In this document: positions 1-64,000 of the stretch, piece after piece | Layout: every line of letters begins with the position of its first letter | Position numbering within the stretch: position 1 is the first letter of the stretch | Assembly: GCA_035297365.1 (NCBI GenBank) | Contig: DATGZA010000014.1 | Span: 210,959-274,958 of the forward strand | DNA length: 64,000 bases | Direction: 5' to 3' | From: Nitrososphaeraceae archaeon | GTDB taxonomy: Archaea > Thermoproteota > Nitrososphaeria > Nitrososphaerales > Nitrososphaeraceae | Notes under the pieces: generated by a model | Database searches by the model: none | Seen by the model: only the letters and a program-made list of their open reading frames with translations | Told to the model about the DNA's origin: nothing | Made by a program: the position numbers and the translations under genes

Positions 1-226
1 TTCATTCTTTATTATCCTAATAGCCATTCTAATTGTGTTTTAGTAAATAGCGATGGTTTAACGATTTGGTTAACTCAATTATAGGCTGCTAATATTTTAT
101 CCTAGATAAAATCAATTTGAAAGAAAGAAATACAAAAGTCACAATAATTTTATAATGACAATATGATAGTTTAGTATTATGTGTTGAGAATATTCATGTC
201 AGGAAACAGATTGTATTTGTAGCTAT

Positions 227-490
227 TCACAGAAGATGAAGGGATATCGTTATCATGTTGTGTATACTAAAGTTGTGATCTGTGATAACTGGTCTTCTAT
301 TTATCTTCAGTTTGCTTAATAACCATAATACATCTTTAAAATAGTCAATCGATGACTTCTGGAGCGATATCAGGAGATTATCTTGATTATGAGAATCAAT
401 TACAGTTCTGCTATCTTTGGTTTTATTCTCTTTGTTTATACCTACCTCATTTTTAGAGGTGCGATTCATCAAACACCAATTCAAAACCAT
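227..490 (-). pseudogene. Small hypothetical ORF, probably a decayed gene (paralogous frame near 53.4-53.65 kb is interrupted)
   Basis: 87-aa ORF; 5' region is shared with the repeat copy at 53.6 kb; no recognisable domain. Confidence 0.3.
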
Positions 491-755
491 ATATATATCA
501 AAGTTTATCCCCCCTCTATCACCTGATACCAGGAACAGAAATATTTATGAGCCTCCTCACACAAGCACTCTAAAAAATTAGAGATTTCTAGCTAAAAATG
601 CTTTTGGCCTCCGAGTTCGCGGCTTTTTGTATTATCTAAAGAAATTAAGTACTTCCGGCACAAAAAAGTTATTTGATATTAGAAATGATGATAGAAAATT
701 AGAAATATCTAGGTTTTCTATATTTTGGTCTAGATAATTCTACTAAAGTATCCTC
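431..755. repeat. Diverged dispersed repeat, copy A (paralogous to ~53608-53913); decayed gene end + promoter + gene start
   Basis: Colinear similar blocks: atcaaacaccaattcaaaaccatatatatatcaaa vs atcaaacaccaattaaaaaccgtatatatataccaaa, and aggttttctatattttggtctagataattc vs aggattttttatattttgacctacttaactc, at a similar offset (~53160-53175). Confidence 0.7.
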
Positions 756-1273
756 AAGGATATTTCTAGCGCAGCCATCAGGATGTTCGGTATATTATCT
801 ATAATCACGCCTGCTGTCTTTTAGTGGAAGCATACTTTAATCGCATCTGTACACTGTTTAGATACAAGATAGAACAAATCGGTGATATGCGATCCGTACT
901 TTCTTTTTATGTTCTCTGTATTTAATGCCTAGTATTCTTCTAAGTTTCCATAGAAACTGTTAATTTTTCTTTAATCGTTTGTACAATGTTGATTGTTTAT
1001 TTATTCCTCTGTTAAATGCTGATTTTTCTCGTTTCATGTTGGGATAATATCGTTAGGTCATAATATCGTGAGTTAACTCGAATCTCATGGGGGCTTTGCG
1101 TTAAAAAATAGTTATATACATTTTAGTCTAGGTCAAAACATTTCCTAAAAGATATAAACAAATAATTATAATTTATAAGCCCTGTGACTTGTTAGATATA
1201 AACAAAATAAGGCAGCCAGAACAACATTTATTTTCATTTTTATTGAAATAATCACACTTTCGACAATTTAAAA

Positions 1274-1552
1274 ATGACGATTTTGTCTTTTTATACGCTA
1301 ATAACAGAGGATGAATTTCTTATAGAGATGAGCGGTAACAATCCAGTCGCAACTCAATTTGATGTTTCTAGTATCACGTTGGATGATTGGTTGGGTCCAA
1401 GTATATATGTAATAAAATACACAGTATATCAATCACTTTCGCAAGATTTAGTTTCTTTAGAACAGCAATTCCCAGATCCACGATTCGTTAATCTTCCCGG
1501 TTCAACACTATTTTTTGAGATTGTATTTAGTACTATATTACGGCAACAATAA
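1274..1552 (+). CDS. Hypothetical protein (possibly a fragment)
   Basis: 92-aa ORF, no recognisable motif. Confidence 0.25.
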   Translation: MTILSFYTLITEDEFLIEMSGNNPVATQFDVSSITLDDWLGPSIYVIKYTVYQSLSQDLVSLEQQFPDPRFVNLPGSTLFFEIVFSTILRQQ

Positions 1553-1892
1553 CAAGAGGAGCGAGAGAATCACATATCTGTACTATACAAAACCAATTTG
1601 TCGTTTTGAATGAAGAATAAAATTGGAAAATAATTATCAAGCAAGACTTGGTAACCAGTATACCAATTGAACAAACTGTTTTTCTTCTTTTTTTCTTTTT
1701 TTCAATAATTGATTAATCTGTTACTCTAAGGAAATTGCTACTAACGGTAATAACATGAATACTAGTAAAAGATTTGTTTTAATAATGTGAAAATTCTTTT
1801 TCAGTTCCTCCCCTTTATCTTTTGGGATCTTTAAATAATTTACATTTACATCTCAATATTGTTTTTTAGTAGAGTATATTACATTATATTTA

Positions 1893-2276
1893 ATGAAAAA
1901 TATCTTAATAGTTGATGATGATCTTGATACTTCTTTAAGATATAAGAAATGGTTGGAAGAAGATGATTTCAATCTAACTTTAATAAACGACCCACAATTA
2001 GCAGAAAAAAATTTTAGATCTCAAGACTATGATCTTGTTCTTATTGGTTTTAGAATGTCTGTAATGGATGGTTTTGATCTTTATAATAAATTGCTTGAGA
2101 TATCAAAAAAGGTAGAGGATACACCTCAAGAATTTAAGATATGTTTTATGACATCATCACTAATAAATTATAAAGCGTTAGCAGAAATGCATCCAGAATT
2201 TGGAAAGGAATGTTATGTTTCAAAACAAGTTCCAAAAGATATTTTTATAAAACATATCAATTCCTTGATACCCTGA
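1893..2276 (+). CDS. Stand-alone response regulator receiver domain (atypical)
   Basis: ILIVDDD, YDLVLIGFRMSVMDGF, ICFMTS, YVSK; Gly at the phospho-acceptor Asp position. Confidence 0.85.
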   Translation: MKNILIVDDDLDTSLRYKKWLEEDDFNLTLINDPQLAEKNFRSQDYDLVLIGFRMSVMDGFDLYNKLLEISKKVEDTPQEFKICFMTSSLINYKALAEMHPEFGKECYVSKQVPKDIFIKHINSLIP

Positions 2277-2679
2277 ATTACTCATTTCTTATTTTTTAAC
2301 TCTTCAATATCTGCTCTATGGTCTACATTAAACAATTTGAGGTATCTGAAGATGATGTATTTAACAGCATAAGCATGGCACTAACGACATCATTGTATAT
2401 AGTTTCTACTTGTAAAGTACCAAGAAAAAGTAGTGTTCCAGCATCATAGTAAAACAATTTAACTTACCTGAAGATAGATTAGATTGGTATATGCATATAC
2501 ATAATACCTTCTACTGATCTTACCAAATACTGTAGCATCGTTACCAATATTATAAGATTCTCTAATAACTAAGTAAACCCTTTACCCAGTCATAGGTACC
2601 AAGATAATGAGATGTTATTTCAGGTATTCACAGATGATAAATTTGATGATGAGTATTGGTCAACATTTAAGGAATATCT

Positions 2680-2711
2680 TCTAGAAATATAAATATCTAG
2701 AAATATAAATA
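2680..2711. repeat. Perfect 16-bp tandem duplication
   Basis: tctagaaatataaata x2. Confidence 0.8.
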
Positions 2712-3011
2712 AAAGAGCACTGCTAGCATCAGGTTTTTTTTCTAAAAATATCATTATTTAGTGATAAAGAATAATGGTCAGCAAAGTAAAGAAGAAATCA
2801 ATAATTTGACAGAACGTGATAAGATATAAGAAGATGAATTACCATATTTGTAAGATTAAATATTGAATCGGATAGAAAATTTCGAGAAAAAGAGAAATGA
2901 GATTTCTAGAACATATCAATCAAAAATAAATTTCAAGAATAGTGTCAACAATAATATTTGCATTAGTAAAGATCACTGCTACGCAAGTGACGAAAAATAT
3001 CTTTATTTGAC

Positions 3012-3662
3012 TTACTTGCCAAAGTCTCGGTAGTCTTCTAAAACAAAGTCAAAATTAGCAAATTTTGTTCCATTTTTATCAACAATTTTCATTATCAATG
3101 GATCTTTTACAAAGATATCCATATTTGGATCTCCTTCAAAATATAATTGACTAACCAATGAGGGATTACCAGGGTTTTCAGGAATCCATGCCTTTACATG
3201 TATATGGGCAGGCCTAGTAATATTTCCTTGAGAATAACTTCCAGGGAGTATAGTATCTAGTGTATAGTTCCCATTCTCATCAGAAATAACTTTGCCTCTC
3301 AGGTTAAAATCCGTATTGTCGTACTTTCCTTTAGAGTCTGCTTGCCAAAAATCTAAGACGGCACCATTTACTGGATGGCAGTCAGGAAAACTCATGACTT
3401 TCCCAGTAACTACTAACTTTTCTCCCTCCGTTTCTCCGACAAATTCTTCTCCTTCTTTGATTGGTGCACCTTCTTTATAGTATGGTCCTTGTACTGTTGG
3501 AAGTGTTAGTTCACAAGATGGGTTTATTTCGTTCATTTTGATATCATCTGATGAAGTGTTAGTATTTTGAGCATAAGACTCAGAATATGGCAAGATAGAA
3601 AGGAAAAGGGTAATTATAATCGAAAATATGACTAGAGTTTTTATACTATTGATCTTTAACAT
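3012..3662 (-). CDS. Secreted intradiol ring-cleavage dioxygenase-like protein
   Basis: Signal peptide; QGPYY, DFWQADSKGKY, TILPGSY, RPAHIH (2 Tyr + 2 His iron ligands). Confidence 0.85.
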   Translation of the reverse strand: MLKINSIKTLVIFSIIITLFLSILPYSESYAQNTNTSSDDIKMNEINPSCELTLPTVQGPYYKEGAPIKEGEEFVGETEGEKLVVTGKVMSFPDCHPVNGAVLDFWQADSKGKYDNTDFNLRGKVISDENGNYTLDTILPGSYSQGNITRPAHIHVKAWIPENPGNPSLVSQLYFEGDPNMDIFVKDPLIMKIVDKNGTKFANFDFVLEDYRDFGK

Positions 3663-4040
3663 GTTTTGTAATTGATAGATTCAATTTATAAAAGTATTGT
3701 GACAATCCTCTCATAACAATATTGAATTTACTAGTCATATGAAAATTCAAGAAAATATTAATCTGTCATTATTAATCGATTATTACTTGAACTAAGTAAA
3801 CGAATATTTATGGTGTGGGGACCATTTATAATAAAATTTAATCACTGAGATTTACAAGAGACGAAACAATGAGTTCAACTATCTTGTTGATATGTCTTGA
3901 ATATTTTGAAATTGATCTTTTGACGATTTGCTAAATGACTAACTGAAAGTTTTGACAAATTAATGATGTTTTTTAATTTCGAAATTCAAAAATAATAACC
4001 CTAGTGTAAAATTATTCCATCAAGTGCTTGTTTATATTGA

Positions 4041-4451
4041 TCAAATTTGATTAATTCCACTTCTTTTATTTGCTATAATATTTTCAATTTCCTTCAATTC
4101 GGTGCTGTTAATCAACATATCACCTTTACTTTGACTATCGATGTCTTCTATACGTGTACTTCCTCTAGGTAGATCTTCTAATACATTTACTGCCAAAGTT
4201 TCGGCCTTAATTTGTGATTGTGCTAATTCTATTGATGCTTGATTAATTAGATCTGCATTACTTATCATTGATGACTGATTATTAATAAAGAGAACTCTGA
4301 AATTTTCTGGCAGGTAGGATAATAGAGAATCTCGTTGTTGACCTGTAACAAATGACTCCGTTAACATTATGTGTATAGATAAAATAGATAAAATAAAAAT
4401 CAAGAATAATGATAATAAATTTAAATTTGTAAAAACTTTCTTTCTTATCAT
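4041..4451 (-). CDS. Hypothetical membrane-anchored/secreted protein
   Basis: 136-aa ORF with N-terminal hydrophobic segment; TATA-like tatatatata upstream. Confidence 0.55.
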   Translation of the reverse strand: MIRKKVFTNLNLLSLFLIFILSILSIHIMLTESFVTGQQRDSLLSYLPENFRVLFINNQSSMISNADLINQASIELAQSQIKAETLAVNVLEDLPRGSTRIEDIDSQSKGDMLINSTELKEIENIIANKRSGINQI

Positions 4452-5666
4452 ACATCTAGAAGGATTTTATACTATATATATAGGTAAACTTTCATAGTTT
4501 AAACGTCTTTATTTTTGAAACTCTTTCATGTCTTTTAGAGCTCTTGCTAGGTATGTTTATTATTAATCCGACAAGATTTCATATGGTTGTCCCACTGGTA
4601 GATCACTTGTCGTTTCCTTTTTCTGCGCTCCTACTGCCTATAGAACGTCTAAACTCCTTTATTCCTCTTATGGATCCTCCTCCATCTCTGATGCTAACAT
4701 GACATGATCAATTGTCTATAGTATTTGTGATCGAATGACTTATTGATAAATGACTTTATTGGTATCAGAACTCAATGTTTTATTATTTGAAGAGATTTGC
4801 CACTTTTAGAAGCTATTGTTCTACATACTCTCTTCTTAACATAATTGCTAATACTGTATGTACAGAATCAGATGGTAAAACAGTATAAACAATTTTCGCC
4901 TATATATTATCTACATTCATTAAATAAGTTATCTGATTACCATTAAATTACTCTCATTAGGATTTTACAAACGGTAGTAATCTGAAAATTGATAAAAAAA
5001 GAGTTAGAATCTTTGTTTAATGACTGTTTTTATGAGGTTCTTTTAGTTGGTCTGATGCTACCGGTATCAGCTTATACTTTATTATCCTTATATCATAATT
5101 CTGCCAGACGTCGGTATTGATCAGAATTTTAACTTTATTAAGATAGATTCGAAATTTTACAAGATTTTATGAAAAGCTTTATGATCCAGAAATAATCTAA
5201 AAGATACAGCTGATGAATTCAATATTTGCAGGCAGGTTTATCACGATAATAAATTAGATACCTAAACTGAATTTGATCAAGATTTTATCAAGTAATGATG
5301 TCTTTTCAAAAGACGTTAGCGGCTTTTTTGATAGAGCTCTCCCGGTGGCCTGACTTAATGAAAAAATATCGTATTTGTTTATCAGTGAATCTAATATTAT
5401 TCATGTACATATTTTCTAAGTACTATACTAGATTAACTTTTAATCTTTTCAGAATGACCCAAGGCAATGTTATTAGAATTTCTTTTTGAATATTAGGTTC
5501 TGTAAAAAAATTTTAGAGCGACTTGTAATTTCAATTTTGTTTTCGATCATTAAACAAAACATAATTGTTAGCAGTTCAACTAATAGTCAAGAAAGAGTAT
5601 GCTCTCCTAAGGAAGTTCAATAAAATTGCAGTTCAAATAATAAAAAAAGTTAGTAATAAAAAAAGG

Positions 5667-5786
5667 TTAGGCATTTATAATAATTGGTTTTTCTTCCACT
5701 TTTTCTGTGTCATCCTCTTCTTGCTTTTTAACCAATTTCTTGTATTTTAGTTCGATCTTCTCTGGTATTTCGTAATCGAAACACAT
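5667..5786 (-). CDS. 39-aa microprotein MCFDYEIPEKIELKYKKLVKKQEEDDTEKVEEKPIIINA (below the ORF-track cutoff)
   Basis: Clean ATG-TAA frame, TATA-like element ~30 nt upstream, T-tract immediately after the stop. Confidence 0.6.
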   Translation of the reverse strand: MCFDYEIPEKIELKYKKLVKKQEEDDTEKVEEKPIIINA

Positions 5787-6538
5787 ACAAATATACTTGA
5801 ACTCGGTTTCTAATAAATATTATATTATTCGGGTTGATTTATACCAGTATTTTTTTATCTGTCTGCTTTGTTATGACTTTCAAAATTCATTTTAGGCTTA
5901 TTGATAGCCTTTGATAGGCTTTCTATTGACGTTGAAATCTTTAGGTATAAATTTCAAGTCAAATAGTCACCTCACGCATCTATTGAAAATATAAACATAA
6001 AATTCATCTTAGAATTTTATCGAATGAAAAATATACGATTATCCATCGACATTTGTCATCCCGTTTCTGTCTGTAGTCGTAATTAAGTAACATCTTGCCT
6101 ATTACAAAGTCAACAACTTGGATACTATCCGAAAGTTAAAAACGGGTATTTTATCTGGAAATATACCGTTTAATATGCTTTTCATCTATACTACAGTTAG
6201 TTATTTTAGTGAAAGTCAATTATCGTAAAGGGAAAATGATACGATTTATTTTAGATCTATGTGTTCTGCAATAAACCCGAACATTAAAAGATCATTGTTA
6301 CGGATGAAGTGAGACAAAAGCCAAATTTCATGTTAATGGTATTTCGTATTAGAATGTGAAATTTATGCAAATGAAAATAATACCTTCAGATATTTATAAT
6401 CAACTCAATATACTTCATAATTATGAATTAATAAATATTATATTAGAGACCGAAACTTAATGAAATCCGCTTTACCGAAAAAATTGATATGTTTGTATAA
6501 AATTATTTTAATATTTTTCACAGTATTGTGACTATACA

Positions 6539-6787
6539 TTAAATCTGTATCAGTATCGAAATTCAATTTAATTGTCCACTCTCAAACCAGAATTTAAATT
6601 CGTCAAGTGTCGGTTTTTTATCTTTATTGGTAGCTAAATTAAGATGATAGAGCACATAGTTTATCTTTTCAATTGTCTTTTTATTATCATCAATATTTTC
6701 TTCTGCAACTTCTAAAGATTTTTTTCGTAAATCAGAGGGAAGGCTGGTTCACCACTCGGCAAATGTTCTTTTTCTCATGCTTTTCAT
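6539..6787 (-). pseudogene. Decayed small hypothetical protein (MRKRTFAEW*TSLPSDLRKK...INYVLYHLNL...KPTLDEFKFW)
   Basis: Protein-like frame with an in-frame TGA and apparent frameshifts; resembles, from memory only, a small thaumarchaeal protein family. Confidence 0.4.
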
Positions 6788-7306
6788 AACTTAGTATTTA
6801 TTAAATGATTTAAAAAATTTTTGATAAAGATTTATGTATCATTATAATATACTAATATAATTTTATTATTATATATACAAGAAATAATCTATATACATAA
6901 TATTATTACAGATATTGTGTTAATTGACAGAAATTATGAATAATTTGGTTTTATACATGTTATTTTATGTTATTTTTTTGAGTTAAAAACTTTACATAAA
7001 TTGGCTTCATTAAATGATATTTTTAATAAATTTTTTTTAATTTTTCATAAATTTAATTCTTGAATCTCTACATTGCAACAAGGGTTTCTATCTAAATTAA
7101 TATAATTATAAAATAAAAATAATTGATCAATAACATTGCTCTGGCGAAATACAGATAATCCCCTGTTCAAGTGTTATTGATTTCATATTGTACTAAAAGA
7201 TATTTTTTATGTATGTTACTGTCGTTAATTCAGAATATTGAATTAGTAAAAATTTATTTAATGATCTGTCCTAGCTCAGATATATTTAGTTGAGTAACAA
7301 AAAATA

Positions 7307-7867
7307 ATGAATAGGCAAAGAAACAAAACGATCAGTTTTGTTGCAATAATGATAGCAGCGGCAAGTATAACTGGTCTAGTGACACCGTCATTAGGCATAG
7401 ATGTGCAAGCAGAAAAGGATGGAGGAGAATATGGCTCTAATTACAACGATAACAAATACAAACAAGAGTCCAATCACAACAGTAACTATGCAGGCGATGA
7501 ATATGCAAAATATTATGACCCAAAAGATAAAAATGTAAAAGTACAGGTAATTAAATGTGAGAATACTATAAACAACATTCAAGTCTCAGACATAAAAGGT
7601 GAAATAGATCAAGATGCTACAAATGCTAATATCCCAATTTTAGGAGGACTTGGAGCTGAAGATACGTCAGCAGAAGGAATTCCAAATGAGGCAAGTAACC
7701 TTGAAGAGAATGGATTAAACTTTGACAAGAACGTAGTTGTTATATGTAAAAATGACAATAATTCCGATAACGATCAAAGTCTCGATGTTGGATTAGCTCA
7801 GGCAGCATCAAACGAAGCAAACCAAGATAACGATGTTGTAGATATTGACGGAGAGGAAGAGGAATAA
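7307..7867 (+). CDS. Secreted acidic Asn/Asp/Tyr-rich hypothetical protein
   Basis: Signal peptide; low-complexity Y/N/D region; two Cys (IKCEN, VICKN). Confidence 0.75.
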   Translation: MNRQRNKTISFVAIMIAAASITGLVTPSLGIDVQAEKDGGEYGSNYNDNKYKQESNHNSNYAGDEYAKYYDPKDKNVKVQVIKCENTINNIQVSDIKGEIDQDATNANIPILGGLGAEDTSAEGIPNEASNLEENGLNFDKNVVVICKNDNNSDNDQSLDVGLAQAASNEANQDNDVVDIDGEEEE

Positions 7868-8080
7868 ATCGAACTTTCGTTGCATGAGATATAAAGAGCA
7901 TAAAAATATACAAATAGTTCACCTAGACGGATCATATAAAAAACTTCTTTCTTTTTTTTGATTTCTATTACTTGATGGTATCTTTGTTTTTTTTTTGTAA
8001 TATTAATTTACTACCTAATTTTCATGTGACTTATTTTTACGGTTGATTTAAATTCAAACAATTACTATGTTTTCAATAAA

Positions 8081-8518
8081 ATGACCGCATCAAACATAGT
8101 TACTAAATATATTACATTGTCTTCTAGAGGAGAAAATGATATTATTGATATCACAAGTAACGTTAACAAGATATTACTAGAAAGTCAAATGAAAAATGGA
8201 ATAGTAACACTTTTTGTGGTTGGTTCTACAGCAGCAGTAACTACCATAGAGTATGAACCAGGTCTGAGAAAGGATTTTCCCAGAATGTTGGAACGAATAG
8301 CATCTAAAGATATTGAATATGAACATGATAATACATGGCATGATGGCAATGGACACGCACATGTAAGAGCGTCGTTAATTGGTCCCAGTTTAACCGTCCC
8401 TTTCGTTGATGGTAAATTCACCCTTGGAACTTGGCAGCAGATTGTTTTTCTAGAATTGGATACAAGAAGTAGAAATAGAAAAATTGTAGTTCAATTAATT
8501 GGAAGTAAAATTTCCTAA
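8081..8518 (+). CDS. yjbQ: YjbQ/UPF0047 family protein (secondary thiamine-phosphate synthase-like)
   Basis: STAAVTTIEYEPGL, HDGNGHAHVRASLIG, LGTWQQI. Confidence 0.9.
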   Translation: MTASNIVTKYITLSSRGENDIIDITSNVNKILLESQMKNGIVTLFVVGSTAAVTTIEYEPGLRKDFPRMLERIASKDIEYEHDNTWHDGNGHAHVRASLIGPSLTVPFVDGKFTLGTWQQIVFLELDTRSRNRKIVVQLIGSKIS

Positions 8519-8694
8519 ATTTAAAATTGTTTGTGACTATATTTTCTATTTCATGATATGATTTTTTCGTGTTCTGATGTCTTTTGCTTTAATGTCGTAT
8601 AAAAATATGGATCCGTATCTTTTGTTCAATTTATCCTCTCCCCCTTATCCAAGAGTATTACACAATTTATCTACTATCTATATGAAAATACTTC

Positions 8695-9645
8695 ATGGAC
8701 CTATGGTATGATAATTCTGCTCCTGTGATCTCCAGTAAGAAAGGAAAATCACTGCTTCACAATTTTTTCGTTTATGGCAAAGAGGGATTGACTATTAACC
8801 CATATCAGGGATGTCATCACAGATGTGGGTATTGTTATGCAACTTATGATTGGTCTCCAGAGTTCTTCGATCATATCTATGCCAAAATAAATGCTGCAGA
8901 TCTATTGTATGAACAAATTAGAAAAAACAAAATCAAAATTTCTCATCCTGTAATGATTTCCTCAGCAACCGATGCTTATCAACCAGCCGAGTTAAAGTAC
9001 TCTATAACTCGACAATGTGTACAAGTATTACAAAAATTTGGAATTCCGTATTACATTTTTACCAAGTCGATAATAATTGAGAGAGATTTGGAGTTACACA
9101 AACGATATTCTGATAAATGTTTCATAGTGTGGTCAATTACTACTTGCAATGAGGACGTAAAAAGAATAATCGAACCAGGTACGCCTACATTTGACTCTTT
9201 ATTTAAGGTAATCGAAAAATTCACAAATTCTGAAATCCAGTGTGTTGTTAATATTGATCCTATTCTACCTCTAATTACTGATTCAAAAAGCGATCTAGAA
9301 AAAATTTTAGATACCGCTGTCAACAGTGGAGTCAATTTTATTAGCGGATCAATTTTAAGGCTTAGATCCGACATTTGGGAGAGATTGAAATCTATCCTGC
9401 ACCTTCTGGATATGTCAGATGCAAAAAAACAATATGAACAAATTTACAACATTAAAGAACCGATAAAAGTAAAGATCAGTGTGAATGCCGAAAATAAATA
9501 CTCATACACAATTTTAAACATGTTGATGAGAGAATGCGATAAAAGAAATCTGAAATATGGATTTCCCAATCTGAAACCTCAGGAAAATGACCGTTCATCT
9601 GCAGATAATTTAAAAATGGTTACTCTTTCCGATTTCATAAAGTAA
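8695..9645 (+). CDS. Radical SAM protein, SPL/Rv2578c-like family
   Basis: INPYQGCHHRCGYCYA (CxxxCxxC), ISSATDAYQPAE, TKS, IEPG. Confidence 0.88.
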   Translation: MDLWYDNSAPVISSKKGKSLLHNFFVYGKEGLTINPYQGCHHRCGYCYATYDWSPEFFDHIYAKINAADLLYEQIRKNKIKISHPVMISSATDAYQPAELKYSITRQCVQVLQKFGIPYYIFTKSIIIERDLELHKRYSDKCFIVWSITTCNEDVKRIIEPGTPTFDSLFKVIEKFTNSEIQCVVNIDPILPLITDSKSDLEKILDTAVNSGVNFISGSILRLRSDIWERLKSILHLLDMSDAKKQYEQIYNIKEPIKVKISVNAENKYSYTILNMLMRECDKRNLKYGFPNLKPQENDRSSADNLKMVTLSDFIK

Positions 9646-9689
9646 AAAACAGAGGACCCACTTGATAAAGTAACAAACAGAGGACCCAC
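9637..9689. repeat. 25-bp direct repeat, 28-bp period
   Basis: ataaagtaa(a/c)aaacagaggacccac at 9637-9661 and 9665-9689, 24/25 identical. Confidence 0.8.
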
Positions 9690-9755
9690 ATGAATTTGTA
9701 TATGAAAAAGTGTTAATAAAACATAAAATAGCCGATAATTAATATAAAATAATTA

Positions 9756-10346
9756 TTGAAGTCATATAACATAGATAACTTTCAATTAATGTTGATTATA
9801 TTATCGGTTTCATTAATCTTGATTCTAGGTAATACTGGAATAATAAATGAGGCATTAGCAATTTTTGAGAGCAAAGCAGATCAAAGTTTTATTACATATG
9901 ATAATAGTAAAATGAGATTTAGTCTCATGTATCCATCTAATTGGCAGATGGAAGAACATTTTAATGGCTTTGTCACTATTACTGCTCCAATTGAAGATTA
10001 CACACAAAACCGGTTTCCAGCAGGACTGGGAATTTTTCCACTAAAATTAGAATCACAAAATATTTCTCTGACAGCATTAAAGAACGTTCATCTTAAGAAT
10101 TTAACCAGCAATCTTAAAGAATTTCAATTGTTGGGATCTAATCAAATTATTCTTCCAGGAAATTATCCCGCACAGCAAATAGTTTTTACTGCACTGGACG
10201 GGGATGAAATCAGAAAATCGATGCAAATTATTGTTAAAAATCAAGACAGAGCATATCTTATTACATACAAAGCTGATTTGAACAAGTATGATAGTTATTT
10301 CCAAACGATTCAAAAAATCCTTGAAACTCTTGTCTTTACAAAATGA
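9756..10346 (+). CDS. PsbP-like extracytoplasmic protein
   Basis: Signal/anchor; TYDNSKMRFSLMYPSNW, AYLITY, YDSYFQTIQKILET. Confidence 0.7.
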   Translation: MKSYNIDNFQLMLIILSVSLILILGNTGIINEALAIFESKADQSFITYDNSKMRFSLMYPSNWQMEEHFNGFVTITAPIEDYTQNRFPAGLGIFPLKLESQNISLTALKNVHLKNLTSNLKEFQLLGSNQIILPGNYPAQQIVFTALDGDEIRKSMQIIVKNQDRAYLITYKADLNKYDSYFQTIQKILETLVFTK

Positions 10347-10369
10347 TTTTTTCCTAATATCGTCACGAA

Positions 10370-10675
10370 TTGAAGTATATTAAATTACTCTACTACTTTT
10401 TCACTCCTAGAAATAAATATTTAAGATTTGGTTTGATTTTCTTGTTAACTTTTTCAATATTAGCTATCTACCTGAACTTCCAAGGTATGACTTGTCTTAA
10501 ACAACTAGCTCCTTACTATAGTTCAAATATTGGCGATACAAAAATCAAATCAATTGAATCTCTAGAAATGAATTGTTTTATTGTTACTAATTCTTATGTC
10601 TATTCCATCTTTGGTATAATTATTGGGATTATATTGATATTAGTTTATTTTTTCAAAATCAAAAAAAGAAAATAG
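10370..10675 (+). CDS. Small 2-TM membrane protein with a Cys pair in the loop
   Basis: Two hydrophobic helices, basic C-terminus. Confidence 0.6.
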   Translation: MKYIKLLYYFFTPRNKYLRFGLIFLLTFSILAIYLNFQGMTCLKQLAPYYSSNIGDTKIKSIESLEMNCFIVTNSYVYSIFGIIIGIILILVYFFKIKKRK

Positions 10676-10745
10676 ATTTCTAATTTATTTTCAATGTATT
10701 ATGTGCCTTTAACAATACAGGTTCAGTACGTCCTGCTTCTGCATC

Positions 10746-11294
10746 TTAATGAGTTTCATGTTCTCCCTTGGCTATTTCATTAACGCCTATTACGACGGTT
10801 GAGGTAACTGGAAATTCTATGTCGTCTTCGGTTGGATTCATTAAGGCGATATCTGTTATTTTAGAGACATTTCCACCTGGCATCAAATCAACATGATATA
10901 GACATAAATCTCCAGGTTTAGATAGATTTGCTACATTTTCTAATTCAGCTGGAGAAAATTGTGGTGCAGACCCTATTAAGACTTGAATTGGAGAAACAGA
11001 GTCATCTCCACATGGTATTTTTACTGCAACATGACCTTTTAATATCATATCAGGGGTACTGTCATATAGATGGATAAAATCCTGGGCTGGTAATACTATA
11101 TCCTGCAGCAAAACAGTAACGGAATCCCTGACCGAAATTCCTTCAGTGTACTCTTCACCGTGCTCTTCAGTAGTTGTTGCATTAGACATTGTCTCGTTGC
11201 CTCCTTGTGCAAAGCTAGGTACTGTATTCAAAAGTCCTATCGCAAATACTACCGTGACAAATACTATGATACTATTTGTATGATATTTTCCCAT
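10746..11294 (-). CDS. Secreted His/Cys hypothetical protein (paralog of 52471-53046)
   Basis: Signal peptide; HLYDSTP, GHVAVKIPC, CLYH, TDIAL; EEHGEE near the N-terminus and EHETH at the C-terminus. Confidence 0.8.
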   Translation of the reverse strand: MGKYHTNSIIVFVTVVFAIGLLNTVPSFAQGGNETMSNATTTEEHGEEYTEGISVRDSVTVLLQDIVLPAQDFIHLYDSTPDMILKGHVAVKIPCGDDSVSPIQVLIGSAPQFSPAELENVANLSKPGDLCLYHVDLMPGGNVSKITDIALMNPTEDDIEFPVTSTVVIGVNEIAKGEHETH

Positions 11295-11316
11295 TAAATC
11301 TTCTTGACAATTAATG

Positions 11317-11350
11317 CTTTTAAACTTTATAGTACATTATTCGAAGATTC
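11317..11350 (-). promoter_or_regulatory. Promoter with TGTACTATAA box + TATA (tttaaaag) for the 11294 gene
   Basis: Minus strand gaatcttc-gaa-taatgtac-tataaag-tttaaaag; TATA begins 30 nt before the ATG. Confidence 0.55.
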
Positions 11351-11412
11351 GATATTGTTGAATTTATCGGTTACTATACTATATCCTGAAATATTTTGTT
11401 TATAAAAAAATT

Positions 11413-11446
11413 GCTCCTTTCAAGGTTGTACCATAATATATTTAAA
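11413..11446 (+). promoter_or_regulatory. Promoter with TGTACCATAA box + TATA for the 11463 operon
   Basis: ggttgtac-cataata-tatttaaa, TATA ~24 nt before ATG 11463. Confidence 0.55.
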
Positions 11447-11462
11447 TTCTTTCTGTTGATTT

Positions 11463-11876
11463 ATGACATTGCTAAGGAATTTTAATAATCCAGATACATT
11501 CTATAATAAGCCAAAAGTACTTGCTTTGATTGCAAGCGTTGTGATCTCATTTTTAACTGTTCCAGCTATCTTACCGCACATTTACCACACAAATATGATT
11601 TACCATATTATAGTCCATTTGACATCATTGATAATCTCACAATTCCTTGCATTAGTTTCTATCCTAGCATATGTTAGAACCAAAAGTGTCAAGATCTTCT
11701 TTATGACCCTAGGTTTTGTAACTCTCGTAGCGGTAGAATACTTGTACCTCTTTAATTCCACTGCAGATATTTACGGTATTCTTATTCCAATTACTAATAT
11801 AGAACTTTCTCACGTCATTCTACTAATTATGGTAATTTTTTTTGGTATAAGTTTTCTGAAAGGTGGTAATAAATGA
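11463..11876 (+). CDS. His-rich 4-TM membrane protein, translationally coupled to a wHTH regulator
   Basis: Four hydrophobic helices; PHIYH, YHIIVH, ELSH; 4-nt overlap with the next gene. Confidence 0.8.
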   Translation: MTLLRNFNNPDTFYNKPKVLALIASVVISFLTVPAILPHIYHTNMIYHIIVHLTSLIISQFLALVSILAYVRTKSVKIFFMTLGFVTLVAVEYLYLFNSTADIYGILIPITNIELSHVILLIMVIFFGISFLKGGNK

Positions 11877-12412
11877 ATAGAGAATTTGCTCTAGCAAAGA
11901 GAGAAAAAAATTCAGTTCAAGAAAAAATAATTTATTTTATTATTAAATTTCCAGGAGTCAGATACAGGGAATTGTTAAGACTGACTGGACTTTCTAATGG
12001 TGTACTTACCTATCATTTAAATATATTGGATCATTACGGTAAAGTTAAAATCGACAGAATTAACAACAGAGTAACTAGATATTATTCTAAAGATATACCT
12101 GATAAGGAGTCCAAAATTTTAGCAATATTGAGACAAAAAAGTACAAGAAATGTTTTACTGTTTATAACGTATCATGATTCTTGCACCTTTAATGAAATAG
12201 TAGCTTATACCCATAAGGTTCCATCAACTGTCTCATGGCATTTGATGAAACTAAAAGAATCCAATATGATCAGGATACGAAGGTACAAAGATTATAATGT
12301 TTATGATCTATCGATAGATAAAACTTTTCTACTCGATACTTTACAAAAATACAACAAAAGTCTCAGTTCTGACATTGTCGAAGATTATGTTGAAATGATG
12401 GAAGAATTTTAA
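11873..12412 (+). CDS. Double winged-helix transcriptional regulator (ArsR/MarR-like)
   Basis: FPGVRYRELLRLTGLSNGVLTYHL and TFNEIVAYTHKVPSTVSWHLMKL, two HTH units. Confidence 0.85.
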   Translation: MNREFALAKREKNSVQEKIIYFIIKFPGVRYRELLRLTGLSNGVLTYHLNILDHYGKVKIDRINNRVTRYYSKDIPDKESKILAILRQKSTRNVLLFITYHDSCTFNEIVAYTHKVPSTVSWHLMKLKESNMIRIRRYKDYNVYDLSIDKTFLLDTLQKYNKSLSSDIVEDYVEMMEEF

Positions 12413-12458
12413 TTTTTCACGAACTTTATCCCCTAGAGTTAGCCAAATAGTTTTATCT

Positions 12459-12489
12459 ATATCTATCGTTTCTAGTCGATAGATATTTT
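12459..12489 (+). terminator. Inverted repeat + T-run downstream of the wHTH gene (possible terminator or binding site)
   Basis: atatctatcg-N8-cgatagatat followed by tttt. Confidence 0.4.
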
Positions 12490-12688
12490 ACTTTTATCAG
12501 GAATCGACATTTTTTTCCGTTATCGGCTCAAAATTTTTTAGAAGGATATCTTAATCTATACATCCTCTCAAAAAAACGAAAACAAAAAATGGCTTTCCAA
12601 AATGGAAGTATCGTAAATATTGTTTCTCCTAAGACATGCAAAAGACAGAGAACTTCATATTAATTAACTATGCAATATTATCAGAATG

Positions 12689-12765
12689 GAATTAAAAATG
12701 CAGGTGACCAGAAATGGTCACCTGAAACGAAACTACTCGAAACCTTGTTAAAGGTGTTTTAATTC
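12689..12765 (-). ncRNA. Candidate ~77-nt structured small RNA (strand uncertain)
   Basis: Closing stem gaattaaaa/ttttaattc; perfect 10-bp hairpin caggtgacca-gaaa-tggtcacctg; acctt/aaggt hairpin; no ORF; promoter-like element upstream on the minus strand. Confidence 0.5.
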
Positions 12766-12781
12766 ATTTACATGCATAAGT

Positions 12782-12815
12782 GTTAATAACCTTATGGTAC
12801 ATTCGATGAATGTAC
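12782..12815 (-). promoter_or_regulatory. Perfect palindrome GTACATTC-N3-GAATGTAC containing the TGTACCATAA box, 7 nt before TATA-like ttattaac
   Basis: Palindrome at 12797-12815; same box-to-TATA spacing as the 11294 promoter. Confidence 0.6.
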
Positions 12816-12853
12816 TTTAATAGATTAATCTTCTATAATGAACTTATTTTAAT

Positions 12854-13894
12854 TTATCTTGGTAAAAATGAAAATTTAAGAATCTTTTCTGAATTGTCTA
12901 ATCCTTTCTCAGTTCTATCTTTTGCTAATTTAAACAGACTATTGCTATCTAAAACATAATGTACTATTAGATATGAAGAATTTGAAAATGGATCTATTGA
13001 CACAGAACTTTTACTTATTTCATCAAAATCAATGTCATTTATTTTTATGAGGGAACTGTTAGCATTAAAAAATTTTTTGAAATGCTTCGGTATCTTTAAT
13101 TCTGTATGGATATAAATAAAACCTTCCTCGATTCTTGTGAGATTATATTTAAAAGGAATTTCAAAAGAAATTTCATCTGTATTCACGTTATACTGGTATT
13201 TTAATATCTGATCGTTGTAAGACAGTATGGTTAAATTATCATTTTTATTTTTGCTAAAATTATTAATATTTAATATGTTACCTAAGCTTAAATAAGCATC
13301 AAATTTTAAAAAATTCTGTCCATTTAAATCATTATTCTCCTTCATATTAGTTTTGATTTTAAGATGATATATTCCGCTCTCTAATACTGGATAGTTAACA
13401 TAAACTCTTCCATTAATATCTGATTCTATCTTTGAGTTAATCATTGAGTTGTTATATTTGTCCATCTTTCCACTCTCTTTCTTAGCGGAGTTAAATTCTA
13501 AAACCAGTGAATCATTCTTTGAATGAAAAGTATCATTTAAAAATAAATCTTCAGTTATGTTATTATTTCTAAAATTATTTTTCAACATTATTAATTCCGT
13601 ACTTTTTGGATTTTGAGTTGAGTTATTTTCAGTATCTATTAATTTAAAAATCAACTGTCTCTTTTCCTCTACATGAGAATCGACAATGGAAGGTTTAAAT
13701 TCAATCCAAAGACCAAGTGGAGTATTATCTAAATTTAAAGGAGGTAATAAATCCCTTCCAAAGTTATTTTTAATACCATTTGCATATGCATTTTCTATTT
13801 GACTAATAGATAAAAAGCCTTTTGAAGACGTGAGAAATGAAAGTAAAAATAAACAGAGTAATATAGTTACAAAATAAATATTAGTTTCTCTCAT
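12854..13894 (-). CDS. Secreted hypothetical protein (thaumarchaeal surface-protein-like)
   Basis: Signal peptide ending ENAYA; 346 aa; ESGIYH, IHTELKIPK, IDPFS. Confidence 0.7.
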   Translation of the reverse strand: MRETNIYFVTILLCLFLLSFLTSSKGFLSISQIENAYANGIKNNFGRDLLPPLNLDNTPLGLWIEFKPSIVDSHVEEKRQLIFKLIDTENNSTQNPKSTELIMLKNNFRNNNITEDLFLNDTFHSKNDSLVLEFNSAKKESGKMDKYNNSMINSKIESDINGRVYVNYPVLESGIYHLKIKTNMKENNDLNGQNFLKFDAYLSLGNILNINNFSKNKNDNLTILSYNDQILKYQYNVNTDEISFEIPFKYNLTRIEEGFIYIHTELKIPKHFKKFFNANSSLIKINDIDFDEISKSSVSIDPFSNSSYLIVHYVLDSNSLFKLAKDRTEKGLDNSEKILKFSFLPR

Positions 13895-13974
13895 TTCTCA
13901 AAACTAGCCGTTAAAAGAGTGAAAAATTATATTTCAAGATATCATCTACACAAAATATTCAAAAAATATATTAT

Positions 13975-15633
13975 CTATCTGAAGAGAAAGCTACAGATAG
14001 AATCATTGAAGTGTTTAAGACATTCTCTTTTCAGTTGTTCTAAGTATCTTCCTTGTCCAAAGTCATCAAAATCTTTTGGTTCGCCATCTTGAAAAGGCTC
14101 TAACTTGAAGTTTTTAGGTAGTTCTGGTTCGGGTAAAATTTCTAAAGTAGCTGAAATATTCAATGGTTTTCCTTCTCTTATGATTGCGATTTTTACAACT
14201 TCCCCTTCTTTCTTGGTTTCGAGATACTTGTTAATGTCAGTAACATTATTTATTTTTATATCATCTATTCCAACTATGATATCTCCTCCTAGCCTGATTT
14301 GAGTATTATTAATAATTTCAACCTTATATCCGCCTCTAATCCCTGCATTGTCTGCCGGACTATTGGAGTTTACATCTATGACCAAGAATCCTTTTGCTTC
14401 AGTCAAGTTCATTGCATCTGCAATTTCTGGTGTAACATTAATTCCTGTTACTCCTAATGAAGGATGTTCTCCTACCTTAGATAGAGTTTCTGAATCAGGT
14501 CTTGCCTGAAGTATAGCACTTTTCTCTTGCAATGTTCCATTTCTGATTATAGTCAGAGTTATCTTATCTCCAACAGATTTTTCCAGTTCCAAGTGTGTTA
14601 ATATGTCATCTATTTTTCTTACTGGAGTTCCATCAATTGCAATAATTACATCTCCTCCCAATTCTACTTCTCTTCCATCAATTCCATAAATTCTGTCTCC
14701 GCCTCTAATCCCTGCCTTGTCTGCCGGACTATTGGAGTTTACATCTATGACCAAGAATCCTTTTGCTTCAGTCAAGTTCATTGCATCTGCAATTTCTGGT
14801 GTAACATCTACACCAGTTACTCCTATCCATGGATGTTGATAGGATCCTTTAGCAATCAATTCAGGTATTACCTTTTTTATCGTGTTGGAGGGAATTGCGA
14901 ATCCAACCCCTGCATAAACCCCTGTGTTAGAAAAAATTGCTGAATTAATACCAATCACTTCTCCATTCAAGTTTAGTAACGGGCCTCCAGAATTTCCTGG
15001 GTTTATAGCCGCATCTGTTTGAATAATTCCTGGAATGTTGAACGCCCCCACTTGCCCATTTCCGTAAATCGGTTCTTGCGATGATGGTAATAATCTTCCC
15101 AACCCGCTAATAATCCCCTCTGTAAGAGATCCTGATAAGCCAAATGGATTTCCTACGGCTGCAACAGGTTGACCTATTGTTAATGATGATGAATTACCAA
15201 GTGTTAGGGGTGCTAATCTTTCCTTGGGCACATTTTCTACTAATACGACTGCAAGGTCACTATAAGGATCAGAGCTCACAACCTTTGCTGAATATATTGT
15301 TCCATCTGAAAAAGTAGCATGCAACATCTTGCTGCCTGTGGTCACATGATTGTTAGTTACTATATGACCTTCTAAATCATAAACGAATCCAGATCCCAAT
15401 CTTTCTCCAAGCATCGCTGAACTTTCGTCTTTACCTGAAATCTGTACTACTGACTTCTCAACATTTTTAAACAATTCAGAAAGTGAATACGCCTGTTTAG
15501 TCTCATCTTGAGCAAAAATATCGTAAGAAAGATAATTAACAACTAATAGTGCTGGCAGGAATAGAGCAAGAAAAACTAACATATTTTTGCTTGTTCCGCT
15601 TAAATTGCTCATAAAATTAGATTTTTTATTCAA
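13975..15633 (-). CDS. htrA: HtrA/DegP-type serine protease (S1C) with two PDZ domains
   Basis: TM anchor; GSGF, TNNHV, SDLAV, QTDAAINPGNSGGPL; two PDZ repeats. Confidence 0.93.
   Translation of the reverse strand: MNKKSNFMSNLSGTSKNMLVFLALFLPALLVVNYLSYDIFAQDETKQAYSLSELFKNVEKSVVQISGKDESSAMLGERLGSGFVYDLEGHIVTNNHVTTGSKMLHATFSDGTIYSAKVVSSDPYSDLAVVLVENVPKERLAPLTLGNSSSLTIGQPVAAVGNPFGLSGSLTEGIISGLGRLLPSSQEPIYGNGQVGAFNIPGIIQTDAAINPGNSGGPLLNLNGEVIGINSAIFSNTGVYAGVGFAIPSNTIKKVIPELIAKGSYQHPWIGVTGVDVTPEIADAMNLTEAKGFLVIDVNSNSPADKAGIRGGDRIYGIDGREVELGGDVIIAIDGTPVRKIDDILTHLELEKSVGDKITLTIIRNGTLQEKSAILQARPDSETLSKVGEHPSLGVTGINVTPEIADAMNLTEAKGFLVIDVNSNSPADNAGIRGGYKVEIINNTQIRLGGDIIVGIDDIKINNVTDINKYLETKKEGEVVKIAIIREGKPLNISATLEILPEPELPKNFKLEPFQDGEPKDFDDFGQGRYLEQLKRECLKHFNDSICSFLFR
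14329..14807. repeat. 110-bp intragenic direct repeat (PDZ1/PDZ2)
   Basis: 14329-14438 vs 14698-14807 differ at only one base by eye. Confidence 0.85.
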
Positions 15634-15830
15634 CAGTTTTTTTAATAATAACAGTTATGTATATTTCTTAACAATTTGAATTAAAAAATTTCTATATGAA
15701 TCTTTTATTTATCCAATATATTTATATCCATTCTTTCTTTTCTATATAGTAATTCTTCATTGATTATTAAATCGTTAGATGCTATATAATAAAACTGTCA
15801 TGGGGTTGTTCCTCTATAATTTAGATAATA

Positions 15831-16361
15831 CTATTGTATTTCTTTAGCTTGTACATCTATTGTATAGGTAACTGTGAATGGTTCAGAATTGGTTTTGTGA
15901 AAAAGCAGTGCATTACCAACGAAATTGAAAGTACCAGAACTAATCAAAGTATCGTTAACTTCTAAAGGTTGATCAACAATATTCTTAAGTTGTGAAATAG
16001 CAACTCTTTTATCTCCAAGTACTACATTGTAGGGTTCCCCATGTTTAGAATCAATAATTTCAGTAGGATTATAGCTATGCAAAATTTCTATTTCAATTGG
16101 TTTGCTTGCGGTAAATGTTGCTGTTCATGACCATATCTTTCCGTCTTCTCTAAGAGGCAACGCAAAAACAACTTCGTGTGGTTGCTGACCTGGGATACTT
16201 ACGGACGCGGTTTTGGACATGACTGTTTTTTGTTGTACGATGGAAATATTATCATCATCAAGAGCATTTGTAGAGTTATTATTTTCTTGTTGTTCATATG
16301 AGTTTTGTATAAAAGATACGGATGCTATCAAAAAAATAATACCAAATGACAAAATATTCAT
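15831..16361 (-). pseudogene. Secreted hypothetical protein split by one in-frame TGA (16125-16127)
   Basis: ORFs 16125-16361 and 15831-16082 are in the same frame and read ...DGKIWS*TATFTASKPIEIEILHSY... Confidence 0.8.
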
Positions 16362-16499
16362 TTCTATTTTTGGTTAGTTCTAAAATATATAAAAGTTCTT
16401 AAATTCCTCTATATTGAAATAATATGACTATTTATTAATACAATAATTAATTAATATTCAATAACTAAAAACAAATAACTGTATAAATATTAAGTTTTT

Positions 16500-17276
16500 A
16501 TGCAAAAAGGAAAAACATTTCTTCTTGAGGAAATGAATGGATTCGAAATTAAAGAACACGTTAATTCAAAAACAATAGCCGTATTGATTTTCGGAGCTTG
16601 TGAAAATCATGGTGATCACCTGCCTTTCGGTTCTGATTTTATTTTTCCATTAGATTTAGCAAAACGTATTTCACTTAAATCTAAAAATTTAATAATTCTG
16701 CCTCCACTTCCATACGGAGTAAGTATTCATCACAAAAAGTTTTTCATGACGATTAACATCGATCCTAATACTTTCATCAAATTCATTGAAAATATCCTAG
16801 AGAGCCTAGTATCTAATGGTATAAAAAAATTCTTAATAATTAATGGTCATGACGGTAATATTGCGCCAATTGAAATAGCTTCAAGAAACACGAAAGATAA
16901 ATTTCCTCAAGTAATAATAGCATGTTTGGAATCTTGGTGGACTCTAGTGGGCCAGCTTTCTTTAAATACATTTGAGATTTGGAACGGTATGGGACATGGT
17001 GGAGAAGCTGAAACATCGGTTATGATGTACGTCCGTCCTGATCTGGTAAATATGGAGAAAGCACCGGAAGACACTATACCTCAGTTACCTGATCATATCC
17101 GTATCTATTGGAATATGGATGAGTTATCAAATACTGGAGCAACAGGTTCTTCAAAAAAAGGTTCACTACAAAAAGGAGAAAGTGTCATCAAAATCTTAGA
17201 AAAATTATTATTATCTTTTATTAAAAATATGGAAAAAACTGATTGGAAATATGGCTTATATTTGAAAGCAAATTAA
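16500..17276 (+). CDS. Creatininase / creatinine amidohydrolase family protein
   Basis: GACENHGDHLPFGSD, YGVSIHH, INGHDGN, GHGGEAETS. Confidence 0.9.
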   Translation: MQKGKTFLLEEMNGFEIKEHVNSKTIAVLIFGACENHGDHLPFGSDFIFPLDLAKRISLKSKNLIILPPLPYGVSIHHKKFFMTINIDPNTFIKFIENILESLVSNGIKKFLIINGHDGNIAPIEIASRNTKDKFPQVIIACLESWWTLVGQLSLNTFEIWNGMGHGGEAETSVMMYVRPDLVNMEKAPEDTIPQLPDHIRIYWNMDELSNTGATGSSKKGSLQKGESVIKILEKLLLSFIKNMEKTDWKYGLYLKAN

Positions 17277-17390
17277 AAGAATGAAAACAATATATTTTAT
17301 CTGTTCGTTGTAGTACTTAGTTCTCTGACAATATGATTATGTATATCATCAATTAGTAAATATTATATAAAATAAAAAAAGAAATTTGGT

Positions 17391-17671
17391 CTATTTATAA
17401 TATGGTTTTCCATATCTATCTTCATAATATCCGCTTTCATATTGGTCACAATAACCACTATGTTTTTCTCCATTATCATATCCTTCATTATCATATCCTT
17501 CATTATCATATTCTCTGTCATCATATCCTCGACTTTGACAATATTCATCATGGTTGTCTTTTGTAGATTTATCTCCAGATGCATACACATCATTTGCTGA
17601 ATACATGCTTATTGAAAAAAGCGTTCCAAGTATGCTTGCTGCTAAATTATTAATGAGTATGTTCTATTCAT
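17391..17671 (-). pseudogene. Small secreted Tyr/Asp-rich repeat peptide with a 1-nt frameshift in the signal peptide
   Basis: MNRTYSLII joins LAASILGTLFSISMYSAND... if one T is added at ~17645; YDNEG-type 15-bp repeats at 17471-17530. Confidence 0.6.
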
Positions 17672-17903
17672 TTTTTTGTATACAATCCTATGAAAACATC
17701 ATATATTAAGTGAATTCAAATACGTTATATAATCCGACGGCACCTTCTTTTTATATATTTTTTTTTTGGTTTTGTGTTACTAAACAATTCTCCTTTTGTT
17801 TACATGTAATATTGTTTTTTGGAAGTATGTTACTAAATACATTAAAATATAAATAAATCATTTGTCGAAATCAATATTTTTTATAGCCAAATTTGATCTT
17901 ATT

Positions 17904-18899
17904 TTAGGTAATTGAAGAACAAATCATTGGAAACGAATTATCGTACCTAAAACTTGTATTTGAGTGACCTCCATCAAATTCTTCGTAGTAATGTGTTATA
18001 TCCAAATTATTTAATTTATTATGTATCATTCTTGCACCAAGGTGTAGGTTAAATTCATCTTTGTTTCCGCAATCAATATACAAGAGTTTTAGTTTTCTCA
18101 AGTTATTTTGATATTCATTTATCATTTTCACTGGATCTAAAGCTTTCCACATTTTCCATACATCTTCTAATATCTCTCCTGTTTCTATGTCAAAAGGTAA
18201 TTTTACACCCAGTTCAGAACTAGTATCTGGCGAATAGTGAGCGGCCATAGCAAGGATATTCAGAGCTACAAAATCTTTTTTTTGTTTTCTATTTTGTTTT
18301 TTCCAGAATTGATTGAACCACTTTTTTACCCCTCCTGCTTCCTTGAATGTTTCATATGCACTAGGAAAATCAGGCAGATAACAATATTCGAATGCAGAAT
18401 CACCAGAATGACATGCAATTGCTTCAAAAATTTCTGGGTATTTCATACCCAGAACAAGTGATCCATATCCCCCGGAAGATTTTCCCCACAACCCAAAGGA
18501 GGAAGTATTATAATTACTCTGTATGAAAGGAACAATTTCAGTGACGATGTAATCTTCGTACCTTCCAGTTGCAGTCGAATTAATATATTGGTTTCCACCG
18601 AACTTTGTAAAACAATCTGGAATCACTAGTATCATATGACCAAGTTTTCCATCAGCAATTAGTCTATTCATTCTTTCTTCAATGTTCTCTCCTAAAGGAT
18701 CAAAATTAAGGAATGTTCTGCCATTTCCTGCAAAACCAGATAATCCAATAGCTGCTGGATATCCATTAGAATGACTTTGTGAATAATTAGGAGGAACATA
18801 TACTATTATTTCTCTTACATGGGGGTCATTGAGAGGATTAGATCGTAAAATTGTACTTTCATGAGTATGCGTGATTATTCTTCCTTTATATTCGGTCAT
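17904..18899 (-). CDS. Alpha/beta-hydrolase esterase (Fes/enterochelin esterase-like)
   Basis: VYVPPNY, GKSSGG nucleophile elbow, DCGNKDEF, FDGGH. Confidence 0.85.
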   Translation of the reverse strand: MTEYKGRIITHTHESTILRSNPLNDPHVREIIVYVPPNYSQSHSNGYPAAIGLSGFAGNGRTFLNFDPLGENIEERMNRLIADGKLGHMILVIPDCFTKFGGNQYINSTATGRYEDYIVTEIVPFIQSNYNTSSFGLWGKSSGGYGSLVLGMKYPEIFEAIACHSGDSAFEYCYLPDFPSAYETFKEAGGVKKWFNQFWKKQNRKQKKDFVALNILAMAAHYSPDTSSELGVKLPFDIETGEILEDVWKMWKALDPVKMINEYQNNLRKLKLLYIDCGNKDEFNLHLGARMIHNKLNNLDITHYYEEFDGGHSNTSFRYDNSFPMICSSIT

Positions 18900-19145
18900 T
18901 TTTAATATTTATGATGACTAGGTATATATAATATACAAATACAATAATTTTTATGTCTTGAATAAAGATTTTTAATATCTGGTTTTTCCTTAAATTGTTT
19001 TATTCATCTAGTACTGATTTTCAATTTTCTCTTCCATATTTGTTTTAACTGGTCATTATCTTATTAAGCATTCTATATTTGTATAAATAATTGCGAACTG
19101 AAATGCTAATTATATTTATTTTAACAAGTTGAATAAAGATTTTAT

Positions 19146-20087
19146 TTATTCTCTCTTACTTCCATATATGCGGTAAATATTCCCAGTGGTACTCGATATG
19201 TAGTTCCATACTTCAGTACTGATTGGTAATTCCTTAAACTTGTTTTTTTGGTTTTCATCGATCACATCAAATACCATCTGCCCCGTCACAACCTGGTCAG
19301 GTTCTGCCAATGAAGTCATCTTAACTGCAATACTTATTGTATAACCCAAAATATCAATAATGGGTTTTTTTACTTCAAATTTTTCATTTTGGATGTTAAT
19401 AATACTTTTCTCCCATCCATATTGTACAACAGCATTTTCCCCAACATCTACTGCAATCCTTACATGTATTTCTGAATAATCGTATTGGCTTAAAATAGGA
19501 TTGATTCCATGTTTGATAACTTTAATCATTGCTGAAGCACAATTTAATGCGTTTACGCACGGTATCTTTTCTTCGTCTCTTCCTCCTGTCTTCACCATAA
19601 AAAATCCTAAAACGGCATCTCCCACAAATTTTAAGACATATCCTCCATAGGAACATATTAGAATTGACATTTCCTGAGTAAAAGCTCTAATAATGTCTGC
19701 TAGCCTATTAGCAGATAATGTCGTACAAAGTTTCGTAAATCCCACTATATCAACATGTATTATTACAAGTTTTATCTTCGATTCGAGATATTTTTCTAGA
19801 ATATATCTTGAGTCATCAGGAGACATGCTAAACTCTTTTGCCTGTAATGCAGACCATGTTCTAGTCTGCGCTTTCTTGATTAATTCGTTCACGTCAACTA
19901 CTGCATCAAGATAAAATTCTGCCAATGTTGGAGTCAAATTTAAAGTTTGTTCAGTGACTCTTTTTTCTTCTGAATTTATTATATTTAGTATCTCTTGTGT
20001 GTCTAGATCAGTCTGGAATGCAATTACCTCTATTGGTATCCCAGATTTATGTAAGTTGAGTACTGTTTGTTTTTGTTCAATCGATAT
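19146..20087 (-). CDS. Class III adenylate/guanylate cyclase domain protein with probable N-terminal HTH-like extension
   Basis: VDIVGFT, LKFVGDAV, RIAVDVG; frame is open upstream of TTG 19937 to an ATA at 20087 that follows AGGAGGAGG. Confidence 0.8.
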   Translation of the reverse strand: MSIEQKQTVLNLHKSGIPIEVIAFQTDLDTQEILNIINSEEKRVTEQTLNLTPTLAEFYLDAVVDVNELIKKAQTRTWSALQAKEFSMSPDDSRYILEKYLESKIKLVIIHVDIVGFTKLCTTLSANRLADIIRAFTQEMSILICSYGGYVLKFVGDAVLGFFMVKTGGRDEEKIPCVNALNCASAMIKVIKHGINPILSQYDYSEIHVRIAVDVGENAVVQYGWEKSIINIQNEKFEVKKPIIDILGYTISIAVKMTSLAEPDQVVTGQMVFDVIDENQKNKFKELPISTEVWNYISSTTGNIYRIYGSKRE

Positions 20088-20174
20088 ATCTTTTCGCCTC
20101 CTCCTATTATAATAAAGTACTATATAGAGATAAATTAAAACTAATTGAATAAAGAAATTTTGGAGAAAATCAAG

Positions 20175-20465
20175 TCATAAAGATAGCCTAAATAATTCTC
20201 TTTGATCTATCGATGCCCATGCTCCCATTCCTTTTCCCTCTGCCTGATCACCAACAATTTCACTAATTATAATCTCCTTTGAATTCATTGGAGGCCAAAT
20301 CATTGCTACGTATTCTCCTATTTCACCTGCTTTGTCTAGAGAAGCCATAGCTATATTCTCAGATTTAACATTGTTTTCTATCAACATATTCTTTACTTGT
20401 TCGTAAATTTGTCTATTTCCGTGAACAATTACATGCACCTTCTTTTCATCACTTAGTTGGGACAT
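20175..20465 (-). CDS. Hypothetical protein
   Basis: 96-aa ORF with TATA-like element upstream. Confidence 0.65.
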   Translation of the reverse strand: MSQLSDEKKVHVIVHGNRQIYEQVKNMLIENNVKSENIAMASLDKAGEIGEYVAMIWPPMNSKEIIISEIVGDQAEGKGMGAWASIDQRELFRLSL

Positions 20466-20563
20466 ATTTTTCCTATACCTATAAAATATAAAAGCTTAAC
20501 TTTTAATAAATTAAAATAATGCATTCATTATTTAATATTGTTTTAATTTTCTTCATCAACGTC

Positions 20564-20866
20564 TCATCTTCTTGATAGTTCATGTCTCTTTATGAAATTC
20601 ATAAAAAGAAATTTGAGTATGAGTAGTGATTTTGAAATCTCTTTATAGTATTGAGCATAAAATGATATAAAAATTGTACATACACCTCCAATTATTAATC
20701 GTACTCCGATTATTGAAAAACCTTCTCCATCAGAACCTACCATTTCCCCCAGAAATTTTAAAATGATGCCTGCTATACTTATCACTATTCCGGAAGAAAG
20801 TAAAGGCAGGAATAAAACATGATATGATTTTTTATCGACCAATATAGTACGTATGATATTCTTCAT
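20564..20866 (-). CDS. Small 2-TM membrane protein
   Basis: Start moved to MKNIIRT (20866) to avoid overlap with the divergent gene; two hydrophobic helices. Confidence 0.55.
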   Translation of the reverse strand: MKNIIRTILVDKKSYHVLFLPLLSSGIVISIAGIILKFLGEMVGSDGEGFSIIGVRLIIGGVCTIFISFYAQYYKEISKSLLILKFLFMNFIKRHELSRR

Positions 20867-20913
20867 AGTTACTTTATAAACAATTTTATTGATAAAATAA
20901 TATTTTTTTAGCA

Positions 20914-21843
20914 TTGAAAAGTCTAAATATTGCAGTATTAGGTGATCATGAAATTCTAAAGGATCTTGGTAAACTGGGTACAACCTCTGATATTTCACTA
21001 TATGATAAGAAATTGGTCGATAAGGTGTTTACTTTTGTTTCTCCCATTACTTTTCCTGAGAAAATACAGTCACTTGTTCAAGTAATAAATATGACCGAAT
21101 TAGTAATCTTAAATGTTAAATCATTAGATAAATATTTTGCTGAACAAATTATTGCGTTGAATTCACTTCAAATTTCAGATGGATTTATTCTTCATTCTTA
21201 TGATGTTGATCATGATAGATTGCAACAGATGATCAAAGATACTACCGTAGCTAATTTCAGAATACTTGATGATGTTGATTCTTTAAAAATAGAACTTAAT
21301 AATATTTCTCAAAGATCTAATGAAGGAAATTTAATTATTCCAATTGACCATAGTTTCGATGTCAAAGGAGTTGGAACTGTTATTCTGGGTGTTATCAAAC
21401 AAGGTCGTGTAAAGATTTATGATAAATTAAAAATACTACCTTCGAACAAAGATATTTTGGTTAAATCAATTCAAATGCATGATGATCCAGTAAATGAAGC
21501 ATCAAGTCCTGCAAGAGTAGGACTTTCTCTCAAAGGTGTCAGTCCAGATGAAATAGAACGCGGCGATATAATATGTGATGGAGAAGGATTAAAAGTATCA
21601 TCTTCTGAATTAGTTGTTCCAAATCTCTCAAGAAATAGGTATTATAAAAACGAAATTACTCAAAACCAAACGTATTTGATATCGGTTGGATTACAAATAA
21701 AACCAGTAAAAATTGTATTTCAAGATTTCAAAATTAAATTGCTATTAGAGAAACAAATAGTTTATTATCACAACCAGAAATTTCTGATCCTAAAACCCGA
21801 TAGCAAGAGTACCAGGATTATTGCCAATGGATTGTTGCCTTAA
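20914..21843 (+). CDS. SelB-like / EF-Tu domain-2 protein with a degenerate G-domain
   Basis: IDHSFDVKGVGTVILG, VKSIQMHD, RVGLSLKG, ERGD; no P-loop. Confidence 0.85.
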   Translation: MKSLNIAVLGDHEILKDLGKLGTTSDISLYDKKLVDKVFTFVSPITFPEKIQSLVQVINMTELVILNVKSLDKYFAEQIIALNSLQISDGFILHSYDVDHDRLQQMIKDTTVANFRILDDVDSLKIELNNISQRSNEGNLIIPIDHSFDVKGVGTVILGVIKQGRVKIYDKLKILPSNKDILVKSIQMHDDPVNEASSPARVGLSLKGVSPDEIERGDIICDGEGLKVSSSELVVPNLSRNRYYKNEITQNQTYLISVGLQIKPVKIVFQDFKIKLLLEKQIVYYHNQKFLILKPDSKSTRIIANGLLP

Positions 21844-22431
21844 CAGAAATAACAGATTAAATTTTACCATCAGTAGATGATATGTTGAACTTTATATCTT
21901 CACTCGTAGATTCAACAGCAGAAAGGGTTTCTCAATAAGTCACCAAAAGTAACTCAATAATTCAGATATGTCAATATATATTACGATTTGTTCTTAATTT
22001 AAAAGCAATTAACAGCATTCAGTAATAAGCATGAATTCTTCTTTTTGAATTAACATCGATTGACATATGCAGAAATAAAAGAAATTAGGATAATGAAGAA
22101 AGAAGATAGCAAGGAAGAGTATACCCTTGTTAGCGAGAACATTCTAAATAATATAAAGAATGAATCTATGAACAATGAAAAAAGTCCATAAATAAATCTG
22201 ATGAAAGAATAGAAAAAACATTCATTCAAGGAAATCAAGACACAAAGGTAGAAAAGTTTTAGGTAAAAGTATTAAAGGTCATTCACCAGTCTATGAATAA
22301 TATAATAATCTAAAATTTAATAACTGAAATTGTATGATAACTAAAGTAACAAATAGATAGAATATAATATAACAATATTGTTCACATCGTTATTTATGTC
22401 ATTCCTATTCATTGGATTAATCCACCGAATC

Positions 22432-25068
22432 TTAAAAAAATATTTTAATTGTTAGAATTTTGAATGTATCAATTTCTATATTCATTTCATTATTTTCTAT
22501 ATTCTTTATTTCTTGAATTTTATTTCCCATTAAATCAACTATTTCCGCAGCTTTTACATTTAAAGCTAATTTGATCTTTACACTAGTTTTCTTACCTTCT
22601 GTTTCATATATCCTCAAAATTATTGTTTTCCTATCATCACTTAACTTTATAGTACTTAAAATTACATTTTCTTTGTCGATTTTCAGAAAAGAATCTCTAT
22701 TTGCTAAACTGCCACTTTGTAAATTTTTATCTCCGTTGGAATGACCATTTACGTTGTTGTTATTTCTTTTTATCTGTACTGGAATTAAAGGCATGTTGAT
22801 CTCCATCCCGTGTTTGTAAATATCATCTTCTTTCCAATCATTTTCGTGTGGAAGTATAGAATATCTGAAAATATACGGTTTCATTTCTGCGGCATCAGGT
22901 GTAGGAATACATGGTCCCATTATTCCATCAGATGATAATAAAATTATACTCCTAAGGAGTGTTAAGTATATAGTATTATCTCTGACCTCATGAGAAGGTA
23001 ATCCTTGATGTAGCAAGCTAACTCCAATTTTTTCATTTGAGTCATTCCTATCAGAAATATAATCAACCCATTCAAATGATGGAAAAACTCCAGATGGTTT
23101 TTCAAACCAATAGGGTTCGTTTCTTTTATAATATAAGTTAGTATCTCTTTGTATAGCTCCAAATTGTGTCCCACACCAGTAGTTTGAGGATTTTATATTG
23201 GTATCAAATTTAACCCTTAATCTAGAATGAGGATGTTTATCAAAAATATGGGTTATAAAATCTATTCTATTTAAATTCTTGTAAATTATAATTTCTTTTT
23301 CTATATCTACGAAATCATGTCTAAATAGCATGGGTTTTAATTTCTCGGTAAATCTATACGGCCATCTTAAAGCATAATATTTACTCTTAAATTTTATATG
23401 TGTCTTTAATTTGCCATTTATTACTTCGTATTTTTCGGGGTTGAATATTCCGTATTTTACTCCATCTCCAGATTCAGACTTTAGCAGTCCCAAATTTTCT
23501 CTATGATAGTACAAATCTCCAATTTCTTCATCTAAACATATCTCATTTCCCATCAAATAACGTATTTTTTCGTTATTCTTGTTAATTTTTGAGACTGTGA
23601 TTATAGCATTCTCTCTATTGATTTCAATATCATACTCTTTATTTTTAAAATTCGTATCATGAGTAACTATGGTTTCCAAATTGATGTTATCTGACCTAAC
23701 AAGTTGTAGAGTTTTATATCCAAGTGAGGGGATCGAAATTAAAAATCCTATCTTTATTTTCTTTATAGACTTATCTGAATAGAGAGAATAGTCTAGAATT
23801 TCTATTTCTATGCTCTGATCCTCATCTTTTAGTCCGGAAATCCCAATGACTTCTTGCGGATCGAATTCCAGGGTTAGTTCTGTCCAGTTAGTCACTTCCC
23901 ATGATAAAGGATTAAAAATAAAAATTTCCTTATTATTGTCTGTTTTTAAAGATAATTTTTTCAGATACTCTTGGATTGATTTGCCGATACTTTTCTTTGC
24001 ATTATCAAATATTTCTCCTATTTCTTTGTATACTTCATCTACGCCTGTTCCTGGCAAAACATCATGCATGGCAACAAATAGCAATTCTTTCCAGTGTTTT
24101 GAAAGTAAATCTGAAATATTATCATCATGAATATTTACCATCCAAGAAATTGCATCAAGTCTTTCAAGTAATAATATGCTATTTTCAAATTCTTTTGTTC
24201 CTTGTTTTATCCACATACGAGTTGATGTACATTCAGGATATACTGCTGAAAATTTTCCTGAATACATCTCTCCTTTTCTGATCATAAATTTGATGTTTTG
24301 TTTTTCTAACTCCCTAAAAAATCGAAGAGGGGTAGACATAGACATCTTATGTCGCTTTGTATACTTTCCGTCCCTATCAACCGATTTTTTATTCCAATCT
24401 TCGATCGCATCGATTAACTCTGGTTGTGGTGGTGTTGAACCACTTCCAGAAAGCATCAAAATTTGATTTGTTGCAGAATGTTTTCTTAATTTCTTGTAAG
24501 ATTTGTCTAGATCTGTTAAAAACAATCCCGCCCTATAACCTAATGGCATCCAATGAGTCAAGATCTGTGTTCCATCAAGACCTTGCCAAAAAAATTCAGA
24601 AGGTGTTGAATTATCTATGCCCCTTCTGAAGATAAAATATTTGTATCCTGCACTTTTTAAAATCTGCGGCCACTGTGAATTAAATCCAAATTCATCAGCA
24701 CCATAAGCAACTAGAACCTCTTGATTTAATTTATCCTTTACAAATTTTTTACCTTCAATTATTTCTCTTATTAGTACTTCTCCATTTGGAACCATTGTAT
24801 CGGCTAGTAAGTACTGACCGCCAGCGATTTCCATTTTATTTTCCCTTATTAGATCACTTATTTCTGAGAAAAGATTCGGATAATCTTTCTCTACTTTTTC
24901 CAAAAGAAATGTTTGTTCAATGATAAATTTGTAATCTGATTTTTTGATAAGATTTATGGCTTGTTTTAAAATAACCTCAATATTGACAAAATAATAGTCT
25001 TGTTTATTCAATATCCATACGGCATCATAATGCATATGAGGAACTACATGAATAGTGGGATCACTCAT
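22432..25068 (-). CDS. Glycoside hydrolase family 38 alpha-mannosidase
   Basis: HMHYDAVW, ADEFG nucleophile, MHDVLPGT, LRIYETEG; start MSDPTIH overlaps the upstream stop (ATGA). Confidence 0.9.
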   Translation of the reverse strand: MSDPTIHVVPHMHYDAVWILNKQDYYFVNIEVILKQAINLIKKSDYKFIIEQTFLLEKVEKDYPNLFSEISDLIRENKMEIAGGQYLLADTMVPNGEVLIREIIEGKKFVKDKLNQEVLVAYGADEFGFNSQWPQILKSAGYKYFIFRRGIDNSTPSEFFWQGLDGTQILTHWMPLGYRAGLFLTDLDKSYKKLRKHSATNQILMLSGSGSTPPQPELIDAIEDWNKKSVDRDGKYTKRHKMSMSTPLRFFRELEKQNIKFMIRKGEMYSGKFSAVYPECTSTRMWIKQGTKEFENSILLLERLDAISWMVNIHDDNISDLLSKHWKELLFVAMHDVLPGTGVDEVYKEIGEIFDNAKKSIGKSIQEYLKKLSLKTDNNKEIFIFNPLSWEVTNWTELTLEFDPQEVIGISGLKDEDQSIEIEILDYSLYSDKSIKKIKIGFLISIPSLGYKTLQLVRSDNINLETIVTHDTNFKNKEYDIEINRENAIITVSKINKNNEKIRYLMGNEICLDEEIGDLYYHRENLGLLKSESGDGVKYGIFNPEKYEVINGKLKTHIKFKSKYYALRWPYRFTEKLKPMLFRHDFVDIEKEIIIYKNLNRIDFITHIFDKHPHSRLRVKFDTNIKSSNYWCGTQFGAIQRDTNLYYKRNEPYWFEKPSGVFPSFEWVDYISDRNDSNEKIGVSLLHQGLPSHEVRDNTIYLTLLRSIILLSSDGIMGPCIPTPDAAEMKPYIFRYSILPHENDWKEDDIYKHGMEINMPLIPVQIKRNNNNVNGHSNGDKNLQSGSLANRDSFLKIDKENVILSTIKLSDDRKTIILRIYETEGKKTSVKIKLALNVKAAEIVDLMGNKIQEIKNIENNEMNIEIDTFKILTIKIFF

Positions 25069-25928
25069 TTTTTCCGGTTCCTCTGTAATATATGATCCAA
25101 TACTACTTCCTTCCAACCATCTTGAGCTATACCCTTAACTCTTGTTAGATTGTTAATTTCCATTGGTGTATATTGATTGAAGATATTCCTTACTAGGAAA
25201 GCTTGATCGACATTTTCAAACATGGTAATATCATTGATAGCGTCTCCAATAGCTATAACTTGAATCTTTTCATTTTTATATTTTTTATAAAAAAGATTTT
25301 TTAGAATAGAAACTGCACATCCCTTGTCGTGTCGCGCCGAGACTGTGATATATCTGGTACCTTGAGCCATGATAAGGTTTCTTTCAATTAGGGCCCTCTC
25401 CAACTCTACACGATTGACAAATTCTATCTCTAGTATGGTTTCACTATATTCCCTTGATGCCATCAATGTTGCACACTCCACTGATATTCCAACTTTATTA
25501 GCTAATTGGGTAATTGAAAAATCAGAAACACAATTGAATCTAATATGAAACTTATTCCGTATATCATTAAGGATTGTTATTATTTGCTCATAGGATTTTC
25601 CCAATTCTAAAGTCATATTCCCATCTATCTCTTTGGTTTCCAAACCAAATTCATCAAGATTAAACGGAAAATAGTTTTTTGGAACAATAATGGCACCTCC
25701 ATTTTCTACAATATAGGGATCAACTATATCTAGGTCATTTCTTATTTTGTCTTGTTCTTTTCGAGTTTTAGTTGAACATAATACTAGAGGAATTTGATTC
25801 TCTGAAAGAATCTTAATAACTTTTTTAATGTCTCCATAGCCGTCTGAATGAATCATTTCTCTATTTCTTGCTATATATGATTGTACGAGGGTATTGTCAA
25901 TATCAGAAAAAATTAAAAACCGTGACAT
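25065..25928 (-). CDS. mpgP: Mannosyl-3-phosphoglycerate phosphatase-like HAD IIB hydrolase
   Basis: FSDIDNTL, CSTKT, PYIVENGGAI, REYSE, HDKG, GDAIND. Confidence 0.8.
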   Translation of the reverse strand: MSRFLIFSDIDNTLVQSYIARNREMIHSDGYGDIKKVIKILSENQIPLVLCSTKTRKEQDKIRNDLDIVDPYIVENGGAIIVPKNYFPFNLDEFGLETKEIDGNMTLELGKSYEQIITILNDIRNKFHIRFNCVSDFSITQLANKVGISVECATLMASREYSETILEIEFVNRVELERALIERNLIMAQGTRYITVSARHDKGCAVSILKNLFYKKYKNEKIQVIAIGDAINDITMFENVDQAFLVRNIFNQYTPMEINNLTRVKGIAQDGWKEVVLDHILQRNRKK

Positions 25929-26000
25929 ATCTTTTTACTCTTTCTTTAAAATGAATCACTTTATACTTTAACGTAAGAACTTACATAAGAATTTTCTATA

Positions 26001-26567
26001 TCAAGGGAAAATTTGTCTGCCTGTTAATTTATCAATAATTTTTATTGCTTTTGTAGGACAAGTCTGGGCTGCATCTAATATGTTTTCAAAATCATCTCCA
26101 GATTCAGATATCACTACTGCTTTAGGATTGATCATCTTATTCTTTTCAACAACGAACACATGAGGAGCTAGAATCTCACAACTGCCAAATGCCATACACA
26201 AAGAAGGTTCTATTATTATATTAAACCTTGACTTTTTCTTTATTGGACCATATTTTTGGGAATTGTCATTAGGTTCATTATCTAAAACTGTTTTTTCATT
26301 TTCTAGATTGGTACCTAAATTAAAATCATCAACAATATCATTATTTTCTATTTCAAGACATAATTTATCATAATAACCCCTCTTATGATTGTCAGATAAA
26401 ACTTCAAAGGCGATATTGATTTTTTTTATCATTTCCAAATCGTACTCTTTTCCAGAGTTCTTATCTGGATGATATTTTTTGACTAGCTGTCGATAAGTTT
26501 TTTTTATTTCAATGCTATCTGAATCCATAGTTAATCCAAGAATACTATAATATCCGTAAATATCCAA
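26001..26567 (-). CDS. DnaJ-ferredoxin fusion (DnaJ-Fer)
   Basis: J-domain with HPD; C-terminal CMAFGSC...AAQTCPTKAI ferredoxin. Confidence 0.9.
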   Translation of the reverse strand: MDIYGYYSILGLTMDSDSIEIKKTYRQLVKKYHPDKNSGKEYDLEMIKKINIAFEVLSDNHKRGYYDKLCLEIENNDIVDDFNLGTNLENEKTVLDNEPNDNSQKYGPIKKKSRFNIIIEPSLCMAFGSCEILAPHVFVVEKNKMINPKAVVISESGDDFENILDAAQTCPTKAIKIIDKLTGRQIFP

Positions 26568-26919
26568 CTATCAATTATGTATTTACTTCTTATTTAATTT
26601 CTATGAAAGAGTTACCGCATTTAAAGTAGATTTAAAGCGATTTCATGGAAACGAGACGTCAACTTTAGCTGTTTTAGAAGTCTGAATATTATTAGAATTT
26701 CTTTAACAATACTCAATCGATCTCCAAAAAAATCACCACTACTGAGGATAATTAATTGTTTTTTTTTTGTTTATATCCAATACAGATCCTATAAACTTAA
26801 ATTAGAACTTCATATGTCAAGATGAATTCAAATCTATCTATCACATCGATATTGTAAATTATAATTGTTTATTCTGTTTGATTAATTTTGATCGTTATTC
26901 AAAAAGATGTTTTTCTGTG

Positions 26920-27888
26920 TTAACTAGTATTGTAAATTAACTCTGAACTAATTTTGAGCATTTTGGTGTTTTCTAAAAAATTACAATTTTCTAATCCTAG
27001 TTTCTTGGCCAATCCTATTATTAAGAGTTGTACAATGAAAGTTGCCATCAGTAATATTTTGATATCTTCATAATCAGGAATTTCAATCATCAATGTTTCT
27101 ATCATCCTTTTTTTCAGTGATCTTTGTAATTTCTTTTCTTTTTCATAAAGACTGTGCCTTTTGGAGGAAAGAATAATTATAGAATCATTTTCTGTAATTT
27201 CAAACAATGGTGCATGACAGAAATTCTCAAGTGAGTATGCAAAAGACTTCCACCCCAGAACTTCATTAACCTTTAAAGATCCATACATGGCTATAGGATA
27301 CAAAATAGAATTTCCAAGAAAAATTATAGAATTATTTTCATGTGAAGTAGATGAACACTTAGTTTTAGATACCAAAACTTTTGCTTTTCTTTTGGATTTT
27401 TCATATATTTCTTTTATATTATTGATATTGTGCGATCCTTGCAATAGATAAACACAAGTTACCATGCTGATAATAAAACTTAAAGTTCCCGAAGTAGGAC
27501 TAGCTAAATTTTTATAGTTTAGATTTATTACTCGATCACAATTCCTAGCCAATTGGCTGTCCGGATTACTTGTTATTGCTATAGTTTGCTTACAGTATTT
27601 TTTTATCTTTTGTGCAACAAGTATATTCTGTTTAGTTTTACCAGAAATGGAAATTATATAAACAATTTTATCTTTACTTATGGAAGGATTGATTATTAAG
27701 TCAGCTGGATCGATACATAGAGAATCAAAATTTGTGAGATAACTAAATATCAATCCTGCAACATATGAATCTCCAGAGCCAACGATTATACATTTATTGA
27801 AATTATTAATTTTAGGTGGTTTTTTAATTTTAGAAATTTCCGAAACCTGAAGGCTAATTTCTTTTTCCATTATTTCCAATGACTTCAT
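26920..27888 (-). CDS. Double SIS-domain sugar isomerase (GlmS isomerase-like)
   Basis: VGSGDSY, ISISGKT, ITSNPDSQLA, LKVNE, ENFCHAP. Confidence 0.85.
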   Translation of the reverse strand: MKSLEIMEKEISLQVSEISKIKKPPKINNFNKCIIVGSGDSYVAGLIFSYLTNFDSLCIDPADLIINPSISKDKIVYIISISGKTKQNILVAQKIKKYCKQTIAITSNPDSQLARNCDRVINLNYKNLASPTSGTLSFIISMVTCVYLLQGSHNINNIKEIYEKSKRKAKVLVSKTKCSSTSHENNSIIFLGNSILYPIAMYGSLKVNEVLGWKSFAYSLENFCHAPLFEITENDSIIILSSKRHSLYEKEKKLQRSLKKRMIETLMIEIPDYEDIKILLMATFIVQLLIIGLAKKLGLENCNFLENTKMLKISSELIYNTS

Positions 27889-28421
27889 TTTTAATATCTT
27901 TCCTTTTAATTATTTAAAAAATTTATTTATCCTTTTATTTTCCTAGAAAACAATATTTTTAGATTGAGATGTAAATTAAGAATATTCTAGATTTTAATTA
28001 TTAAATTTTTTTTCGTATGATAAGATCAATTTCCTATACCCATATTCTATTTTAAAAAATTAATGAGATGTCATAGATGAATATAGGGGTATATACATGA
28101 ATATGAGATTACATTCAACTAGAATCTAAACTAAAAAAATCCTTCAAAAAAAGAAACCTCATAGAACTATTTTGGATTTTCTCTCATCTTTATAACAGAG
28201 GGTGTGATAAACATCGTCAATCATAACTTTTTAAATGGAGTTTATTTTAGTCCGTTTAACATATTTAATTTAAAACAAAAAAAACACAAATATCTCCCAT
28301 AATACTGATTTCTTTTAAAGAAAGTATCGAATATTTTCGGTTTTTCTTTAAATACTAATTATAAAATCCGTAAGCTTAGAATATATGATAATATATCCAA
28401 AATGTGAGGTAGCATTAATTA

Positions 28422-29177
28422 TTGAAATTACAAGATAAGGTTGCAATAGTTACAGGAGCAAGTGGAACTGTTGGTAGAGATATTACTAAAAAACTCGTAT
28501 TAGAAGGTTGTAAGGTTGTTCTTGTAGGAAAAAATAGCAAAAAATTAAACAGCTTAGTAGAGGAAATAGGAAAAAAGGATGATCTTTTACCTCTGCCTTC
28601 AGATATTAGCAAGGAGGGAGATGTACTTAATATTATTGAACAAACCACCTATAACTTCAATACCATAGATATTTTGATTAACAATGCAGGAATAATAAAT
28701 GATCCCGAACCTTTCCACAAAACTAATCAAGATCTGTGGATGAGTTTGATCGAAGTTAACCTAATAGGAACTTTGCATATGACAAAATGCGTATTGCCTA
28801 TAATGATGCAAAATAAATCCGGTAACATTGTAAACATTTCTTCAACGTTAGGAACTAAGGCCATTTCCGGAGTTCCTCTTTCAATCTATGGCCTTACAAA
28901 AGGTGGATTGATATCATTTACAAAACATGTAGCTGTAGAGTATGGGGAATACGGAATCCGGTGTAATTGTATTGTTCCCTCTTCCATAAGATCGCCATTT
29001 TTAGAACCATTCATGAGTGATGAAAACGCCAGAAAAACTCTAGTATCATCATTTCCCTTGGGGACAATTGGAGACCCCTCTGATATCTCTAATGCAGTCA
29101 TATATCTGTGTTCAAATGATTCGAAATGGGTTACAGGAGCAGAACTAGATATAGATGGTGGGATGTCTGCAAAGTAG
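28422..29177 (+). CDS. Short-chain dehydrogenase/reductase (FabG-like)
   Basis: TGASGTVG, INNAG, NISS, YGLTK. Confidence 0.9.
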   Translation: MKLQDKVAIVTGASGTVGRDITKKLVLEGCKVVLVGKNSKKLNSLVEEIGKKDDLLPLPSDISKEGDVLNIIEQTTYNFNTIDILINNAGIINDPEPFHKTNQDLWMSLIEVNLIGTLHMTKCVLPIMMQNKSGNIVNISSTLGTKAISGVPLSIYGLTKGGLISFTKHVAVEYGEYGIRCNCIVPSSIRSPFLEPFMSDENARKTLVSSFPLGTIGDPSDISNAVIYLCSNDSKWVTGAELDIDGGMSAK

Positions 29178-29253
29178 GTATTGCCTATATTCTCTGTAAT
29201 AGCAGAGAATTAATCAGACCTATATTTTTATAATATTATTTTTATACATATTT

Positions 29254-29598
29254 ATGAAAAAGTTAGAAATCATAATACCACATGAACGTTTAAACGAAGC
29301 AGATTCCATTCTCGAAAAGTTTAATGTTGGAGGAATGTCCTTTCTTCATGTCAATGGACGAGGCAAGACCAAATGGAGTCCTATTCCTGTTGGTAGGGGA
29401 GTGATGGTGTATACTCCAAAATTTGGAACTCGCACTAAAATTGAAGTACTAGTAAAGGATGAAATAGCTAAACCTTTAGTCGATGCAATAATAGAAAATC
29501 TCAGTACAGGGTCTGTGTCTGATGGAAAAATATTCGTCTATGATGTTCATGACGCTTATGATATAGGAAACAGACAACAATCGGATTTGGCAATTTAG
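29254..29598 (+). CDS. P-II family nitrogen regulator
   Basis: MKKLEIII, VNGRG, KIEVLV, TGSVSDGKIFV. Confidence 0.9.
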   Translation: MKKLEIIIPHERLNEADSILEKFNVGGMSFLHVNGRGKTKWSPIPVGRGVMVYTPKFGTRTKIEVLVKDEIAKPLVDAIIENLSTGSVSDGKIFVYDVHDAYDIGNRQQSDLAI

Positions 29599-29727
29599 CC
29601 TTATTCCTTTAATTTTGTTCAATATTTCGTTACCACATATATAACACATCATTTCCGGTACTTTATAATAACACAAATAAATTGACTTCATATAGGAAAC
29701 AATATTTTTCATTAATATAATTGAACT

Positions 29728-29838
29728 TTATAGAAATATAACTGGTTTTCTAGTCAATCTTAAAACCTTTTTTGCAATACTTCCTATATCTTGTTCCGTC
29801 AGTTCCAGGCCTTTTGATCTCATTACTATTATCGCCAT
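29728..29838 (-). pseudogene. C-terminal fragment of a universal stress protein (UspA)
   Basis: IIVMRSKG...IGSIAKKVLRLTRKPVIFL matches the Usp C-terminal pattern; N-terminal part missing. Confidence 0.6.
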
Positions 29839-30066
29839 ATTTATCCCAACGTCAAGTAAAGTAACCAATCTCTTGTGTTAAGATTGCTTGCATTGTTATC
29901 AAATTAGAAGAGGAATTATTTAAGAATGATTTCCAACGTCAATTGTAAATCTTTAAAAAGAATTTTTAAAAAAATTTGAATAATTATCTCTTTTATATAA
30001 ATAATATAAATATAATATGGTACTATTAAAATTAAAATATTCGTCTTACAATAAAATAGAGCATTA

Positions 30067-30612
30067 TTGATAGCAGTAGATCAAGTTGATGAAGTTATTT
30101 TGTCTGCCTTATCCAGAGATGCAAGACAAGATGTCAGAGAAATCTGGGAATTCCTTAGAGATCATGGATTCAATTTAACCGAAAGTGAAATTGAATCTAG
30201 AATTACGCGACTAGAAGACGATAAAGTAATTACGAGATATACTATATCAATTGACACGAAGAAAATTAATTGTCGTATAGTGAGATTTATTCTGGTTAAA
30301 TTTAGAACCTCCCAACACCTTCCTAGTAGAATGGAAGGATTGAAAAAGTATCTTTCTGATGCTCCATTTGTTCTTTATTCAGGAAAAACTAGAGGGGGTT
30401 ATGATTGGATTTGGATACAGGCATTTTTAACAGAAGAAATGGCTGACGAAGAAATGGACATGTATAGAAATCTTTTTGGTGATATAATTCAAACATATGA
30501 AGTGTATGATTTTATTCCAACAAAAGAGATTTCTCATCAGGCATTATGTTATACTGAAACAGAGTATAAACACTTTTTAGAAGAATGGTTACCACCATTT
30601 TTAGGTAGATAA
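30067..30612 (+). CDS. Lrp/AsnC family transcriptional regulator
   Basis: DQVDEVILSALSRDAR, RITRLEDDKVITRYTISID, TRGGYD. Confidence 0.85.
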   Translation: MIAVDQVDEVILSALSRDARQDVREIWEFLRDHGFNLTESEIESRITRLEDDKVITRYTISIDTKKINCRIVRFILVKFRTSQHLPSRMEGLKKYLSDAPFVLYSGKTRGGYDWIWIQAFLTEEMADEEMDMYRNLFGDIIQTYEVYDFIPTKEISHQALCYTETEYKHFLEEWLPPFLGR

Positions 30613-30638
30613 AAAAAGAAATATATTTAATAATTATT

Positions 30639-31520
30639 TTATATTTTTATTGCTTTCTTGCTAGAATTCTTAAATCTTATTGTTTCATCTATTAACTCGT
30701 GAATTTTTAATCTTATTTCCATTAGAAAATTGATAATTTCAGTTCTATTCTCTGGTTCGATTGTTACTTCAACTTCCTCTATCAAATTGTCAATTCTAGC
30801 TAAACTTACCCTAAGTGATAATGATGCCTTTTTGGTGATTTTTAATGAGTTGAAAAAGTAGCTATTGTTTCCATTCGACAGGTTCCTATTTTGTTCATCG
30901 ATATTCTCTTTAATTGCTCTTTTCATTTCTCTTAATTTTTTAACAGATATTTTATTTCTAATTATTTCTTCCAGGATCTCTGGATGACTATCAATTGGTA
31001 TGGATGAAATTTCTATTGCCTTGCTAACGTTTATCATGTTGTCAGATATTTTTTTCTTTATTTCATCAGGTAATTTAAGCAATTGAATTCTGTGAGAAAC
31101 ATATTCTTCGCTTTTTCCAATTTTTTTTGCTAGGTCACATACTCCACCCCAGCCAAAATCTATTACATATTTTCTAAAAGCTTCTGCCTCTTCTATAGGA
31201 TCCATCGTTTTTCTTTGAATATTTTCTGTTAACTGAATCTCAAAAGCCTGTTTGTCAGACATCTCTCGAATTTTACACGCAATAAAACGCCATCTCAGTG
31301 ATCTACAAGCATGATATCTTCTATGACCTGCTACAATTTCAAATCCATGGGACAATGGTCTAATAATGATGGGTTGAAGTAAACCATACTCTCTGATACT
31401 CGATACCAATGTATCGTCTTCTTCAGAATATTTTTGAAATTTGTCCCTTACTGCAAAAGAGGACGGCCTAATCATCTTCATTTCAATCTGCTCAATTATG
31501 CTTGTGTCGACAAATTCCAC
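30639..31520 (-). CDS. ParB/RepB/Spo0J family protein
   Basis: GLLQPIIIR, IVAGHRR, ENIQR, PIEEA, LAKKIGKS HTH. Confidence 0.9.
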   Translation of the reverse strand: MEFVDTSIIEQIEMKMIRPSSFAVRDKFQKYSEEDDTLVSSIREYGLLQPIIIRPLSHGFEIVAGHRRYHACRSLRWRFIACKIREMSDKQAFEIQLTENIQRKTMDPIEEAEAFRKYVIDFGWGGVCDLAKKIGKSEEYVSHRIQLLKLPDEIKKKISDNMINVSKAIEISSIPIDSHPEILEEIIRNKISVKKLREMKRAIKENIDEQNRNLSNGNNSYFFNSLKITKKASLSLRVSLARIDNLIEEVEVTIEPENRTEIINFLMEIRLKIHELIDETIRFKNSSKKAIKI

Positions 31521-31657
31521 AATTATGAATTGTTGGTTATATTTATATTGTTTTTTATTTTTCTCTTTTAAAATAAATAAAATTTATATGTTTTGTGGAA
31601 AAAATCAAATTACTTATATAAAAAATTACTTTTTAGTGAATTTTCAATATGAAAATG

Positions 31658-32548
31658 TCAATGTTCATGTCTGTGATCGTCCTTATGAACATGGAGATGA
31701 GAGTGTTTTTCATCTCCATGAAAATGTCTGTGACGTAATCTTTTAAGATAAACGTAGAAGAGTGATATTCCAAATCCAGATGCACCGAACAAAACTATCG
31801 TTGCACCTGAAGGAGAATCAATATAAAAACTAGTATACATTCCTAAAAATGCAGTACTAATTCCTATAATAGAAGATAAAAGTAACATCTTAAAAAAATT
31901 ATTTGTAAGCAGTCTTGCAGAAGCAGCTGGTGCTATAATTGCAATGGCAAGAAGTGTAACGCCAATAGAATTCATTGCAGATATAACTACAGATGCAAGA
32001 ACAAGGGAAAATAAAATGTCTACGCGATTTGTATTTATACCATAAACTTTTGCAGTTTCATTATCAAAAATAGTAAATAGTAGTCTTTTTTGAAAGAAGA
32101 AGATAAATACGATTGTAATAATTGTTACTACAGAAATAATCATGAAATCAAAGTCAGTTATAGCTAATATGTTCCCAAATAGCATGGCTTCAAAATTTTT
32201 AATTGGGCTGTGACCTGTATTCATTAACATAACTCCAGCTGCAAAACCGGCAGTAGTAACTATGCCAATTACCGCATCTGCTTTGATTTTATATCTTTTA
32301 TTTATCTCTGTTATTGCTATTGCTGAAAGAAACCCCCATAAGGTTGCTCCAATATAAAAGTTAAGACCAACTAGGTAGCTGCTTACAGCTCCTCCGAAAA
32401 CAGCATGAGATAAACCATGTCCTATATAGCTCATTCCTCTAAGAACAACATACACTCCCAATAACCCACAAATTGATCCTAGCAATATAGACACAATAAT
32501 CCCACGTGTAAAAAATTCATACTGGAAAGGCTGCAGTAAAAAATCCAT
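31658..32548 (-). CDS. Metal ABC transporter permease (ZnuB/TroC-type) with His-rich tail
   Basis: GHGLSHAVFGG, LFGNIL, DSPSGATIV; tail HRHFHGDEKHSHLHVHKDDHRHEH. Confidence 0.9.
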   Translation of the reverse strand: MDFLLQPFQYEFFTRGIIVSILLGSICGLLGVYVVLRGMSYIGHGLSHAVFGGAVSSYLVGLNFYIGATLWGFLSAIAITEINKRYKIKADAVIGIVTTAGFAAGVMLMNTGHSPIKNFEAMLFGNILAITDFDFMIISVVTIITIVFIFFFQKRLLFTIFDNETAKVYGINTNRVDILFSLVLASVVISAMNSIGVTLLAIAIIAPAASARLLTNNFFKMLLLSSIIGISTAFLGMYTSFYIDSPSGATIVLFGASGFGISLFYVYLKRLRHRHFHGDEKHSHLHVHKDDHRHEH

Positions 32549-32567
32549 TTATATTTTTCTCCTCATT

Positions 32568-33311
32568 TTAATTACTTTTTGCTATACCATAAGTTCTATG
32601 AATTACATTTTCAGACAATACGTTATTAGGATATCCTTGAGATATTAACTCTTTGTTCAAACATACTACCCAGGGTAACTTCCTAGCCACACCATCAATA
32701 TCATGTGTAGTAATTATGATAGTAATTCCTTTATTGTTCAGCTCGGTTAATGTTTGTACAAGATTTTCCTTTGACATAGGATCTAGCCCAGAGGTCGGTT
32801 CATCTAAAATCAATATATCGGGATTATGAATCAGAGCTCTTGCTAAAAATGCACGTTTTTGTTCTCCCCCTGATAATTCTCTTATTTGTCTATCCGAATA
32901 ATCATCTAATTCGAGGTCATGCAGGATGGAATTTATTTCTTCTTTTGTTCTACTGTTTATCCATGGAAAACGACCAGAGTTGTTCCAAATACCCATAGCT
33001 ACTAATTCTCTTACTGTAACAGGAAAGTCCCATTCCACACTTTCGACCTGTGGAGAGTAGCCTATAGTAGGAAATGTAACCCCATTATGTTTTGAATTCT
33101 TTTCAAACATGATTGTTCCATTCCATGGTCGAATTAATCCTAAAATCAATTTCAGTAAAGTGGTCTTTCCTGCACCGCTAGGACCCAGTAAACCCACAAA
33201 ACTACCTTTTAAAAAATCTAATGAAATGCCCTCGATTATTGGATCATGGAATTTATATCCAAATGATAAATTTCTTATTGTTATTATACTAGGTATATTA
33301 TTGGAAGCCAT
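32568..33311 (-). CDS. Metal ABC transporter ATP-binding protein (ZnuC-type)
   Basis: GPSGAGKT, DFPVTV, LSGGE, LDEPT, THD. Confidence 0.92.
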   Translation of the reverse strand: MASNNIPSIITIRNLSFGYKFHDPIIEGISLDFLKGSFVGLLGPSGAGKTTLLKLILGLIRPWNGTIMFEKNSKHNGVTFPTIGYSPQVESVEWDFPVTVRELVAMGIWNNSGRFPWINSRTKEEINSILHDLELDDYSDRQIRELSGGEQKRAFLARALIHNPDILILDEPTSGLDPMSKENLVQTLTELNNKGITIIITTHDIDGVARKLPWVVCLNKELISQGYPNNVLSENVIHRTYGIAKSN

Positions 33312-33391
33312 TTTCTAGGTTATGCCTTCTTTAACATCCAATCAGAATAACCTTTTACACTTGTCAATTCTTTTATATCCCAGATTTTAAC

Positions 33392-34396
33392 CTACAATGA
33401 TAAGTCCTTTGAAGCGATTTCCTTTAAAGGCTCTATATTTCCTCCTAGAGGTAGTATCATATTTCTCATATTTTCCAACATCATTCCTATATACGAATGA
33501 TGAGGATCTCCTTCTTTTCCAGGTAAATCATCATCACTCAAGGTTTCTACTATGGTAACATTAGCTTCTTTTGCTATTTGATCTATCATATTGGTAGGAA
33601 AAACCTCAGATGCAAATAATGCTGGGATACTCTCAGTACGGATTTGGTCGATCAATCTCACAAGATCTTGGGGGGACGGTTCACCAAAGTCAGAAGGTTG
33701 TATTGCTCCAATTACAGTCATCCCGTACCTTGGAGCAAAATATGCCCAAGAATCATGATATGTAAGCAATTTTCGGTTTTCTTTGGGTATTGTGTCCACA
33801 GATTTTCTTATACCCTCATCAAGTTCTTTAAGTAGTTCATTATATCTTTGATAATTTGAGATATAATATTTAGAATTGTTCGGGTCTATCTCTATTAATT
33901 TATCCGTTGTAATATTTGCAAATTTCATGGCATATTCTACGTTCAACCAAAGGTGTGGATTAGGATCTCCTTTTTCTTTTGGAAAACTGAAATCGAAAAT
34001 CCAGTCATCTTTTGTTACGGTGTTATCTGCTAGCTTTACCAATTGTATTTTGGGATTTTTTGTAATAATATTTTTCGCAATATTCTCTATACTTTTTTCA
34101 AGATTCAGACCATCTATGACTATGATATCGGCATTGCCTATTTTTATTGCATCAGAAGGAACTGGTTCAAATGTATGAGAATTTACACCTTCAGGAACCA
34201 GACCAACTAGGTTTATTCTTTCTCCGCCGATATTTTTCACAATGTCCGTTATAGGTGCAACTGATGTTACTACATTCAATTTTTTCTTGCCTATATCTGA
34301 AACTTCTATTTCTTGGCCCAAAGCATAATTGGAAAAAACAAAAACGATCGAGATCAAATGAATAAAGGCAATTCCAATACCCGACGATCTATTCAT
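33392..34396 (-). CDS. Metal ABC transporter substrate-binding protein (ZnuA/TroA family)
   Basis: NSHTFEP, NPHLW, TYHDSW, LSDD; likely start MNRSSG at 34396. Confidence 0.9.
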   Translation of the reverse strand: MNRSSGIGIAFIHLISIVFVFSNYALGQEIEVSDIGKKKLNVVTSVAPITDIVKNIGGERINLVGLVPEGVNSHTFEPVPSDAIKIGNADIIVIDGLNLEKSIENIAKNIITKNPKIQLVKLADNTVTKDDWIFDFSFPKEKGDPNPHLWLNVEYAMKFANITTDKLIEIDPNNSKYYISNYQRYNELLKELDEGIRKSVDTIPKENRKLLTYHDSWAYFAPRYGMTVIGAIQPSDFGEPSPQDLVRLIDQIRTESIPALFASEVFPTNMIDQIAKEANVTIVETLSDDDLPGKEGDPHHSYIGMMLENMRNMILPLGGNIEPLKEIASKDLSL

Positions 34397-34415
34397 AAAA
34401 AATTTAATTATTGCG

Positions 34416-34445
34416 AGTATTAAAAATTTACTAAATAGTAATACT
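34416..34445. promoter_or_regulatory. NikR-type operator AGTATTA-N16-TAATACT overlapping the TATA box of the ABC operon
   Basis: Perfect 7-bp arms with a 16-bp spacer; E. coli NikR site is GTATGA-N16-TCATAC; nikR is adjacent. Confidence 0.75.
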
Positions 34446-34597
34446 TTATTCATAATAATCCGATTTAGAGAACAATTGAATCAAACTAAATTTACAATAA
34501 AAGTACAAACCGTGTTATTCATTATACAAATAAATTTATGGTCAGCTGTTACCCCTTCATTTATTTCAAATTTATTCATATAGAATTAATAATGTTT

Positions 34598-35044
34598 TTA
34601 TTTAATGCCAACATAATGCATCTTTATACTTTTTATACCTCTGTTCTCAGAGATAACTTTCATAAAACTTTTCATTCTTCTTATTTTTCCTCTTAGAATG
34701 ATCGTTTCAAGACAGTTATCATGATCCAAGTGTAAATGTGTAGTTGTTACTATAATATCGTTATATTCATGCTGACTCTTTATAGATTCTCTATCATTAC
34801 CGAAGAGATGATTATCGTATAAAACTACTAATGCACCTGCGCCTTCTTGAACTTCTTTTTGTTCCCATTCATTATTATTAATAAATTCATAAAGTGCTTT
34901 TTGAATTGCTTTTGATCTATCTGAAAACCCTGCATTATTCATGGATTTATCAAATTGATCAAGTAAAGTAGGAGATAATGAAATGCTAATTCTAGCAACT
35001 TGATCTTTCTTTTTAACCTCATTTTTGTTCGAGTGCTTAGGCAA
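34598..35044 (-). CDS. nikR: Nickel-responsive regulator NikR
   Basis: RHH domain RISISL...DRSKAI; Ni ligands QH...HLHLDHDNCLE. Confidence 0.9.
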   Translation of the reverse strand: MPKHSNKNEVKKKDQVARISISLSPTLLDQFDKSMNNAGFSDRSKAIQKALYEFINNNEWEQKEVQEGAGALVVLYDNHLFGNDRESIKSQHEYNDIIVTTTHLHLDHDNCLETIILRGKIRRMKSFMKVISENRGIKSIKMHYVGIK

Positions 35045-35118
35045 TTTTATAATAGATCGTATTTTTTATTCTTAAACCTATCTTCAGATTAAATACCTTT
35101 ATTCTTGTCAAGTGGGAT

Positions 35119-35173
35119 CAAGATAGATTTTAAGTAGTCTAAAATCTATTTTGCATAGTGAAAATCTATCTTG
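35119..35173. promoter_or_regulatory. Cluster of 13-bp boxes (CAAGATAGATTTT and two inverted copies) between nikR and the urea transporter
   Basis: 35119-35131 forward; 35141-35153 (1 mismatch) and 35161-35173 (perfect) inverted. Confidence 0.55.
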
Positions 35174-35478
35174 TCTTTGGATTATCTTTACGTATTAAAG
35201 AGGTTATATATCAAAGAAGGACAACATATTTTTGTATAATATCATTAAATCTTCCTTGCAACCATGTGAGCCCATAACTACAAATTTTAATAAATTTTTC
35301 TACTATATACATTTATTTCGATATTTTCCTGATCTGTTTATATTTTTATATTTATGAAGATATTCAATAATCATAAATACTAAAAATGAATTATAATATG
35401 ATCTAAAAGTTTTTACTTTATTAATAAACAAAATTAAATTACAAATTAATAAACAATACTTTGTGAAAATCTACCTAC

Positions 35479-36594
35479 ATGGGAATAGCAGATTTTGTGT
35501 CCGGTAATCCGGGATTGGACTTCTTTTATATTCTGTTTAATGGAATTTCGGAAGTTCCACTCTTCAGTTCTCCGGTCACTGGTATCCTGATACTAATTGG
35601 AGTATTTATCGCGTCAAGAAATGCTGGAATAATGATGGTAATTTCTGGTCTAATAGGTGCGGGGATGGCTATATTGCTAGGCGCTCCATATGGACTTGTT
35701 GCATTCGGTCTTTTTGGTTATAACTCTATACTCACTGGTATGGCTTTTTGGTCTGGACCTTTCGTTAAATCTAACAAGGCAACATTCTTCATATCGATAT
35801 TTGGTGCAGCTGTTACGGCAGTAGTCTGGATGGCAATGGGTCATGTGATGGGAGACATGTTTGTTCTACATGGTTTATCTGCATCTTGGGCAATTCCTGG
35901 CTTTACGTCATCATTCATCTTTACAACTTGGACATTGATGTACGCCACAAAAAGATTTGGACATGATATTTGGCCTGAACCTGCACCCGCGCCACATGAA
36001 CTGTTGATAAAAGGTAGTGGAAACCCTGTTCTGGTGCATGAAGAGAATTTCAAATGGACAGCAGGAGAATTTATAAAATCAACGTTAAAAGGTGTTTCCC
36101 AGGTTACATTTGTAGAAAACTGGAAGACTGGAATCTTTTGGGTGGTTGGGCTTACGTTAGCGTTTGAATTGGCACCATTTATAACTGGCCAAGATAGACC
36201 TTGGTGGACAAATGGTTATACTGCACAATGGAATGAATTTTCTCCGCTTTATTTGGGTGGCTTGATGGCTTTTGTTGGTTCTGCAGTGGGGGCTGGAATG
36301 GCAATATTGACCAAATTGCCAACAGGCGAGATAAGAGCAGGTCTACATGGGTTTAACCAAGTATTGGTAATGATCGCTCTCACCAGTTTTCTGCCTCTTA
36401 CGCCACAATCTGTATTGATTGCATTACTTGCTACCGTCTCGTGTGGTTTTGTGATGCCGGCGATGCAACGATTCTTTGGAATGTGGGGATTGCCAGCGTT
36501 AACAGGTCCGTTCGTTTTCACTGCATGGGTCTTCTTACTTGGGATATCTGGCTTCTCAAATATACCTGCTGGGATCGGTTGGTCACGACCATAG
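35479..36594 (+). CDS. Urea transporter (UT/Yut family)
   Basis: Two internal repeats: GISEV...GLFGYN...PGFTSSF and GVSQV...GLHGFN...PALTGPF; many TMs; upstream of urease. Confidence 0.88.
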   Translation: MGIADFVSGNPGLDFFYILFNGISEVPLFSSPVTGILILIGVFIASRNAGIMMVISGLIGAGMAILLGAPYGLVAFGLFGYNSILTGMAFWSGPFVKSNKATFFISIFGAAVTAVVWMAMGHVMGDMFVLHGLSASWAIPGFTSSFIFTTWTLMYATKRFGHDIWPEPAPAPHELLIKGSGNPVLVHEENFKWTAGEFIKSTLKGVSQVTFVENWKTGIFWVVGLTLAFELAPFITGQDRPWWTNGYTAQWNEFSPLYLGGLMAFVGSAVGAGMAILTKLPTGEIRAGLHGFNQVLVMIALTSFLPLTPQSVLIALLATVSCGFVMPAMQRFFGMWGLPALTGPFVFTAWVFLLGISGFSNIPAGIGWSRP

Positions 36595-36628
36595 ATTATG
36601 GAAAAATCCCATTTTCTTCATTTTTTAA

Positions 36629-37219
36629 GTGAAAAAAATGAACATACAGGAATTTAATCAATTTTTGAAACTTACAAGCGAAGGAAGAGAGAATTCCGAT
36701 ATCCAAAAAATCAAGATGTTTATAGATTGGTGCAATAAAAACAACTACGAAGAAATACTTCTAAGACTTAGTTCCGAAAAAGATGCAGGTTTAGGAGATA
36801 ACCGGATAATAGACTTTACAACAAAACGAATTATTATTACCAAAAAAAGTTTTATAAAAAAATTTCTTGATGTTGGTTATGTAGCTGGGATGGGTCCATT
36901 TCCATACATAATATTATCCGAAAAAAAACACACATCAAAAATAAAGGATTCAGCAAAAGTAGACGTCAGAAAAATTATGAACAGGTCAGATTTTGAATAT
37001 TCTTTAGATTATGATTTAGTAAATCAAGTTATTGTAAGCCAAGGTTCTAGTTCTGTAGTTAGAAATATGTTTGGCTCATTTATAGCAAAAAATTACTTGA
37101 CTATAATTACGGATAAGCAAAGGTATGAGTATATTTTGCCAGCTAAGAAGAATGGTGATTTTTATAGAATGACACATTGGCTTCAGGTTCTTCCAGTAAA
37201 GGTTTCAGTCGTATATTGA
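36629..37219 (+). CDS. Hypothetical protein in the urea locus (possible PH-like fold)
   Basis: 196-aa ORF; IDFTTKRIII motif. Confidence 0.7.
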   Translation: MKKMNIQEFNQFLKLTSEGRENSDIQKIKMFIDWCNKNNYEEILLRLSSEKDAGLGDNRIIDFTTKRIIITKKSFIKKFLDVGYVAGMGPFPYIILSEKKHTSKIKDSAKVDVRKIMNRSDFEYSLDYDLVNQVIVSQGSSSVVRNMFGSFIAKNYLTIITDKQRYEYILPAKKNGDFYRMTHWLQVLPVKVSVVY

Positions 37220-37242
37220 TTTTTGCCGACGTCGGCAAAAAT
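37219..37242. promoter_or_regulatory. Perfect 24-bp palindrome immediately upstream of the ureA TATA box
   Basis: atttttgccgac|gtcggcaaaaat; ttttatataaa at 37246. Confidence 0.65.
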
Positions 37243-37316
37243 TACTTTTATATAAATTAATTCTTTCAAATTTAAAATATTTCAAATTCACTAGTATCAT
37301 AAGGTGAATTGTAGAT

Positions 37317-37619
37317 ATGATGTTAGTTCCACGTGAAGTGGATAAAATGATGATTTGGACCGCAGCACAAATTGCTGAAGGCCGTAAAAAAAGGGGAATA
37401 AAACTCAATCATCCGGAAACTGTTGCATATATAGCGAACTATGTAGTCGAGGGCGCAAGAGAAGGAAAAAGTGTGGCAGAATTAATGAAATCTGCTAGAG
37501 AGGTTCTAACAAGGAATGATGTTATGGAAGGGGTACCGGAACTGATTCATACTGTTCAGGTTGAAGCTACTTTTCCAGATGGTACCAAGTTAGTTACCGT
37601 TCATGATCCAGTTCAATAG
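37317..37619 (+). CDS. ureA: Urease subunit gamma
   Basis: [30 protein letters not shown]. Confidence 0.98.
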
Positions 37620-37689
37620 GAGTGAAAAAAATGATTAGAAATTTTGAAAAAAATAAAATAAAGAAAGGTAAGGAGGCTTTTAAATCGAA

Positions 37690-38064
37690 ATGATTCCAGG
37701 CGAATATATTTTGTCTTCGGAGCCTGTAATCTGTAATCCAAATTATAAAACTGTCAAGGTTACTGTAAAGAATACTGGGGACAGGGCATGCCAGATAGGA
37801 TCTCATACACACTTTTTTGAAGTAAATAGGGCTTTAGATTTTCCAAGAGAAAAAACATATGGATACAGATTGAACATACCTGCTGGCACTTCAATTAGAT
37901 TTGAACCAGGTGATTCACGAGAAGTAGAGTTATGTGAACTAGGTGGTAAACGAATTGTATATGGATTTAACGGTCTGACGATGGGCGGTCTCAATTCGTC
38001 TGTCATAAAGGATGCTGCCATGGAAAAAGCGACGAAACTTGGATACGGTGGGATGAGCAAATAA
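37690..38064 (+). CDS. ureB: Urease subunit beta
   Basis: MIPGE, NTGDR, QIGSHTHFFE, RLNIPAGTSIRFEPG. Confidence 0.98.
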   Translation: MIPGEYILSSEPVICNPNYKTVKVTVKNTGDRACQIGSHTHFFEVNRALDFPREKTYGYRLNIPAGTSIRFEPGDSREVELCELGGKRIVYGFNGLTMGGLNSSVIKDAAMEKATKLGYGGMSK

Positions 38065-38086
38065 AACTCAAGGGGCATGAATTAAA

Positions 38087-39814
38087 ATGGTTTTGAAATT
38101 AACTAGAAAACAATATACCGACCTCTTTGGACCGTCAAAAGGTGACAAAATAAGACTTGCAGATACTGACATAATTATCGAAGTTGAAAAGGACTTGATC
38201 TCCCAAGGAGATGAATGTGTCTTTGGTGGGGGCAAAACGATAAGAGATGGACTGGCGCAAGCATCAGGTATTACCAATGCAAACGGTGCTTTAGACTTTG
38301 TCATAACAAATGCCGTAGTTTTAGATCCTATATTGGGGATTGTAAAGGCAGACATTGGTATCAAGGATGGAAAGATAGCAGGAATAGGAAATTCAGGTAA
38401 CCCATATACTATGGACCATGTTAATACGAACATGATTGTCTCAGCGTGTACAGAGGCAACTGCGGGTGAACATACAATTTGTACTCCTGGTCACTGGGAT
38501 ACCCACGTACACATGATCTCTCCACAACAGTACGTGGATGCAATTAGCAACGGAATCACTACTATGATAGGGGGTGGAACTGGACCTGCAGATGGAACAA
38601 ATGCAACAACATGCACACCAGGATCCTTCAATATTAGTAGGATGATGGAGAGTGTAGAGGATATCCCAGTCAATTGGGGTTTCTTGGGCAAAGGAAATGA
38701 TTCACATCCATCACTTGCCACACAGATAGAACAAATTGAAGCTGGGGCATGTGGATTAAAAGATCATGAAGACTGGGGAACAACTGCTGCAGTTTTAGAC
38801 GCATCTCTTAGGGCAGTAGACATGACTGATACACAATTAGCTATACATACCGATTCAATAAACGAATGTGGTTACGTTGAAGACACAATTAATGCGATAG
38901 ATGGTAGGACACTCCATACATATCACACTGAGGGTGCAGGTGGTGGACATGCTCCAGATATTATGAAAATCGCAGGTGAGCAGTTTGCACTCCCCTCATC
39001 AACTAATCCAACTAGACCATATACTGTGAATACGGTTGATGAACACCTTGATATGCTGATGTTTTGTCATCACCTCAATCCAGCAGTACCTGAGGATGTG
39101 GCTTTTGCAGAGTCAAGAATCAGAGCAGAGACAATTGCTGCAGAAGATGTATTGCATGACGAGGGAGTGTTGAGCATGTATTCATCTGATAGCCAAGCTA
39201 TGGGTAGAATTGGTGAAGTTGTAATCAGGGCATGGCAAACCGCTGACAAGATGAAGAAAATGAAAGGAAGATTGACAGAAGAAACAGGAGACAATGATAA
39301 TCTTAGAGCTAAAAGGTATATTGCAAAGACTACCATCAATCCTGCTATAACGCATGGTGCCGCTGATATCCTTGGGTCTCTAGAAGTAGGAAAATATGCT
39401 GATATCGTTATGTACCAAACACCCTTTTTTGGAGTCAAGCCAAAAATGATTTTTAAAGGTGGTTTCATTGCTTGGTCAATCATGGGTGATCCTAATGCGT
39501 CCATCCCAACGCCTGAACCTGTCTATTATAGACCAATGTTTGGTGCTATGGGTAAGGCGGTAAAAAGAACGTCCTTAACTTTATCATCAAAGGCAGCCGT
39601 AAATCTTGGAGTGAGAGAAAAACTAGGATTAGAAAAGGTTCTACATCCGGTACACAATTGCAGAAACATTGGCAAAAAAGATATGGTCTGGAACGATAAA
39701 ACTCCAGAGATTACTATAGATCCTGAGACATACGAGGTAAAACTGGACGGAAAAATAGCTACAGTTGACCCTGCAAAAGAATTATCCCTAGCACAAAGAT
39801 ACTTCATGGCATAA
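38087..39814 (+). CDS. ureC: Urease subunit alpha
   Basis: [43 protein letters not shown]. Confidence 0.99.
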
Positions 39815-39899
39815 GAGATAAAACTATACCGACATCTACTATTTTTTATTTTATTTTCTTTTTTATCGAGATATATACTTCATAGTAGGATAATATTTT

Positions 39900-41456
39900 A
39901 TGTCTAATCCAAATTATGGAGTTTGGAGACCAATTGCAGAAAATGTAGAGTTTAATGCTCTTGAATCTAATTCACAAGCAGTAATGGCTGTTGCAGAAAC
40001 AGTCAGAACAACTTTAGGTCCAAAAGGTCTCGATAAACTCTTGATAGATCAAGCTATGAATCGACACGTTTCAAACGATGGAGTTACCATTTTACTCTCT
40101 TTAAGGGCCATACATCCAGTTGCAAGAATGATAGTTGAAATTGCAGAAAGACAAGAACAGCTAGTCGGTGACGGTACAACTACCGCGGTTGTAATGGCTT
40201 CTGAAATGATAAAAGAAGGGAAGAGGCTAGTAAAGGAACTAGGAGTGCATCCAACCAAAGTAGTGGAAGGGATAGATAATGGTGTTAAACAAGCATGCAA
40301 ACTTTTAGAAAAACAAGCAAAGAGTATATCATTGAATGATGACGAGCTTGAACAAGTAATAAGAACATCTCTCAATTCTAAATTAGACGGTGCAAATTTA
40401 TCTACGTTGGTTATCAAATCCATTAGAACCATTGGAGAAAATTCTGTCTATAACTCATCTTTTGATTTTGATAAATCAATTAAAGTGATAAGAAAAACAA
40501 ACGTTTCTGACACAGTATTCAATGGTGTTGTGTTGGAAAGAAAAAGACTCGACACAGAGATGCCACTCAAAATTGATAAACCTAAGATAATGATAGTAAA
40601 ACTAGATTTAAAACCAGTTAAAGAATCTTGGTTGAAAGAAAATAATCGTTATGAAGAAATACTGACCATGGAAAATGATAGACTTTCAAAGTCTAAAAAG
40701 ATAGTTGATGAAATTGTGTCTACTGGAGCCAACACACTTTTGATAGCTTCTCCAGAAATAGATGAGGTTATAGAAAATCTTTTAGTGTCTAAAAAGATCT
40801 TTGCTGTCAGGATCTCTTCTGATGAAATTGAATTTCTGTCTCGATATCTTGGAACACGACCTGTGAGAATGATAGATGATCTAAAAGGGGACACTATCAT
40901 TGGAAATGCTGACTGCATTCATGAAAATGAAGATGAAGGACTAATTTACCTTGAAAATGGTTCTGGAAAAAATATTGTTTCCATAATAGTATCAGGAACT
41001 ACGAAAGAGACATCTCTTGAGAGGTGGAGATCAGTAATAGATGGAGTTAATGCTGCTGAAGCCGCCCTTAATAAAGGTGTTGTAGCAGGGGGTGGAGCAG
41101 CAGAATTACATGTTATTGAAAAGTTAAAAGGTTTGAGGATGAAAGGCCTAGAGCAGGTAGGAGTTGAAGTAGTAGCATCAGCGCTTGAAAGCATAATGAG
41201 ACAAATTTTAACAAATGCTGGCTTTAATGGTCTAGAAAAAGTGATGGCTGCAAAAGCATCAAAACAAAATATTGGTGTTGATATAGATAGTGGTGATCTA
41301 GTGGATATGTGTGAAAAGGGGGTTATCGATCCTTTATTGGTTAAGATAATGGCCCTCGAAGCTGCTGGAGAAATTTCAAAATCTGTCCTTAGAATTGATA
41401 GAAATCTTGCCGCTGAAGACCTAAGTCAACAGGCCGTTTCTGAAACAAGGAGGTAA
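39900..41456 (+). CDS. Divergent group II chaperonin (thermosome-like) inside the urease operon
   Basis: TTLGPKGLDK, NDGVTIL, GDGTTT, VAGGGAAE, GVIDP, VLRID. Confidence 0.9.
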   Translation: MSNPNYGVWRPIAENVEFNALESNSQAVMAVAETVRTTLGPKGLDKLLIDQAMNRHVSNDGVTILLSLRAIHPVARMIVEIAERQEQLVGDGTTTAVVMASEMIKEGKRLVKELGVHPTKVVEGIDNGVKQACKLLEKQAKSISLNDDELEQVIRTSLNSKLDGANLSTLVIKSIRTIGENSVYNSSFDFDKSIKVIRKTNVSDTVFNGVVLERKRLDTEMPLKIDKPKIMIVKLDLKPVKESWLKENNRYEEILTMENDRLSKSKKIVDEIVSTGANTLLIASPEIDEVIENLLVSKKIFAVRISSDEIEFLSRYLGTRPVRMIDDLKGDTIIGNADCIHENEDEGLIYLENGSGKNIVSIIVSGTTKETSLERWRSVIDGVNAAEAALNKGVVAGGGAAELHVIEKLKGLRMKGLEQVGVEVVASALESIMRQILTNAGFNGLEKVMAAKASKQNIGVDIDSGDLVDMCEKGVIDPLLVKIMALEAAGEISKSVLRIDRNLAAEDLSQQAVSETRR

Positions 41457-41465
41457 AAGAGAGAA

Positions 41466-41858
41466 GTGCAAATTCGTCACTGTGTAGAAAAAGATAATGT
41501 AAATGAACAGATGATAATCAAGGATCCCACAAAAATAAGACACGTAGTTATTTTTGGAGGAAAGATAAAGTCAATGTCAGGTTTTATTGATCCTGCTTCT
41601 CATCTTAATATTGATTATCCATTACACAAGGTAACAAAATGTGTTATTGCGAAGAAATTTGAGTTAGGTTCTGATATTCTTTTCTCTAATAACGGGTTTA
41701 TCTTTGCCTTGGTGATGTCTTCACATTTTGATAATTATGGATACCTAGACTATACAAAAAATCTTTCTGAAATGATTGAAAAAGTAAATGATCTTAAGAC
41801 TTCTATATCAGTTAAAAAAGTATTGGAACAAGAAAACACAACAGAGCAGGTGGAGTAA
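41466..41858 (+). CDS. Hypothetical protein in the urease operon
   Basis: 130-aa ORF with <10-nt gaps to the chaperonin and ureE. Confidence 0.75.
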   Translation: MQIRHCVEKDNVNEQMIIKDPTKIRHVVIFGGKIKSMSGFIDPASHLNIDYPLHKVTKCVIAKKFELGSDILFSNNGFIFALVMSSHFDNYGYLDYTKNLSEMIEKVNDLKTSISVKKVLEQENTTEQVE

Positions 41859-41866
41859 TAAAAAAA

Positions 41867-42382
41867 ATGATAACTATCAATAACATAATTGGTAATTTAA
41901 CGAGAGATTCTAAATTAAAAGAAAAATATGAATTGATGCTTAGAAAAGGTAACTGTGAAAAAGTAAAAATCAATAGGTTGGAATCCCAAAGGCTCAGAAT
42001 GAGAAAGAATACAGATAAGGGATCTGATGTTATTTTTGTTTTTGACCATAATCCACAACTTCGACATGAGGATGTTGTATTTTCTGATGATGAGAAGATG
42101 ATTATTGTTGAATTAGAACCAGAATACGTCGGTATAATTACATTGAAAAATTATAATACCAATGAAGATATGTTTTCAATGTCGATAAAAATTGGTCATA
42201 CACTGGGAAATTTACACAGACCAATTCGGGTAACAAAAAATCAAGTATATTTTCCATTACAAGCAGAGACAGAAATTGAAATGCTTACAAAACTCTTTTC
42301 ATCATTCAGTCAATTTCTTGATATCAATACTGATTATATGGTCTTTGAACCAGAAGAAGGACACCATATTCATGAACATTGA
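41867..42382 (+). CDS. ureE: Urease accessory protein UreE
   Basis: RMRKNTDKG, IGHTLGNLH, FEPEEGHHIHEH. Confidence 0.9.
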   Translation: MITINNIIGNLTRDSKLKEKYELMLRKGNCEKVKINRLESQRLRMRKNTDKGSDVIFVFDHNPQLRHEDVVFSDDEKMIIVELEPEYVGIITLKNYNTNEDMFSMSIKIGHTLGNLHRPIRVTKNQVYFPLQAETEIEMLTKLFSSFSQFLDINTDYMVFEPEEGHHIHEH

Positions 42383-43136
42383 TGCCATCGATCTTCAGTT
42401 AGAACAGATAAGCATGATGCAGTTAGGGGACTCTTTTTTTCCAACGGGGATGTATACGACCTCAAGTGGATTGGAGTCTCTCTTTTACAACAGAAAGATA
42501 AAAGATAAACAAAAAATTTTAGAATTTATTTCCGTATCTCTGAAATACCAAATAGGTCCAGCAGACTGTACAGCACTCTCTAACGCTTATCATTTTGCTA
42601 AAATTTCAGATTTGCAAGGCGTAATAGAGATAGACAAATTACTTTTTTCTATGAAGTTAGTTAAGGAGATACGGGATGCTTCGGCAAGGTCCGGAACACA
42701 ATTGTTAAGTTGTGTATCAAGTTTCGTTAATGAAACTATTACCGACGATGTCGCAACAAATTTAATTCATGATAATATTCTTACTCCTGCCAAACTGGTT
42801 TCATCCTATTATAATGCGATAAAGAATAAAACTGCTCATGGTATTTATCCAGTTGCATTAGCGGTAGCGTCAAATGCATTAAACATAAGAAAAGAAAGGG
42901 CTTGCATCCTTTTATTGTACGGATTTACGGTAAGTATAGTAGGTGCGGCACTTAGATTGGGAATGTTACAACATTTTGAAGGACAGCAAATAATTCATTC
43001 CTTAAAACCATTGATGGTAGAGGTTATAAAAACAAATATTGATAGACCTTTTTCTCATATGTGGCAATTTTCTCCTGGGATCGATATTTTGCAGATTACA
43101 CATGAGAGGATGGATTCAAAAATGTTTATTACATAA
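42372..43136 (+). CDS. ureF: Urease accessory protein UreF
   Basis: DSFFPTG, SSGLE, ALRL, HERMDSKMF; likely start ATG 42372. Confidence 0.92.
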   Translation: MNIDAIDLQLEQISMMQLGDSFFPTGMYTTSSGLESLFYNRKIKDKQKILEFISVSLKYQIGPADCTALSNAYHFAKISDLQGVIEIDKLLFSMKLVKEIRDASARSGTQLLSCVSSFVNETITDDVATNLIHDNILTPAKLVSSYYNAIKNKTAHGIYPVALAVASNALNIRKERACILLLYGFTVSIVGAALRLGMLQHFEGQQIIHSLKPLMVEVIKTNIDRPFSHMWQFSPGIDILQITHERMDSKMFIT

Positions 43137-43157
43137 AATATTTATCTTTTATTTGTT

Positions 43158-43823
43158 ATGACTGTTAAAAGAATTCCTCGAGTTGGTATCGGTGGACCTG
43201 TCGGATCAGGAAAAACAATGTTAATTGAACAATTTGTTCCGTTATTAAGTCAAAAAGGATATAAGACGGCAATTGTCTCCAACGATGTAGTATCGAAAAT
43301 AGATGCTGATCGGATGCGAAGGAACTTGGCATCCGAACAAGGGCTACTACCAGAAAGTCTGGTAATAGGACTTGCTACGGGTGGATGTCCACATACTGCC
43401 GTAAGGGAGGATCCTTCTATGAATATTTCTGTGGTTGAAGAAATAGAATCCAAACATAATGAAGATCTTGATTTGATAATAATTGAAAGCGGTGGTGATA
43501 ATATAACAACAACGTTTAGTCCTGCATTGGCTGATTACTTTATCTATATAATAGATGTCTCTAGTGGAGATAAATATCCCAGAAAACGTGGTCTTGGAAT
43601 AGAGAGTTGTGATCTTTTGGTGATTAATAAAATTGATCTTGCTCCACTTATAGGTGCAGATCTTAAAGTAATGGAGAAGGATGCTATTGTCGTCAGAAAA
43701 AACAAACCATTTCTATTTGTTAATTGCAAAACTGGTCAGGGAGTGAAAGAAGTTGCAGAACATATTATAAAAGATGTTTTGTTTGAAGCACCCCCAAAAA
43801 CTCTTCTAAAGAAAAATAATTAG
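43158..43823 (+). CDS. ureG: Urease accessory GTPase UreG
   Basis: GGPVGSGKT, TGGCPH, ESGGDN, NKID. Confidence 0.97.
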   Translation: MTVKRIPRVGIGGPVGSGKTMLIEQFVPLLSQKGYKTAIVSNDVVSKIDADRMRRNLASEQGLLPESLVIGLATGGCPHTAVREDPSMNISVVEEIESKHNEDLDLIIIESGGDNITTTFSPALADYFIYIIDVSSGDKYPRKRGLGIESCDLLVINKIDLAPLIGADLKVMEKDAIVVRKNKPFLFVNCKTGQGVKEVAEHIIKDVLFEAPPKTLLKKNN

Positions 43824-43846
43824 ATAATCAAAGAGTTTACATAATT

Positions 43847-44782
43847 ATGATACCTCTTGATGTAGATTATTTCATCCCAAAGGATATTCCCAGAGAGGTT
43901 TTATCTTATGAAGCAGTTTTGACTCAATTAGGGGTAGGTAAAGCAGGAAAGCTTGGAACATTGATTTTGTCCCTTGAAAAGGATCAAAATCTAAATAGAA
44001 CAATAATAAAAGAACAATACTCTAAAGTCCCTCTTTTTGTTCAACGAGCGCTATACCTTGAAGAAAGTCTGCCATCTATGGCATATATCTATATAATGTC
44101 TCCTTCTGGAGGAATTCTCCAAGGTGACCGGTATAGAATAGATATCAAGATAGGTGATAGTGCTTTAGCTCATATGACCACCCAGGGAGCTACAAGACTT
44201 TATAGAATGGATAAAAACTATGCAACTCAGATAGTCAATATAACTTTGGATAGTAACAGTTATTTTGAATTTGTGCCCGACCAGATAATACCTTATAGAG
44301 ATTCTAGGTTCTATCAATCTGTAACTTTGAATATTCATGAGGAGGCTACCATGATATATTCTGAGACAATAGTTCCAGGACGTATGGCTATGGGTGAATA
44401 CTTTAATTACGATATTTGTTATTTAAAAATGATTGGAAAGAACCAAGAGGGCGCATTGCGATTTATTGACACTGCATTGTTACAACCCAAGAAAAATGAT
44501 CTAAAGATCCTTGGAGTTCTTGAAGAATTTAATATGTTATGCAATACATACATCCTCACACCACCCAGATATGTTGAGAAATTGAATGATACTATAAATG
44601 ATAAAATATCTCTATTTCCAGAGGTCAGAGGTGGATGCTCTGTGATGCCTGATGGTTCAGGAATAGCTATTAGAATCTTGGGAAACACAATAGATAGATT
44701 AAAAGAGGTTACATATTCTATATTAGGGATATGTAGACATGAAATCCTAAATGCGAAGTTTAGTGGAATTCGCAAAAACTAA
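43847..44782 (+). CDS. ureD: Urease accessory protein UreD
   Basis: SPSGGILQGD, TTQGATRLY, PDQIIPY, PGR. Confidence 0.93.
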   Translation: MIPLDVDYFIPKDIPREVLSYEAVLTQLGVGKAGKLGTLILSLEKDQNLNRTIIKEQYSKVPLFVQRALYLEESLPSMAYIYIMSPSGGILQGDRYRIDIKIGDSALAHMTTQGATRLYRMDKNYATQIVNITLDSNSYFEFVPDQIIPYRDSRFYQSVTLNIHEEATMIYSETIVPGRMAMGEYFNYDICYLKMIGKNQEGALRFIDTALLQPKKNDLKILGVLEEFNMLCNTYILTPPRYVEKLNDTINDKISLFPEVRGGCSVMPDGSGIAIRILGNTIDRLKEVTYSILGICRHEILNAKFSGIRKN

Positions 44783-44877
44783 CTGTTAAAGAGATCCTTT
44801 TTACTTTTTTTATATCTCATTTCTTTATTTATTTTTCATTTCTTTAGTCTTTATGGTTTTATTTTTATGTTATGATC

Positions 44878-45030
44878 CTACTTTCTTGATATCGTCCAAA
44901 ATTCTATTATTTTGACCTTATGATTATTATTGTTTCTGTGAATTTCTGAATCAACGATGTTGTCAAAAACTTGATCACACTCTTCACACCAAGAGGTACA
45001 TTTTTTCTTACTTTTATCTAATGCGTTCAT
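44878..45030 (-). CDS. 50-aa C2H2 zinc-finger microprotein (not in the ORF track)
   Basis: MNALDKSKKKCTSWCEECDQVFDNIVDSEIHRNNNNHKVKIIEFWTISRK: C-x2-C-x3-F-x8-H-x5-H. Confidence 0.7.
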   Translation of the reverse strand: MNALDKSKKKCTSWCEECDQVFDNIVDSEIHRNNNNHKVKIIEFWTISRK

Positions 45031-45303
45031 CACTTATTTCGAACAACAAAATTATTATTAAATGATCTGTTTATACAGGTAATTCAGTTGAACAATCAAA
45101 TATTATATGAAATTTCAATATATTTTCTAAATTATGCAATCTACTTGATGATATTACTTATTAATATTCTTAGTACATTATTTGCATACTTTGATAATGA
45201 TATCAGGTATCTATTGATTAGTTTTAAATGAAAAATACAGTGATGAATATATTTATGATAAATGAAGAGTCTTCGGAGGTTACTCTTTTTGGATGATAAC
45301 TAT

Positions 45304-45783
45304 ATGAAATTGCAAAAGAACCCTAGTGATTCAAAAGCAGAATCCACTATTATGATGTTGCCATCAGACGCAAATCCTAAGGGAAACGTCTTCGGAGGAT
45401 CTATTCTAAAACATGTTGATTTAATTGCGGGTATTGTCGCTAAAAGACATGCCAACCAGTCAAATATTGTTACTGCAAGTATGGATAGAGTAACTTTCAT
45501 AAAACCCATATTTATTGGAAATGCTCTCATCCTTTCGGCAAGAATTAATTATGTTAAAAGATCATCTATGGAAATAGAAGTAAATATTTATTCAGAAGAT
45601 CTTGATTATAATACTAGAGATCATGCTGGTAAAGCATTTGTGACTATGGTTGCACTTGATAAATACGGTAAACCGATGGAAGTACCTCAACTCCTTTTAG
45701 AAACTGAAGGCGATAAAACTCGATTCAAAGAAGGGGAGGAAAGAATGAGAGTTAGGCTGAAAGAATCAGGTAAATTTAAATGA
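45304..45783 (+). CDS. Acyl-CoA thioesterase (hotdog fold, YciA-like)
   Basis: PSDANPKGNVFGG, VTASMD, SSMEI, MVALD; start could be 45262. Confidence 0.9.
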   Translation: MKLQKNPSDSKAESTIMMLPSDANPKGNVFGGSILKHVDLIAGIVAKRHANQSNIVTASMDRVTFIKPIFIGNALILSARINYVKRSSMEIEVNIYSEDLDYNTRDHAGKAFVTMVALDKYGKPMEVPQLLLETEGDKTRFKEGEERMRVRLKESGKFK

Positions 45784-45981
45784 ACAGATATATTTTCAAC
45801 ATATTCAACTCTTGATAAATCCCTACAAAAGATGTTCATTTCTACCCTGAACATTTTTTTTGTTTGTTTTATAGGAATTGAACTAAGACTTGTCTTATGG
45901 ATAAAAGCCATATAAGATTATTTATAAAAATTTTGCAAAATTGTTTATAATAAATGTTGTATATAATCAATTAGTATAACG

Positions 45982-46533
45982 ATGCATCAAAAAAAATTAT
46001 TGTTAATTATGACTACCTTTGTTACTTCGATATTTTTCTTCTATGGAGGATTAAATGCGGCTTTCTCAGCATCTGGTGATAATTTTAGTGCAAATCTGGA
46101 TGGAGCACAAGAAATACCGCCTGTAACTACTGAAGGAACAGGTCTTGCCTCTTTGCAAATGCAGGATAATACCATAACATATCAGGTAAACGTCATGAAT
46201 ACCGATAAAATAACTGGAATTCACATCCATAAAGGAACAAGTGGAGAAAATGGGGACGTACTTGTCAGTTTGTATACCCGAAATACAGATGACGATGATA
46301 TCTCATCTTTACCTAAGAACATCGTTCCAAAAATTGATGTTGCATCAACTGTTCAGCGATCTAGTCAATTCTCATCAAGTGGTAACTTTCATGATTATGA
46401 TCTGCAAGGCTCTCTAGAAGGAAAAACGTTAGAAGATCTAGTTTCTCTGATGCAAAGTGGACAAACATATGTAAATGTACATACAACAAGTTATCCTGAT
46501 GGTGAGATTAGAGGACAAATATCGAGCAAGTAG
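45982..46533 (+). CDS. Secreted CHRD-domain protein
   Basis: LDGAQEIPPV, IHIH, YVNVHT, PDGEIRGQI. Confidence 0.9.
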   Translation: MHQKKLLLIMTTFVTSIFFFYGGLNAAFSASGDNFSANLDGAQEIPPVTTEGTGLASLQMQDNTITYQVNVMNTDKITGIHIHKGTSGENGDVLVSLYTRNTDDDDISSLPKNIVPKIDVASTVQRSSQFSSSGNFHDYDLQGSLEGKTLEDLVSLMQSGQTYVNVHTTSYPDGEIRGQISSK

Positions 46534-46575
46534 ATTGAAATTAAATATATCTCCCAAAGTATTCTGTATAATATC

Positions 46576-47412
46576 TTGGGAAATGAAGGGTTAAGAGTTG
46601 ACGAATCTGTTCAATTAACTAAAAGTGATGGTAGGAAAGTCCTATTTGATTTTGATAAGATTATATCCACATGTATAAGAGCCGGTGCTAGTAGAAATCT
46701 AGCTGAAGAGATTGCACAAAAAGTATTTGAACAATCTTATGATGGCATGACTACAAAAGAGGTATATAAAAAAATACTTCGATTTCTAAAAGACGAACAT
46801 TATCCAAAGATACAAAATAGGTATAGACTACGCGAATCAATAATGTCCCTTGGTCCCACCGGCTTTATTTTCGAATCCTTTGTTGGTCAGATTCTTGAAA
46901 AACACGGATATAGCATTGAATCTATAAGATCCAAAGTCAAAGGTCAATGTGTAGAACACGAAATTGATCTAATTGCACGTTCTTCAACAAATAACCGATA
47001 TATGATAGAATGCAAATATCATAACATTGCGGGAATATTTACTGGTCTGAAAGAGACACTATACACTCACGCAAGGTTTCTTGATCTAAAAGAGGCGTTC
47101 GATCGGGAGATGCTTGTGAGTAATACACAGATTTCTGGGGATGCTATCCAATACGCAAAATGTGTTGGACAAGATGTATTATCGTGGCGTTATCCAAAAG
47201 ATAATGGATTAGAAAAGATGATTGAAGATCAAGGACTTTATCCAGTAACTCTTTTACATTTAAATAAAAATGAGTTAGATGCCTTCTCAAAAATTAATTT
47301 CTTATTAGCAAGAAATCTTCTCAATGTAAATATTGATGAATTATCTAGGCAGACAGGAATTTCAACGAACCGGTTAACCACACTTCAAAGTAAGATTAAT
47401 CAGATTCTGTAG
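46576..47412 (+). CDS. ATP-cone + Mrr-like PD-(D/E)XK nuclease domain protein
   Basis: TKSDGRKVLFDFDKI ATP cone; FESFV, HEID, IECKYH. Confidence 0.8.
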   Translation: MGNEGLRVDESVQLTKSDGRKVLFDFDKIISTCIRAGASRNLAEEIAQKVFEQSYDGMTTKEVYKKILRFLKDEHYPKIQNRYRLRESIMSLGPTGFIFESFVGQILEKHGYSIESIRSKVKGQCVEHEIDLIARSSTNNRYMIECKYHNIAGIFTGLKETLYTHARFLDLKEAFDREMLVSNTQISGDAIQYAKCVGQDVLSWRYPKDNGLEKMIEDQGLYPVTLLHLNKNELDAFSKINFLLARNLLNVNIDELSRQTGISTNRLTTLQSKINQIL

Positions 47413-47717
47413 ATTTATTGAATTATTTTTTTATATCAACTAATGTGAAAGTATTATTTAATTGTCAATTGTTTCATGTGTTTAATTGATTATCTATTAG
47501 TCTCAAATTATAATAAAATGATGAAAACAAACAGGCCATATGAGGTTCATAATTATGGTTATGATGATGATGTAAATAAATTCAACAGAAAAATTCATCA
47601 AAAATAAATTAGATTTCACTTTAGAGTTTTTTTATTGCACTGGACATATATATTCTAAAATATTAGTCGACATCGACTAAATATACAAAAATAGACTATT
47701 TTGATTTATCAGTCAAG

Positions 47718-48035
47718 TTAAGGTAAATCATATGATTGTGGGACATCATAGATGAAAATCTTGCCATGGATATTACCAGATTTTTTTACCTCATCTATTA
47801 TTTTATCTACTTCAGAATCAGTAACAACGACCTCTACTCTTTTTCTCGTTACGAATTCAGGAACAAACTTTTTCCCAGATCTATATCCATCTATTATTTT
47901 GTCTACCTCTCCTCTTTCTAATTTGCCCCGTCCTGCTATTTCAAAATAGGATATCCCCTCAACATTATTTTTTTGTAAAACTTCTTTAATAGATTCAAGA
48001 TCCGTATTACGGATATAGAAGACTAATCCTTTCAT
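47718..48035 (-). CDS. P-II family protein (divergent)
   Basis: IAGRG, RVEVVV, GKIFIYDV; long T-loop, short C-terminus. Confidence 0.85.
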   Translation of the reverse strand: MKGLVFYIRNTDLESIKEVLQKNNVEGISYFEIAGRGKLERGEVDKIIDGYRSGKKFVPEFVTRKRVEVVVTDSEVDKIIDEVKKSGNIHGKIFIYDVPQSYDLP

Positions 48036-48474
48036 TGTTAATGTATTTTAGTTTATTTATATAACTCTTTTCAAGTTATTTTAATTTAAATGCATTAATT
48101 ATATTTTTATTGTAATTCAAAATGTTTTTTACTAAACTGCAAATTGCCAATTTTTGGTCACAATGACTTTATCAATATAAAAATAAGTGCTAAAAAACCT
48201 AAAAATTATCTCAGTAATTGTTATGTTTTATACCAACAAACCAGTTCATTTATCTGGCTAGCAAACCCCTTGTGCGCATGCTCCTATCTAGTAAAAAGAA
48301 GGTTTTTCGTTGAATGTCATGTCTGGATGGTGTTGCATATGTTAGCACCCTAGTTATGATATATTTTTGTAGCTTTGTCTATTGTTCTTTTGATTGCAAC
48401 CATTCAGAAATTTGCCAATCATTTCATATTTAAATATCATTTTTATTATGTGTATAATGATCCAGATAGTTCAA

Positions 48475-48654
48475 TCACACATCAAAGTGAAATTTCTTTA
48501 TATGAAATGAAATACCCTCTTCATATAGTCCCTTAGAGATACTCTTTATTATTCCATCTTCAATTATCTTACGTCGATCAGTGTTCTCAATAAGATCTGT
48601 TGGAATATCAATATCTATTTCTACCTTTAATCTCACTCGCCTGCTAGATACCAT
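48475..48654 (-). CDS. Small hypothetical protein
   Basis: RRVRLKVEIDIDIP...ISKGLYEEG; ~59 aa. Confidence 0.6.
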   Translation of the reverse strand: MVSSRRVRLKVEIDIDIPTDLIENTDRRKIIEDGIIKSISKGLYEEGISFHIKKFHFDV

Positions 48655-49130
48655 AAAAATCATATCGGTACATCCGGTATTGAGTGTATGTTTTTGATTG
48701 ATAAATTATTAACGAATAATCCTTATCATTCATTTAGGTAAGTATAATGCCTCCGGGGAGGATCCTTGGAATTATTTTTATATCTCTGTTTGAAAATAAT
48801 TTTTTATCTAATTTATTCTTAAAAAAAAGGAAAGAAAAATATGATAATTTACAACATTGATTTTTGAAATTGGAAATTTTCGTGTCATTCATTTATTTTC
48901 CAAGCGTTCTCTGGATATTACCCAATTGAAAAATATTACAAATATTATTGTCTAAGGAATGAAAAATAATGAATAGATAATATATCGGAAGCATCGCCTC
49001 TGGTAAGAAACATAACACATATTCGACATTCGAAATGAAATTTTATTAGACATGCTATCTAAATAAATGACTGGTAAAATCGATCGGATAATTTAGATAA
49101 TATTTTCCATTTTGCAACAAGGATATCAGT

Positions 49131-49367
49131 TCAGGCTAATTTCTTTTTTCGGTGCATCACCTTTATTGCTAAATATATTGCTATACTACTTGATCCTAAT
49201 ATCGCACCAATCATAATTTTGGTCAAAAGATCATTTTCAATAAACATGGATATCCCAGAACTTAAGATACTGTAAAAGGAAAGGGTATAAGCAATTTCCT
49301 CATATTTTCTTATTTTCTTTACTTCTTTTTCTAATGATTCTTTCACAACATTTATTGTTGTTACCAT
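49131..49367 (-). CDS. Small 2-TM membrane protein
   Basis: Two hydrophobic segments, basic C-terminus. Confidence 0.55.
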   Translation of the reverse strand: MVTTINVVKESLEKEVKKIRKYEEIAYTLSFYSILSSGISMFIENDLLTKIMIGAILGSSSIAIYLAIKVMHRKKKLA

Positions 49368-49679
49368 AATGTCCTTGATAGAAAAAACTATTAAAACATT
49401 TTTGTGATGTTACTAGATACTGTTTAAGTAGTAACAATTAACGTTTAATAAATCGTAATTTAGTTTAATTTAGATAAATTGAAGAAAAGTGTAAATAAAG
49501 AATTACATATTATTGTATTAAAAAAAATGAAAAGGTAGCAATGGCTAGTTAATCTTATTTTATAAACAATTTGAATTCATGGAATAATAAGAGAATTCAT
49601 AAACCAATCAAACAATAAAAGTTTACAAGAAAAATTTGAATACCAAGAGTTATTAAAAGATTTAATAAAAATCATACTT

Positions 49680-50030
49680 ATGCCAAATGAAGACTGTCTC
49701 ACAGACGATAAAAAAGATGAAATAATAGAATTAGATTATAAAAATTTTAGTAATGTAGTAAATAGAAATAATCTTACTTTAGTTGATTTTTGGGCACCTT
49801 GGTGTGGGCCTTGCGAAACAATGTTTGCCATATTTTCGAAGTTATCTAAATATTATTCTGATAAGGTCATCTTTGCGAGAGTAAACATTGATAATAATCC
49901 AAAAATTGCTTCAGAATACGAGGTTTTCTCTATTCCATCTTTTATATTATTTAAGGATGGACAACCAATCAAAGGCTTAATTGGCATAGTAACTGAAAGC
50001 AGATTAAAAGAGATGGTGGAAAAATTGTAG
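49680..50030 (+). CDS. trxA: Thioredoxin
   Basis: DFWAPWCGPC, SIPSF. Confidence 0.93.
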   Translation: MPNEDCLTDDKKDEIIELDYKNFSNVVNRNNLTLVDFWAPWCGPCETMFAIFSKLSKYYSDKVIFARVNIDNNPKIASEYEVFSIPSFILFKDGQPIKGLIGIVTESRLKEMVEKL

Positions 50031-50044
50031 GCCCACCGTTATAA

Positions 50045-50062
50045 TTTTTCGGCGCCGAAAAA
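50045..50062. terminator. Perfect 18-bp palindrome downstream of thioredoxin
   Basis: tttttcggc|gccgaaaaa. Confidence 0.5.
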
Positions 50063-50336
50063 AAATGGTAGTTTGATTTTCTAGCATCTTAAATCACGAA
50101 TATTGCTGACTTATTTAAAAGAGAGAGGGAATAGAAAACCTTCTTTCTTCGGAGCTAATTTTACAGTTTCTGGATAGTGGTTCAGTAAGACCCCCTCTTT
50201 CAGAGCGTAGCAATTTCGTATACAGCTTGAATACTCTAGAAGGGATCATCTACAACGATTTTTATTCTGACCAATAGGTACTATCATCAAATTTATATAA
50301 AAAACCTTAATTAACTATATAACGATGTCTAATTAA

Positions 50337-50780
50337 TTGGCATTCGTTCGCGTTAGATCAATTCAGGATGGAAATAGCACAAATCACTATACCTTAAGAC
50401 ATGTATTTCTTATTTCAATTTTATTTGCTACGATCTGGCTTCTTAATTCTTCATCCATGAGTAAGTCAGCATGGAGTTCCGATAATACTGTACAGATTCC
50501 TTATCAAGCATCTGATCCCTCAGTAAAGAAAAATTTTGATCCAGAATCTATACATATACAAAGAGGTGACAAAATTACTTGGATCAATATGGACGAAATG
50601 ATGCATACAATCACTGGGCATACTTCATCCGACAAATCACTCGCTAATGGATTTGATTCCGGAGTATTACATCTTGGACAAGAATTCACACTTACATTTG
50701 ACCAAGAAGGAGAATACAAATACTCATGTATGTTCCATCCATTTATGACTGGAAAAATATTAGTCTCTCAACAGGGATAA
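50337..50780 (+). CDS. Plastocyanin/cupredoxin-like blue copper protein
   Basis: FDPESI, ITWIN.D..MHT, FDSG, YSCMFHPFMTG (His/Cys/His/Met type-1 site). Confidence 0.9.
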   Translation: MAFVRVRSIQDGNSTNHYTLRHVFLISILFATIWLLNSSSMSKSAWSSDNTVQIPYQASDPSVKKNFDPESIHIQRGDKITWINMDEMMHTITGHTSSDKSLANGFDSGVLHLGQEFTLTFDQEGEYKYSCMFHPFMTGKILVSQQG

Positions 50781-51415
50781 AACTAGGAAAAAACTATTAT
50801 ACATAATTTAATAATATTTTTACATAATAAATATAAATTCGGCTTTACTATTTATGACTAATCTATATCTAAACCTATATGATAACAGCATATTAAAAAA
50901 TATAAATGCATATAGTTAAAAGAAATATAATATACACAATTAAATTTATTTAAGCAGGTCAAATGAAGGCAAAGCAAGGAACAAATATTTTTGATAGTTA
51001 TCACAATTCAATAAAACGCTAGAGTAGGACTATATGAATAATAAGTACTTATCTTTGCTACAGGGTTTATGATCCTATAAAAAAGTAGATATTATCAATA
51101 ATACTGAAGAAAAATAATATATAAAAAGTTGACCAAACAAATCACGCTAATATTAAAAAGAGGTCTGAATGTAATATTTAAAAATTACCTGGAGAGACTC
51201 GATTGTAGTATATTATGATATATTACTAAAAATGAGAAACTATCGATCGTATTTAATACGTACAGTAGATCTATTCTGCATAACAAGAAAAAGAGAATAC
51301 AAAAGACAAAATTTGTTCTTATATTTCTAATTTTTATACAAGTTATAAGTTATATATTGCAACAGAAACAAAACGATTGATAAAATAGTTCTTTTCAGCA
51401 ACATTCTTAATATTA

Positions 51416-51835
51416 AATTGTACCAAAATATGGATTTGTATCCGTTGGTTAAGCTTTTTCATTACGAACCTTTTATACATTATATTTCTGACTTTACATT
51501 TCATCTTCAAACTATCTCTTTTGTAATATTCTGTAGATAATTCTGGTACTGAGCAATATTTTATGTAGACATTTTAGCCTGGACCTAATCTGATTCCAAC
51601 CAAATCTTTTAGTTATACGTAAATCAAGAATTTCCTTTTCTATCTCATTTGTTACCTTTTCAGAGTGTTTATTGTACGCTTTTTTATTTTCATGCTGGAA
51701 ACTATTTATTCCATTCTCAAGGTACTGTTTTTCCACTTGTAGCATCTCCTTCTAGATTTTAGGTATCTAGTGTATTACTTACAGTACCTTCAGTCCACTC
51801 TTTTGATGAATTAGATTAAATTTTGTTTGTAATTC
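51416..51835 (-). mobile_element. Decayed IS481-like transposase remnant
   Basis: Frameshifted CYKWK..YLENG, EIEKEILDLR..RFGWNQI, LSTRIIYRILQ, YKRFVMKK. Confidence 0.65.
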
Positions 51836-52470
51836 TATTTTGAATACACTTAGTAGCAGATTTGAAAGTGTTATCTATGTTAGTAAATGAAATTGTAACC
51901 ATCTATACAAGTACAACAAGTAATTATTTTAAGAAATTTGTAATAGCTTAAAACGTATATAGAAATAAAAATGATATAACTGAGTAACGACGATTAAACT
52001 TGTGACTATTGTAAGAATACTGAAGAAAGATGACTAAAATTTTACAGGTAAGAGTATTATACTTTAGTAAAGCTATTAATTTAACAGAGCTTTAAGATCG
52101 CTGAAACTGGTATGCAGGATTTTATTAATACGATATCCTTGAGACAATCAAACCAACTTCTACATGTAACTTTTTAGCATCTATCAACATAGTCAATATA
52201 GCAGTGTGTCAAATTTATTTTACATGATATAATGTCTCAACATTGTAGCCTCATTAAGTATGTTGAAGCAAACGATTAGAGCTTGATTTTGATTAAATAG
52301 CTCAAATTATGGAAATTTAGTCGATAATCCAATTATGTTGTCATTTAGTTGGATAATCCTAAATAATTATACTCGAATAACTTTACAATTTTGAACTTTT
52401 AATTGATTAATTTATTGTTAGTGCCTATCGATAGAATTCTATATTAATAACCAAATTATTACAATATTTT

Positions 52471-53046
52471 ATGAAACAGAAGGTAAGAGTAATGATTGTT
52501 TCACTAACTTTAATGATTGGAATAATGGCTGTTATGGATTATTCGCTTGAGACAGCTTATTCTCAGGTTGACCCAGCGAAAGAAAAAGCATTGCAGGACC
52601 AGGTAGCCAAAAGCTTTAATTATGTGCATAAAGCAGACCTTAATAGAGCATCTATAACTCTATTACTAAATGGCATCAGTCTTATTCAAAATGATACATT
52701 ACTAATATATGATTCAACTCCTTTTGCAACCAAGGGACATATATCTCTTAATTTACCATGTAACCCAGAAGAGCCTAATAAACCGATGTTTCAGGTACTA
52801 ATCGGTCTTGCTCCTAAGGTTTTTCCCATGTACCTGGGATATTTAGAACAAGTTTCAAACCCGCCTAGAAGTTGTTTATTTCATGGACAATTTGGATTTG
52901 GAGATCCTGTAACAGATGTGGCCCTTAAATACACAGAAAGCAAAGAGGTTCATTTTCTAGGCCCACATACTATTACAATAACTGCACATGAATCATACAT
53001 TCCAAGTCAAGAGCTGTTCAAAGAAAAACAACATTTAGCTCCTTAA
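52471..53046 (+). CDS. Secreted His/Cys hypothetical protein (paralog of 10746-11294)
   Basis: Signal peptide; IYDSTP, KGHISLNLPC, QVLIGLAP, SCLFH, TDVAL. Confidence 0.8.
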   Translation: MKQKVRVMIVSLTLMIGIMAVMDYSLETAYSQVDPAKEKALQDQVAKSFNYVHKADLNRASITLLLNGISLIQNDTLLIYDSTPFATKGHISLNLPCNPEEPNKPMFQVLIGLAPKVFPMYLGYLEQVSNPPRSCLFHGQFGFGDPVTDVALKYTESKEVHFLGPHTITITAHESYIPSQELFKEKQHLAP

Positions 53047-53607
53047 TTTTTTTATTTTTAATTTCTATGATGATATGCGTAAAAAACAACTTAAATTTTA
53101 TATATTTTTGAAATGAAGATAAAAATACTTTTGTTACATTTCTATCAGAAAGTAACCGTTAGATTTTTTATTTCCTTGCACACAAATTCTTTTGTCATAA
53201 TCAATAATGGCCAACAGGTTCTTGATAAATAAATCCAATTTGAAGAAAAGTCGCCCTAACTTTTTAATATAAAATCAATTTAAGTGATTTCCAATTTTTT
53301 ATTAATGATAAATTCGAGGGAACACAAATAATTTATTAAGAAATGGGAACAGGTTCAGAATTTTTACATTAGAATTTGGCTTTATATTCCAATCTTTTTT
53401 AGGTAGTGTATGAAAATTTACGATTTTACTTGTCATGGTATTGATATACGCGAATAATTGATCTCCGACTTATCTTTCTTTTGCATGAGGGTTAACATGG
53501 CTTTAATTAATCGATTTTTGTGATGTCTGGAATGTTGTTGAGTTGAGATTCAATTAATTTTGAGAATTGAATTAACCGTCTTTGTCTTTTTCTTCATATT
53601 TGGAATT

Positions 53608-53913
53608 TTTGTTTATATCTCCTGTTTTTTTAGCCATTTTTCGATCAAACACCAATTAAAAACCGTATATATATACCAAAAGATCTACCCTTCTATCACC
53701 TTACCGTTGGTCCAAGCAGATTTAGAAATATAGGTTGACATATACTCTAACTTTTTTTACAACATTTCGCAGTCTGATATAATAGCGAAAAAATGCAATT
53801 ATTTTAGACTTTTGTAAATTGTTTTACCTTATTTAAGGTGATAGTAAAACAACAAAAGTTAGTAATACCAGGATTTTTTATATTTTGACCTACTTAACTC
53901 TTATAATATCCTG
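53608..53913. repeat. Diverged dispersed repeat, copy B (paralogous to 431-755)
   Basis: Same colinear blocks as copy A at 431-755. Confidence 0.7.
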
Positions 53914-54329
53914 ACGTTTGCAGTATAGCTTCCGTAGTTCATTGTAGTAGAGTCTTATGACATCTCATCACGTGGTCTACCAAAACTAGATGTCTCTGAT
54001 ACATGTTTGTAATACAAAGGATAATTGGAATCTAGCATGTCTGTACATCCTATGTGTATTGTTAACTAATGTGTATAATATTTCTTTAAAAAATTTGATT
54101 CTGTTCCTAAAAATACTTCCATGTAGAAATCCATATACTATTATGGTTAACATCGGAGATTTTAACCGTTGTAATTAGAGAAGATATTATTGTAATTTAC
54201 TTTCCGTCTCATAAAACCAGATCTTTGGTGTAAAAATTAGTAAAAAACAATAAATGCTTAGCTTGTTTGTGCCTGATGACTATTTTACGAACCTATGTTT
54301 TGTTTATATCTGTAAATTTCATAAATTAT

Positions 54330-54645
54330 AGCCGGGCTTTCTTTGTGGTACAATACTAATCTTGTTAAAAACTATTCTAGAGGGATTTACAGACCGAGAT
54401 GACGATAGACGCCACGATGATAACCATCACCATACCATTTTTCTAACTTTTTACTTCATTTGTTATCTTGTTTACAAAAAGCCTAGTTTAACCGCCAGCT
54501 ATCTGAACCCCCATTTAAAATGTGGTCACCGACATTTGGACTCCAGCCTTGTTTTAACTTTAAGATCTTAGGTTGCTGGCTTGCTTCTCATTATTTCTTG
54601 TGTATAGGAGACCAGCACTAACGAAGTTTGAATCTTGGTCTCAAC
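54330..54645 (-). ncRNA. Candidate structured RNA of unknown class
   Basis: GC-enriched intergenic tract with several helices, some needing G-U pairs on the minus strand. Confidence 0.3.
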
Positions 54646-54659
54646 CTTTCAATTCTATT

Positions 54660-55970
54660 CTAATCATTAACCTGTAAGGAATAATGTTTGCCAGTCAATT
54701 CAAGTAGACATTTTTCTATGGGTTTCCTTAAATCTTGTATTTCTTTCTTATTTTTTTCTAAATCAGTTTGTAATTCTCTTTGCGAAGTCTCTTTCGACAA
54801 TAACTCTTGGGAAAGATAAGATTTTTTTTCCTTCAACTCTCTTAAGTTTGAAAAAATAGATAAATCAGGGTTGTTCTGTAATGCATGTAATTTTTTATCC
54901 AAATTTACTTCACGATTCTTAAATTCAGCTAATGAATCCAGTATGTTGTCAATATAAGAGAGTATTTTATCAGAATCTTTAACGTTAATTTTTCTCTTTA
55001 CCATTGAAGTCTTTACATCTTTAATCAGATCACCATAGCTCGCGATGTCTTGAGAAAATATCTCCCAAGGTTTTTCCGTCATTACTTGGATTTTATGAAT
55101 TACTGATTTATTCATACCGTAGGAATATTTGTTAAATGCTCTACTGACCTTGCTGAAGCTATTAACTAGTTCCCTATGGAATTCTTTTTTCTCTTTCTCG
55201 ACTAATGTCTGCATTTGTTTTGTTTGTTGTGCATTATGATATTTTTCTGAGTCTAGGATCGAATTTATTTCAGATTCAACTTTTTTTATGTTTGATCTCA
55301 AATCGTCAATACTATGTTGCTTATCTCCTAGCAACGACTCCATGGAGCGTATCATTTCTTTTTTATCTGCAATGACATTTAATCCATCCAAAGATGAATT
55401 CAAAAAATTTAACTGGTCTTCATAGAGATAAATTTCTCTCTTGCACTCATGCGAGACGCTTGAAATATTCTTAAACTCATTTTCCAGTCTTTCTGCATAC
55501 TTTCTAATGAAGAAATTGAAAACTTTCTTATGAGAAGAACTTAACTCAGAAAACCTATGGACCATAGAATCGAGATGCTGATGAAATTCCTTAATATCTT
55601 GGAAAGATTTAGGAACCTCAGGAAATGATGATATTTCTTTTTTTATAGACGAAATAACCATTCTTTTCGCATTAATAAGGAGTGATTCAAAACTACGTTC
55701 TTCCACATCTATTTTGGCTACTTCTAGATCTAGGGCAATATTTTCTATATTGTTCATATGTTGTAGCGACTCATGATAGAGTGGTTCGATTTTACGTGAT
55801 AATTGCTTTACTTTCTCACCTATGTATCTTTGGAGAATATCTTTAGTATCAAATGAGTTAATCTGAAGATGTTCATTTGAATGATCTACAAACTCGTTTA
55901 CATTATATGAGTCTCTTTCTTTTTTATAGAGATTGGATTTTTTCTTAAGAAAATCAAAAAAAGGGGTCAA
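54660..55970 (-). CDS. Coiled-coil protein (SbcC/SMC-like coiled coil, no ATPase motif)
   Basis: ~436 aa, heptad-rich in K/E/L; no Walker A seen. Confidence 0.75.
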   Translation of the reverse strand: MTPFFDFLKKKSNLYKKERDSYNVNEFVDHSNEHLQINSFDTKDILQRYIGEKVKQLSRKIEPLYHESLQHMNNIENIALDLEVAKIDVEERSFESLLINAKRMVISSIKKEISSFPEVPKSFQDIKEFHQHLDSMVHRFSELSSSHKKVFNFFIRKYAERLENEFKNISSVSHECKREIYLYEDQLNFLNSSLDGLNVIADKKEMIRSMESLLGDKQHSIDDLRSNIKKVESEINSILDSEKYHNAQQTKQMQTLVEKEKKEFHRELVNSFSKVSRAFNKYSYGMNKSVIHKIQVMTEKPWEIFSQDIASYGDLIKDVKTSMVKRKINVKDSDKILSYIDNILDSLAEFKNREVNLDKKLHALQNNPDLSIFSNLRELKEKKSYLSQELLSKETSQRELQTDLEKNKKEIQDLRKPIEKCLLELTGKHYSLQVND

Positions 55971-56124
55971 TAAATATAATAATAGTAACGACAACAAAAA
56001 TCTTTTTATTTATCTCGTGTACGAAAATTGAAAATGAATCATAGCATCTAGAGTCCTCTTAAAAAAATGAAAAGAAATAAAGTAATTTGCATTACGTTTA
56101 TAGGATAATTAAAATGCCTGAATC

Positions 56125-56721
56125 TTGTTTATGACTAATAAAAAAGGTGAGTCCTCAAAAAATGGCATCATTTTTATATACATATCGTTATCTATTTTAG
56201 CAGCCATAACAATTAGCGAAGTTTTCTCACGTGAAATTAATCAATACTATTATCATGCACTTATATGGATTGGAAGTTTTTTGGTCTTTTTTTTGTTTTT
56301 TAGAAATAGAATAATAGATTCCGTTAAAATCATTAAATCTAGGATAAAAAAGAGTACCGGGTGGCCATTAGGCGTCAAAATCATAAATGGAATATGCTGG
56401 GCCGGTCCGTTTTTCTTTATAATATTTATGCCCAGTATTCATGAATATTTAATATTGTTGGGAATTGGATTGGGAAATATTTCTACTGCTTTAATATTTT
56501 TGAAGTACAACAGACTCAAAAACGTGGATCAAATGATTGTTGGACAGATTTGTTTAATATCTATGATAATAATAGCGGTACTGTATCAATATAATATAGT
56601 AGAAAAAGTACACGGCGAATTTTTAGCAAGGATATTGATATCCTTAGCTTACGGAATTGGAGGAATATATAGTCTATTGTCTAATAGCCAAGATACATAT
56701 TCAAAGGATGTACAGATTTGA
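56125..56721 (+). CDS. Multi-pass membrane protein
   Basis: About six hydrophobic helices. Confidence 0.7.
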   Translation: MFMTNKKGESSKNGIIFIYISLSILAAITISEVFSREINQYYYHALIWIGSFLVFFLFFRNRIIDSVKIIKSRIKKSTGWPLGVKIINGICWAGPFFFIIFMPSIHEYLILLGIGLGNISTALIFLKYNRLKNVDQMIVGQICLISMIIIAVLYQYNIVEKVHGEFLARILISLAYGIGGIYSLLSNSQDTYSKDVQI

Positions 56722-57462
56722 AAAAATCAGTGATATTGGTCATTTAGTTTGAATTATTATTTAGTATGACAGCATTATATCTATAACAAAGAATTGTATC
56801 CAGTTATATACATGAAATAGACTGAATTCAATTTGTCTACATGGATAATAATCATCTAAAAATTATTTTCTGCCTTTCAAATAATGGTATATCCGTTTCA
56901 TCAAATTTTTTTTCAAATTAAGAAGGTGGATAGTGTCTTAATCCAATCACATTACATATTTCATCATACCATGCACGACCATCTATGTAAACGGTATACT
57001 TTAGATATATTAATCGGCCGGGTCGTTTGAGTTACAAATCTGGTATTAATCTAAATTATTACACATATGTATGATATAATTAGTAGCGATGAATTATAAT
57101 TATAATTAAATTTATTGGTGTCGCTGGAATTTCAACACTTCTATAAAGTGAGACCAGTTAATTTAAAAAACTTTTGAAATACAATATTTCAGACCAAGAC
57201 TTACAAATACAGAATTAAATGCAATATAAAAAAGGAACGAATAATTTTCCATCGATTACAACTAGTATTATTTTTAAAACACGGATTCATTAATGATAAG
57301 AATTTATTTTACTTAGCTGTGCTAATCCCCAGATCCTTAATAATAATTTAGAGAAAAATGACAACCAGATAAATCATGATTCTAAGTATATAAACTCGAT
57401 GCTTGCCTCCTCATGTAAGAGAAATAACACTTATAAAAATAATCAAATAGATAACTGTGAGG

Positions 57463-57537
57463 GGGCCGGTGGTCTAGCCTGGTTAGGATACCGCCTTGAC
57501 ATGGCGGGGATCACGTGTTCGAATCACGTCCGGCCCA
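57463..57537 (+). tRNA. tRNA-Val(GAC)
   Basis: Acceptor GGGCCGG/CCGGCCC, anticodon arm CCGCC-TTGACAT-GGCGG, T arm CACGTG-TTCGAAT-CACGT; ttataaaa TATA at 57431; no encoded CCA. Confidence 0.97.
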
Positions 57538-57842
57538 TTATAAATTTCATAATTTTCGCTATTATATTGAAGATTTTTAAAAGAATTGATTGGAAAATCA
57601 TCAATTATATTGTAGACTGATTTAGTCAAATTATTATGCTCGCTACTATAGTTAGTAACATTCTTACAACATTCTGTAACAACTGGATAAGTGATCAATC
57701 CGCTTTGTATTAATACTGGTAGCTCAAACTTTTTAAAATTTTCAATTTTTTTCCTTACACCTGATTTAATTTTTCGTTCATATCCTTTAGATACTTTAGT
57801 ATTTCCAAGTAGCCATTCTCTTTCAGTTTGTGATAGAAGCAT
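57483..57842 (-). CDS. Small basic protein whose 3' end runs antisense through tRNA-Val
   Basis: MLLSQTEREWLLGNTKVSKGYERKIKSGVRKKI...; last ~18 codons are tRNA antisense. Confidence 0.55.
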   Translation of the reverse strand: MLLSQTEREWLLGNTKVSKGYERKIKSGVRKKIENFKKFELPVLIQSGLITYPVVTECCKNVTNYSSEHNNLTKSVYNIIDDFPINSFKNLQYNSENYEIYNGPDVIRTRDPRHVKAVS

Positions 57843-58097
57843 AGTTAATAATAGTTGTATCTAATCATTATTTACCTTTTTCTTTTAACATAAAAGGTAA
57901 TTTAGCAAAAATGACAAAGTGCTTTTTTTGTGAAAGATATCTGCAACTCATTTAAGAAATAATGAGGTTCAATCTGAGGTAATAGATCTACAGGGAAGGA
58001 TTCCCAAATCGATTTTCTTAAGGAATTATTTTAAACCTGACATTAATAGCGAAGTGATTAGAGAATGTATTGAGTCCTTGTATCTGAAAATCATAAA

Positions 58098-58442
58098 TTA
58101 AAAAAACGATAAGACAGATTGAGAGAAAAATGTGAAGAGAGGATGAGCTTCAGACCATCTCGCATAATGATTTACACTAGCTCCTATTGAACCGAGCCTT
58201 GCTAAAATTCCACAAGTTGCAATAAGAAAATGTTTGTAAAACATGAGTCTTTCATAGCCATGTCCTCTACTTTGATATCTTGCAAAATTTTTCTCAACTG
58301 CTTCTTGTATAGGATTTCTAATTGATGGAGATTTACATTCTATAATTACAAGAGGAATACCATTTACAAAAATTACTATGTCTGGATAAATTGGTTCATT
58401 TAAACCTTCTAGTTGGAATATCTTGTTTTGTCTTCTTTGCAA
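58098..58442 (-). pseudogene. hsdR: Type I restriction enzyme HsdR N-terminal fragment
   Basis: PDIVIFVNGIPLVIIECKSP motif; no helicase domains follow. Confidence 0.8.
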
Positions 58443-58749
58443 GAGTTTTTAAAAATCTGGAGTACAACATAATCATAAGCTAATTCTATAATTTAGTTTA
58501 GGTACCTATCTATCATGTTATGTTAAAATTGGTATAAATTGAGTTAAAGTAGATGAATCGATATCTTAAACATAGACAAATTTAATTATTTATCAATTTT
58601 TAACTCTAAAATACAAAATATATTGGTTCATTTCTCATAAAACGAATTTAGTATTCAAGGAGGTACTTGGTATTAAATTTACTATAAATCTAAAACATAT
58701 GTAATAATACAGCCTTTTATACGCGTCTGTCTTAATTTTTTATATCAAT

Positions 58750-59067
58750 TTGTCTACAGATTCTGGGAAAGATAAAGGTAAAGGAGGATGGCACGAATAT
58801 AATAAAGAAATATTTATTGGAAAGAAACCTTTGATGGTATATGTTACATCAACATTAATTCAATTAGCAAATCAGCCAACAGTCACCATTAAGGCAAGAG
58901 GATTAAGCATTGGCAGAGCAGTTGATGTTTCACAAATAATTTTGAGACGGATGGAGAAGATAGGCTACGCTATTGGTGATGTAAAAATAGGTTCCGAGAC
59001 CGTTCAATCAGAAGATGGCGGAACAAGAAATGTTTCTACGATAGAAATAGAAATAAAAAGAGTATAA
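58750..59067 (+). CDS. albA: Chromatin protein Alba
   Basis: IFIGKKPLMVYV, IKARGLSIGRAVDV, IGSE, NVSTIEI. Confidence 0.95.
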   Translation: MSTDSGKDKGKGGWHEYNKEIFIGKKPLMVYVTSTLIQLANQPTVTIKARGLSIGRAVDVSQIILRRMEKIGYAIGDVKIGSETVQSEDGGTRNVSTIEIEIKRV

Positions 59068-59116
59068 TTTAGTTTGTTTAATAAATTAAAAAATTAAGAC
59101 ATTGAACAACAATAGC

Positions 59117-59471
59117 GTTATATTTAATTTGTTTATTCTTCTTCAAATTCTGCTATAATCAGCAATTGATGGTAACGTATTTGCAGCATGTTCTCGTACT
59201 ACTCCTTCAGTCTGTATATATGGTAAATGAAAGTATGCTCTCATGTATGCCAATACCTTGATAAATGAATCTGGATATACAAATTTCCTGCCTTTTTACA
59301 TTCATTCATCTTTTCGAATTCAGTATCCCAGTTATCTATAACGTCAAAACCAAATAATACCTCGCCACGTTTAACAAGAGATTCATTGTACTTCTTCCAG
59401 TTCACATGTGTATCATGACTAGGATATAGCTTAGCTAAATGTGTTAGGAATAGTAAGTTAGGCAACAAAGC
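59117..59471 (-). mobile_element. Decayed IS5-family (IS903-group-like) element: left end + truncated transposase
   Basis: NWKKYNESLVKRGE, frameshift, YPDSFI..LPY.QTEG...DYS.I*RR; left end GCTTTGTTG at 59471-59463 resembles the IS903 terminal repeat. Confidence 0.8.
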
Positions 59472-59503
59472 ATTTATTATTCTTAAAAGTGGTACTAAAT
59501 AAT

Positions 59504-59890
59504 ATGTCTAATGGTACTAGTCCAAAAAGTTCTTCTAAAAAGCCTACTAAAAATATCACAACAGCGAAGGAAGTAAAAGAAACAAAATCAGTTCCTATAA
59601 CCGTACAATTAAACATACTTAAAGTTCTGCTAAATGAACGTCCTCTTATTCCATTATTGAGAATACTAAAGAAGAACAAAGAGTTGCACACAAGAGAATT
59701 ACTTAGCACTATAGGAAGTTGGGGATATGGACAATCCTTAATGAAAAGAGCAACATATTTAGGTTTGATTGAAAGAAAAGTAAAGAAAGAAAAATCTCCT
59801 GGGCGAGGGAAACCAAGGATTTATAATTCTTTAACAAATAAGGGTAGAGAAGTAGTAGGATTAGCTGATAAAGTAGGATACGCAAAGTAA
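59504..59890 (+). CDS. Winged-helix DNA-binding protein
   Basis: ELHTRELL...LGLIER...GRGKPRIYNSLTNKG. Confidence 0.7.
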   Translation: MSNGTSPKSSSKKPTKNITTAKEVKETKSVPITVQLNILKVLLNERPLIPLLRILKKNKELHTRELLSTIGSWGYGQSLMKRATYLGLIERKVKKEKSPGRGKPRIYNSLTNKGREVVGLADKVGYAK

Positions 59891-60362
59891 TTTTTGGAAA
59901 AAACCTCTTATCTAGTATAAGATTACTAGTATTTGAACAAACTTTAGCCAAAAGTAGATAAGAATTTTTGTTGTCTGATAGTAACTAATAGTATCGAAGT
60001 TACTTCAACTATTAATCACTTTAACCCTACTATCCAGAAGATTCCCCCTCCTACTGCTATTTCAATTTATAGGTCAACACTACAAATAATATTTTGTGAT
60101 ATATGTTTATAATTAAAAGAATGATTAAGATTAAAAATTTATGGCTTAGTCAAATCCTATGCCACTATATTCATAGTACCATCATTTCATATATCAAAAT
60201 CTTATCTGCAACAATTACTGCTGATTTTTATTGAGTGTTAAGACATGACCTTTTCTTAAATATTTTTTATATTTGCAAATAATATTTAGAATATTTTACT
60301 ATAATTATCTTACCTTTTATTGTTATATTATACTAATATAACTAAATCACCTATCTAATAAT

Positions 60363-60632
60363 ATGAAATATAGAAGTAGAACAGAATTAGTAAGTAATAT
60401 ACTGGATGCTGCAAATGGAGGAGCAACCAAGACAAAAATTATGTATAATGCTTTTCTAAGTTATAATCAGTTAAAGGAATACCTTTCTGTCTCAATAGAA
60501 AACAACCTAATAGAATATCTTGAAGGAACTAAAACATTCAAGACTACAGAAAAAGGATTAAATTTACTAAAAATGCAAAACGAAATGACAGAATTATTAC
60601 AAATTACAATCGGAAATGACAAATTAATTTAA
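60363..60632 (+). CDS. Small winged-helix regulator (DUF4364/HTH_45-like)
   Basis: YRSRTEL, GATKTKIMYNAFLSYNQLKEYL, FKTTEKG. Confidence 0.88.
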   Translation: MKYRSRTELVSNILDAANGGATKTKIMYNAFLSYNQLKEYLSVSIENNLIEYLEGTKTFKTTEKGLNLLKMQNEMTELLQITIGNDKLI

Positions 60633-61156
60633 TCTTTTTCGATATACTAACATACACAATATTTTTTTTATAGTAATTCTATATTAATATCTAGTTTAAA
60701 GACAATGAAAAGTTAATCCTTAATTATCTGTGATACTACAACGTTAGCCTTTTATTATATAATCACTATAGGAAATATTGCATTAACTACTATCGCAAAA
60801 TACTAAAAATACTCTGTCGTCTTGACGAAGCTATGGTACTATTATATAATTTTAGGAGTAGATTAGTACCAAATTTGTTATTCATCCGACCCGACCAAGT
60901 CTAATATAAACGAACTGAGCTATTTGGGTTGTTACTATAGATATATTACTATATTTCGTGAAATCATATAACAAGTAAAGAGTAAACTAAAATATTGAGA
61001 TGCATCTATAATGTAGTGGAACCTCATGGTTTTCAAGATATCCATTGCATCACTTGACTACTCAATTATTTGATATATCTAAGTTGAAAAAGCTCCTATA
61101 CGTGTAAATGGCAACGTTGTGAAAAGAACTAAACATTAGAATCTCGAATATTATTT

Positions 61157-62656
61157 TTATTTTATTGTCCCTAAATCTACATATGAAATGACATTAGATT
61201 CAGAATCTGTGACATAAAAAGTATCTGAATTGATTGTTATAGAGTTATTATTTTTTCCTGGGAAATAACTACCCAACATTTCAATTTCCAAGGGCTGAAT
61301 TTCAGGATTGGGTTTAGTATAATTACTTATAACGTAAATGGATTTACTACAGTCATGGCTAGCATAAACCTTGTTATCAATGAGATATAAATCACTTGGA
61401 CAATATTGACCTAGACTTACTTCCTCTTTTCCAATTTCTTCTCCAGTACTAGAATCAATGACTGTCAATTTAGGCGAATCATCATAAGCTACAAAGATTT
61501 CTTTTTTGTCTGGATTTGTTACTACAATACGTGGAAATTGGTCAACTACTATTTTTTCCAATTCGGTGTATGTACTTCCATCAATTACGGATAAAGTGTC
61601 ATCTCCATGATTGGCTACATATATTTTATTTGTCTCAGGATTTACAGCGATACTGATTGGATTTTTACCGACAGTTACATTCTCTGCTACTGTATCCTTA
61701 TTTCCATCAATCACAGATAAAGTGTCATCTCCATGATTGGCTACATATATTTTATTTGTCTCAGGATTTACGGCGATACTAATCGGATTCTTACCCACGG
61801 TTACTTTATTTGCTACTGTATCTGTACGTCCATCAATAATGGATACAGCATCCTGATCTTGTGTTACATATATCTTGTTAGTTTTTGAATTAACAGATAT
61901 TGCTTTAGGATGTTTACCCACTGGGATATTTTCCTGGATTACTTTATTGTTTTCACCATCAATGACTGATACAGAATCTGATCCATAATTGCTCACGTAA
62001 ATTTTAGACGTGTTTGTATTTCTGTCTATATCAATGGGTTCTCTGCCTACTTGTATATAATTTGACTGATTGTCAAAAGGTATAGGTTTCAAACTAACTA
62101 TGCCACCAGCACTACCTGAAGAAGAGATGTAGATAGAATTGGTTATATCGTTTATAGCTAGATCAATAGGAGAAGATCCTACTTTTACAGTTCTTATTAC
62201 CTTATCTGTATTTGCATCAATAATAGATATAGAATTAGAATATTTATTAGCTACATAGATTTGATTTCTTTCTTTGTCTATGTTTATATGTGTAGGTTTG
62301 TTACCTACAATTATGTCTTTTATTTTATTTTTTTTGCCATCAAGTACAGATACTAGATCATTATATGGCTGGGTTACATAGATTTTACCATTTTTGGAGT
62401 CAACCACTATTCCTAGAGGATTTTGTCCTATATTTGTTATAGTTTTTATTACTTTATCTGTTTCTCCATCAATTAATGACACAACACCTCTACCTAGATG
62501 ACTAACATATACCTTGTTCGTGTCTAGATCTAGAGCTACATCATATGGAGTAGCATATGGAAGTTTTATAGTTTTAACTGTAGGACTAGTATAAAAATTA
62601 AAAAATTGAAATAGCCAACTCTCTTTACATTCTATAATTGATAAACTGCCTGGCAC
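61157..62656 (-). CDS. YncE/YVTN beta-propeller repeat protein (no intact signal peptide)
   Basis: Multiple 42-aa repeats, e.g. VGKNPISIAVNPETNKIYVANHGDDTLSVIDG. Confidence 0.85.
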   Translation of the reverse strand: MPGSLSIIECKESWLFQFFNFYTSPTVKTIKLPYATPYDVALDLDTNKVYVSHLGRGVVSLIDGETDKVIKTITNIGQNPLGIVVDSKNGKIYVTQPYNDLVSVLDGKKNKIKDIIVGNKPTHINIDKERNQIYVANKYSNSISIIDANTDKVIRTVKVGSSPIDLAINDITNSIYISSSGSAGGIVSLKPIPFDNQSNYIQVGREPIDIDRNTNTSKIYVSNYGSDSVSVIDGENNKVIQENIPVGKHPKAISVNSKTNKIYVTQDQDAVSIIDGRTDTVANKVTVGKNPISIAVNPETNKIYVANHGDDTLSVIDGNKDTVAENVTVGKNPISIAVNPETNKIYVANHGDDTLSVIDGSTYTELEKIVVDQFPRIVVTNPDKKEIFVAYDDSPKLTVIDSSTGEEIGKEEVSLGQYCPSDLYLIDNKVYASHDCSKSIYVISNYTKPNPEIQPLEIEMLGSYFPGKNNNSITINSDTFYVTDSESNVISYVDLGTIK

Positions 62657-62980
62657 ATTCTATTTAAATATTTCGGTCACAAAAGTCCTTAGGGAAAAAG
62701 ATTTGGAAAGAATATCACAGAAAATAAGATAGATACTCCCTGGCTTTCGTAAATTCAAGACACAAAAAGAATACATTATGAAATCTATTAATATAATGAC
62801 TATCGTTATCATATAATTTTTCAGTATTTGAAAAATACAATTATAAAATTATAATTTTATTACTCTAGTGATACAGTCTGATAATTTCATTTTATACTTA
62901 AACATTAGTTGCTATTCTTTTTATAATCAAAAATTTCTCTTATCGATTTGATAAATTCGAGTAAAACATATGACATCTTA

Positions 62981-64000
62981 ATGAATAGGTTTGACGGTAT
63001 GGCAATAATTGATGAGAAGCTTTATGTTCCTTCAGCTTTTCCACAAGTAATTGAAATAATTGATCCTATTAACAATAATTTACACTACATTAAACTTGAT
63101 AGTCAAATAATGTATATTGCATTTAACAATATTACAGGTTCGATGTATACAGTTGATACGCCTAGGGAAAAAGTTAATGAATATAAGATTGACGACGGTA
63201 GTTCTACAGGTGCTCTTATAAATTCCATAGTATTGGATAATATGTCTAAGAATGATATTGAAATAAACAATAATAACAACCTCCTCTATGTTGCCAACTC
63301 TGGTAACAACACGGTTTCTGTCATCAACTCTACAGACAACTCTGTTATTGATACAATCAAAGTAGGTCAAAACCCAAAAGAATTAGCTCTTAACCCAAAT
63401 GATAATCTTCTCTATGTTGCCAACTCTGGTAACAACACGGTTTCTGTCATCAACTCTACAGACAACTCTGTTATTGATAGAATCGTAGTGGGCGCAAACC
63501 CAACAGAATTAGCTCTTAACCCTGCTAACAATCTCCTCTATGTTGCCAACTCTGGTAACAACACGGTTTCTGTAATAAATACTACTAATAATTCACTTAT
63601 AAAAACTTGGGTTACCTATACAAGAGTAATAGATATTTTATCCAACCCACTAAATAATCATGTTTATACACTAACTTCACATAAAGTAGGAGAAACGATC
63701 TCTGTCAGAAATTCAACTGATGGTTCAGCGTTAGAAAAAATTCAATTGAATGATCCTTATAACGCATTATTTAACCAGAATAACAAATTGCTATATGTCA
63801 TTAGTAAAGAACATAACATTACCTTCGTTATCAACTCTACAAATAACTCCATCATAGACACAATTATAGTGGGCAAAGCCCCAATAGAATTAGCTCTTAA
63901 CTCAAATAACAATCTCCTCTACGTTGCTAATTATGGAGAGGAAACTATATCTGTCATCAACTCTACAGACAATTCTATTGCAGACACTATCAAAGTAGGT
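62981..64000 (+). CDS. YncE/YVTN beta-propeller repeat protein, runs off the window end
   Basis: Open frame from ATG 62981 to 64000; LLYVANSGNNTVSVINST repeats with a 126-bp period. Confidence 0.85.
   Translation, partial: MNRFDGMAIIDEKLYVPSAFPQVIEIIDPINNNLHYIKLDSQIMYIAFNNITGSMYTVDTPREKVNEYKIDDGSSTGALINSIVLDNMSKNDIEINNNNNLLYVANSGNNTVSVINSTDNSVIDTIKVGQNPKELALNPNDNLLYVANSGNNTVSVINSTDNSVIDRIVVGANPTELALNPANNLLYVANSGNNTVSVINTTNNSLIKTWVTYTRVIDILSNPLNNHVYTLTSHKVGETISVRNSTDGSALEKIQLNDPYNALFNQNNKLLYVISKEHNITFVINSTNNSIIDTIIVGKAPIELALNSNNNLLYVANYGEETISVINSTDNSIADTIKVG

Follow-up and report, generated by a model that had tools for sequence, protein, structure and literature searches.

Two genes of interest in an archaeal urease cluster

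Urease maturation by UreDEFG is the textbook example of how nickel is inserted into an enzyme, and the locus studied here raises the question of what two further genes, one for a chaperonin and one for a protein of 130 residues, contribute to a urease cluster. The window (the whole analysed stretch of 64,000 nucleotides) comes from an ammonia-oxidising archaeon of soil. On its plus strand, the genes for a urea transporter, a 196-aa protein, UreA, UreB, UreC, the chaperonin, the 130-aa protein (hereafter P2), UreE, UreF, UreG and UreD follow one another in this order (Table 1). The preliminary description had placed the two genes between ureC and ureE in a tight array, which the reading frames bear out: 85 bp separate ureC from the chaperonin gene, 9 bp the chaperonin gene from P2, and 8 bp P2 from ureE.

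Table 1. Features of the urease locus and its flank, in positions of the window.
Feature	Position	Strand	Basis
ABC ATPase	32568-33311	-	Pfam ABC_tran
ZnuA-family metal-binding protein	33392-34453	-	Pfam ZnuA
NikR-like nickel regulator	34598-35044	-	Pfam NikR_C
Urea transporter, UT family	35479-36594	+	Pfam PF03253, 178 bits
P0003, 196-aa gene between transporter and ureA	36629-37219	+	
ureA	37317-37619	+	Pfam Urease_gamma
ureB	37690-38064	+	Pfam Urease_beta
ureC, class A	38087-39814	+	Pfam Urease_alpha and Amidohydro_1
Spacer, AT-rich, 85 bp	39815-39899	+	Sequence reading
P0001, divergent group II chaperonin, 518 aa, urease-linked	39900-41456	+	Pfam Cpn60_TCP1, trees
P2 (P0002), 130 aa, GTG start	41466-41858	+	Unnamed urease-cluster family
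ureE	41867-42382	+	Pfam UreE_N/UreE_C
ureF, start uncertain	42276-43136	+	Pfam UreF
ureG	43158-43823	+	Pfam cobW
ureD	43847-44782	+	Pfam UreD

The spacer between ureC and the chaperonin gene contains oligo-T runs at about 39842-39866 followed by ATATATA at 39871-39877, 23-29 nt 5' of the chaperonin ATG, and may hold an archaeal terminator together with an internal promoter. RNA-library contigs from two studies both end at 39802, at most a weak hint in this respect. Upstream, a divergently oriented block encodes the ABC ATPase, the ZnuA-family protein and the NikR-like regulator, and ZnuA and ABC homologues likewise flank the urease cluster in two related genomes (L126 and L131). The position of the urea transporter is kept in all eight relatives fetched. 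P0003 has no match in Pfam or NCBIfam; a homologue with 38-64% identity occupies the same position in seven of the eight fetched loci, and none was found at the Nitrosocaldus-like locus L127.

Expression of the chaperonin and P2 genes

Expression of the two genes is documented in Nitrososphaera viennensis, where NVIE_014730, a "putative chaperonin", and NVIE_014720, the gene that follows it, were induced under DMPP, with log2FC values of 1.81 and 1.79, respectively, as compared with 2.5-3.0 for ureA1B1C1, and all of these genes fall in one time-series cluster (PMC13674081, supplementary file 2). The NVIE_014720 protein was seen at late time points only, and the chaperonin accession was not found in the N. 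viennensis proteome table (PMC13674081, supplementary file 3). Among soil metatranscriptome contigs, which as RNA-library contigs can include DNA, the chaperonin gene was covered in four of four runs and P2 in two of four, and one contig spans the junction of the two genes. Parts of both genes had no contig cover in single runs, to which we attach no interpretation.

P2 belongs to an unnamed family with invariant histidines

P2 is a real gene. A database clustered at 90% yielded 273 relatives, and the GTG start is confirmed since relatives share the first residues MQIRHCVEE; a GGAGG motif lies 12 nt upstream. Across 64 sequences, no variation was seen at H26, H46 and N48, and conservation reaches 90% or more at H5, D50 and H54.

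None of the searches placed this family among known proteins. P2 has no match in Pfam or NCBIfam, and 36 members checked against Pfam gave no consistent family, HypA included. No Pfam UreE hit was obtained, and hhalign against an alignment of 17 UreE sequences returned a probability of 0.2%. The profile search of PDB sequences yielded only a chance-level row (E 0.092), a protein atlas search returned unnamed clusters only, and in these searches no similarity to any metal-binding family was found. The structure predicted from the 64 sequences has a pLDDT of 90.5 and replaced a first model built from 27 close sequences (pLDDT 70.9). Compared with the PDB, it gave a best Foldseek E-value of 1.8 and a best VIA-wide Z of 2.3, the latter for the C-terminal helix only, and a second structural search of the PDB, with the model taken whole, returned nothing at Z of at least 2. 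Prediction of a complex of UreC, UreA, UreB and P2 scored 0.00, which we count neither for nor against binding.

Three other identities were considered. The "EscU" label carried by some homologues at JGI was rejected, as no Pfam support was found in any of the 36 members. A copy of the beta domain of UreC or another amidohydrolase was suggested by weak Foldseek/VIA rows (NagA, guanine deaminase and a urease complex) and by a 33-column hhalign match to the strand before the UreC HxH motif (probability 0.5%); the second structural search showed nothing at Z of at least 2, and this reading is not supported. Finally, an apparent P2-UreE fusion in L046, read as one stop-to-stop frame, was rejected: translation and the ORF lists show two genes, each in a frame of its own, in DNA of high GC content.

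P2 accompanies urease genes across archaea and bacteria

With a family profile built from a 10-sequence subset, 48 P2 loci were found, 47 of which contain urease genes. In 37 of the 48 the end of ureC lies at most 250 bp upstream of P2, often with only 10-50 bp from the ureC stop, and in five more the chaperonin gene stands between ureC and P2. The loci with P2 after ureC span Chloroflexota, Actinomycetota, Planctomycetota, Bathyarchaeia and methanogens. P2 is encoded within urease clusters across taxa, in the manner of the urease accessory proteins.

P2 and UreE are similar in size and evolutionary rate and both have conserved histidines, but no sequence relationship was found between them, and the UreE motif GHxxGNxH is absent from P2. 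UreE and P2 occur together in 30 of the 48 loci. In 13 loci, P2 occupies the ureE slot directly before ureF, which follows within 258 bp, and UreE is missing; a UreE profile found no match in the 10 of these 13 genomes that were searched, with five out of five positive controls recovered. As many bacteria are known to manage urease activation without UreE, its absence does not by itself call for a substitute.

Rather than a metal carrier, P2 could also be an additional, fourth subunit of urease, or it could regulate the enzyme by binding to UreC itself, for instance as a cap or stabiliser of the active-site flap. This would agree with its place directly 3' of the three structural genes in 37 of the 48 loci and with the appearance of the N. 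viennensis P2 protein only upon UreC1 accumulation. However, the dN/dS of P2, 0.17-0.20 (two same-genus orthologues; dS is saturated and the value rough), resembles that of the accessory protein UreE (0.18-0.26) and not that of the structural protein UreC (0.02). Moreover, P2 heads ureFGD instead of following ureC in L042 and L051, and we know of no P2-like subunit in the solved ureases. We consider such a role doubtful, with a modest chance of being correct.

The preliminary description had instead taken the 130-aa gene for a partner of the chaperonin. In Nitrososphaeria the two genes do co-occur in 25 of 25 genomes, mostly 9-21 bp apart, and both are induced together in N. viennensis, as would be expected if P2 were a co-chaperone or adaptor that recruits UreC to the chaperonin or regulates its lid. 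Yet P2 is not chaperonin-specific: its family follows ureC in phyla mostly devoid of a urease-linked chaperonin, and in 37 of the 48 loci, from these other phyla, no chaperonin gene is present within 7 kb. Furthermore, in Scalindua-type loci the chaperonin gene lies 3' of ureD and does not adjoin P2, and in Methanoregula and G085 it is on the opposite strand or on a different contig. A co-chaperone or adaptor role is improbable.

The chaperonin diverges from housekeeping thermosomes

P0001 matches Pfam Cpn60_TCP1 with 354 bits (cut-off 34.3) over profile positions 1-484 of 490, whereas the three housekeeping thermosomes of the same genome reach 607-647 bits. Its identity to housekeeping thermosomes is only 32-37%, and it falls below all NCBIfam thermosome cut-offs, with 304 bits against 450 for NF041082, 297 against 400 for NF041083 and 311 against 671 for thermosome_arch (TIGR02339), the last of which indicates that the protein is truly divergent. 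Among solved structures, thermosomes are its best relatives, with 232 bits for 1a6d; 5x9u, a "group III" chaperonin from bacteria, reaches 190 bits, and CCT at most 180 bits.

With the archaeal thermosomes (PF00118; TIGR02339) P0001 shares a full-length Cpn60_TCP1 domain, the catalytic Asp and all motifs for nucleotide binding, and it has a candidate segment for the built-in lid. GPKG (inside LGPKGLDK, aa 39-46), NDG, GDGTTT (aa 90-95), GGGA and the catalytic Asp (IDG) are all in place, and the nucleotide-binding and hydrolysis motifs with this Asp are kept in 29 AOA, four bacterial and two other members of the clade. The intact ATP motifs GDGTTT and GPKG reported from the first reading were hence recovered, and its unusual segment, VSGTTKETSLERWRSVIDG, was located at aa 364-382. 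The lid, announced as altered and shortened, is indeed replaced in sequence, but it aligns near full length and is a mere two residues shorter than in the three housekeeping thermosomes; in the alignment it is cut by 19 residues in the G085 member and by nine in that of Methanoregula. Larger than the lid loss are those of the N-terminal strand, about seven residues (around PVLILKEG in the housekeeping consensus), and of the entire GGM-rich C-terminal tail. Since both are missing, assembly into a double ring is only putative. In addition, the RGG(S/T) of thermosomes is replaced by SG(T)T, and P0001 carries the clade signature KETS(L/Q)ERWR. The chaperonin dN/dS, 0.03-0.05, is like that of ureG.

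The chaperonin forms a urease-linked lineage

In two trees, all urease-linked sequences (22 of 22 and 16 of 16) fall in one clade with SH-aLRT values of 95-96, and housekeeping thermosomes stand apart with a support of 99. Forcing the AOA copies together with the Nitrososphaeria thermosomes costs 248 lnL units (AU test, p-AU 6.5e-51), in a test whose group was chosen after the tree was known and for a clade with long branches, the tree carrying a long-branch-join warning. The phylogenetic comparison thus sets the chaperonin outside the housekeeping subunits, and its sequence characterises it as a divergent member of group II with a distinct lineage. The clade comprises Nitrososphaeraceae, Nitrosocaldus-like archaea, Methanoregula and Scalindua bacteria; unlike thermosomes, it includes bacteria, and urease genes adjoin the chaperonin in every member examined.

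A full-length orthologue occurs in 25 of 301 Nitrososphaeria genomes, each time adjoined by a specific type of ureC, a co-occurrence that the preliminary description had named as a check. In 24 of these 25 genomes (G000 and 23 others) the genes for UreC, chaperonin and P2 directly adjoin one another, and in G292 they are split by contig ends. Among the 301 genomes, those negative for ureC yielded no intact copy, the sole such case being a decayed fragment in G166, and the orthologue is found in none of the 181 genomes of family f2. Neither chaperonin nor P2 is present in 99 of the 124 ureC-positive Nitrososphaeria genomes, so urease in general can do without the two proteins. The class A UreC sequences group in one clade, with a support of 100; no more than 32 fixed substitutions and an insertion of two residues set them apart from class B, and this comparison revealed no obvious feature that could explain a need for the chaperonin.

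The arrangement of the chaperonin gene is not new, as the early suspicion that it might already be on record had it: the relevant passages of Abby et al. 2018 (PMC5797428) describe an Hsp60 homologue conserved in the urease loci of Nitrosocaldus and Nitrososphaerales and not found in Nitrosopumilales, and put forward urease stabilisation as a proposal. P0001 belongs to the same gene family, and our counts (0 of 181 in family f2) match that distribution. Those passages are silent on the 130-aa gene, on the presence of the clade in bacteria and methanogens and on the link to one UreC class.

Thermosome paralogues are common in the family, single genomes having up to 5-6 Cpn60-type matches, and urease is a putative client of this one, but a general stress chaperonin merely inherited or transferred with the urease cluster and having no special client is hard to credit, given a linkage kept across three gene orders and two domains of life, loss or decay together with ureC in G166, strong purifying selection, and co-induction with urease unlike the pattern of other thermosome genes.

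A proposed extension of the urease maturation pathway

The locus probably represents an extended urease maturation module in which a dedicated chaperonin and the accessory factor P2 are added to UreDEFG. Gene identity, linkage, phylogeny, conservation and co-expression are shown by the observations above, and it is the client specificity, the metal binding and the position of each protein in the pathway that we infer. The chaperonin would be an ATP-driven group II chaperonin of a urease-dedicated lineage, most likely folding or holding apo-urease (UreC or UreABC) for assembly and nickel loading. P2, produced alongside the chaperonin and UreE, would be a urease accessory factor in its own right and belong to a new family. 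Most likely it uses its conserved histidines to bind a metal and supplies UreE or UreG with nickel; in organisms without UreE, it would pass nickel directly to the UreFGD machinery. More tentatively, P2 might found a new-fold family of nickel metallochaperones, standing in for UreE in the Chloroflexota-type order ureABC-P2-ureFGD and acting upstream of UreE elsewhere, alongside a urease-dedicated chaperonin that moved between archaea and bacteria with the cluster. With its specific client, such a chaperonin would resemble the folding systems that are dedicated to Rubisco.

Helicobacter pylori also employs urease helpers outside UreEFGH, namely the nickel donors HypA/HypB, a GroES (HspA) with a His-rich tail, and Hsp60, which associates with urease. 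The concept of extra nickel donors and a chaperonin system assisting urease is alike, but homology is absent: P2 is unlike HypA, as judged with Pfam on the 36 members, and the chaperonin is of group II and not GroEL/GroES.

If P2 is a true accessory protein, it would add a step to the UreDEFG model, and its role would give a name to a gene now annotated as hypothetical in many genomes, one that extends from Chloroflexota to methanogens with invariant histidines and no known relatives. If archaea and anammox-type bacteria do share a chaperonin for a single enzyme, it would be a rare case of a group II chaperonin dedicated to one client, and also a rare instance of such a chaperonin in bacteria. 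In soil nitrification, urea is a main ammonia source of these archaea, and knowing what their urease requires would be a practical prerequisite for its heterologous expression.

The urease cluster contains a divergent chaperonin gene

Between ureC and ureE, the urease cluster of the window carries a chaperonin gene (P0001) and a 130-codon gene, here called P2 (P0002), in a region of about 30-40% GC. The ORFs agree with the preliminary description, which had placed a divergent chaperonin and a 130-aa gene at this position; 85 bp separate ureC from the chaperonin gene, 9 bp the chaperonin gene from P2, and 8 bp P2 from ureE. The GTG start of P2 has a GGAGG 12 nt upstream.

Features of the window and of related loci. 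The dN/dS values compare the window with two same-genus orthologues and are rough, dS being >1.
Feature	Locus	Coordinates	Strand	dN/dS
NikR-like regulator, ZnuA-family binding protein, ABC ATPase	window	32568-35044	-	
Urea transporter	window	35479-36594	+	
196-aa gene, no family name	window	36629-37219	+	
ureA	window	37317-37619	+	
ureB	window	37690-38064	+	
ureC	window	38087-39814	+	0.02
P0001, 518-aa Cpn60_TCP1 protein (Pfam)	window	39900-41456	+	0.03-0.05
P2 (P0002), 130 aa, without family match	window	41466-41858	+	0.17-0.20
ureE	window	41867-42382	+	0.18-0.26
ureF	window	42276-43136	+	
ureG	window	43158-43823	+	0.04
ureD	window	43847-44782	+	
4HBT thioesterase, CHRD-domain protein, ATP-cone/Mrr_cat protein	window	45262-47412	+	
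Chaperonin, Methanoregula	L064	about 8292-9767	-	
Chaperonin, G085	L122	2068-3480	+	
Chaperonin fragment and ureF-ureG-ureD, G166:C12	L123	6575-9784		
Second-type chaperonin	L111	7955-9622	+	
Second-type chaperonin	L114	about 3378-4928	-	
Second-type chaperonin	L120	about 4405-5910	-	

The 196-aa gene between the urea transporter gene and ureA matches no Pfam or NCBIfam model, and its homologue is equally placed in 7 of the 8 fetched relatives. At the same position in N. viennensis, NVIE_014770 ('hypothetical protein') is induced with ureABC (log2FC 2.66; PMC13674081). Divergently upstream of the cluster are genes for a NikR-like regulator, a ZnuA-family binding protein and an ABC ATPase, which may constitute a nickel uptake system; in two related genomes, too, ureD is flanked by homologues of the ZnuA and ABC proteins. 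Genes for a 4HBT thioesterase, a CHRD-domain protein and an ATP-cone/Mrr_cat restriction-endonuclease-like protein lie 3' of ureD. Among same-genus genomes, one (L129) has a thioesterase homologue after ureD, and another (L130) has a CHRD-domain homologue downstream of that gene.

Judged by its sequence, P0001 is a group II chaperonin of a divergent kind. Its Pfam Cpn60_TCP1 match is full-length and scores 354 bits, compared with 607-647 bits for the three ordinary thermosome genes of the same genome; against the NCBIfam thermosome model the protein reaches 311 bits, under half of the cut-off of 671. Its best natural matches among solved structures are thermosomes (1a6d chain A, 232 bits), above the bacterial archaeal-like chaperonin 5x9u (190 bits) and CCT subunits (at most 180 bits), and the proteins 95-98% identical to it are named at source as Nitrososphaeraceae or Nitrososphaerales MAG proteins. 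Aligned with housekeeping thermosomes, P0001 retains the GPKG, NDG, GDGTTT and GGGA motifs and the catalytic Asp, among them the ATP motifs earlier read as intact (GPKG and GDGTTT). It lacks about 7 N-terminal residues (a PVLILKEG-type strand) and the entire GGM-rich C-terminal tail and has several deletions of 1-5 residues. The lid segment, earlier described as shortened and altered, is altered, its sequence being replaced (KLDLKPVKESWLKE..NNRYEE), but it is shorter by only 2 residues. The segment that had been noticed as unusual corresponds to SG(T)TKETS(L/Q)ERWR in place of the thermosome RGG(S/T)...E.ER. These peculiarities are common to 29 members of the urease-linked clade from ammonia-oxidising archaea (AOA) and 4 from bacteria.

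Urease-linked chaperonins form a lineage apart from housekeeping thermosomes

Two chaperonin trees (36 and 33 rows) were built by 'quick' searches with four GroELs as outgroup. For speed, 13 to 19 of the 29 nearly identical orthologues from AOA were omitted; a duplicate row and a broken gene of Methanomassiliicoccaceae were dropped as well. The housekeeping rows were the three thermosomes of the window's genome, three of G305, two of family f8 and one each of Methanoregula and Methanomassiliicoccaceae. The urease-linked chaperonins of AOA, Scalindua-type bacteria, Methanoregula and the genome G085 form one clade (SH-aLRT 95 and 96), and the housekeeping thermosomes form the other (support 99). 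Constraining the AOA urease-linked copies with Nitrososphaeria thermosomes was 248 log-likelihood units worse (p-AU 6.5e-51), the tested group having been named after the tree was known. P0001, whose relation to housekeeping thermosomes had earlier been left to phylogeny, groups apart from them in two trees and an AU test. The tree tool warned that long branches meet within the urease-linked clade; the urease context common to its members does not depend on the tree. As would be expected of a bacterium, the Scalindua genome G301 gave no thermosome-level match and carries three GroEL-type genes. The most divergent urease-linked chaperonins are those of Methanoregula (L064) and G085 (L122), whose lid segments have lost 9 and 19 residues, respectively; the open frame that contains the Methanoregula gene has 714 codons and may encode an N-terminal extension.

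The chaperonin and P2 co-occur with one class of UreC in Nitrososphaeria

We searched 301 genomes of the class Nitrososphaeria, the window's own included, with P0001, P2 and UreC. Full-length chaperonin orthologues (69-91% identical) were found in 25 of them, the window's and 24 others: in family f1 (genera g1, 5/5; g2, 8/8; g5, 8/14; g8, 1/1) and in family f3 (2/9), with none in the 181 genomes of family f2, a tally that takes in G132, G230 and G282 (flagged unpublished). The remaining P0001 matches are at most 37% identical, except that of G085 (42%). P2 is present in exactly the 25 chaperonin-bearing genomes and in G085 (39%); one further row, in G081, is chance-level (E 4.6e-4). The window's arrangement, with ureC, the chaperonin gene and P2 contiguous on the same strand, recurs in 23 of the 24 other genomes; in the last (G292), contig ends split the three genes.

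UreC was found in 124 of the 301 genomes, G282 included. The chaperonin-adjacent copies (class A) are 82-93% identical to the window's UreC and all other copies (class B) 64-74%. Class B carriers include 13 chaperonin-less genomes of the window's own family, and three chaperonin-bearing genomes have a class B UreC as a second copy. A UreC tree of 46 rows joins class A (10 rows, support 100) to its sister group, AOA class B (11 rows, support 99), with support 97, and nests the pair among the UreCs of P2-bearing bacteria and archaea; since the bacterial rows were picked via P2, this tree cannot show P2-linked UreCs as one clade. Its topology would be consistent with P2 and the chaperonin having been present in an ancestral AOA cluster and lost on the class B branch. 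The two classes are distinguished by 32 fixed differences and a 2-residue insertion at residues 209-210, and their comparison gave no feature accounting for chaperonin dependence.

A second type of urease-adjacent chaperonin (L111, L114, L120) adjoins class B ureABC in Nitrososphaeraceae that lack the window's type or have a second ureABC set. It matches Pfam Cpn60_TCP1 with 489 bits. Relative to the housekeeping thermosomes of the family it is a paralogue on a long branch, and a histidine-rich C-terminal tail replaces the GGM repeats; at L111 a NicO-like transporter gene and an arginase-family gene lie close by. Of 41 family genomes searched (among them G341, flagged unpublished), roughly 18-21 have an orthologue, full-length or partial, and none was found in four genomes searched of the window's genus, the window's own included. 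In the Nitrosocaldaceae-like genome G166 the urease cluster is decayed: ureF-ureG-ureD directly follow a fragment of the chaperonin (residues 218-451), P2 and ureE are missing from the cluster, and no ureC was found in the genome. Finally, a contig of about 2-2.4 kb in the bin of another genus (G274:C111, L030) is 100% identical to the window's ureC and chaperonin start and is probably mis-binned rather than a case of gene transfer.

P2 belongs to a widespread urease-cluster family

When 1.84 billion cluster representatives were searched exhaustively with a profile, only 65 proteins came up at E<=0.001, nearly all of 45-240 residues and many of high-GC composition; 36 diverse members gave no consistent match to Pfam/NCBIfam. 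Across the 64-sequence alignment, H26, H46 and N48 are invariant, and conservation is at least 90% at H5, N11, G39, D42, L47, D50, H54, G68, A81 and G92. Scanning 185,579 species genomes for a pattern of the family gave 48 loci, with titles from Chloroflexota, Actinomycetota (including the isolate Raineyella antarctica), a Bacillota MAG, Scalindua and Neomarinimicrobiota among bacteria, and from Bathyarchaeia, Methanoregula, Methanomicrobiales and Methanomassiliicoccaceae among archaea. Genes were called by tblastn with the window's proteins and a UreE HMM. Urease genes are present at 47 of the 48 loci (all except L068), and ureC ends at most 250 bp upstream of P2 at 37.

The 130-aa gene had been taken for an unknown partner of the chaperonin. 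It is not a partner specific to the chaperonin: any chaperonin gene is found at only 11 of the 48 loci. A window-like chaperonin between ureC and P2 occurs at five, labelled Bathyarchaeia/ota, and one of these genomes has three thermosomes and a divergent copy, like the window's genome. At the 6 loci outside these five and the 37 with ureC close upstream, P2 heads ureFGD (L042, L051), ureC is farther upstream (L048, L067) or P2 is at a contig start (L060), the sixth being L068. The chaperonin lies 3' of ureD at the four Scalindua-type loci, is convergent and after ureD in Methanoregula and Methanomassiliicoccaceae, and adjoins ureDGF on a separate contig in G085.

P2 is followed by UreE at 30 of the 48 loci. 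At 13, no UreE is found and ureF starts at most 258 bp after P2; a genome-wide UreE profile found nothing in any of the ten of these 13 genomes searched (MAGs, which may be incomplete), and it recovered UreE in 5/5 control genomes, four outside the profile. P2 takes the place of ureE in some phyla. Profile comparisons indicated no relationship of P2 to UreE (probability 0.2%) or UreC (0.5%).

The AlphaFold2 model of P2 from the 64-sequence alignment is confident (pLDDT 90.5, pTM 0.75) and predicts that about residues 2-95 form a core rich in beta structure and residues 96-128 a long helix at the C-terminus; the conserved histidines may cluster. Foldseek of the whole model against the PDB gave nothing at E<=0.001 (best 1.8), VIA-align against 48,161 representative chains gave a best Z of 2.3, for the helix only, and a second comparison on Foldseek's own list gave no Z >=2; as P2 was searched whole, the missing PDB match is not a claim of a new fold.

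Expression and proposed role in urease maturation

According to a 2026 paper in Environ Sci Technol (PMC13674081), ureC1 of N. viennensis is followed by NVIE_014730 ('putative chaperonin Hsp60/Cpn60/TCP-1') and NVIE_014720 ('hypothetical protein'), the latter inferred from its position to be the P2 orthologue. There, over 12 h of DMPP, NVIE_014730 rises steadily from 11.5 to 14.0 and NVIE_014720 from 9.0 to 11.5 (log2 scale), both in the time-series cluster of ureA1, ureB1 and ureC1. The comparative experiment of that source gives log2FC values of 1.81 (adjusted p 6.5e-4) and 1.79 (2.3e-4), respectively, and 2.5-3.0 for ureA1B1C1. Its protein table lists NVIE_014720 only at 6 h and 12 h (2/3 replicates) and UreC1 from 3 h; the chaperonin accession is absent from it.

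Contigs at least 95% alike, assembled from soil metatranscriptomes in four studies, include parts of the chaperonin gene in 4/4 runs and parts of P2 in 2/4; they give no expression levels, and the libraries can contain DNA. One 439-nt contig (41115-41553) runs from the chaperonin gene into P2. Two ureABC contigs, of different studies, end at the same position, 39802, and the ureC-chaperonin spacer has oligo-T runs and an ATATATA box 23-29 nt before the chaperonin ATG, which weakly hints at a terminator and an internal promoter.

The presence of a chaperonin in AOA urease loci is an already known feature, as had been guessed for Nitrososphaerales: according to Abby et al. 2018 (PMC5797428), the urease loci of Ca. 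Nitrosocaldus cavascurensis and the Nitrososphaerales share a conserved gene for a putative chaperonin (Hsp60 homologue, arCOG01257), which is not found in Nitrosopumilales and likely helps to stabilise urease. The full-text literature searched, with most subscription journals outside coverage, contained no functional study of the urease-linked chaperonin and no description of the P2 family; on ORFs 'between ureC and ureE', it mentions only unnamed ORFs of other bacteria. The chaperonin is now better defined as a urease-linked group II lineage also found in bacteria and methanogens, and what is new is P2, whose unnamed family bears histidines, is distributed widely and is tied to ureC. The most likely mechanism, a putative one based on linkage, conservation and co-expression, would be a dedicated chaperonin that folds or holds, together with P2 as a new accessory factor that handles nickel.
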